From NCBI GenBank assembly GCA_002298145.1, contig DBMP01000015.1:276702-300701 (forward strand): a stretch of 24,000 nucleotides of DNA, in the 5' to 3' direction. The translations under genes were made by a program, and so were the position numbers. Position 1 is the first letter of the stretch, and each line of letters opens with the position of its first letter. Below the pieces are notes generated by a model, which did no database searches, was not told where the DNA came from, and was given only the letters and a program-made list of their open reading frames with translations. The stretch comes from Spartobacteria bacterium UBA695 (GTDB lineage: Bacteria > Verrucomicrobiota > Verrucomicrobiia > Chthoniobacterales > Chthoniobacteraceae). Shown here piece by piece: positions 1 to 24,000 of the stretch.

Positions 1-492
1 TCCCTCCGCTTTGCCACTGATATCTGGCGCGGGCTTTGGCGCCGCAATTTTTGGCACGACGAAAAGCCGGAGTTGCGAATCACGGGCCTTGGGAATTTCC
101 TCCCGGGCGCTGGTGTCGCCCCAGATGCCGCCCGTCATGCCAAACTCCATGTTGGACTGCCCGGAACAAACCCACACGTCGCCCACAAGAACGTCATGCA
201 AGATAACGGTGTTCTTGCCAATAACCGTTAGCTCCACAGCGGTGCCGGGATCCGCAAGCCGCCCCAGCAGGACCTTCCATTTCCCATCCGGCCCGGTGAT
301 CGTGGAAGCGCTCACCGAACCCACGCTCACCGTGACCTTTTCATCGGGGTCCGCCCACCCCCAAACAGGCAGCGTGCTTTCCCGTTGAAGCACCATGTGA
401 TCACCGAAGATGCGCGGGAGGCGGACGTCTGCTTTCACCACGCCACTCGATGCGAAAATGAGCGCGGTGGCGATGAATGCTGAATGTTTCAT
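1..492 (-). CDS. Sialate O-acetylesterase-like SGNH carbohydrate esterase, secreted (N-terminal part only; gene runs off the left edge)
   Basis: Absent from the ORF track because it has no stop in the window. Reverse-strand translation from the ATG at 492-490 gives MKHSAFIATALIFASSGVVKADVRLPRIFGDHMVLQRESTLPVWGWADPDEKVTVSVG...DVLVGDVWVCSGQSNMEFGM. This is a signal peptide followed by the LPxIFxDHMVLQR and GQSNME blocks characteristic of this esterase family. The listed + ORF 11..388 is its antisense shadow. Confidence 0.8.
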   Translation of the reverse strand, partial: MKHSAFIATALIFASSGVVKADVRLPRIFGDHMVLQRESTLPVWGWADPDEKVTVSVGSVSASTITGPDGKWKVLLGRLADPGTAVELTVIGKNTVILHDVLVGDVWVCSGQSNMEFGMTGGIWGDTSAREEIPKARDSQLRLFVVPKIAAPKPAPDISGKAEG

Positions 493-503
493 AACCAGAC
501 AGT

Positions 504-3500
504 TCAAAGTTCGGCATCCAACCGAAGCGTGATGATCTCGAAAGGTGTAATATTTAGCATTACCCGCCCATTGTTCAATTCGAGCTGCTCGATCGGGTTT
601 TCAAGCAAGTCGGCGCGACTGATGGATCTCACCGGCAGCGTTGTATGGAAACAAACGGGACCGCGCGCTCCACGGGCTTCGTAGAGGCGAACGATGAGGC
701 TGGAGCCGTCCTCGCTCCGCTTGATCGTCTCGATCATGACGCCCGCGCTGCCCGTTTCGAAAAACGACTGCGTAGCAGCCAGCATACCTGATTTTACCGG
801 CAATGGGGTTACTATTGGCGAGACATTGAGCTGATAAGCCTCTTCGATCACGCGGCCTTCGGCCAAATCGCCCCGATGGGGAAGCAGCGAGTAGGTAAAC
901 TGATGGGATCCCCTGTCAGCCGTGGGGTCCGGACTGGTCGAAGACCGCAGGAGGCTCAGGCTGATCACATTCCCGTGAATATCATAGCCGTATTTGCAAT
1001 CATTGAGCAGCGCCACCCCGTACCCGGTTTCGGAGAGGTCGGCCCATTTGTGAGCGCACACTTCGAAACGGGCCACGTCCCAACTCGTGTTATAATGCGT
1101 CGGGCGCTCAATATGGCCGAACTGCGTTTCGTACGTTGCCCGGCTGGAATGAACATCAACGGGGAAGGCCACCCGTAGGAGCTTATTCCGCTCCTGCCAA
1201 TCCACCGAGGTCTCAAAGTCAATTCGCTTCGAACCAGCCTTCAGGACGATCGCCTGTACCAGCTTGGAGTTTCCAAAACTTCTCTCCACACGGACAACGC
1301 CCCGCAGCGGTCCGGATTCAAGGATGGCGATCCGGTCCGCCATGCGCAGATTTTTCACCTGCTCCTTATAGTAAATGTCGATGTCCCAGGCGTCGTTCAG
1401 CGAATGATTGGAGTCCGGATGAAGTTGAAGAAGATTCCCTTCGCATCCTGGCGCGATGACCTCTCTGCCGTTTGTTTCCAGATCGGTAACACTCCGTAAC
1501 AGACCCTCGCGGGTAATACACAGGCGAATCAGCCCATTTTCCATCACCACCACTCCATCTCGCTCGTGGACGGAAACCGGCGCCACCGTTTCGGGCGTTT
1601 GAAAAGCCGCGGGTTCGGCCTCGTCCACGATCCGGTATCCGCAAGCGGGCAGATCAACCACCAACGGCTTTCCATGCAGCTCGATCAATTCACGCCGTTC
1701 GAACCCCAGGGTATTGAAAATCTGAACCGGCTTTTGGAATCGCGAGGTGTCGATCGTTCCATTCAAGGCATCCAATGATGACCGAATGACGGAATCGCCT
1801 AGTTCCTTAATTGTTTGATAATCCCTGGTACTATCTTCATATACCCACTGAATGGACGATCCGGGAATGATATCGTGAAATTGATTAAGGAGCAGAAGTT
1901 TCCACGCCCGCTCCAATGCATGGGCATGCCGGTGCGGATCTTTTGCGTCGATCCCAGTGACATCATAAATGGCACGCGCGGGATCGGCGGCGGATTCTAC
2001 CCGGTCCTTCACTAGCACCGCACTTAACGTATCAAAAAGCTCCGCGTCGCGCAGGAGAAACTCTCCCCGGCGATTGGCACGTTTGTTCCGGGCATGGGTC
2101 GTGTACGTGCCGCGATGAAATTCAAGATAGAGCTCGCCAACCCAGACGGGCAAATCGCGGACATCGGCTTTGGCTTTGCCGGAGAATGCTGCCACTTTTT
2201 CCAGTTTCAGCTTCGGCAAGCCATCCAGATTTTGCATCCGTTTGGCCTGTTCCAGCATCGTCACCGTCGGACCGCCGCCGCCATCACCAAATCCAAACAA
2301 ATAGAGCGACCGGCTTGCATGCCCATGTTCTTTGAAGTTTGAAACATTATAGAGCAGCTCCTTCGGGCTCATTCGCCCGCTATAGGTATCGGCGGGAGGG
2401 AAGTGACTGAAGATCCGCGTTCCATCAATGCCCTCCCAAAGAAAGGTATGATGCGGGAATTTGTTAAACTGGCTCCATGAGATCTTCTGGGTCACAAATA
2501 GGTCGATGCCACATCCGCGGTAGATTTGCGGCAGCGCGGCGGAATACCCAAAGACATCCGGCAGCCAGGCGTCGCGGGTCTCGTAACCGAATTCTTCTTT
2601 GAAAAAGCGTTTGCCGTAGATGAGTTGACGGATGAGCGATTCGCCGGAAGTCAGGTTGCAATCGGCCTCCACCCACATCGAGCCGATGGGTTCCCACTGC
2701 CCCCGCTTCACCTGGTCGCGAATGCCTTCGTAGATCGCGGGATAGAAATGTTTCATCCACGCGTATTGCTGTGCTTGGGAACATCCGAAAACATAGTCGG
2801 GATAGCGCTCCATGTAGTCCAGAGCCGTGGAAAACGTCCGGGCACATTTGCGGATGGTCTCCCTCAAAGGCCAGAGCCACGCTGTGTCGATATGCGCGTG
2901 CCCCACGGCCGAAAGCTGGTGAACCGTGTCGCCGTTCTTCTTCGAAAGCACCTCTTTAAGCGCCTCGCGGGCCGGTGCGATCGTGCAGCTATCCGCCACA
3001 TCGAGAGCGTTCAATGATTCGTTGAGCGCATAGCGAAGTTCGGCGCGACGCTGGCTATCGGCGGGCAACGCTAGCATTAACTCCATGGCCACCTTATAGT
3101 CGTAATAGTAATCGAACGCCTCCCGGTCGACTGAGGCCAATTCCGCTTGAGCAAGCCGGAAAAGGGGGCCGGATCTTTCAATAATGCCACCGCCGATTCC
3201 GCTACGATCGACGATATTCGCAGCCGCTTCGACGTAAAACTCAAACGACTCACCGCCCTCGGCGCAACGGGTTATCTCAATGTCGTCGCGGTTCGCATTG
3301 AGCGCGCGATAAACCTCGCCATCCCGATAAATCAAGCCCTCGGCGGTGAACCCCTCGCCCTCTCCGAGGTGATCCGTCAGTCGCATCAGCACCACGACTT
3401 CCTGCCCGGCCCAAACCTTCGGAACCCGCCCGCGCACCCGGAACCAAGCCGTGTCCCACTGGGGGCCCCACGCGTCACCGACAGCGAAAGGCGTATACGC

Positions 3501-3650
3501 AGCTTCCAGCGCCGCCTGCAACGGCACCGGTTCCCCACCCACGGGCCACATGGCCAGTCCGACTGGCGCTTTGAGCGGATGAATAAGCGCATCAATGTAA
3601 GCCAAGGCGTTAACGATGCGGTCTTCGGTCAATTTGGGATGTTTAATCAT
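504..3650 (-). CDS. Glycoside hydrolase family 38 alpha-mannosidase (cytoplasmic, 1048 aa)
   Basis: Long uninterrupted ORF. It has the GH38 catalytic-region signature GHAHIDTAWLWPLRETIRKCARTF...GQWEPIGSMWVEADCNLTSGESLIRQ. Size and architecture resemble MngB/AmsI-type enzymes, and there is no signal peptide. Confidence 0.93.
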   Translation of the reverse strand: MIKHPKLTEDRIVNALAYIDALIHPLKAPVGLAMWPVGGEPVPLQAALEAAYTPFAVGDAWGPQWDTAWFRVRGRVPKVWAGQEVVVLMRLTDHLGEGEGFTAEGLIYRDGEVYRALNANRDDIEITRCAEGGESFEFYVEAAANIVDRSGIGGGIIERSGPLFRLAQAELASVDREAFDYYYDYKVAMELMLALPADSQRRAELRYALNESLNALDVADSCTIAPAREALKEVLSKKNGDTVHQLSAVGHAHIDTAWLWPLRETIRKCARTFSTALDYMERYPDYVFGCSQAQQYAWMKHFYPAIYEGIRDQVKRGQWEPIGSMWVEADCNLTSGESLIRQLIYGKRFFKEEFGYETRDAWLPDVFGYSAALPQIYRGCGIDLFVTQKISWSQFNKFPHHTFLWEGIDGTRIFSHFPPADTYSGRMSPKELLYNVSNFKEHGHASRSLYLFGFGDGGGGPTVTMLEQAKRMQNLDGLPKLKLEKVAAFSGKAKADVRDLPVWVGELYLEFHRGTYTTHARNKRANRRGEFLLRDAELFDTLSAVLVKDRVESAADPARAIYDVTGIDAKDPHRHAHALERAWKLLLLNQFHDIIPGSSIQWVYEDSTRDYQTIKELGDSVIRSSLDALNGTIDTSRFQKPVQIFNTLGFERRELIELHGKPLVVDLPACGYRIVDEAEPAAFQTPETVAPVSVHERDGVVVMENGLIRLCITREGLLRSVTDLETNGREVIAPGCEGNLLQLHPDSNHSLNDAWDIDIYYKEQVKNLRMADRIAILESGPLRGVVRVERSFGNSKLVQAIVLKAGSKRIDFETSVDWQERNKLLRVAFPVDVHSSRATYETQFGHIERPTHYNTSWDVARFEVCAHKWADLSETGYGVALLNDCKYGYDIHGNVISLSLLRSSTSPDPTADRGSHQFTYSLLPHRGDLAEGRVIEEAYQLNVSPIVTPLPVKSGMLAATQSFFETGSAGVMIETIKRSEDGSSLIVRLYEARGARGPVCFHTTLPVRSISRADLLENPIEQLELNNGRVMLNITPFEIITLRLDAEL

Positions 3651-3679
3651 GAAGGGTATTATTGGTTATGCACAAGGCT

Positions 3680-5542
3680 TTAGCTTTCGGATGCCGGGTA
3701 GCGGATTTCCCAGCCTTCGTCGGTAGCGCTCAATTCTTCAATGAGCATTCCGCCACGGTACATTCCTGAAACGGTCGCACGGCCAGAAAGCGGCACCTTA
3801 AAAGAGACGTTCCACTTTGGCGGCCACGTCGGGAGAAGGTAGACTTCATTACCGACCTTCTGGCACACCATTTTTTGCAACGTGATCATCCCAGTGCTTC
3901 CACGGCGCATTTCGGAAATCGAATCGCCATCCGGCCTGCGCAAGCCATCGGACCGCTCCCCTGCGCAACCGCTCGAAAAGATCGTCTTCAAGGCCTCGGC
4001 AGCCTCCGCCTCCAAGCCCAGGCACGCAGCCTGAATTCCATCCGGCCTACAGCCTCCTGCGTCCTTGTAAATACGGGCATCGAAGATCCGTTTGCCACGC
4101 TCATCTTCCAGCACTGGAAGCGCGGGCAGGGCTGCGCGCATTTTTTTCCAGCTCTGGCGTTCCCGCGCAGAGATGGAAGCACTATGCACCGAAAGCAGCC
4201 CTTCCAGCATACACGCAAGCCCGGCGATGTCAGGCAGCCTGGAGGCAGCGCTAAAACATCCGCCGGGCTGGGTATAGAGCTTGCGGAAAAAGGTGAACAC
4301 CGCGCGCGCCATCGGCAGAAGAGTGTCATCCAAAAAACGTTTTTCACCGACCGCCTTGTGGTAATCCAACATCAACAGCGATAGCTCCAGGCTACTAGTC
4401 CAGCAATTCCGGAAACAGGGATTGCCGCTGTCCGCAGGCGATACGTCCTCGTGGTCAAACCACGTTTTGGGGGTAAACTCGGGCAGCGGAAGCATCTCAT
4501 CGTAATCACCGGCTCCGAGCATCGCCCAGTAAGCCAGCCGCGTGTTCTCAAAACGGTATGCGCCACCCCGGCAACGGTTATCGCCGTGATCCGGACCGAA
4601 TGGATTTAGCGCAATCCCGGAGGCCAACCGATGCCGTTGCCAAATGTAGCCATCATTAATCTTTTGGGCCTCTGGAAATCCGCTCAGCACAATCCAGCTC
4701 CGGCTCCAGAAACGCTGCCACCATGCCGCATGCGCGTTCCAGGTCGCAGCGGCATCGAGCGCGAGCAACTTCTGAAACATGGCGCTCAGATCGCTTTTCC
4801 ATGAGGCAACCTCCGGGGACTGAGCCGCGTGGATAACGACGAACACCCGGGATGCTTTGGCTGGAACTTCCGAAGCCACGGAATGCCTGGAATCGCGCTT
4901 CAACCCAGGCCCGCCGAGGCATCCGCCAAAGGTCCGAAAAGGAAGCGGATCACGCACTTGCCCAAGCGCCTTCGCTTCGCATTCGTCTTCGCAAACGGAC
5001 GCCTTGGGGTGGTAATGCCACAGCACCGTGTCCTTAACACCTTGAAATTCGACGTCTCCCAATAGCCTTTTTGCAGAGCGCCCACAAACGACCTCCCCAT
5101 GCATGTCGAATGCCGATCCTCCCTCAGATTCAACGACAATCGCTGGATGATTCGCATCCACCCGAATGCGCATTGAAAAATTTTCGTGAGCAGAGAAAAT
5201 TCGCACTGAGGAATCGTCGGGCCGAATTTCGAATTTCGTATCGCGGGCGGTCAGCGACGCAGGCTCGGTCCCTATCCGAATTTCGCCAACCCGTACCAAC
5301 CAGCCATTAGCGTCCCATGCATCCCGCTTGGAAATAGATAACCAGACCGCTCCGTTCGTCTCAAGCCATACGTTCGTAACGATGTCGCCATTCCCCAACG
5401 ACACACTCTCCGCGGAGGATCGCCCCGCACCGGTCCAAACAACCCGTGCGGCGCGCGCGGCAGCCAGCCCCTCTTCGGCTTGTTCTTCCGAAGAATTCTC
5501 CGCACCAACGTTCAATCCGGAATACTGGGTCATATTGATCAA
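3680..5542 (-). CDS. Putative glycoside-hydrolase-like protein (DUF5703 / GH95-N-terminal-like), cytoplasmic, 620 aa
   Basis: 620-aa ORF located 29 nt upstream of the GH38 gene. The N-terminal block SLGNGDIVTNVWLETNGAVWLSISKRDAWDANGWLVRVGEIRI resembles, from memory, the LGNGDxGxNVW...DAW motif of DUF5703/GH95-like N-domains. The C-terminal half is helix-rich. The coding call is solid; the function is tentative. Confidence 0.6.
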   Translation of the reverse strand: MINMTQYSGLNVGAENSSEEQAEEGLAAARAARVVWTGAGRSSAESVSLGNGDIVTNVWLETNGAVWLSISKRDAWDANGWLVRVGEIRIGTEPASLTARDTKFEIRPDDSSVRIFSAHENFSMRIRVDANHPAIVVESEGGSAFDMHGEVVCGRSAKRLLGDVEFQGVKDTVLWHYHPKASVCEDECEAKALGQVRDPLPFRTFGGCLGGPGLKRDSRHSVASEVPAKASRVFVVIHAAQSPEVASWKSDLSAMFQKLLALDAAATWNAHAAWWQRFWSRSWIVLSGFPEAQKINDGYIWQRHRLASGIALNPFGPDHGDNRCRGGAYRFENTRLAYWAMLGAGDYDEMLPLPEFTPKTWFDHEDVSPADSGNPCFRNCWTSSLELSLLMLDYHKAVGEKRFLDDTLLPMARAVFTFFRKLYTQPGGCFSAASRLPDIAGLACMLEGLLSVHSASISARERQSWKKMRAALPALPVLEDERGKRIFDARIYKDAGGCRPDGIQAACLGLEAEAAEALKTIFSSGCAGERSDGLRRPDGDSISEMRRGSTGMITLQKMVCQKVGNEVYLLPTWPPKWNVSFKVPLSGRATVSGMYRGGMLIEELSATDEGWEIRYPASES

Positions 5543-5570
5543 CCTGACGGTTTGATGATTTCGCTATCGG

Positions 5571-6944
5571 CTATTCCGGCGCGACGTAGTGTTCAGGCCC
5601 GCCCAAAGCCATAAACTTCGAATGGAGCGCGATCAGTAGAGCCAGCGACACAAACGCAACGACTGAACCGGCATAAAATGTATAGCTATAGTTATGGCTG
5701 GTATAATCCAGGAGCCAACCCACCGACGGCCCTTGGAGAATGCCGAGAAGGCTCCCGATGATCCCTCCCGCAGAGGCGAGTTCCGCGAACCGGGCACTTG
5801 GCAGCAAGCGTTGCCCCAGCGAAGCCGTGACGGTAAAATACGTTCCCGAAATAACCCCATGGGCGACGAGCGCGGCCCCATAGAGCCCCGGGGTGTGCGC
5901 GAAGGCTCCGCTGCACAGCGCCACCACGCCGTAAATGCCCATCATCACCATGCCCATGCGCAAAGGGTGAAAGCGATCGGCCAACGCGCCGAGCGGATAG
6001 GCCAAAACGAGTGAAATAATATACGTCAACGCCAGACACTTGCCATAGGCCTCCGTGCCCATACCTACCGCCGCCGCATAAAAGATGCTGAAAAGATTGA
6101 CGGGGCCAAAGGCAAGAGCGGCCAATGCCATCGCGATAAAAAATAATACATAGTAGGCATTGCCAAAGCAGTCCCTGAAATAGCCCCTAGTGGCAGCTAC
6201 CGCGCCGTGACGAGCCGCAGCAGGGGCTTCCGGAGGATACTCGCCCTCCTTTACCCTCAGACACATCAGCCCGAAGCCCACGCCGTAAAGCAGGCCAAAG
6301 CCAGCAAAGATCTCGACGTAAGCCGTCCGGGCGTGTTTGAGCAAATAGTAGTTGAACAAAATGCCCGCGATCAGCCCCAGGGCCCGGAACAGCCCGTAGA
6401 AACGCCCAATCACCCGGCGCGGAACGACGTCATTTACCAGGCCGCCAAATAGCCCCGTCGCCGTGATGCTTCCAAACTCAAAGGCCCCCCATGACAGCCC
6501 GAGCGCCACGATAACCCACGCGTTCTCCCCAACCGACCCGAACAGGCGGTGCAGGCTCGCACCAATCTGCGGGCTGAACGCCAACCCCAGCATCCCCACG
6601 ACCGTCACGGGGGTCATGAGGAGCAGAAAAGGAATCCGCCTTCCCCAGCGACCGCGGTGCCGGTCGGATTTATAGCTGATAATGGGGCTGAAGATCAGGC
6701 CGATAAACGCCGGTATCGAGCTGAGCAAGATTCCCGTGGTCAGGTCCGAGGCGCCAAACGCTTTCAGTAAGATTTGCAGGATGGGCGGCACCGCACGGTC
6801 CTTCATTGACCAGGCAAAGTCGCCCCAAAGCAACCAACAGAACAGCGCGATCAATCCGCCGGTAGTATACGTCAGCGTGCCGACGGTCCATTTTCGCGGG
6901 CTGGCCGAGGTCTGCGCCTGCTTGGTCTCTTGGTTCTCAGTCAT
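5571..6944 (-). CDS. MFS transporter of the glycoside-pentoside-hexuronide (GPH) type, sugar:cation symporter
   Basis: 457 aa with about 12 hydrophobic segments. The loop 2-3 motif SDRHRGRWGRRIPFLL is typical of GPH/MelB-like symporters. The gene starts 3 nt downstream of the stop of the lyase-like gene. Confidence 0.85.
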   Translation of the reverse strand: MTENQETKQAQTSASPRKWTVGTLTYTTGGLIALFCWLLWGDFAWSMKDRAVPPILQILLKAFGASDLTTGILLSSIPAFIGLIFSPIISYKSDRHRGRWGRRIPFLLLMTPVTVVGMLGLAFSPQIGASLHRLFGSVGENAWVIVALGLSWGAFEFGSITATGLFGGLVNDVVPRRVIGRFYGLFRALGLIAGILFNYYLLKHARTAYVEIFAGFGLLYGVGFGLMCLRVKEGEYPPEAPAAARHGAVAATRGYFRDCFGNAYYVLFFIAMALAALAFGPVNLFSIFYAAAVGMGTEAYGKCLALTYIISLVLAYPLGALADRFHPLRMGMVMMGIYGVVALCSGAFAHTPGLYGAALVAHGVISGTYFTVTASLGQRLLPSARFAELASAGGIIGSLLGILQGPSVGWLLDYTSHNYSYTFYAGSVVAFVSLALLIALHSKFMALGGPEHYVAPE

Positions 6945-6947
6945 GGC

Positions 6948-9125
6948 TTACTGGCCACTAACAATGGCGGCGCGTCCCTCGGATTGGTCTGGAAGGAGTT
7001 CCTTCACCTTCAACCCCAGCTCGCCCGCATATTCAACCGATAGTCGGCGGCGATCACTAAACTCCACGGTCGCGATCTGCTTCACCGCATCCACGCTGAC
7101 CGCTTTTACGGGGTTGGCCTCGCCTGGACGCAAAGGAATTAAGAGCGTTAGCAACGTCTGCGGTCCGGTGCCGGTGCGGGTATGGAGCAACGTCGTGGCG
7201 GGAATATTCCCTTTGCCTACATAGTCGCGGAGCACGTTCCAGCCGAGGAGTTCTGGCGTTTCCTGCGCGGAGACCGCGGCCACCTCCAGGCCCTCGGCAA
7301 GCAATGGAAGCACCGCGAGATTGGCGACCCCATGATCGACGGTAATTAGCGTGTGGGTCGCCGGGTCCAATTGCGTTTTCGTTGTCAAAAGCTGCCAGCG
7401 GGCTTGGTAGCGATGCGGCACGGCATCGGCGGGAACCAAGCGGTCGGCTACGAGATAGAGATCTGGCTTGAGAAAGAGCACTTCGCGCCGCTGGACCGCA
7501 ATGCGGCGGTGCTCCGGCCCGTACCCCTGATCATAAACCCCCGTTGCATAGTCAAACACCGGGGTACTCGTCCAGCAGGCATCAATGGGGCCTTGGCTCA
7601 CCATGTTGGGATCGCGCATCAAGTCGTTCCAGTTAAAGACCCTGGTCTGATCCAGGCCATCTACGATCACACAGTTATGAGAGTAAGTTGAGATGCCCCA
7701 ATCCCGCCATTTGCTCTTTTCGTAGGCGCCCCCACCATTGTTGAACAACAATTCGCGCCCGTAGGCCCAGAGGAGTACATCCAGGCTATCCTGATGCTGG
7801 TGGCCGCCCCCCGCCGGACCAACGCGGAATGCGGCGAGGTTGCCTTGGCGATCCCAGCCGGAGCGCATGACCGCAAACCCGGAGTAGTTAAAGAAGTACG
7901 ACGTTTGCGATGGCTCCCGGCCCTCCTGCCCATCCGTGGCGAGCCAGCGGAAATCCGCCCGGTTTGGGAAATACGCCACAGCCTTTTTGAACGTTCCCTT
8001 GTCCATCCAGGAATCGTTAAACTTCATGGGGAAATAATCCGGCGTGCTCACCCCCATCAGCCAGTCGTAACCTTTCTCAAGGCTCCCGACATAGCCGGGC
8101 GGAAGGTCGGCTTCCCGATCGTTCCATCGCGCGATTTGCACAATTCTTAGCAACGTATCCAGAACGACTTGATGATATCCTGTGGATAGTTCGACCTGAG
8201 CCCCATCGGGCAAAAATTGTTGTTTGACCTGGGTGACCAACTGTTCCAGGGCAAAGCTGCGCCAGTCGGCGGCCTCGCGGAACTCGGGGAACAGGCACCC
8301 CGCGACGTACAAACCGCTCATTTCCGTGGCCAGCCAGTTGAACCGCGAGTGGCAGGCGCGGAGATAGCGGGCGTGGTCGAGAAAAGAGCCCGCCAGGGCC
8401 ATTAGATCGTCATCGCTCATCGACGGCGAATGGAGAAATGCCCAATAGGCATCCGGCCAGGTTTGCCCCATGCGGATCCCCGCTTCGAGCGTTCGCCAGG
8501 TCAGCCCCGGCGATTGCCTGGCGCTACCCGGTGCCGGGCATTGATCGATCCACGAATGCATCTGCCGCACAAACGCCTTGGCATAGGTTTCATCACCGGT
8601 AGCGGTGTAGGCACCGGCCAGCGAAACCCAGAGCCACATCCGGTTTAAATAATACGTCCATTCGTTGTTGGGCGCGTATTCCGGGCTCTGTTCCGTGGCG
8701 TTATAGCTCCAGTCGATCACCCCGTTGGGAAACGCATGCACCGGGGAAACGGCGCCCTTGTTGACCCGGCCTGCGACCGCGTCATCGGCAGCCCCTTTAT
8801 CGAAGCGAAGCCCCACCTTTCGGCTCCCGTCGGGGTTCTCGCGCCAGTGGACATTCCTGCGTTCGCGCAAGTACTTGGCAAACGCCGCCACGGCCGCTGG
8901 CTGATCGTTATTGCGCAACGCTTGCGCCACGGCAGCCAGCTCGGGCCGCGTGAGGTCCAGCGACGCCAGCACATCGCTGGCCGGGGCGCTTTGAAGCGCA
9001 GACGCCACTCCGATCAAACAGGTGACAACGATGACCCATTTTCGAAAGATCAGGGAATGGAAAAGGAAGACCATGGGGAAATATGCGTTCGGGCGAATCT
9101 TGAGTTCAGCAGGCGGGGGAAGCAA
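6948..9125 (-). CDS. Heparinase II/III-like polysaccharide lyase family protein, secreted (725 aa; alternative start at 9074)
   Basis: The N-terminal alginate-lyase-like helical region is followed by a heparinase II/III-like C-domain with GGGHQHQDSLDVLLWAYGRELLFNNGGGAY and YSHNCVIVDG blocks. A signal-peptide-like MVFLFHSLIFRKWVIVVTCLIGVASALQSA begins at the internal ATG at 9074, which may be the true start. Confidence 0.85.
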   Translation of the reverse strand: MLPPPAELKIRPNAYFPMVFLFHSLIFRKWVIVVTCLIGVASALQSAPASDVLASLDLTRPELAAVAQALRNNDQPAAVAAFAKYLRERRNVHWRENPDGSRKVGLRFDKGAADDAVAGRVNKGAVSPVHAFPNGVIDWSYNATEQSPEYAPNNEWTYYLNRMWLWVSLAGAYTATGDETYAKAFVRQMHSWIDQCPAPGSARQSPGLTWRTLEAGIRMGQTWPDAYWAFLHSPSMSDDDLMALAGSFLDHARYLRACHSRFNWLATEMSGLYVAGCLFPEFREAADWRSFALEQLVTQVKQQFLPDGAQVELSTGYHQVVLDTLLRIVQIARWNDREADLPPGYVGSLEKGYDWLMGVSTPDYFPMKFNDSWMDKGTFKKAVAYFPNRADFRWLATDGQEGREPSQTSYFFNYSGFAVMRSGWDRQGNLAAFRVGPAGGGHQHQDSLDVLLWAYGRELLFNNGGGAYEKSKWRDWGISTYSHNCVIVDGLDQTRVFNWNDLMRDPNMVSQGPIDACWTSTPVFDYATGVYDQGYGPEHRRIAVQRREVLFLKPDLYLVADRLVPADAVPHRYQARWQLLTTKTQLDPATHTLITVDHGVANLAVLPLLAEGLEVAAVSAQETPELLGWNVLRDYVGKGNIPATTLLHTRTGTGPQTLLTLLIPLRPGEANPVKAVSVDAVKQIATVEFSDRRRLSVEYAGELGLKVKELLPDQSEGRAAIVSGQ

Positions 9126-9161
9126 CGGTGACTAGTATCGCAGCGATCGGCAGAAGGAACG

Positions 9162-9181
9162 AATGGAAAATCACTTTCATT
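9162..9181. promoter_or_regulatory. Imperfect inverted repeat (AATGgAAA-atcac-TTTCATT) in the divergent lyase/lacI promoter region; candidate LacI-type operator
   Basis: TGAAA/TTTCA-like half-sites read directly in the 84-nt divergent intergenic region. The palindrome is imperfect, with non-canonical spacing and no central CG. Confidence 0.2.
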
Positions 9182-9209
9182 GGAAACGGGCTCGCGGTAT
9201 ATCTGTCGC

Positions 9210-10241
9210 ATGAAACGGCCCACCCTCCGGGACATCGCGGCGCTTGCACATGTCACCCACGTCACGGTTTCAATGGCGCTGCGGAAGCATCCGAACATCC
9301 CCGTGGCAACCCGGGAGAAGATCGAAAAAATCGCCAAGGAAATCGGCTACCATCCAGACCCCGCGCTGTCGGCTTTGATGATTTACCGGCGGGGAGCCAA
9401 GGCCTCCCGCTACCAGGCAACCCTGGCCTGGATCGACACCAGCCGACGAACACGCTCGGCTACGGGCGACACCTTCATTAGCCGCGTCTTTCTGGGCGCC
9501 CGGGAGCGGAGTGAGGAACTCGGCTACCGGCTCGAAGAATTCCGCACAAACGAGATGGATGTGAGCTTCGACCGGCTTTCGAAGATTCTCTACTCCAGGA
9601 ACATTCAAGGCGTGCTCTTCGCCCCCCACGATCAAGCCCACGCGCATATCAACTACCGAAGCTTCGACTGGGCCCGCTTTTCCGCCATCTCGTTTGGATT
9701 CAGCCTGGCGAGTCCCAAGCTCGATGTCATCGTCGATGCCCAATACCGCACCGCGCGCACGGCGGTAAGGCGCTTACGGGCGCTGGGTTATCGCAAAATT
9801 GGCTACGCCGCCTACCATGAGTTCGACGAGAGAACCGATGGCAACTTTTTAGGAGGTTTCCTCACCGAGCAGCTTCGCTCCCCGGTATCCAGCCGCATTC
9901 CTCCGCTGGCATGTCTAGGCAAAGACTTCGATAAAGAATGCCGCAAATGGTTCCGCCGCTACAAACCGGATGCCATCTTCGCACCCGTTCCCGATGTCGC
10001 CCGAGCCCTCAAGCCGGAGGAACTCAAAAAATGCGGTATCGCGATGAACAACCCCCCGGAGGATTTGGCTCACTATGCGGGCATCCGGCAGGATTACCGC
10101 ATCCTTGGGCAAATCGGCATTGATGAAGTCGTCGCCATGATCCACACCAACCGACGCGGAATCCCCACCATGCCCAAGCGCATCATGGTGGAGGGTTATT
10201 GGCAGGACGGCCCCTCCGCTCCCCGGGTTATTTTCCAATGA
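9210..10241 (+). CDS. LacI-family transcriptional regulator
   Basis: The N-terminal HTH MKRPTLRDIAALAHVTHVTVSMALRKHPNIPVATREKIEKIAKEIGYHPDPALSAL matches the LacI/GalR DNA-binding domain. The remainder is a periplasmic-binding-protein-like sugar-sensor fold. I place the start at the ATG at 9210 rather than the ORF-track ATG at 9180, which would add METGSRYICR. Confidence 0.9.
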   Translation: MKRPTLRDIAALAHVTHVTVSMALRKHPNIPVATREKIEKIAKEIGYHPDPALSALMIYRRGAKASRYQATLAWIDTSRRTRSATGDTFISRVFLGARERSEELGYRLEEFRTNEMDVSFDRLSKILYSRNIQGVLFAPHDQAHAHINYRSFDWARFSAISFGFSLASPKLDVIVDAQYRTARTAVRRLRALGYRKIGYAAYHEFDERTDGNFLGGFLTEQLRSPVSSRIPPLACLGKDFDKECRKWFRRYKPDAIFAPVPDVARALKPEELKKCGIAMNNPPEDLAHYAGIRQDYRILGQIGIDEVVAMIHTNRRGIPTMPKRIMVEGYWQDGPSAPRVIFQ

Positions 10242-10273
10242 AACAAACGTTCTCGTTGCAGCCGTTTTGTTTC
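10240..10273 (+). promoter_or_regulatory. Inverted repeat GAAACAAACG-13 nt-CGTTTTGTTTC overlapping the lacI stop codon; hairpin or operator candidate between the regulator and the pseudopilin cassette
   Basis: The arms are complementary apart from one extra T. The left arm contains an AACGTT core. No U-tract follows, so it is not a canonical intrinsic terminator. Confidence 0.25.
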
Positions 10274-10333
10274 GGTCGCATTAATTCAAACGTCACCCCC
10301 TGCTGTGTAGAGAGCAGTTGATCTTCACGTCGA

Positions 10334-11137
10334 ATGAAATCCCCCCGGTCACTTTCCAGTGCGTTGATTTATAGCGCGAGAGGCTTCTCGTTATTGGAGC
10401 TTTTGGCCGTGCTTGCCCTCGTCGCCATCCTCACCGCGCTGGTGGTTCCCGCTACCAGAGGGATGAAGGGCGCCCAGGACTTAACCGGCGCGGCCTACGC
10501 CATCCAGGGAGCTCTGGACCTGGCGCGCACCTATGCGATGGCCAACAATACCTATACATGGATCGGCTTTTTCGAGGAAGACAACGCCCACCCCTCGCAA
10601 ACTCCCGCACAGGCCGGTGTGGGACGCGTCGTCATCTGCGTCATCGCCTCGCGGGACGGGAGCTGCATCTATAACAAGACCACGGCGCAGGAGGATCCCC
10701 CGGCGGTCCAGAGCTTGCCCCCGGCTCGGTTGGTGCAAATCGGCAAACTCATCAAAATCCCCGGCGTCCATTTTTTTAACGCAACGGCCCAGGTGATCGG
10801 AAAACGCCAGGCGGGGATGATCGATGCGCAAAACCTCGTGGGCCTGAGTTCGCAGCCGTTGTTGTTCTCCTTTCAATACCCCCTTTCGAGCACCTCGGAA
10901 TACACCTTTGGAGTCCGGCCAGTACCATCGGCCAATGGCGTGCCAGTGGCCAACGGGGTAATCCAGTTTTCACCGAGGGGCGAAGCCATTTCCGACGCCG
11001 GTCCGATCACCTTTCCCTCCACCACCTTTGAAATCACCCTCCAAACCGCCCACGGCAATCAACCTGCCAATACCGCCAACGCCATTGCCCTGGATATCAA
11101 CGGCCTTACGGGGCAAACCACCATGTACCGTCCATGA
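10334..11137 (+). CDS. Prepilin-type N-terminal cleavage/methylation domain protein, GspH/FimT-like minor pseudopilin (candidate 'Verru_Chthon cassette protein D')
   Basis: Class III signal MKSPRSLSSALIYSARG|FSLLELLAVLALVAILTALVVPA, with Gly at -1, Phe at +1 and Glu at +5. 267 aa. The stop overlaps the next gene's start (ATGA at 11134-11137). Confidence 0.8.
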   Translation: MKSPRSLSSALIYSARGFSLLELLAVLALVAILTALVVPATRGMKGAQDLTGAAYAIQGALDLARTYAMANNTYTWIGFFEEDNAHPSQTPAQAGVGRVVICVIASRDGSCIYNKTTAQEDPPAVQSLPPARLVQIGKLIKIPGVHFFNATAQVIGKRQAGMIDAQNLVGLSSQPLLFSFQYPLSSTSEYTFGVRPVPSANGVPVANGVIQFSPRGEAISDAGPITFPSTTFEITLQTAHGNQPANTANAIALDINGLTGQTTMYRP

Positions 11138-11583
11138 AAACTCGCGATCGTAACCGCTCTGCCTTTTCGCTGGTGGAGGTCGTGCTGGCCTTGGGCATCG
11201 CCTCCTTTTCGATGGTGTCAATCCTCGGCTTGCTCCCCGTGGGGCTTAGCAACAGCCGCAGTTCGACCGCGCAGACCGGGGCGATGAATTTGATCACGGC
11301 CATTGCCGCCGACATTCGCTCCACACCATCAACAGCTTCAGCCTCTCCCCGGTATGCAATCCCCACCGGCGACACCACTAGCCAGACGTTCTATTTTGAC
11401 GAACAAGGGCACATCGCCACCGGCCTTCAAACCAGCTCCCGCTACAAAGCGCTAGTCCAAGCCATCTGGCAATCCTCCACCAACGCAACGATGCACCGGG
11501 TCACCGTGTCGTGGCCCGCGCAGGCAGAAGCCTCCACCATGGGCGGCTCGGTCGACGTAATGGTGTCGCTTGCCAGGAACTAG
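11134..11583 (+). CDS. Prepilin-type N-terminal domain protein, GspI/PilV-like minor pseudopilin (candidate 'Verru_Chthon cassette protein B')
   Basis: MKTRDRNRSA|FSLVEVVLALGIASFSMVSILGLLPVGL, with Phe at +1 and Glu at +5. 149 aa. Translationally coupled to the upstream gene. Confidence 0.8.
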   Translation: MKTRDRNRSAFSLVEVVLALGIASFSMVSILGLLPVGLSNSRSSTAQTGAMNLITAIAADIRSTPSTASASPRYAIPTGDTTSQTFYFDEQGHIATGLQTSSRYKALVQAIWQSSTNATMHRVTVSWPAQAEASTMGGSVDVMVSLARN

Positions 11584-11601
11584 TCCCACCACCACCCCGT
11601 C

Positions 11602-12717
11602 ATGGCGCATCCATCCCCTCCAATGACCGACAGCAGCCGCCGCTGCTCCCGTAGGGTTCATGCGGAGGGACTGGCGTTTACGTTGATCGAGATCATGGTG
11701 TCGGTCAGCATCCTGATCCTGATCGTCCTACTAGTGAACCAACTGGTCAACAGCGCCTCCATGACCACCCTCACCGCGAGCAAACGGATCGACTCCGACA
11801 ACCAGGCGCGCCTGATTTTCGCCAAGATGGCGGAAGACTTTGACGCCATGTATCGACGCGGCGACCTTCATTACTATTTCCTGAGCCAAAGCGGGAACGA
11901 CGCCTTTTACTTTTACTGCCAGGCCCCCGGCCACATTGCCCCTCAAGACGTTTCCGGCACGAGCGACGCCTCCCTCAACCATTCCTCCCTGGTCGGCTAC
12001 CGCGTCAGCGACAGGATCAGCGGCGGCAGCCGGGTGGAACTCGAACGGCTCGGACGCGGCTTGCACTGGGCTGATGGCGCGGGCCAGACCGGCACGGACG
12101 GCCACGCCACCTCGGTACTTCATCTGCCGTGGCTGATCAAAAACGCCTTCTCCGAAGCCCTGGCCGACGCCCATAACAACTCCTCCAATCCCTACGGCAA
12201 CACCTCCACCAGCGCGCCGCAGTGGGATGTTATTGGGGACCAAGTCTTCCGGATGAAGTTTTGCTTTTTGCTTACCGACGGAAGCTTCAGCCTCACGCCC
12301 ATACTGAGCAATACCGCCACCCTCAATAACCTGACGGCCACCGCCGCGCCCGGCACCGGCAACGACTCCGCGGCGGGATACTCCGTGGGCTCCCGTTGGT
12401 ACGACACCTCCGCCAGCGTCGCCTACACCTGCATCAACGCCGCGCCAAACACCGCACTGTGGGCGCCCTCGGGGCTTCAGGACGTCAAGGCCGTGGTCGT
12501 CACCCTTGCGCTCATGGACTCCAAGAGCCGCACCACCACCACGGTCAGCGCCATCCAAAAGGCCATATCCAGTATGCGCGACGCCACCCCGGGCCCCCAG
12601 GCAGCCACCTGGATGCCCCAGACCGACGATGCCGCAGCCATCGCCCGGAACTCCGGCTTGAGCCGCGCGGCAGCCTCTTCCATTCGCGTTTACGAACGCT
12701 TCTTTTACCTGCAATAG
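11602..12717 (+). CDS. Prepilin-type N-terminal domain protein, GspJ/PilW-like minor pseudopilin (candidate 'Verru_Chthon cassette protein C')
   Basis: ...RRVHAEGLA|FTLIEIMVSVSILILIVLLVNQLV, with Phe at +1 and Glu at +5. 371 aa from the ATG at 11602; an alternative in-frame ATG lies at 11623. The leader is unusually long (25 aa from 11602). The gene starts 18 nt after the previous stop. Confidence 0.75.
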   Translation: MAHPSPPMTDSSRRCSRRVHAEGLAFTLIEIMVSVSILILIVLLVNQLVNSASMTTLTASKRIDSDNQARLIFAKMAEDFDAMYRRGDLHYYFLSQSGNDAFYFYCQAPGHIAPQDVSGTSDASLNHSSLVGYRVSDRISGGSRVELERLGRGLHWADGAGQTGTDGHATSVLHLPWLIKNAFSEALADAHNNSSNPYGNTSTSAPQWDVIGDQVFRMKFCFLLTDGSFSLTPILSNTATLNNLTATAAPGTGNDSAAGYSVGSRWYDTSASVAYTCINAAPNTALWAPSGLQDVKAVVVTLALMDSKSRTTTTVSAIQKAISSMRDATPGPQAATWMPQTDDAAAIARNSGLSRAAASSIRVYERFFYLQ

Positions 12718-12725
12718 CCCCGCCC

Positions 12726-15700
12726 ATGCTCCCCCCCATCCATAACCGCCCCCAAGGCCGCGCCCCCCAGGGAGCCGCGCTGGTGCTGGTTCTCTGCTTT
12801 GCCGTATTGGTCGCGGGGCTTGCGGTGGCCTTTTTTTCCCGGGCCAGCACGGAGCGCCAGGCCTCCAACGCCAGCGCCAATGGGACCAAGGTGGAGCTGC
12901 TAGCCGACGCCGCCCTGAACGTCATCGTCGATGACCTCAAAGAAGAGATCATCAATAACTCCACCACCAGCGGCACCGGCTCCAACGTCCTCTACATCCC
13001 CAAGGCGGGCGCCAACGCCGTGCCCCAGCGTCAGGCGGCCATCGCATCGGGCCCCCTCGCCAACCTGCTCCGCATCAGCAGTCACACCGATGCGGGCACC
13101 CGCGCCGCCGCCCTCCTTTCCACGGGCACCTCCTATAACGGCCGCTCCGTAAGCCTCCCTCGCTGGAACCTGCACTACCTGCTCCCCCTCAAAACCAGCG
13201 GCACCTCCAGCAGCACCTTGGGCGACTCCACCCCGGCCTCCGCATTCACCGCCCCGGACTGGGTCATCCTCACTCGTAACGGCCCCACCGCATCAGCCTC
13301 TGTCCGGACGCTCTCCAGCGCCACCAACGCCAACTACGCCATCGGGCGCTATGCCTATGCGATCTACGACGAAGGGGGCCTTTTGGACATCAACTCGGCG
13401 GGCTACCCCTCTTCCTCCACCGGAACCCAATCCGGCCCCAAAGGCGGCCTCGCCTACGCCGACCTCACACAACTAACCGACGGCTCCGGCACCCCGCTGC
13501 TCACCCAAACGCAGATCGACCAGATCGTGGGCTGGCGCAACTACGCCACCGCCCAACCCTCGGGAACCTTCCCGAACTACACCTTCGACACCGCCGGAGC
13601 AGCCCGCTACCAGACCCTGGCCATCTCCAGCAGCTCCAACCCGCTCTACGTCTCCGGCTCCAGCTACAACGGCAACACCGACCACACCATCCTGAACCGC
13701 CAGCAGCTCATCAAACTACTGCAAAGCATCGGCTCCACCCCGGCGGAGAAAATCAATCTCCAAAACGCCCTGCAATACCTCGGCACCTTCTCGCGCGAAG
13801 TCAACGGCCCCACCTTCTCCGGCACCGGAGCCGACACCAGCGACTACAACCCGCCCCACATTTTCGACGTCAAAGTATCCGGAACATTCACGCGCAACGA
13901 CGGCAGCATCGCCACCAAGGGAGAGCCGCTGGTGAAAAACCGCTTCCCGCTTGAGAAACTGGCCCTTCTGGAAAAAATGCGGGGCATCCCGTTGGGCACC
14001 AGCACCCTTAGCGCCAGCGATATCGACGACATCGCCCGGTATTTCGGCCTCGACCCGGTGAGCGACTCCAACGGCTGCTACCGCCACTGGAGCTACCCCA
14101 CCACCAGCCCCAAATATAAACACCCGGACCCGAACGGCATCATGTCGCTTGCCAGCGTGGCTGCCCAAAATCGCGAACCCGATTTCTTCGAAATGCTCCA
14201 GGCCGCCCTTGCCCAGGGCTCGCTGGGGAAAGGAAACGTCCGGGGCGATTTACTCAACGGCTCCTACTCCCTCACCAGCTCCCCGGCCTTTGTGGACCCG
14301 GATGCCCGAGTCACTTTGCAAACCCTCCGCATCGGGGCCAACCTCATTGATCAGTGGGACACAGACAATTACCCCACCACCATCACGGCAACCTCCACGG
14401 GCGATAGCGTCTACGGCATCGAAGACCTCCCCTACCTCAACGAATTCCTCTTCCGTTTCATCGGCAACGGCAGCACCGCAACCAGCTCCACCTACGCCGC
14501 CTGCATCGCCTTCGAGTTGTGGAATCCCCATCAACTCCTCGCCTCCAACACCGGCACCTATCCCGCCGAGCTTCAAATATCGCCCCTCAACATCCCAAGC
14601 AGCGCCGCCCTCTCAGACTACTACCGCATCGGCGTCATCGCCACGGATTCCAATAATACCAAGAGCTATTGGTACTACAACGGCACCACCCAGCAATGGG
14701 TCACCTCCTACCCGATGAACCGCTTTTCCAATGCCCTGAACCAAGGCATCATCGGCCCCTTCACGACCACGCAGACCGACTTCCGCGAACCGGCCCTCAG
14801 CTCCACGCTCGTGCTCAACACCCCCATCAGTCTTCCCGCCGATTCCGTAACCAGTGGAACGTCGATCTGGTCGCAAGCCGTATCCCGAGGCACCGGAAGT
14901 TTAACCCTCTACGTTTCCCTCGTTTATCGCCTCCAATATCGAGACGCGAACGGCACCTTCCGGACCTATGGCACCTTCGTCGGGCAAGACAACGCCGCCG
15001 CCACCCTTCCCGGCACCGGCTATCAACAGTTCTCCTGGATCGGATTCAATACCGCAGCCCAATCCTCCGGATGGTATTCCTGCCCCAAGGCGGACCCCCG
15101 CACCTACCGTTTTGGCACGGGGTATAACGACAACTTCTCCGCTAGCTTCGCGGGCAAAAGCCTGACGCCCAGCGCCTCCGACATCCAGGGCCCCATCCGC
15201 GAGATATTGCCCTTCAGCGGCGGCAACTCCCTCCCAAAGCCCTATCGGGTTGACCTCTGGGCCGTCAACGACCCCGCCGATCCCAATGGCGGCCCCCCCG
15301 CCACCAACATAGCGAAACCCTACTACCCCGATAAAGATAACCAAACAAGACCCGGCGACGCCCTCTACTCCTACACCGCCATCCCATCCATCAGCCCCCT
15401 CTATGATGCCAGCCACGGAGGACCAGCGGCGCGGCCGGTCATCCTCAACCGCCCTTTCCGCTCCATCGGCGAACTCGGCTACGTCTTCCGCGACATGCCG
15501 TGGAAAACCCTCGACCTTTTTTCCAAATACAGTGCCGACGCAGCATTACTCGATCTGTTCTCCCTCCACGGCAGCCAGCCCCTCCTGGCCGGTCGCCTGA
15601 ACCCCAATACCCGCCAGAAAAACGTCCTCGCCGCCCTCCTCACCGGCGCCACCCAGGCCAGCGGCACCGCGAGCAACGTCACCGCCGCAAACGCCACCAG

Positions 15701-16034
15701 CGTCGCCAACGCCATCATCGCCCTCAGCTCTGACACCGCGTTTGCAAACCGCACGGAACTAGTCACCCGGCTGATGGCCGACTCCGCCATTGGAAACATC
15801 TCAACCATCAAAACAGAGCGGGAATCCGTCGTACGCGCCCTGGCCGACTGCGCCAACACCCGCACCTGGAATTTGCTGATCGATCTCGTCACCCAAGTTG
15901 GGAAATACCCGCCCACGGCAACCTCCCTGGATCAATTCATCGTTGAGGGAGAGCGCCATTATTGGCTCCACGTAGCCATCGACCGCTACACCGGCCGCGT
16001 CGTCGATAAACAACTAGAAGTCGTCCGCGAATGA
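12726..16034 (+). CDS. Giant GspK/PilX-like pseudopilin-family protein, 1102 aa (candidate 'Verru_Chthon cassette protein A')
   Basis: I start it at the ATG at 12726, 8 nt after the gene C stop: MLPPIHNRPQGRAPQGAALVLVLCFAVLVAGLAVAFFSRA. This is a hydrophobic pilin-like N-terminus lacking Glu+5, as in GspK/PilX. The internal IYDEGGLLDINSAG and C-terminal GRLNPNTRQKNVLAALLTGA resemble GspK D-x-x-G-x-x-N-x-N and N-x-NTA...L motifs. The ORF-track start at 12396 would overlap gene C out of frame and encodes Arg/His-rich junk. Confidence 0.7.
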   Translation: MLPPIHNRPQGRAPQGAALVLVLCFAVLVAGLAVAFFSRASTERQASNASANGTKVELLADAALNVIVDDLKEEIINNSTTSGTGSNVLYIPKAGANAVPQRQAAIASGPLANLLRISSHTDAGTRAAALLSTGTSYNGRSVSLPRWNLHYLLPLKTSGTSSSTLGDSTPASAFTAPDWVILTRNGPTASASVRTLSSATNANYAIGRYAYAIYDEGGLLDINSAGYPSSSTGTQSGPKGGLAYADLTQLTDGSGTPLLTQTQIDQIVGWRNYATAQPSGTFPNYTFDTAGAARYQTLAISSSSNPLYVSGSSYNGNTDHTILNRQQLIKLLQSIGSTPAEKINLQNALQYLGTFSREVNGPTFSGTGADTSDYNPPHIFDVKVSGTFTRNDGSIATKGEPLVKNRFPLEKLALLEKMRGIPLGTSTLSASDIDDIARYFGLDPVSDSNGCYRHWSYPTTSPKYKHPDPNGIMSLASVAAQNREPDFFEMLQAALAQGSLGKGNVRGDLLNGSYSLTSSPAFVDPDARVTLQTLRIGANLIDQWDTDNYPTTITATSTGDSVYGIEDLPYLNEFLFRFIGNGSTATSSTYAACIAFELWNPHQLLASNTGTYPAELQISPLNIPSSAALSDYYRIGVIATDSNNTKSYWYYNGTTQQWVTSYPMNRFSNALNQGIIGPFTTTQTDFREPALSSTLVLNTPISLPADSVTSGTSIWSQAVSRGTGSLTLYVSLVYRLQYRDANGTFRTYGTFVGQDNAAATLPGTGYQQFSWIGFNTAAQSSGWYSCPKADPRTYRFGTGYNDNFSASFAGKSLTPSASDIQGPIREILPFSGGNSLPKPYRVDLWAVNDPADPNGGPPATNIAKPYYPDKDNQTRPGDALYSYTAIPSISPLYDASHGGPAARPVILNRPFRSIGELGYVFRDMPWKTLDLFSKYSADAALLDLFSLHGSQPLLAGRLNPNTRQKNVLAALLTGATQASGTASNVTAANATSVANAIIALSSDTAFANRTELVTRLMADSAIGNISTIKTERESVVRALADCANTRTWNLLIDLVTQVGKYPPTATSLDQFIVEGERHYWLHVAIDRYTGRVVDKQLEVVRE

Positions 16035-16699
16035 AAGCGCTCCGTATCCTCACCCCGTTTCTGACGCTCCTTCTGTTTGCAGGGATCCCGCCCATCCGCG
16101 CACAAGATCGCGAACTACCAGCGCCAAAGCCCCCCTACATTGCCCCCCTTCCTCACGACGGGCACTGGCTGATCACCCTAAAGCGAGCCGAGCCAGACCC
16201 CGCACAAAGCATTTCAGACAAGCGAGCCCGAACCGTCACCCCCGAGCCGATTCCCACAGCGATCGACACCCTCAAAACCGGCGACACCAAACGCATCACC
16301 CTCACCTTCAGGGACGGCACAGCACAGCAGATCCATCAAGTCCGGGGATACATCCTGACAACAGCCGCCGAAGGCCCCCAGATCTCAACCGCCACGCCAG
16401 GCGCTCCGCCCTATCCGTTTTACACCACGGCCTTCCTTTTCGTCGAAAACATCGGGCCCTCAACCTTCAAAGGCGTAGCATCCATCCAGGGAAAAGAGTG
16501 TTTCTATTACCGGACTGGAACCACCGAAGCATGGATCGACATCGACTCCATGCTCCCCATCGCAAGCAAAGCCGAGGGAATCATCGCCCATTTCCAATTC
16601 CTCCCGCCGCCCACCACCCCCATTGCCCTGCCGCCAGAGGAAGCATCGATTCTCAACCAGCAGGAAAGAGCCCACACCGCCGCCAGCTTAATGCGATAA
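16031..16699 (+). CDS. Secreted protein of unknown function (222 aa), translationally coupled to the giant pseudopilin-like gene
   Basis: ATGA start/stop overlap at 16031-16034. Sec signal peptide MKALRILTPFLTLLLFAGIPPIRA|QD. The mature part is Pro-rich and then beta-rich. It has no pilin-like N-terminus and I recognise no family. Confidence 0.7.
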   Translation: MKALRILTPFLTLLLFAGIPPIRAQDRELPAPKPPYIAPLPHDGHWLITLKRAEPDPAQSISDKRARTVTPEPIPTAIDTLKTGDTKRITLTFRDGTAQQIHQVRGYILTTAAEGPQISTATPGAPPYPFYTTAFLFVENIGPSTFKGVASIQGKECFYYRTGTTEAWIDIDSMLPIASKAEGIIAHFQFLPPPTTPIALPPEEASILNQQERAHTAASLMR

Positions 16700-18085
16700 A
16701 TCATCGGCGCTCTCAGGAGCGTTATTGTACCAGTCCAGCCGCCGGGTAAAGAACATCACCGAGGCGACCGCCACAAACAACATCGCTGTACCAAATACCA
16801 TCGCGTAATCCTGCATTTGCGTCATCACATAAAAGGACGCCTGGAGAATGGCGAGGATCGCCGAAATGATAAGCGTCTTCCGGCCGCTCTTAAGCACCGA
16901 GAGCGAATACAGCGAAATCATCGCCCAGGCCGCAAACGAAGACACCGCATACGCCCTGCTGAAAGAGTAGAACTCCGATAGCGCGAGGATGCCGAGATAA
17001 AAGACGCAAATCGCCGCGCCAACCAGGATATATTGGAAGGGATGGATTCTGATTTTCGCTATCACCTCGAATAAAAAATAGGCCGTGAACATCAGTAGGA
17101 TAAAGAGCACCGCATACTTAACCGTCCGCTCGGTCTGACGATAGTTATCGACCGGCGCCTTTAATTTAACGCCAAACGTACTGGCAGAAAGGGACTCGAT
17201 GGGCTGGTTCTGCGTCCATTGCTGCGGGTAATTGCGGCCGTAATAGGAGAGATTCCATGACGCCGTAAAGCCCCCCGGCCGCACATCCCGCGACGAGGGC
17301 AGGAACTTCCCCTCAAAAGAGGGATCGGGCCAAAGCGAAGAGAGTCGCACCCTGGTTTCCGTGCCAAGGGGCGCAAAAGCCAGCGTTTCGCTACCGTTAA
17401 GCGAAAGCGGAAACGAAAATGGATAAGGCGCTGAAGACTGGCTCGTAGCGGCCAACCCTTTCACCGGCGCGTGGATACCGCTTGGAGCCCCCGGAATATC
17501 GCTACCGGGCAGGAACGTCGAGGTCCCGCTGCCAAATTGCAGAGGGATTTTCTCGCTCGCCCCGCGCAAATCGCTCACCCGCATGCATAATTGCGCCTCC
17601 TCCCAACGGACATCTTTCGGGTCGATCTTCAGCTCCGCGAGGCCGGAAAAATCGAACGTCCCGGAGATATCGAAACGCGCCTGATACACGACCGCCTCAT
17701 AGATTCCGCGGTGCAGCTTCTGGGGTTCCACCTTTCCAACAATCTCAAGATTACGCGGCAGCAGGAATGCATCGTCGATACTCGTCTTTTCCACCTCCAC
17801 CGTCTGCATTTTGCCGTCGATTTCCTTTTGCTGAGACACCTTTGTCCGCAGCACATACGGCACCTTAAGAATCGGGCCGATCAACTCCTGCGAAGTCCCC
17901 CACGTACCGTTGATCTCCCGAATCGCATCATTATGACGGGTCAACCGGTCATTCAACTGAGACTCGACCATCGAGAGCGGAATACACATCAGGAGCAACA
18001 AGAACCCGATGACAGCAAGCTTAAATAGAATCGAAAAGCGGCTTAAAAAGCGCTTCAAAACAGGGAGAAAGCCAGGGTCCGGCAT
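16688..18085 (-). CDS. creD: Cell envelope integrity / inner membrane protein CreD
   Basis: Clear similarity to E. coli CreD: WPDPSFEGKFLPSSRDVRPGGFTASW versus WPHPSFLGDFLPAKREVSESGFQAHW, and YRQTERTVKYAVLFILLMFTAYFLFEV versus YQLTDRATKYAILLIALTFMAFFVFET. The ORF track begins at 18175. I prefer the internal ATG at 18085 (MPDPGFLPVLKRF...) because the extra 30 aa look non-coding. Confidence 0.9.
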   Translation of the reverse strand: MPDPGFLPVLKRFLSRFSILFKLAVIGFLLLLMCIPLSMVESQLNDRLTRHNDAIREINGTWGTSQELIGPILKVPYVLRTKVSQQKEIDGKMQTVEVEKTSIDDAFLLPRNLEIVGKVEPQKLHRGIYEAVVYQARFDISGTFDFSGLAELKIDPKDVRWEEAQLCMRVSDLRGASEKIPLQFGSGTSTFLPGSDIPGAPSGIHAPVKGLAATSQSSAPYPFSFPLSLNGSETLAFAPLGTETRVRLSSLWPDPSFEGKFLPSSRDVRPGGFTASWNLSYYGRNYPQQWTQNQPIESLSASTFGVKLKAPVDNYRQTERTVKYAVLFILLMFTAYFLFEVIAKIRIHPFQYILVGAAICVFYLGILALSEFYSFSRAYAVSSFAAWAMISLYSLSVLKSGRKTLIISAILAILQASFYVMTQMQDYAMVFGTAMLFVAVASVMFFTRRLDWYNNAPESADDLSH

Positions 18086-18352
18086 GCCCGGCAGTTTCCC
18101 CCGGAAGCAAAGCCAAGGCAAGCCGCAAGATAACCCAACCCGAAGCCCCCGGGAACCGGAAGCCTCGCAGCCCACCCCAAAATTTCTGTTGCTTATTTCC
18201 CGAAAAGCCTCATGCTAGGGGGAATTGGATTTGATATTTGGATAGTTCGTTGCTCGGTAAATTGTCAGGTGGGTTCGCCCGGTGGTGATTTTGAGACCCG
18301 ATTCTCGGGAACGGCTTTGCAGCTTGTCGATTGAGACTCCACCACCATTACT

Positions 18353-18661
18353 ATGAAACTTTACGTCGGAAATCTTTCCTTCGATACCACCGAAAACGAC
18401 CTTCAGGATCTTTTCGCCCAATACGGCACCGTCTCTGAAGCCGCCCTGATGCAAGACCGCATGACCGGCCGCTCGCGCGGATTCGCGTTCGTGACGATGG
18501 GCAGCGCCTCGGAAGGCGAAGCCGCCATCAGCGCCCTTCACGGCAAACAAGTCCAAGGCCGCGCCCTTACGGTCAACGAAGCCCGCCCCCGCGAAGAACG
18601 TGGTGGGAACGGCGGCCGTTCGTTCTCCGGCGGCGGATCCCGCGGTGGTTCGCGCCGTTAA
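18353..18661 (+). CDS. RRM-type (RNP-1/RNP-2) RNA-binding protein with Gly/Arg-rich tail
   Basis: [10 protein letters not shown] (RNP-2) ... RGFAFVTM (RNP-1) ... C-terminal [20 protein letters not shown]. This is the classic bacterial Rbp architecture. Confidence 0.93.
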
Positions 18662-18678
18662 TTCAACGGATTTCAGTC

Positions 18679-18720
18679 GACCGGCCAGTCCTCGAAAGGG
18701 GGCTGGCCGGTCGTTGTTTC
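18679..18720 (+). terminator. Strong hairpin between the rbp gene and infA (possible terminator or attenuator)
   Basis: Perfect 10-bp stem GACCGGCCAG (18679-18688) / CTGGCCGGTC (18703-18712) with a 14-nt loop, followed by the U-rich GTTGTTTC. Confidence 0.5.
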
Positions 18721-18734
18721 AAAGCACTAATCTC

Positions 18735-18956
18735 ATGGCTGTAAACGATACCATACAAACTGAAGGCAAAATCAAAGCTGTACTGGCAGGCACGATGTTC
18801 CGGGTCGAACTGGCCAACGAACACCTCGTGCTCGCCCATATTTCCGGCAAAATGCGCAAGCGCTTCATCCGACTGACGCTGGGCGACCGGGTCAAACTCG
18901 AAATGTCGCCCTACGACCTCAACAAGGCGCGCATTGTTTATCGGTTACAGGGGTAA
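18735..18956 (+). CDS. infA: Translation initiation factor IF-1
   Basis: [73 protein letters not shown] aligns along its full length with E. coli InfA (..[46 protein letters not shown]). The ORF-track start at 18600 overlaps the rbp gene and is not credible. Confidence 0.95.
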
Positions 18957-18972
18957 TCGCCCCCTGTTTTTT
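18947..18972 (+). terminator. Rho-independent terminator of infA
   Basis: ACAGGGG (18947-18953) - 7-nt loop - CCCCTGT (18961-18967), followed by TTTTT. It overlaps the infA stop codon. Confidence 0.7.
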
Positions 18973-19608
18973 CATTGATCGCAAGTAGGTAGCATCTTCC
19001 TCCGTCTGTAAACGCGGGAAGAACTCCGGCGGATGGGTGCCGACGGATGGCTTTTTGTGGACAGCGTCCACAAAACAAAAACACCCAAATCAGAAAACCA
19101 GGGCCCGCAAGGGCCAACCCGCCAACGCCGAGGCGGGTCACGGCGTATCCTCTCGCAAAAAAAAACCAAGGCAACGGCAAAGACAGCCTGGTTTTTTAGG
19201 CCAATAACCGCGCCGCCCATCCTCCGGGCGCCCCCCCGCCGCCGCCGCATTCGCGTCGTGCGTATGCCCGCCGAACACATCGGCCTTTCCAAAGAATGCC
19301 CCGGATGCCTCAAGCGTTGGCATCTGCGATCCTCCTTCGGCAACAACTTGGAACCGGCCCAGAGCAAGGACATCAAAAAGCAGAGCCTCTTTTCCGTCAT
19401 CTGCTGCACCCAAAAAATGGAAAGCCTCGCATATAATGTTCCAGACCATTGAGCACGGATGGAAGCCCGGATTAGGGCCGAACGATATGCCCTACTGGAT
19501 GTGCTGCAATGGGAGATGGAGTTTAATAGATTGGAGCGGAATGCACCGTTTTGAGCAACAACGTTTCCGCAGTTGACTTTCCACCTTCAACATGAATCAC
19601 ATTAAAAC

Positions 19609-19929
19609 ATGCTAACACTTGTTATTAACGCTCCACGCTATCAGATCTCAAGGCGTTCGTTTTCAGAGACGATGGAAATAGGCATCGGAAATAACTACGC
19701 TCTTAATAGGAATATACTCGTACAGGCAAAGAAGGCTCACAATGTAATCTTGCTCGACAAAACCGCCAGAAAAAAGGCCACAGGCGTGATTGACAAGATA
19801 GTGGCGACAGGAAACATGACTCGAAGCGGGATTCCCAGATTTGATATTTACATGAAAAACCTAACCGCATGCGAGTATGCCTCCGAAAAACTTAACCGGA
19901 ATGGAGTTAATATTATTGCGGAGGAATGA
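19609..19929 (+). CDS. Hypothetical protein (106 aa) in the low-G+C region
   Basis: Only substantial ORF in this AT-richer stretch: MLTLVINAPRYQISRRSF...GVIDKIVATGNMTRSGIPRFDIYMKNL.... I recognise no family, and coding status is not proven. Confidence 0.4.
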   Translation: MLTLVINAPRYQISRRSFSETMEIGIGNNYALNRNILVQAKKAHNVILLDKTARKKATGVIDKIVATGNMTRSGIPRFDIYMKNLTACEYASEKLNRNGVNIIAEE

Positions 19930-20067
19930 CGCAGAACCCGTAATGCTTGAAAATCATCGTGGGGGCGGTGCCCATTTGGAGGGCGAGAGGAGTCGACGCT
20001 ATGGCGTAGGGCGTTGGTGGGCCAGTTTTCTAGGAGTTAGCGGGAGGCCCACTTTTCAGAATAGAAA

Positions 20068-20116
20068 AAATGGTGCGCGATACAGGGTTCGAACCTGTGA
20101 CCCCTACCGTGTCAAG
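20068..20116. repeat. 49-bp exact direct repeat = displaced 3' half of tRNA-Val (att-like site, distal copy)
   Basis: AAATGGTGCGCGATACAGGGTTCGAACCTGTGACCCCTACCGTGTCAAG is identical to 20940-20988. It covers the tRNA from the CCA end through the T-arm to the anticodon loop. 10 of the next 15 nt also match the tRNA, then similarity ends. Confidence 0.85.
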
Positions 20117-20154
20117 TTCGTACTCAATCGCATTTTACAGAGGAGTTTTTCGCC

Positions 20155-20179
20155 TGTGCTAAAAAGTGCTGTGCTAAAT
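20155..20179 (+). repeat. Two copies of TGTGCTAAA (20155-20163, 20170-20178) just inside the distal repeat
   Basis: Read directly: cgccTGTGCTAAAaagtgcTGTGCTAAAtaaacg. They have the same orientation as the pair at 20833-20876. Confidence 0.6.
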
Positions 20180-20298
20180 AAACGTTCTTTCCCTGCGGTT
20201 TCCCCCTCCTCAATTCGCACGGGTCGAAAAAGAAACGGTTGACGGTAACTGCTGCCCTTCTCAGAATTCCCGCCCATGTCAAAAACGAAAGTTGTGGT

Positions 20299-20790
20299 AT
20301 GAGTCGCAGACAACGACAATTCTTCGTTGGGTTGCTGTTTTTATTTGTTTCCGCCGCTTTCGGCTTCCATGAGTTGACCAAGCAGAAAGTGAAAGATTCT
20401 AGCGGTCTTTCTGTGGTCAGCGGCCAGATGAGTTCATATTCCTTCAAGGCCGGTTCGAGGGGGCATGTTTATTATTATATTCACCTCGTTGGGTATAAGG
20501 CCACATTTCAGATTCCCGCTGATTTTTTGGATTCTTTTTCACAAGATCGTTTTCAGTCGGATTTGAAGATTGGCGATTCCATTTCGATCTCAATTCCGAA
20601 GGGCAACGAAAACAGTCTGAGCGCAGATAAGCGGTTATTTATCTTTTCCGTTCAAACAAAAGAGGCGACTTACCTCGATGAGCACGATGCCCTCAGGATA
20701 TACAACAGCAATTTTCCAACGTGGGCGTCTATTGCGTTTTTCCTGTCTGGATCGGGTTTGATATTTTTGAGACCTACGCATACGCCATAA
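20299..20790 (+). CDS. Small two-TM membrane protein (163 aa), unknown function (DUF3592-like topology)
   Basis: I start at the internal ATG at 20299: MSRRQRQFFVGLLFLFVSAAFGF (TM1), then a beta-rich segment of about 110 aa, then PTWASIAFFLSGSGLIFL (TM2). Low G+C. It is the sole cargo between the att-like repeats. Confidence 0.6.
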   Translation: MSRRQRQFFVGLLFLFVSAAFGFHELTKQKVKDSSGLSVVSGQMSSYSFKAGSRGHVYYYIHLVGYKATFQIPADFLDSFSQDRFQSDLKIGDSISISIPKGNENSLSADKRLFIFSVQTKEATYLDEHDALRIYNSNFPTWASIAFFLSGSGLIFLRPTHTP

Positions 20791-20832
20791 AAATGGTGCT
20801 GCAGGCCAGCCGATGATCTGCGCTTAATTCGC

Positions 20833-20876
20833 TGTGCTAAACTCATCGGCTTCCCAGAGTAAATGGGTGTGCTAAA
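20833..20876 (+). repeat. Two copies of TGTGCTAAA (20833-20841, 20868-20876) just inside the tRNA-proximal repeat
   Basis: Read directly: cgcTGTGCTAAActcatcgg...aaatgggTGTGCTAAAtaggg. I did not see this 9-mer elsewhere in the window. Confidence 0.6.
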
Positions 20877-20939
20877 TAGGGAAACGGAGCTTTACGCAAT
20901 GCGGCCTCCCGCTCACGCAAGGCCCTCGGAATCAACAAG

Positions 20940-21017
<78 letters not shown>

Positions 21018-21077
21018 GTTCCTTTTGCCGCAAAGCGTTGCGGGGCGATAAAGCTCTTTGAAATGCCTCCGCTTTGC

Positions 21078-21099
21078 AAGCCGAAAAATCGGCTTTTTT
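21078..21099. terminator. Hairpin AAGCCGA-aaaa-TCGGCTT with a flanking T6/A6 run, between rnhA and tRNA-Val (possible bidirectional terminator)
   Basis: 7-bp stem read directly. The T-run lies on the + strand, and an A-run precedes the stem in the minus-strand sense. Assignment to a strand or gene is uncertain. Confidence 0.35.
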
Positions 21100-21109
21100 C
21101 CCGAAATTT

Positions 21110-21580
21110 TCAAACCCCTGCGCCAACAGGTACGCCCCTCCGCTCTTTCTTCACCCGGGCGATGGCTTCCCCGGCCAGGACGTCGCAGCGCTCGTTGTAG
21201 TGGTTGCCCGCGTGGCCTTTGACCCACCGCCAGACGATGCTGTGCCCCTGGACGGCGTCGTCGAGCGCCCGCCAGAGGTCGTCGTTCTTCACCGGCGTCT
21301 TCTGCCGGGTCTGCCAGCCGCGCGCTTTCCACCCCTTGATCCACTCTGTGATGCCCTTGCGCAGGTACTCGGAGTCGGTGAAAAACTCGATTTCGCACGG
21401 CTCCCGTAGCGCGCCCAGGCCCGCGATGGCCGCCTGGAGTTCCATTCGGTTGTTGGTCGTGGCAGGGTCGCCGCCGTTGAGTTCCTTGGTGCGGCCGTTC
21501 CATAACAGCACCGCGGCCCAACCGCCCGGGCCGGGGTTCCCGTGGCATCCGCCGTCGGTGTAGATGGTGACTTTTTTCAA
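21110..21580 (-). CDS. rnhA: Ribonuclease HI
   Basis: (M)[24 protein letters not shown]...[18 protein letters not shown]...[25 protein letters not shown]...[11 protein letters not shown]...[20 protein letters not shown] aligns with E. coli RnaseHI ([26 protein letters not shown]...). I use the TTG at 21580 as the start. The ORF-track ATG at 21730 adds 50 non-homologous residues and overlaps the divergent gene's upstream region. Confidence 0.88.
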
Positions 21581-21760
21581 TGGGGAAATGGCGGGTTCGC
21601 TTTGGAGGTTTAGGGGAGGTGCAAGGATGGGGAGATGAGGGCGAAAGGGTGCCGCGCGGGGGGCGTTTTGTCCAGTTTGGAGCGTTTTTTCAGGGGAACC
21701 GGGCGATCTCTCACTTGCGATTTGGCCCACAGCAGCGAAGTTGCCGGGCTTTTTTCCATT

Positions 21761-22588
21761 ATGCCCCCATCCAGACTGCCCACCCTGCCCATGCTATCCC
21801 AATCTTCTGCGGACGTTTTTCTCTCGCCCTGCCAAAGACGCGCCTCTCTCGCGCACCGGCTACTCCCGGCCCTTGCGCTTTTGGCGGCGCTTTTTTTCTC
21901 AATGATCGCCAGGGGGGCCGACTGGAATGAACGGGTGCTGGCGGGGGTGGCTTCGATGCCCCGGGGCGGTGCCTATGCGGCGAACCGCGGGGCGCTGGAT
22001 CACCTCTCGCGCGCGGTGGAGGTCCGCGGGGGTGTGCTGACGGTAGAGCCCTCGGGGGCGACCCCGAGTTTCTGCTCGGAGGCGACGTACCTGGTTTTCC
22101 TAAAGGCCGTCGCGCCGCTGCGGCTCGACCCGGCGACGCTGGAGGCGCTGCGGGTAAGGGGGCAACTCGACGGCGACGGGATCTGGGGCCGGTGGAATGC
22201 CAATGGCCCGGGGACGGCGCGGCTTTTCCAGGAACTGGGCCTGGGGCGGAATTTCGAACGTTTCGAGGAGGCGCGGCCGGGGGATTTTATGAAGATTTTC
22301 TGGTCGCAGGAGGTGGGCCGCCATGAGCGCGGGCATTCGGTGATTTTCCTCGGTCTGGAGAAGCGCGAGGGGGTGGAGATGGTGCGCTTCTGGTCAAGCA
22401 ACGTGCCCGGCGGTTACGGGGAGAAGGCCGTTCCGCGCGCCCGGATCGCCTATGCCATTTTCTCACGCCTGGAGCACCCCGAGGCGCTGGAGAAGGCCTC
22501 GGCGCTGGCCCCGGTGTGCCCTTATCTTTCGCGGCTGGGCGGGACGCGCTCCTCCATCCGCGAGGCGCGCTCGATGGCGGGGCTCTAG
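21761..22588 (+). CDS. Secreted hypothetical protein with a Cys...His papain-like (NlpC/P60-type?) arrangement
   Basis: The start is placed at the ATG at 21761 (alternative 21791). The signal-like segment is [20 protein letters not shown]. The candidate catalytic Cys sits in [15 protein letters not shown] and the candidate His in [26 protein letters not shown], echoing the NlpC/P60 layouts DCSG... and GD..FF....H.G.Y.G. The function is inference only. Confidence 0.6.
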
Positions 22589-22724
22589 GTGTTGCGCCGC
22601 GGCGACAGGCCCCGGGAAAGCTTCCCTAAGTTAACTGTCAGACAACAAGCGGATGGATTTGGCTCCGCGAGAGTGGGACCTTGTGGGTTGATCAACCCTT
22701 CCACCCTCTCCGCTTAAACTCCCT

Positions 22725-23711
22725 ATGCCTCTTATCATCCATGGTGACTCTGTCCCCAACCTCCCCTGGCAGCCCAAACCGGCGGGTTGCCCCGACGTCA
22801 TTTGGCGCTACGATGCCAACCCGATCATCGACCGCCGCCCCCTGCCGCAGGCCACCGGGATCTACAACAGCGCCGTGGTCGCCTTCGAGGGGAAGTTCGT
22901 CGGCGTCTTTCGCACGGAATACAAAGACCGGATGCCGCACCTGCACGTGGGCTGGAGCGAGGACGGCCTGAGCTGGAGCTTCAGCCCCACGGAGATCGAG
23001 TTCATCTGCGCCGATGCCGAGATCGCCCAACGGGAATACGGCTACGATCCGCGCCTGACCCGCATCGGGGAGGACTACTACGTCACCTGGTGCAACGGCT
23101 ACCATGGGCCGACGATCGGCATCGCCCGCACGCGTGATTTCAAGACCTTCGAGCAACTCGAAAACGCCGTCCTGCCCTACAACCGCAACGGCGTCCTTTT
23201 TCCCCGCCAGATCAACGGCAAATACGCCATGCTCAGCCGCCCGAGCGACACGGGCCACACGCCCTTTGGCGATATTTTCTACAGCGAAAGCCCGGACCTG
23301 ACGTACTGGGGCAAGCACCGCCACGTCATGGCCAAGGGGCTCGCCTGGTGGCAGGACAAGAAGATCGGCGCGGGCCCCTCGCCCATCGAGACCAGCGAGG
23401 GCTGGCTGCTCTTTTACCACGGAGTGGCCGAAACCTGTAACGGCTTTGTCTACAGCACGGGGGCGGCGCTGCTCGATCTGGACCAGCCCTGGAAGGTGCT
23501 CTACCGCACCAACCAGGCGATCCTGATGCCGGAGGCTCCCTACGAGCTGACGGGCTTCGTGCCGAACGTCGTTTTCCCGGTGACGTCGCTTGTCGATGCC
23601 GCCACGGGGCGCGTGGCGCTTTATTGCGGCGCGGCTGACACAGTCACTTCGCTGGCGTTCTGCCAAGTGGAGGAACTGGTCGCTTTCATCAAGGCACACT
23701 CGCGCGTCTAG
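22725..23711 (+). CDS. Glycoside hydrolase family 130 protein (beta-1,4-mannoside phosphorylase-type glycosidase), cytoplasmic
   Basis: 328 aa. The blocks YDANPIIDRRPLPQATGIYNSAVVAFEGKFVGVFRTE, GWSEDGLSWSF, LPYNRNGVLFPRQINGKYAMLSRPSD and KIGAGPSPIETSEGWLLFYHGV are typical of GH130 five-bladed propeller enzymes. There is no signal peptide. The 358-aa minus ORF 22692..23768 is its shadow. Confidence 0.9.
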   Translation: MPLIIHGDSVPNLPWQPKPAGCPDVIWRYDANPIIDRRPLPQATGIYNSAVVAFEGKFVGVFRTEYKDRMPHLHVGWSEDGLSWSFSPTEIEFICADAEIAQREYGYDPRLTRIGEDYYVTWCNGYHGPTIGIARTRDFKTFEQLENAVLPYNRNGVLFPRQINGKYAMLSRPSDTGHTPFGDIFYSESPDLTYWGKHRHVMAKGLAWWQDKKIGAGPSPIETSEGWLLFYHGVAETCNGFVYSTGAALLDLDQPWKVLYRTNQAILMPEAPYELTGFVPNVVFPVTSLVDAATGRVALYCGAADTVTSLAFCQVEELVAFIKAHSRV

Positions 23712-23774
23712 GCCGCCGCCGCTGCAAGTTTGGCCGCCGCTGCGGCGTTGGGAGGGGGGCCCATCCATCCCGGA

Positions 23775-24000
23775 ATGCGCCCCCGAAACCTGCGTGTGCG
23801 CGCATGGTGGGCATTGTTGGTAGTGACAGGGTTGACGGCGTGCGGGCCGGACGGGCGCAAGTCAGCGCAGTCGGCGCCCCCGCCTCCCGCCCCCGAGACG
23901 CTTCATTTTGAAACGCAGTACATCCGGCGCGAAGTGGACCGTTATAAAGACGCCCCCTCGCCCACGGCCCGGCGAAAGATGGACCAAGCCTTTGCCTCGC
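23775..24000 (+). CDS. Lipoprotein, unknown function (N-terminal part; runs off the right edge)
   Basis: Translation from the ATG at 23775 gives MRPRNLRVRAWWALLVVTGLTAC|GPDGRKSAQSAPPPPAPETLHFETQYIRREVDRYKD.... It has a lipobox L-T-A-C after a hydrophobic core and stays open to the window end. It is absent from the ORF track because it has no stop. Confidence 0.6.
   Translation, partial: MRPRNLRVRAWWALLVVTGLTACGPDGRKSAQSAPPPPAPETLHFETQYIRREVDRYKDAPSPTARRKMDQAFAS

Follow-up and report, generated by a model that had tools for sequence, protein, structure and literature searches.

Gene organization of the cassette and its surroundings

The locus was analysed within a 24,000-nt stretch of DNA (the window) of a soil-type Verrucomicrobium, in which five tightly spaced genes, all on the plus strand, occupy positions 10334-16699 according to the list of open reading frames and the sequence as read. 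The features of the cassette and of its upstream surroundings are as follows.

504..3650, minus strand: GH38 alpha-mannosidase (Pfam Glyco_hydro_38N/C, Alpha-mann_mid, E 5e-92), one of the flanking genes for glycan utilisation
3680..5542, minus strand: DUF5703_N protein (Pfam DUF5703_N, E 1e-38), flanking gene
5571..6944, minus strand: MFS sugar-type transporter (Pfam MFS_2/MFS_1)
6948..9125, minus strand: heparinase II/III-like protein (Pfam Hepar_II_III_N, E 2e-86), divergent from the LacI gene
9180..10241, plus strand: LacI-family regulator (Pfam LacI HTH, E 2e-13), directly upstream of the cassette
10242..10333, plus strand: LacI-to-D intergenic region, 92 nt, presumed promoter/operator region
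10334..11137, plus strand: cassette protein D, 267 aa, GspH/FimU-like minor pseudopilin, prepilin site ARG|FSLLE
11134..11583, plus strand: cassette protein B, 149 aa, GspI/PilV-like minor pseudopilin, prepilin site RSA|FSLVE
11602..12717, plus strand: cassette protein C, 371 aa, GspJ/PilW-like minor pseudopilin, prepilin site GLA|FTLIE
12726..16034, plus strand: cassette protein A, 1102 aa, giant GspK/PilX-type tip subunit, PQG|AALVLVL, without Glu5
14403..15365, plus strand: variable region of A, residues ~560-880, beta-rich, candidate specificity module
16031..16699, plus strand: cassette protein E, 222 aa, Sec-exported accessory protein, probable LolA-superfamily fold

The D and B genes share an ATGA overlap at 11134, the start of B lying over the stop of D, and the same arrangement is found at 16031, where E starts over the stop of A; both junctions were read directly from the sequence. 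B and C are separated by 18 nt (11584-11601), and C and A by 8 nt (12718-12725). The reading frame of A is open from a TTG at 12396, and the ATG at 12726 fits the public 1102-aa product. The public call for D is 247 aa long with a start equivalent to 10394, by which the prepilin signal is lost, and the ATG at 10334 was preferred because the paralogues are 267 aa. For the LacI gene, the public call starts at about 9210 and gives 343 aa. The N-terminus of A reads ...PQG|AALVLVLCFAVLV, with no Glu at +5. This pilin-like fourth N-terminus, the prepilin sites of the three preceding proteins and the spacing of the genes had all been reported in a preliminary description of this DNA, and all were found as reported. 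It had also reported the absence of a major pilin, GspD/E/F and a prepilin peptidase, and indeed the 24,000-nt window lacks genes for a major pilin, an ATPase, a platform protein, a secretin and a prepilin peptidase; no machinery gene or major pilin was located in the window and two other contigs of the source genome.

Family membership and prepilin-type signals

The best NCBIfam matches of the four pilin-like proteins are, in gene order, the Verru_Chthon cassette proteins D (TIGR02596), B (TIGR02598), C (TIGR02599) and A (TIGR02600). The preliminary description had proposed this identity, which holds for the best matches in their exact order, but only B passes a curated cutoff (60.3 bits, cutoff 51.4). 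The other three fall far below theirs, with matches limited to the N-terminal 60-100 residues: D matched TIGR02596 (E 3e-09) and GspH (E 6e-09), both under the respective cutoffs, C matched TIGR02599 (E 2e-06, N-terminus only), and A matched Verru_Chthon_A (E 1.5e-09) and GspK (E 2e-03), again over the N-terminus only. Therefore, the window cassette is a divergent relative, or sister group, of the Verru_Chthon cassettes. D also exceeds the cutoff of Pfam N_methyl (23.8 bits, cutoff 21.2), and the profile searches proposed earlier matched both pseudopilin and cassette families (N_methyl, GspH, GspK and Verru_Chthon D/B/C/A). No mention of the Verru_Chthon cassette families was found in the literature searched.

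In D, B and C alike, each of the 37 members sampled matches its own Verru_Chthon family (TIGR02596 for D, TIGR02599 for C). When family-wide profile searches were made, GspH was matched by 32 sequences of the pooled set and GspJ by 15, and the matches of B were to PilV (19), XpsI (8) and GspI (6). With hhalign, the family profile of C aligned with E. coli GspJ at 95% probability, in 109 columns that extend into the globular domain, whereas A aligned with E. coli GspK at 68% over 61 columns and B only weakly with E. coli GspI (43%). A PDB profile search with D gave a match confined to the pilin alpha1 helix; except for C and GspJ, only the N-terminal helix resembles the Gsp/Pil minor pilins. 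Some homologues of A carry the JGI name 'Tfp pilus assembly protein PilX'. The GspH-I-J-K logic proposed for the gene order is upheld by the GspH, GspJ, GspI, XpsI and PilV matches, by the likeness of C to GspJ, by the GspK-type N-terminus of A and by relatives ordered G-H-I-J-K.

In the homologues of D, B and C (54-57 for each protein), Phe at +1 is invariant, Glu at +5 is invariant save for one Asp in C, and position -1 is Gly or Ala, with Ser in two sequences of B and two of C. Among 70 homologues of A, Gly is found at -1 in 50 of the 61 having a residue there, +1 is mostly V, A, M or I, and at +5 the top four states are I, L, V and a gap, with Glu outside them. Judged by this conservation, the prepilin-type motifs exceed chance, and the N-terminus of A follows the GspK/PilX pattern. 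In model systems, prepilin peptidases accept Ala at -1 less readily than Gly. B and C of the window carry Ala at this position, which we counted against the explanation preferred below.

Copy number and linkage to pilus-type machinery

The gene order D-B-C-A was found in 63 loci of Verrucomicrobiota; in 50 of them, a homologue of E follows A. The count of paralogous cassettes, which had been suggested as a check, gave at least three in the source genome (the window copy, L003 and L084) and at least nine in the related complete genome CP170506.1. The window copy is an accessory paralogue of a Verrucomicrobiota-specific five-gene minor-pseudopilin operon, D-B-C-A-E.

A PilB/GspE-type ATPase gene adjoins the cassette in six related loci (L014, L051, L070, L079/L087, L090 and L091), and the ATPase carries a c-di-GMP-binding MshEN domain. 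In L090 and L091, the GspE/PilB-type ATPase stands beside a GspG-like pilin followed by D, B, C, A and E, which corresponds to the order G-H-I-J-K(+E). The cassette-linked ATPases score 640-645 bits against PilB, slightly above their GspE score, and the L090/L091-type ATPase reaches 622.7 against GspE, for which the cutoff is 630.25. An MglA/MglB-like pair was found near the cassette at one core locus. Neither GspC, L and M nor a secretin was found near the cassettes, and the absence of GspC/D/F/L/M there is unlike the type II secretion gsp operon; no retraction ATPase was seen near any cassette, and no major pilin in the accessory cassette loci.

The preliminary description had called the cassette 'orphan', but separation from the machinery is not unusual for minor-pilin operons. 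It had also presented an exchangeable tip as a new functional concept, which it is not, since several minor-pilin sets on one machine have already been published for Myxococcus xanthus. Its three minor-pilin/PilY1 clusters share a single major pilin and one T4aP machine, and it is speculated in that work that the three clusters give tips differing in properties (PMC7541494).

Proteins A and E

The AF2 model of A (pLDDT 87.8, pTM 0.88) has a 60-residue N-terminal helix (residues 17-77), mostly beta strands between residues 552 and 787, and a C-terminal sheet (1047-1099). No PDB relative of A was found by sequence search, Foldseek gave no match to GspK or any other solved structure, and no carbohydrate-binding domain was recognisable with Pfam or Foldseek. 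Column conservation in residues ~560-880 is 0.26-0.46 compared with 0.40-0.78 elsewhere in A, and identity to close paralogues is 0.29-0.55 compared with 0.47-0.86. The sequence variation makes this region a candidate specificity module.

E has an N-terminal hydrophobic signal ending IRA|QD, with no lipobox Cys, and its family comprises 1254 cluster representatives at 50% identity; it matched no Pfam or NCBIfam model. Its AF2 model, built from a 7-sequence alignment (pLDDT 71.7), shows 11 antiparallel strands and a C-terminal helix, and the top 20 Foldseek matches in the PDB were all of the LolA/RseB/LppX/LolB/VioE type (E-values 1e-3 to 3e-2, TM-scores 0.26-0.41). The modelled fold is probably that of the LolA superfamily, a likeness without a sequence-level match. 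This fold had been missed in the preliminary description. We know of no LolA-like protein that works with pilins.

Sugar-utilisation context

The locus is best characterised by the LacI gene located 92 nt upstream of the cassette and by the surrounding genes for glycan utilisation, which are its most informative features. GH130 is also found among the glycan genes of the window, together with GH38 and the heparinase II/III-like protein, and similar genes recur at other cassettes. GH38 flanks cassettes in 4 other loci, also in L088; the DUF5703_N family recurs among second neighbours; and the heparinase II/III-like family adjoins the paralogous cassette in L003 and is the gene immediately upstream of D in L088. 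Among nearest neighbours no family is commoner than MFS (6/89), which is also present in L003, L084, L088 and L089. Carbohydrate-related Pfam families (those counted include GH1, 3, 5, 29, 30, 35, 36, 38, 92, 130, CBM9, sulfatase, MFS and GDSL) account for approximately 25 of the 89 listed first neighbours and approximately 23 of the 68 second neighbours. In L088 and L089 the cassette lies within same-strand runs of CAZyme and MFS genes, and in L003-L005 a secreted lectin-like (Laminin_G_3) protein precedes D.

The source genome has a LacI gene upstream of both its other cassettes: in L084 this gene adjoins D, and in L003 one lectin-like gene lies between the two. In 59 loci, LacI genes occur 0-2 kb upstream of D at 0.22 per locus versus 0.00-0.06 in other 2-kb bins, an enrichment of about 7-fold across loci. 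The presence of E correlates with a nearby LacI gene (30/50 versus 2/13, p = 0.005), and approximately 40% of the E-containing cassettes have none within 10 kb. The 92-nt intergenic region contains a weak hairpin (10300-10317) and an imperfect palindrome (10273-10292), and it shares no operator motif with the paralogous loci. From these gene positions we infer that the cassette is linked to sugar utilisation. The LacI gene, the GH/MFS surroundings, the multi-copy state and the variable region of A had not been noticed in the preliminary description.

Proposed function and alternatives

The best explanation as a whole, and in our judgement a likely one, is that the cassette provides a sugar-regulated, interchangeable pseudopilus tip for a shared machine. 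D, B, C and A would be inserted in the inner membrane and then cut, D, B and C at their G/A|F sites and A at G|A, by a prepilin peptidase whose gene lies elsewhere. The four proteins would assemble, like GspH-I-J-K or FimU-PilV-PilW-PilX, into a priming or tip complex that would be received by a type IV filament machine encoded elsewhere, with a PilB/GspE-type ATPase, and extended by a GspG-like major subunit. Because it has no Glu5, the 1102-aa A is proposed to cap the fibre, so that about 1000 residues of globular protein would be displayed, and its variable beta-rich part might set the binding target of the tip. E, as a periplasmic LolA-fold protein, could be an accessory factor for the giant A or for the complex. 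In the clade of the window copy, cassettes appear to have a LacI-type regulator on the upstream side and to lie amid glycoside hydrolases and an MFS transporter. Given this setting, the cassette would most likely be induced by one sugar and its tip dedicated to that glycan, the GH38, GH130 and heparinase II/III-like neighbours suggesting mannose-containing glycans. Such a tip would capture or import the glycan, or export the neighbouring enzymes. Many copies, each with a sugar regulator of its own and genes for sugar degradation alongside, may thus give a shared machine sugar-specific tips.

Several more specific explanations were considered. It is possible, if doubtful, that the cassette forms the tip of a retractile type IV-like fibre with which a specific polysaccharide is bound outside the cell and drawn in, up to or across the outer membrane, to be degraded 'selfishly' in the periplasm; such a variant would resemble DNA uptake by competence pili. 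The LacI, MFS and GH surroundings, the variable exposed region of A, the lectin-like protein before D in L003-L005 and the PilB-like ATPases adjoining core cassettes are consistent with this, as are the reports that Verrucomicrobiota take labelled glycans into cells and that glycan accumulation in Akkermansia needs mul genes, among them the pilus-like MUL2 locus (PMC13174399). However, MUL2 is another gene set (a PilM protein and an archaeal-like pilin), reported to be little conserved among Chthoniobacterales (PMC13174399), and neither a retraction ATPase or secretin near any cassette nor a carbohydrate-binding domain in A was detected.

Alternatively, the cassette might prime a pseudopilus of type II secretion, with A at the tip to recognise and expel the neighbouring glycoside hydrolases and lyases, one cassette serving each enzyme set; we consider this rather unlikely. 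The G-H-I-J-K order beside a GspE-like ATPase in L090/L091, the nearness of that ATPase to the GspE cutoff and the CAZymes flanking cassettes favour it. Furthermore, GspK has been proposed to contact T2SS substrates (PMC7541494), and a T2SS with 67 PulG-like paralogues has been suggested for alginate lyase export in a Verrucomicrobium (PMC13274419). In contrast, the higher PilB scores of the ATPases, their MshE-type c-di-GMP domain of pilus ATPases, the MglA/MglB-like pair, typical of pilus polarity control, and the lack of GspC, L, M or secretin near cassettes argue against it, and T2SS offers no precedent for a separate substrate-specific tip for each enzyme set.

It is unlikely that the cassettes are redundant priming paralogues of type IV pili for ordinary twitching or attachment, their proximity to sugar genes being incidental in CAZyme-rich genomes. 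Core copies do adjoin PilB and the MglA/MglB-like pair, M. xanthus retains three such sets for motility under differing conditions (PMC7541494), and many E-containing cassettes have no LacI gene nearby. However, the LacI enrichment is position-specific, immediately upstream of D and not spread across the flanks, several cassettes lie within same-strand GH and MFS runs, and nine or more copies per genome are far beyond the needs of redundancy. Least probable is a bindosome-like, envelope-anchored short stub of pilin-like proteins, without a filament, that holds the large A as a substrate-binding protein near the MFS transporter, since a filament is indicated by the H-I-J-K architecture of the four proteins and by the GspG-like pilin of core loci, and MFS transporters, to our knowledge, do not use binding proteins. 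Its model is the archaeal sugar-binding proteins with class III signal peptides, those of Sulfolobus needing a pilus-like assembly system (PMC3047682), and the adjacent sugar transporters and the accessory loci without a major pilin would fit it.

Comparison with known systems

The Verru_Chthon families resemble the window cassette in gene order, in prepilin N-termini in three of four proteins, in a very large fourth protein, in their limitation to Verrucomicrobiota and in many copies per genome; in contrast, D, C and A of the window match them over the first 60-100 residues only, and E has no NCBIfam model. The LolA superfamily (LolA, LolB, RseB, LppX, LprF and VioE) shares the predicted fold of E, an 11-stranded antiparallel sheet with a helix, although E has no sequence-level match and its model is of moderate confidence.

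As in GspH-I-J-K of type II secretion (the E. coli gsp operon, L086), four consecutive pilin-like genes are found with the largest last, the last protein lacks Glu5 and has an RG|VALLIVL-type N-terminus, C aligns with GspJ past the helix, and relatives show G-H-I-J-K beside a GspE-like ATPase. However, A has 1102 aa compared with 327 aa for E. coli GspK (hhalign template length) and no Foldseek-detectable GspK-like fold, and the cassette has an extra LolA-like gene; each genome has many copies of it, and these stand under regulators of the LacI type.

[quoted passage not shown] M. xanthus also has several sets per genome, there serving one machine and one major pilin (PMC7541494), and an accessory periplasmic protein encoded in the cluster, TfcP (PMC8833165), whereas the copy number of the cassette is at least 3 times higher and its setting is sugar utilisation, not motility. 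Within the same phylum, MUL2 of Akkermansia muciniphila (amuc_1099-1102) ties pilus-type proteins to glycan foraging and uptake, but it encodes a PilM protein, a pilin of archaeal type and two further, uncharacterised proteins rather than D-B-C-A-E (PMC13174399). Among verrucomicrobial pseudopilins, one is induced by alginate, and a PulG-like gene is located inside an alginate locus (PMC13274419).

Gene organization of the cassette

Direct reading of the window bore out the five + strand open reading frames of the preliminary description, including both ATGA overlaps and both gaps (18 nt and 8 nt) claimed for them. The products are referred to here as D, B, C, A and E, the first four names being taken from the best NCBIfam matches.

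10334-11137, + strand: D, 267 aa
11134-11583, + strand: B, 149 aa
11602-12717, + strand: C, 371 aa
12726-16034, + strand: A, 1102 aa
16031-16699, + strand: E, 222 aa

With its start at 12726, A matches the public record of this product (P0001) at 100% identity. For D, the public gene call starts 20 codons late (window 10334-10394; 7609-7669 in the cassette locus L001) and gives a 247-aa protein in which the prepilin leader and Phe+1 are lost. Because the D paralogues in the source genome were called at full length (267 and 275 aa), we place the start of D at 10334, and the late start in the deposited record probably reflects an error of annotation. No further gene for a pilin, ATPase, platform protein, secretin or peptidase was found in the window, in agreement with what had been stated for it. 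Pseudogene formation or decay was rejected on three grounds: none of the five reading frames is interrupted, the key residues are invariant, and the structural model of A has a pTM of 0.88.

The coding strand of the cassette is unusually C-rich, with a GC skew of -0.18 to -0.31 at 11000-17000 versus -0.04 to -0.12 in the rest of the window. Third codon positions in A are 64% C and 17% G, and Ala, Ser, Thr and Pro are abundant in both A and E; the bias could reflect either expression-linked codon usage or mere amino acid composition. A gene for a CreD-family inner-membrane protein (16688-18175, - strand; Pfam E = 3e-143) converges on the cassette, its 3' end overlapping the end of E by 12 nt, and does not recur beside other cassettes. 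The G+C content drops to 0.48-0.52 at 19000-21100, compared with 0.55-0.66 elsewhere in the window, and this stretch, which contains tRNA-Val(GAC) (20943-21017, - strand) and several short open reading frames with no family match, might reflect a small insertion next to this tRNA gene. An Rfam search of the window for RNA elements detected tRNA only.

Pilin-type features of D, B, C and A

D, B and C each carry the class III signal peptide motif, consisting of a short basic leader, Gly or Ala at position -1 relative to the prepilin peptidase cut site, Phe+1, Glu+5 and a hydrophobic helix. That these motifs are beyond chance is indicated by their conservation across 54-57 homologues of each protein: Phe+1 is invariant in all three alignments, Glu+5 is invariant save for one Asp in C, and position -1 is Gly or Ala, with Ser in two homologues of B and two of C. 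The Pfam N_methyl model was passed by D (23.8, cutoff 21.2), with B just under the cutoff (19.1), and searches of PDB sequence profiles gave matches to the pilin alpha1 helix only for D and C and no match for B. Position -1 is occupied by Ala rather than Gly in about half of the homologues of D, B and C, and the window's own B and C are among these. Since Gly at -1 is strongly preferred by prepilin peptidase in model organisms, the peptidase of this lineage may, judging from these alignments, have a relaxed specificity.

The N-terminus of A reads G|AALVLVL and lacks Glu5. Among 70 homologues of A, position -1 is Gly in 50 of the 61 that have a residue there, position +1 is mostly V, A, M or I, and Glu is not one of the four most frequent states at +5 (I, L, V or a gap). 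As is characteristic of GspK, A is the largest protein and the product of the last pilin-type gene of its cassette, and several of its homologues carry the JGI name "Tfp pilus assembly protein PilX." In A, a scaffold of conserved sequence (residues 1-560 and 880-1102) encloses a variable, beta-rich module at approximately 560-880, in which identity to close paralogues falls to 0.29-0.55. A search of PDB sequence profiles for solved relatives of A gave no match at E <= 1, and a Foldseek search of the A model against the PDB returned only noise, such as leukocidins and lectins, with E > 0.01 and TM-scores < 0.07; no PilY1 structure was present among the top 50 matches, all of which had E > 0.01.

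Family membership

The preliminary description had likened D, B, C and A to a GspH-I-J-K quartet and to the Verru_Chthon cassette families, and had called for a family search. The best NCBIfam matches were indeed Verru_Chthon cassette D, B, C and A, in gene order (models TIGR02596, TIGR02598, TIGR02599 and TIGR02600), but against the curated cutoffs only B passed (60.3 vs 51.4), while D (37.2 vs 70), C (27.4 vs 256.5) and A (36.4 vs 332.3) stayed below and matched the models by their first 60-100 residues only. All 37 sampled homologues of each of D, B and C matched the corresponding Verru_Chthon model. Furthermore, the four genes were found together, in order and in multiple copies in Verrucomicrobia, which is the neighborhood by which these families are recognized. 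The family is already catalogued as Verru_Chthon cassette A-D, and no mention of it was found in the literature searched.

The next NCBIfam matches were GspH for D, ComGF for C and GspK for A, and in the pooled set of homologues, 32 sequences matched GspH, 15 GspJ, 19 PilV and 6-8 GspI/XpsI. The equivalog cutoffs of GspH (36 vs 80) and GspK (17.8 vs 130) were not reached. When profiles were aligned with the E. coli K-12 proteins by hhalign, C matched GspJ with 95% probability over 109 columns, reaching into the globular domain; D matched GspH with 85% over 26 columns only; A matched GspK with 68% over the N-terminal 61 columns, which include the RG|VALLIVL motif; and B matched GspI with 43%. 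The H-I-J-K reading was substantially right.

The signal peptide of E is of the Sec type (...IRA|QD) and lacks a lipobox, and no family in Pfam or NCBIfam matched the protein. An exhaustive search of cluster representatives yielded a family of 1254. Word-indexed searches found no more than 5-6 proteins, also when a profile of 44 sequences was used, and for this reason the AF2 model of E rests on 7 sequences (pLDDT 71.7). It shows an 11-stranded antiparallel meander with a C-terminal helix, and the top 20 Foldseek matches all belong to the LolA superfamily (LolA, RseB, LolB, LppX, LprF, VioE and EPDR1), with probabilities of 0.90-1.00 but E-values of 1e-3 to 3e-2 and TM-scores of 0.26-0.41. With its 222 aa, probable LolA-like fold and lack of a Pfam or NCBIfam match, E does not correspond to PilY1.

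Distribution and association with filament machinery

When one genome per GTDB species was searched, 370 stretches were confirmed, and the best 80 of these loci are all from Verrucomicrobiota, save one contig binned to a Pyrinomonadaceae MAG. More than 1400 homologues of A were found among 8000 candidates scored. The order D-B-C-A was present in 63 loci by local HMM mapping, with a homologue of E next in 50 of them, and the cassette unit is therefore one of five genes rather than four. Counting of paralogous cassettes, which had been proposed, gave at least three in the source genome (JGI 3300029327), namely that of the window and those of loci L003 and L084, and at least nine in the complete 5.6-Mb genome of a related member of the Chthoniobacteraceae, CP170506.1 (nine of the best 80 loci).

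In six related loci (L014, L051, L070, L079/L087, L090 and L091), the cassette adjoins a gene for a PilB/GspE-type ATPase with an MshE-type c-di-GMP domain. Two of them, L090 and L091, have an extra pilin gene before D (227/242 aa), whose best NCBIfam matches are GspG (4e-12 to 5e-11) and M. xanthus PilA, and a homologue of E after A, so that these loci read ATPase <-> G-like, D, B, C, A, E, in the same order as gsp G-H-I-J-K. Thus the placement after a GspG-like gene and together with a GspE-type ATPase, absent in the window, is present in L090 and L091, whose A proteins are 35-37% identical to that of the window over the full length. Of all the evidence, these two loci speak most strongly for a partnership between the family and a type IV filament machine, and for the window cassette being an accessory set that lacks a G and an ATPase of its own.

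The ATPase operon of L087 contains a gene for a Roadblock/LC7 protein and another whose product matches the Arf family only faintly and is possibly a small GTPase; next to the pilus ATPase, the two may form a polarity pair of the MglB/MglA type. Other products encoded together with the ATPase beside such cassettes are an MshEN/TPR protein and a conserved protein of 644-749 aa that matches no family (L087 1764-7421; L091 1-4845). Pilin-like genes of 217-235 aa near some cassettes were considered as possible DUF1559/PulG-type major pseudopilins, but the N_methyl motif was their only Pfam match. Solitary pilin-like genes of 217-219 aa with the N_methyl motif alone are also found immediately adjacent to additional LacI genes, at a distance of a few kb from cassettes (L033 19657-21381; L044 1476-3299), and the pairing of LacI with pilins therefore seems to reach beyond the five-gene cassette.

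Association with sugar utilization genes

On the strand of D, a LacI-family gene overlooked in the preliminary description ends 92 nt before the start of D; farther upstream, and on the opposite strand, are genes for a heparinase II/III-like protein, an MFS transporter, a DUF5703 protein and a GH38 alpha-mannosidase, and a GH130 gene lies downstream of the cassette. For the other two cassettes of the source genome as well, a LacI gene is located upstream and the surroundings contain sugar genes (GH42, melibiase, SASA, MFS and heparinase-like in L003; GH130, GH1, MFS and CBM9 in L084). Over 59 non-redundant loci, LacI density was 0.22 per locus in the 2 kb upstream of D versus 0.00-0.06 in every other 2-kb bin to 10 kb. 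LacI occurred within 10 kb of 30 of the 50 cassettes with E versus 2 of the 13 without E (Fisher p = 0.005). A palindrome that could represent a shared LacI operator was sought upstream of D and in the divergent promoters of the three cassette loci known in this genome, and none was common to them; a promoter and terminator scan yielded nothing informative.

Carbohydrate functions dominate the Pfam families of cassette neighbors, accounting by our own count for roughly 25 of 89 first-neighbor and 23 of 68 second-neighbor proteins. These families include MFS, CBM9, CBM4_9, heparinase-like, SASA, GDSL, sulfatase and ConA-like proteins and glycoside hydrolases GH1, 3, 5, 29, 30, 35, 36, 38, 92 and 130, a variety which fits one cassette for each different glycan locus. 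For instance, L088 reads, on one strand, regulator, heparinase-like, D-B-C-A-E, GH38, MFS, x, GH130, and L089 reads AraC, GH/CBM9, D-B-C-A, MFS. Heparinase II/III-like and MFS genes recur beside the cassettes of the window (504-9125, 22725-23711), L003 and L088, joined by GH38 and GH130 in the window and L088, and these recurring companions of paralogous cassettes suggest that whole loci, not cassettes alone, were duplicated and then diverged. In L003, a 241-aa signal-peptide protein encoded between LacI and D (6811-7536), with equivalents in L004 and L005 of the same clade, has a ConA-like lectin/glucanase domain (Laminin_G_3, E = 2e-5, under the gathering score).

Proposed function and comparison with known systems

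In the best-supported mechanism, D, B, C and A would be processed by prepilin peptidase and would form the priming or tip complex of a pseudopilus or pilus whose machine is encoded elsewhere, with A capping the fiber and E acting as a putative periplasmic accessory protein. The cassette would then constitute an alternative, sugar-regulated tip, in which the variable module of A may confer substrate specificity. Gene anatomy, family relations and genomic context are established by the results above; processing, assembly, induction and specificity are inferences from them. Such a tip might serve secretion, that is, export of the enzymes encoded next to it, or alternatively capture and import. 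It is also possible that its role is plain motility, or that the cassette builds a bindosome-like stub.

Many times per genome, a complete minor-pseudopilin set sits within a cluster of glycan-degradation genes and under a putative sugar regulator, and this arrangement leads to the testable hypothesis of substrate-specific tips on a shared pilus-like machine. In its fullest form, which we consider rather unlikely, sugar-inducible interchangeable pseudopilus tips, one per glycan locus, would turn one shared type IV filament machine into a substrate-specific "harpoon" for selfish glycan capture and import in Chthoniobacterales-type Verrucomicrobiota. The variable module of the giant A would then bind one polysaccharide, and E, with its LolA-like fold, would serve the giant pilin as its own periplasmic chaperone. 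If this were true, the system would be the functional counterpart of SusC/D of Bacteroidota and of the archaeal bindosome. If, on the other hand, the link to sugars is incidental, the finding amounts to a phylum-specific expansion of known alternative minor-pilin sets.

To our knowledge, SusC/D pairs, which carry out capture and import of large polysaccharides in Bacteroidota, are lacking in Verrucomicrobiota and the PVC group, and this type of locus bears on how these bacteria perform both steps. The analysis also assigns a likely role to the A family, a large family of 1000-1300-aa "hypothetical proteins," and links a second uncharacterized family, that of E with its about 1250 cluster representatives, to the cassettes.

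Verrucomicrobiota cells have been reported to accumulate labelled glycans (PMC13174399). The same report ties pilus-type genes to glycan foraging within the phylum in the case of Akkermansia MUL2, and PulG-like pseudopilins occur in an alginate locus of the same phylum (PMC13274419); both sets of genes are different from those of the cassette. The suggestion that an exchangeable tip would be a new concept does not hold, because M. xanthus has interchangeable minor-pilin sets on one machine with one major pilin, for which tips with different properties have been proposed, and its PilX, like GspK, is without Glu5 (PMC7541494). In contrast to M. xanthus, the cassettes described here have an 1100-aa pilin-type cap in place of PilX and a separate PilY1, contain a fifth gene with a probably LolA-like product, reach at least nine copies per genome and are embedded in glycan loci putatively controlled by LacI.

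Follow-up and report, generated by a model that had tools for sequence, protein, structure and literature searches.

A giant GspK-like protein in a five-gene pseudopilin cassette of Verrucomicrobiota, a candidate substrate-specific tip cap

Known minor pseudopilins and related tip proteins

The minor pseudopilin GspK (PulK, XcpX and EpsK; PF03934, PF21687 and NF037980) is the closest described counterpart of the giant protein analyzed here. Both have a leader ending in Gly, a following [VA]-A-L-hydrophobic stretch without Glu at +5, and a long alpha-1 helix. In both cases the gene comes after H-, I- and J-like prepilin genes, and the C-terminal helical domain of the giant protein, which is followed by terminal beta-strands, appears to carry aN.p..s.sEL..v.G and INxNT in the order seen in GspK. 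However, the giant protein is around 3.4 times longer (1102 aa vs roughly 290-390 aa), with about 630 extra residues separating the alpha-domain from the first beta-strands. It passes none of the curated GspK HMMs, and has no significant Foldseek match in the PDB. Its cassettes, moreover, are located away from the core genes of the type II secretion system (T2SS), and occur in many paralogous copies beside sugar-utilization genes.

A second counterpart is the Verru_Chthon cassette (TIGR02600 for protein A, TIGR02598 for B, TIGR02599 for C, and TIGR02596 for D), a name under which NCBIfam/TIGRFAMs lists cassettes that occur in several copies in Verrucomicrobium and Chthoniobacter. It belongs to the same phylum, is likewise multi-copy, and combines a single protein exceeding 1000 aa with three prepilin-type proteins, of which the B protein described here passes TIGR02598. 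Contrary to the curated cassette, the present A protein reaches only 36.4 bits against TIGR02600 (cutoff 332.3), over the N-terminal helix alone, C and D match TIGR02599 and TIGR02596 over their N-terminal helices only and below cutoff, and there is a conserved fifth gene, E. No paper mentioning Verru_Chthon cassettes was found in the literature searched.

Large tip proteins are also known from type IV pili. In the T4aP tip, the four minor pilins FimU-PilV-PilW-PilX are encoded together with a very large tip protein, the ~1100-aa adhesin PilY1/PilC. PilY1, with its beta-propeller at the C-terminus, is no pilin, whereas the giant protein itself bears a pilin-type helix, shows no propeller signal, and ends in helices and three strands. 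In PilB (vWA module) and PilC (lectin module) of Streptococcus sanguinis, and in CofB of ETEC, a pilin module bears a large additional module, which is displayed at the filament tip (PMC8179133, PMC9934059). There, the extra module is a recognizable domain attached C-terminally by a linker, while the ~800 extra residues of the giant protein sit inside the GspK-type fold and match no known domain. Finally, the mucin utilization locus MUL2 of Akkermansia (Amuc_1099-1102) is a verrucomicrobial type IV pilus-like system linked to the acquisition of complex glycans, although it is a single locus with an archaeal-type pilin and PilM components (PMC13174399).

The cassette and its genetic neighborhood

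The giant protein, A, is encoded by the fourth of five genes, D-B-C-A-E, that abut or overlap within the 24-kb stretch of DNA analyzed (the window; Table 1). The order D (GspG/H-like), B (small), C (GspJ-like), and A mirrors that of gspH-I-J-K in Escherichia coli, and the cleavage motifs of D, B and C have Glu at +5. D is recognized by the Pfam model N_methyl (23.8 bits; cutoff 21.2), and matches TIGR02596 (37.2 bits vs a cutoff of 70) and the GspH model (E 6e-9) with its N-terminus only; in hhalign comparisons of its family (70 sequences) with E. coli proteins, GspG was found at 96.8% and GspH at 85.8%. B passes TIGR02598, "Verru_Chthon cassette protein B" (60.3 bits vs a cutoff of 51.4), and matches GspI and GspJ (hhalign) and PilV (E 0.01) weakly. 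The family of C (72 sequences) aligns with E. coli GspJ at 95.4% (hhalign, E 1.8e-8, residues 19-153), and TIGR02599 reaches only the N-terminus of C (27.4 bits vs a cutoff of 256.5). E found no match in Pfam, NCBIfam or the PDB; W46, K82, G96, F135, C157, L175, P176, P192 and P194 are invariant in its alignment.

Table 1. Features of the window (the slash in sequence motifs marks the putative cleavage site)
Feature	Position	Strand	Description
GH38 alpha-mannosidase	504-3650	-	Pfam assignment
DUF5703 protein	3680-5542	-	Pfam assignment
MFS sugar transporter	5571-6944	-	Pfam assignment
Heparinase II/III-like protein	6948-9125	-	Pfam assignment
LacI-family regulator	9180..10241	+	Directly upstream of cassette; Pfam LacI (E 1.9e-13) and Peripla_BP_3
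Cassette gene D	10334..11137	+	267-aa prepilin-type protein (G/FSLLE), GspG/GspH-like
Cassette gene B	11134..11583	+	149-aa prepilin-type protein (A/FSLVE), 4-nt overlap with D
Cassette gene C	11602..12717	+	371-aa prepilin-type protein (A/FTLIE), GspJ-like
Giant protein A (cassette protein "A-like")	12726..16034	+	1102-aa GspK-like minor pseudopilin
A, residues 1-77	12726..12956	+	Basic leader, Gly16, hydrophobic alpha-1 helix; GspK-type pilin anchor
A, residues 78-232	12957..13421	+	First beta-strands, IYDEGGLLDINSAG motif (213-226) at the end
A, residues 233-600	13422..14525	+	Conserved, family-specific, helical and mixed
A, residues 601-880	14526..15365	+	Beta-rich (strands 616-787) and ordered coil; fast-diverging, indel-rich
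A, residues 881-1102	15366..16031	+	GspK-like alpha-domain, then three long C-terminal beta-strands
Cassette gene E	16031..16699	+	222-aa protein, Sec-type signal peptide, 4-nt overlap with end of A

This arrangement is widely conserved. Of 80 related loci, 71 contain C, 70 contain B, 69 contain D and 53 contain a homologue of E, and A is linked in fixed order to the three prepilin-type genes in about 88% of the loci. None of the core T2SS genes (secretin, platform, ATPase, prepilin peptidase) is encoded within the window.

The LacI-family regulator stands between the cassette and the sugar-utilization genes (504..9125), which are transcribed divergently from it, and LacI/GntR/AraC-type regulators recur beside related cassettes. 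The 179 ORFs flanking related cassettes are dominated by the Pfam families LacI/GntR/Peripla_BP, MFS, GH38, GH36, GH130, heparinase-like, CBM9 and CBM4_9, with a few T2SSE/MshEN genes, these being raw counts that carry no genome-wide background. Among the sugar-utilization genes of the window, a signal-peptide-like N-terminus is found only in the heparinase II/III-like protein. The locus enzymes GH38, DUF5703 and GH130 have none, and the prevalence of enzymes without signal peptides suggests that they act after import. Exported-looking CAZyme/CBM proteins (CBM9, CBM4_9, PATR and autotransporter-repeat proteins) are found beside other cassettes. Since the cassettes usually adjoin LacI/GntR regulators, MFS transporters and glycoside hydrolases, it is plausible that A acts as a locus-specific, ligand-recognizing cap.

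Reading frame and architecture of the giant protein

The gene starts with an ATG located 8 nt past the TAG (12715-12717) of gene C, and its stop codon occupies 16032-16034. This confirms the reading frame and length given in an earlier note on this DNA, where the two motifs quoted, IYDEGGLLDINSAG and GRLNPNTRQKNVLAALLTGA (residues 956-975), were also correctly placed. A longer, TTG-started ORF from 12396, which overlaps the preceding gene, is not supported, as alignments with homologues begin at about residue 4-20 counted from the ATG. The N-terminal anchor is part of the protein. The N-terminus reads MLPPIHNRPQGRAPQG/AALVLVLCFAVLVAGLAVAFF, with the putative cleavage at the slash, so that Gly16 is followed by AALVL and +5 is not Glu. 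Gly is found at position 16 in 48 of the 58 sequences ungapped there, +5 is I or L, and the leader consensus RRRG/[VA]AL continues after the Gly as [VA]-A-L-[VI]-[IL]-V-L, again without Glu at +5.

The composition of the long insert was also described correctly: Ser, Thr, Asn, Gly and Pro make up 41.9% of residues 230-950, and the absence of a recognizable domain agrees with Pfam, of which no family matches the giant protein at E<=1. Disorder or low complexity, which would have spoken against a binding module, is not what was found. Every 30-residue window of residues 230-950 has an entropy of at least 3.0 bits, and the AlphaFold2 model is folded throughout (pLDDT 86.7, pTM 0.87).

In this model, DSSP assigns a single helix to residues 17-77. 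Within the IYDEGGLLDINSAG motif that follows the first strands, D215, D221 and N223 are almost invariant in the family alignment. Residues 233-600 contain the invariant motifs REPDFFE, GANxIDQWDxD, YGIEDLPY and FELWNPH, and are 66-77% identical between paralogues, a level equal to that of the termini; no repeat relationship with the C-terminal alpha-domain was detectable. The C-terminal part comprises helices at 914-1040, with NRPFRSIGELGY at 908 and GRLNPNT at 956, and beta-strands at 1047-1099, and its N961 is invariant across the family alignment. The model thus holds what a modular pilin would, an alpha-1 helix and GspK-like parts plus some 630-800 extra, confidently predicted residues. 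No recognizable ligand-binding module was seen in it, neither a Pfam domain nor a significant structural neighbor in the PDB or BFVD.

Relationship to GspK

Homology to GspK is partly supported, and this through profile-profile comparison only. Against a GspK profile built from 39 sequences, mostly of ~290-390 aa, hhalign matched the N-terminal helix with 95% probability (E 3.3e-8). When residues 78-1102 were compared with the same profile, residues ~858-1078 aligned with GspK 142-316 (E 1.8e-4, 48%), and residues 880-1102 alone, against the profile without the N-terminal helix, gave E 1.9e-5 and 77%. With the inserts removed, the alignment extended over GspK 2-316, and constructs trimmed post hoc reached up to 86% (E 4.7e-6). 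Between residues ~858 and 1078, three GspK motifs, DWiD.D/GAED.Y, aN.p..s.sEL..v.G and INvNTA, line up in their GspK order, and two candidate DWiD-like segments stood out in a window-scan control (z ~5 and ~3).

The direct searches gave a different picture. The Pfam GspK models (T2SSK PF03934 and T2SSK_1st PF21687) did not match the giant protein at E<=1, and NCBIfam NF037980 remained below its cutoff (17.8 bits vs 130, residues 15-77 only), matching the N-terminus alone in four of seven other family members and nothing in the remaining three. A profile search of PDB sequences was empty. The best Foldseek hit of the complete model in the PDB had an E of 0.1, with GspK outside the top 50; the insert of more than 600 residues splits the core and cannot be bridged by a local aligner.

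The GspK/PilX likeness claimed in the earlier note is supported for the N-terminal helix and for the position of the gene, and perhaps for the order of the C-terminal motifs, but not at the level of the curated models. Its other landmark, IYDEGGLLDINSAG, is ambiguous as a GspK-like element: it aligns with the first GspK motif, D.....N.N, at E 0.16 only, and another alignment puts that motif at residues 139-152.

The variable region

An insert that is hypervariable between conserved termini had been raised as a possibility. This applies to residues ~601-880, which have the lowest identity in every pair compared, but not to residues 233-600, as conserved as the termini. Paralogues are 41-49% identical in residues 601-880 and 55-77% in the other long regions, while orthologues share 72% there and 90-97% elsewhere. 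The largest insert columns of the family alignment fall at residues 694-824.

Residues 601-880 are a candidate specificity module. The lectin, CBM or Ig-like folds suggested for the insert were not found when the variable beta-rich part was searched against the PDB with Foldseek (best E 0.045, TM<=0.3), and the structural search returned no significant neighbor of the giant protein in either the PDB or BFVD. As the region resembles neither lectins nor CBMs, ligand binding is something we purely infer. A simple rule of one domain per glycan fits poorly, since the variable region is only 23% identical between the window cassette and another cassette, L007, despite their similar CAZyme sets (both GH38/GH130/heparinase-like/MFS).

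Size and distribution of the family

The giant protein is an ordinary member of a large unstudied family. Its size, regarded in the earlier note as an individual expansion, is the family norm: the best 150 clusters measure 863-1471 aa, almost all of them matched over their full length. The family counts 6043 representatives at E<=1e-3, 3086 at E<=1e-10 and 1877 at E<=1e-30. Clustered at 50% identity, it thus comprises no fewer than 1877 clusters at the strictest threshold. It is almost wholly confined to Verrucomicrobiota, with 404 loci across the species genomes of GTDB, and is abundant in Chthoniobacterales and Methylacidiphilales. Soil and freshwater Verrucomicrobia bear many cassette copies beside sugar-degrading genes, and the complete genome CP170506.1 holds at least 10. 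No curated model covers the family as a whole. TIGR02600 reaches the N-terminus only, as in five of seven other members (the other two gave nothing), which points to a separate, uncurated sister family of Verru_Chthon cassette protein A.

Proposed function and alternative explanations

The preferred reading, to which a probability of about 0.5 is given, is that A is the GspK equivalent of a D-B-C-A(-E) minor pseudopilin set and displays a substrate-specific tip cap. The N-terminal helices of D, B, C and A would assemble into a tip complex, like GspH-I-J-K, that primes and caps a short filament, built by a type II secretion or type IV pilus-like machine whose genes lie elsewhere. As the K subunit forms the apex, the ~800 extra residues of A, chiefly the variable beta-rich part, would be exposed there and serve to recognize a ligand. 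Switched on together with the adjoining sugar-utilization genes, the cassette would provide a shared machine with a substrate-specific cap. The likeliest ligand would be the polysaccharide or oligosaccharide that the locus processes. The cap may capture this ligand or draw it into the periplasm, upstream of import by the MFS protein and of the GH38/GH130-type enzymes inside the cell.

The tip could instead select cargo, in which case the variable module of A, perhaps with E, would recognize one or more exported enzymes of the locus and deliver these to the piston of the type II secretion system, making the cassette a locus-specific secretion adaptor. Tip pseudopilins of T2SSs reportedly contact their substrates, and both homology and synteny point to T2SS pseudopilins rather than to one specific type IV pilus set. 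The heparinase II/III-like protein of the window, with its signal peptide, could be such a cargo, exported-looking CAZyme/CBM proteins flank other cassettes, and T2SS export of alginate lyases from a pseudopilin-containing PUL has been proposed in Verruconatronum (PMC13274419). Nevertheless, the GH38, DUF5703 and GH130 enzymes without signal peptides and the recurrent MFS importer indicate uptake and not export. Classical T2SSs send many cargos through one HIJK set, so that ten or more alternative HIJK-like sets would be unprecedented, and cargo selection is considered unlikely.

More doubtful is a general type IV pilus adhesin, where a FimU-PilV-PilW-PilX-type set would carry A as a tip adhesin that unites PilX- and PilY1-like roles and serves twitching as well as adherence to particles or surfaces, the link to sugar loci being incidental. 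PilY1 is of similar size (~1100 aa), several homologues are named "Tfp pilus assembly protein PilX" in JGI annotation, B weakly matches PilV, MshEN/T2SSE ATPase genes flank some cassettes, and a pilus-based model of particle attachment exists for Akkermansiaceae (PMC13174399). However, neither the PilY1/PilC beta-propeller nor PilX gives a Pfam signal at E<=1, the secondary structure of the AlphaFold2 model is not propeller-like, and at least 10 paralogous sets per genome, with differing regulators and CAZymes alongside, better fit substrate-specific roles. Least probable of all is that A acts outside any filament, as a bitopic periplasmic protein anchored in the inner membrane that merely retained a pilin-like signal anchor, and possibly as an enzyme or scaffold through the invariant WNPH, DPRTxRFG and REPDFFE. 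The ~800 residues without detectable homology to known proteins, the many invariant charged and aromatic residues at 233-600 and 790-795, and the unproven structural match to GspK would agree with such a protein. The fixed-order linkage to three bona fide prepilin-type genes, the ordered GspK-like C-terminal motifs, and a predicted 60-residue alpha-1 helix, typical of pilins, all speak against it.

The substrate-specific tip cap can be extended to a bolder and rather improbable version, in which sugar-regulated, interchangeable D-B-C-A-E tip complexes would turn one T2SS/T4P-like machine into an array of glycan harpoons, each specific for a substrate: the variable module of A would bind a given polysaccharide, and filament retraction would deliver it across the outer membrane. 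If true, this would mean "selfish" periplasmic processing and MFS import of the delivered polysaccharide, and a pilus-based functional analogue of the Sus paradigm of Bacteroidota. SusC/D-type systems are not known from Chthoniobacterales and Methylacidiphilales. The preferred reading itself, the tip cap, has precedents. Minor pilins with grafted binding modules are known, one of them glycan-binding, and GspK has been called a modular pilin (PMC8179133, PMC9934059). On alginate, another verrucomicrobium over-expressed a PUL-linked pseudopilin (PMC13274419), and pilus-type loci of Akkermansiaceae have been tied to glycan uptake (PMC13174399). In the orders rich in the present family, MUL2 shows lower conservation (Chthoniobacterales) or is missing (Methylacidiphilales), as described in PMC13174399.

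The protein A family

Protein A, the 1102-residue GspK-like protein encoded fourth in the D-B-C-A-E cassette, starts at an ATG at position 12726, 8 nt past the TAG of gene C, and ends with a stop codon at 16032-16034. A longer ORF with a TTG start at 12396 was rejected, since it overlaps the upstream gene C and the homologues begin aligning at residue ~4-20 of the ATG-started protein, so that the reservation in an earlier note, that a wrong start or frame might leave the N-terminal anchor outside the protein, does not apply.

More than 1491 relatives were retrieved by a word-indexed search; almost all measure 1050-1250 aa and most align over 97-100% of the query, and those with names are nearly all from Chthoniobacter-type, Methylacidiphilales, and other Verrucomicrobiota MAGs. 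When 1.84 billion cluster representatives were searched exhaustively with a profile, 6043 proteins matched at E<=1e-3, 3086 at E<=1e-10, and 1877 at E<=1e-30, so that the family, clustered at 50% identity, has no fewer than 1877 clusters. Because the best 150 profile matches measure 863-1471 aa and are almost all matched end to end, 1102 aa is the family norm and not a private expansion, and the earlier description of an "expanded" subunit was overstated.

Among GTDB species genomes 404 loci were confirmed, and all but one of the 80 retrieved loci belong to Verrucomicrobiota. The exception (L077) lies on DATAOU010000280.1, from a Pyrinomonadaceae MAG, and one homologue (P0091) comes from a Blastocatellia MAG. 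These two Acidobacteriota-labelled MAG contigs, of 8-18 kb, are the only non-verrucomicrobial carriers, and represent either a binning error or rare lateral transfer. The family is multi-copy: the complete Chthoniobacteraceae genome CP170506.1 holds nine of the 80 loci and at least one more (at least ten copies), and the contig carrying protein A also bears a second, equivalent cassette, whose paralogue of A is 62% identical.

In Verrucomicrobia, annotation already has a label for large "cassette A" proteins encoded beside prepilin genes, and automatic naming has turned some homologues into PilX; in the library searched, the cassette names led to no paper. Membership of TIGR02600, the Verru_Chthon cassette protein A model, was rejected for A and for seven other family members, the match being N-terminal in five of those seven and absent in two. 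These N-terminal or absent matches set the A family apart as a sister to the "cassette protein A" family; it is very large, has no curated model, and has a predicted fold without known neighbours. Within the cassette, B passes the cutoff of TIGR02598 ("Verru_Chthon cassette protein B"), while TIGR02600, TIGR02599, and TIGR02596 touch only the N-terminal helices of A, C, and D, far under cutoff.

Relationship to GspK

Standard searches did not link A to GspK: Pfam T2SSK gave no match, NF037980 covered residues 15-77 only, with 17.8 bits against a cutoff of 130, and neither phmmer with A nor hmmsearch with the family profile found anything at E<=10 among PDB sequences. No Pfam family was found in A at E<=1, and a PilY1-like propeller was discarded for want of a Pfam signal.

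The relationship emerges in profile-profile comparison with a GspK profile that was built from 39 diverse sequences, with E. coli K-12 GspK as the seed. The N-terminal helix is matched with 95% probability (E 3.3e-8). Once the helix is left out on both sides, residues 858-1078 of A align to GspK 142-316 (E 1.8e-4, 48%), and residues 880-1102 alone reach E 1.9e-5 (77%). This C-terminal part and GspK have in common three motif pairs in the same succession: Y.D.DG..R.GD..Y in A and DWiD.D..GAED.Y in GspK, then NRPFRSVGELGYAFRD and aN.pl.svsELr.v.G, and finally AGRvNPNT and l.INvNTA. Constructs of A with extra regions deleted align across GspK 2-316. The best score came from a chimera (195-232 + 525-572 + 895-1102) that would place the variable domain inside the alpha-domain, but in a control with a sliding 48-residue window the segments 833-880 and 533-580 stood out by ~5 and ~3 standard deviations, and the contiguous 833-880 did at least equally well. 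On the strength of this control, the contiguous C-terminal alignment is taken as sound and no particular insertion point is claimed.

Both motifs quoted in the earlier note were located, at residues 213-226 and 956-975. The former, IYDEGGLLDINSAG, has the GspK pattern D-x5-[DN]-x-N, in an alignment that is neither significant nor unique (residues 139-152 are an alternative), and its equation with the GspK D.....N.N motif is plausible but ambiguous.

The leader of the A family resembles that of GspK, with basic residues followed by Gly (48 of 58 ungapped sequences) and then [VA]-A-L-[VI]-[IL]-V-L, position +5 being I or L and not Glu. Independent support comes from the rest of the cassette. A follows D, B, and C as gspK follows gspH-I-J in the E. 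coli T2SS, the C family profile matches GspJ (95.4%, E 1.8e-8), and that of D matches GspG and GspH (96.8% and 85.8%); B is small and weakly I/J-like, and A alone among the cassette proteins matches GspK. In our reading, A shares homology with GspK in the pilin anchor and, probably, in the alpha-domain, as a remote relative that is a member by no curated criterion; the most fitting description is that of a modular minor pseudopilin of GspK type, encoded in a Verru_Chthon-like cassette. The proposed homology of its termini to GspK/PilX is supported by profile-profile comparison, but not by curated HMMs, PDB sequence searches, or Foldseek.

Predicted structure and the variable region

With 64 homologues, AlphaFold2 predicted A with a mean pLDDT of 86.7 and a pTM of 0.87, only 37 residues falling below 50. 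Residues 230-950 have an S/T/N/G/P share of 42% and hold no low-entropy windows. A disordered or low-complexity insert, which the earlier note had named as a possible refutation, is ruled out by these results, and the structural intuition of that note was largely right. Foldseek with the full model found no match with E <0.1 in PDB and nothing significant in BFVD (no E <0.02). Segment 545-905, predicted separately, was modelled with moderate confidence (pLDDT 62.8, with a good core at 567-755), and gave nothing significant against PDB (best E 0.045, TM<=0.3). The match lists, in which every TM-score was low, consisted of noise-level generic beta-sandwiches, such as leukocidins, legume lectins, CBM16/22, and FedF.

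Conservation against the query is high in residues 1-600, high again in 880-1102, and at its minimum between about 601 and 880, where the mean identity per 40-residue block is 0.17-0.33, versus 0.27-0.75 elsewhere (mostly >0.36); the largest indels cluster at 694-824. Identity in 601-880 and in the other long regions is, respectively, 72% and 90-97% for the orthologues P0005 and P0003, 41-49% and 55-77% for paralogues, and 19-24% and 30-54% for distant paralogues. The suggestion of a hypervariable insert between conserved termini is therefore correct for about a third of the insert (601-880), but not for residues 233-600, which are conserved and family-specific, with the invariant motifs REPDFFE, GANxIDQWDxD, YGIEDLPY, and FELWNPH. 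An origin of 233-600 by internal duplication of the GspK-like alpha-domain was not detectable (E>=0.066). A DPRTxRFG motif is found at residue 790.

Features of the cassette, its neighbours, related loci, and protein A
Feature	Sequence	Position	Strand	Remarks
Heparinase II/III-like, MFS sugar transporter, DUF5703, GH38 alpha-mannosidase	window	504-9125	-	divergent from cassette
LacI-family regulator	window	9180-10241	+	directly upstream of cassette
D	window	10334-11137	+	267 aa; prepilin-type N-terminus G|FSLLE
B	window	11134-11583	+	149 aa; prepilin-type N-terminus; 4-nt overlap with D
C	window	11602-12717	+	371 aa; prepilin-type N-terminus
A	window	12726-16034	+	1102 aa; fourth gene of compact same-strand array
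E	window	16031-16699	+	222 aa; signal peptide; 4-nt overlap with A
CreD inner-membrane protein	window	16688-18175	-	housekeeping neighbour
RRM-type RNA-binding protein	window	18353-18661	+	housekeeping neighbour
Putative IF-1	window	~18740-18956	+	C-terminal part of ORF resembles translation initiation factor IF-1, by eye
RNase H	window	21110-21730	-	housekeeping neighbour
GH130 mannooligosaccharide phosphorylase	window	22725-23711	+	further downstream of cassette
E homologue	L001	13330-13950
E homologue	L007	13699-14367
E homologue	L009	13420-13959
E homologues	L002	13462-14978		two copies
Extra gene directly upstream of D	L001	6811-7536		about 235-247 aa in the four loci
Extra gene directly upstream of D	L002	6854-7597
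Extra gene directly upstream of D	L004	7138-7842
Extra gene directly upstream of D	L008	4284-4994
Alpha-1 helix	protein A	residues 17-77		AlphaFold2
Beta-strands	protein A	residues 79-215		AlphaFold2
Helical and mixed region	protein A	residues 240-545		AlphaFold2
Beta-rich region	protein A	residues 552-787		AlphaFold2
Ordered coil	protein A	residues 788-900		AlphaFold2
Helices	protein A	residues 914-1040		AlphaFold2
Three long terminal strands	protein A	residues 1047-1099		AlphaFold2

The cassette and its genetic neighborhood

The order D-B-C-A recurs in the gene tables of seven related places, usually with an E homologue next, and HMMs built from these loci detect C in 71, B in 70, D in 69, and E in 53 of the 80 genome loci, a set that includes truncated ones. 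The E homologues, secreted proteins of about 180-265 aa, follow the giant subunit in most cassettes and have invariant residues (W46, K82, G96, F135, C157, L175, P176, P192, and P194 in the window numbering). Neither Pfam, NCBIfam, nor PDB offers a match for E, a fifth component of the cassette that had gone unrecognised. The extra gene directly upstream of D in some relatives, with CBM48-type matches in L002, is absent from the window cassette and was found in 3 of the 80 loci by an HMM from four sequences.

The same seven places have LacI, GntR, or AraC regulators beside the cassette, adjoin MFS transporters, and include GH36, GH42, SASA esterase, GH38, GH130, heparinase-like, GH57/amylase, CBM48, CBM9, and CBM4_9 enzymes or modules; MshEN/T2SSE ATPase genes adjoin one of them. 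For 49 full-length loci, Pfam families were counted in the two closest large ORFs to the left and to the right, 179 ORFs in total. Sugar-type regulators came first (Peripla_BP_3 9, LacI 8, GntR 6); the other counts were MFS 8, GH38 6, GH36/raffinose synthase 4, CBM9 4, heparinase-like 3, 2 each for GH130, CBM4_9, and pectate-lyase-like folds, and T2SSE 3 and MshEN 4. The association of the cassette with sugar loci is qualitative, these being counts without a genome-wide background.

Proposed function

Verrucomicrobiota are major polysaccharide degraders of soil, freshwater, and gut, and how glycans cross their outer membrane is, to our knowledge, largely unknown. In type II secretion systems and type IV pili, the GspH-I-J-K and FimU-PilV-W-X sets make up the priming complex at the tip, where K is the apical subunit. 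By analogy, the three prepilins D, B, and C would join A in a tip complex on a machine whose genes lie elsewhere, A would display its additional mass at the tip, and its variable region would supply specificity. Each of these elements has a precedent in the literature. Modular minor pilins with binding modules are known, and GspK has been viewed as a modular pilin (PMC8179133, PMC9934059). Glycan uptake has been tied to pilus-type loci in Akkermansiaceae (PMC13174399), and in another verrucomicrobium a pseudopilin encoded within a PUL has 67 paralogues and a pseudopilin was over-expressed on alginate (PMC13274419).

Such a tip could serve enzyme secretion or the capture of glycans. Secretion is less favoured, since most enzymes of the window locus are intracellular (in the PUL-like set, an N-terminus resembling a signal peptide is confined to the heparinase-like protein) and the locus includes an MFS importer. 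The same facts lead us to favour glycan capture or uptake as the candidate role of the cassette, and the PUL-like set around it suggests that a mannose-containing glycan is imported first and digested afterwards. A simple rule of one glycan, one module is argued against by the related locus L007, which has the same GH38/GH130/heparinase-like/MFS gene set as the window, yet only 23% identity in the variable region.

A alone is ordinary within its family; it is the family and its link to sugar-utilisation loci that merit experimental attention. Linked as it is with sugar-responsive regulators, MFS importers, and glycoside hydrolases, the family has as yet no curated model, no structure, and, in the library searched, no paper. 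Should the cassettes act as specificity adaptors, they would account for the large expansions of prepilin-type genes seen in the phylum, and the variable module would be a genomic marker of substrate specificity. If they do not, A still takes the known size of GspK-type subunits past 1000 residues, and its fold is new and predicted with confidence.

Other features of the window

A promoter and terminator scan of 9-17 kb gave nothing informative above shuffled expectation. On the cassette's coding strand (positions 11001-17000), GC skew is strongly negative (-0.18 to -0.31) and AT skew positive, much stronger than elsewhere in the window, which is consistent with the Thr/Ser/Pro/Ala-rich composition of the cassette proteins (ACN, CCN, GCN, and TCN codons). 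Further downstream, the G+C content falls to 0.48-0.52 over ~19-21 kb (19000-21017), versus about 0.55-0.65. This stretch, which adjoins a tRNA-Val(GAC) gene at 20943-21017 (-) and holds small ORFs without Pfam matches (e.g., 20239-20790), could be the remnant of an integrated element.
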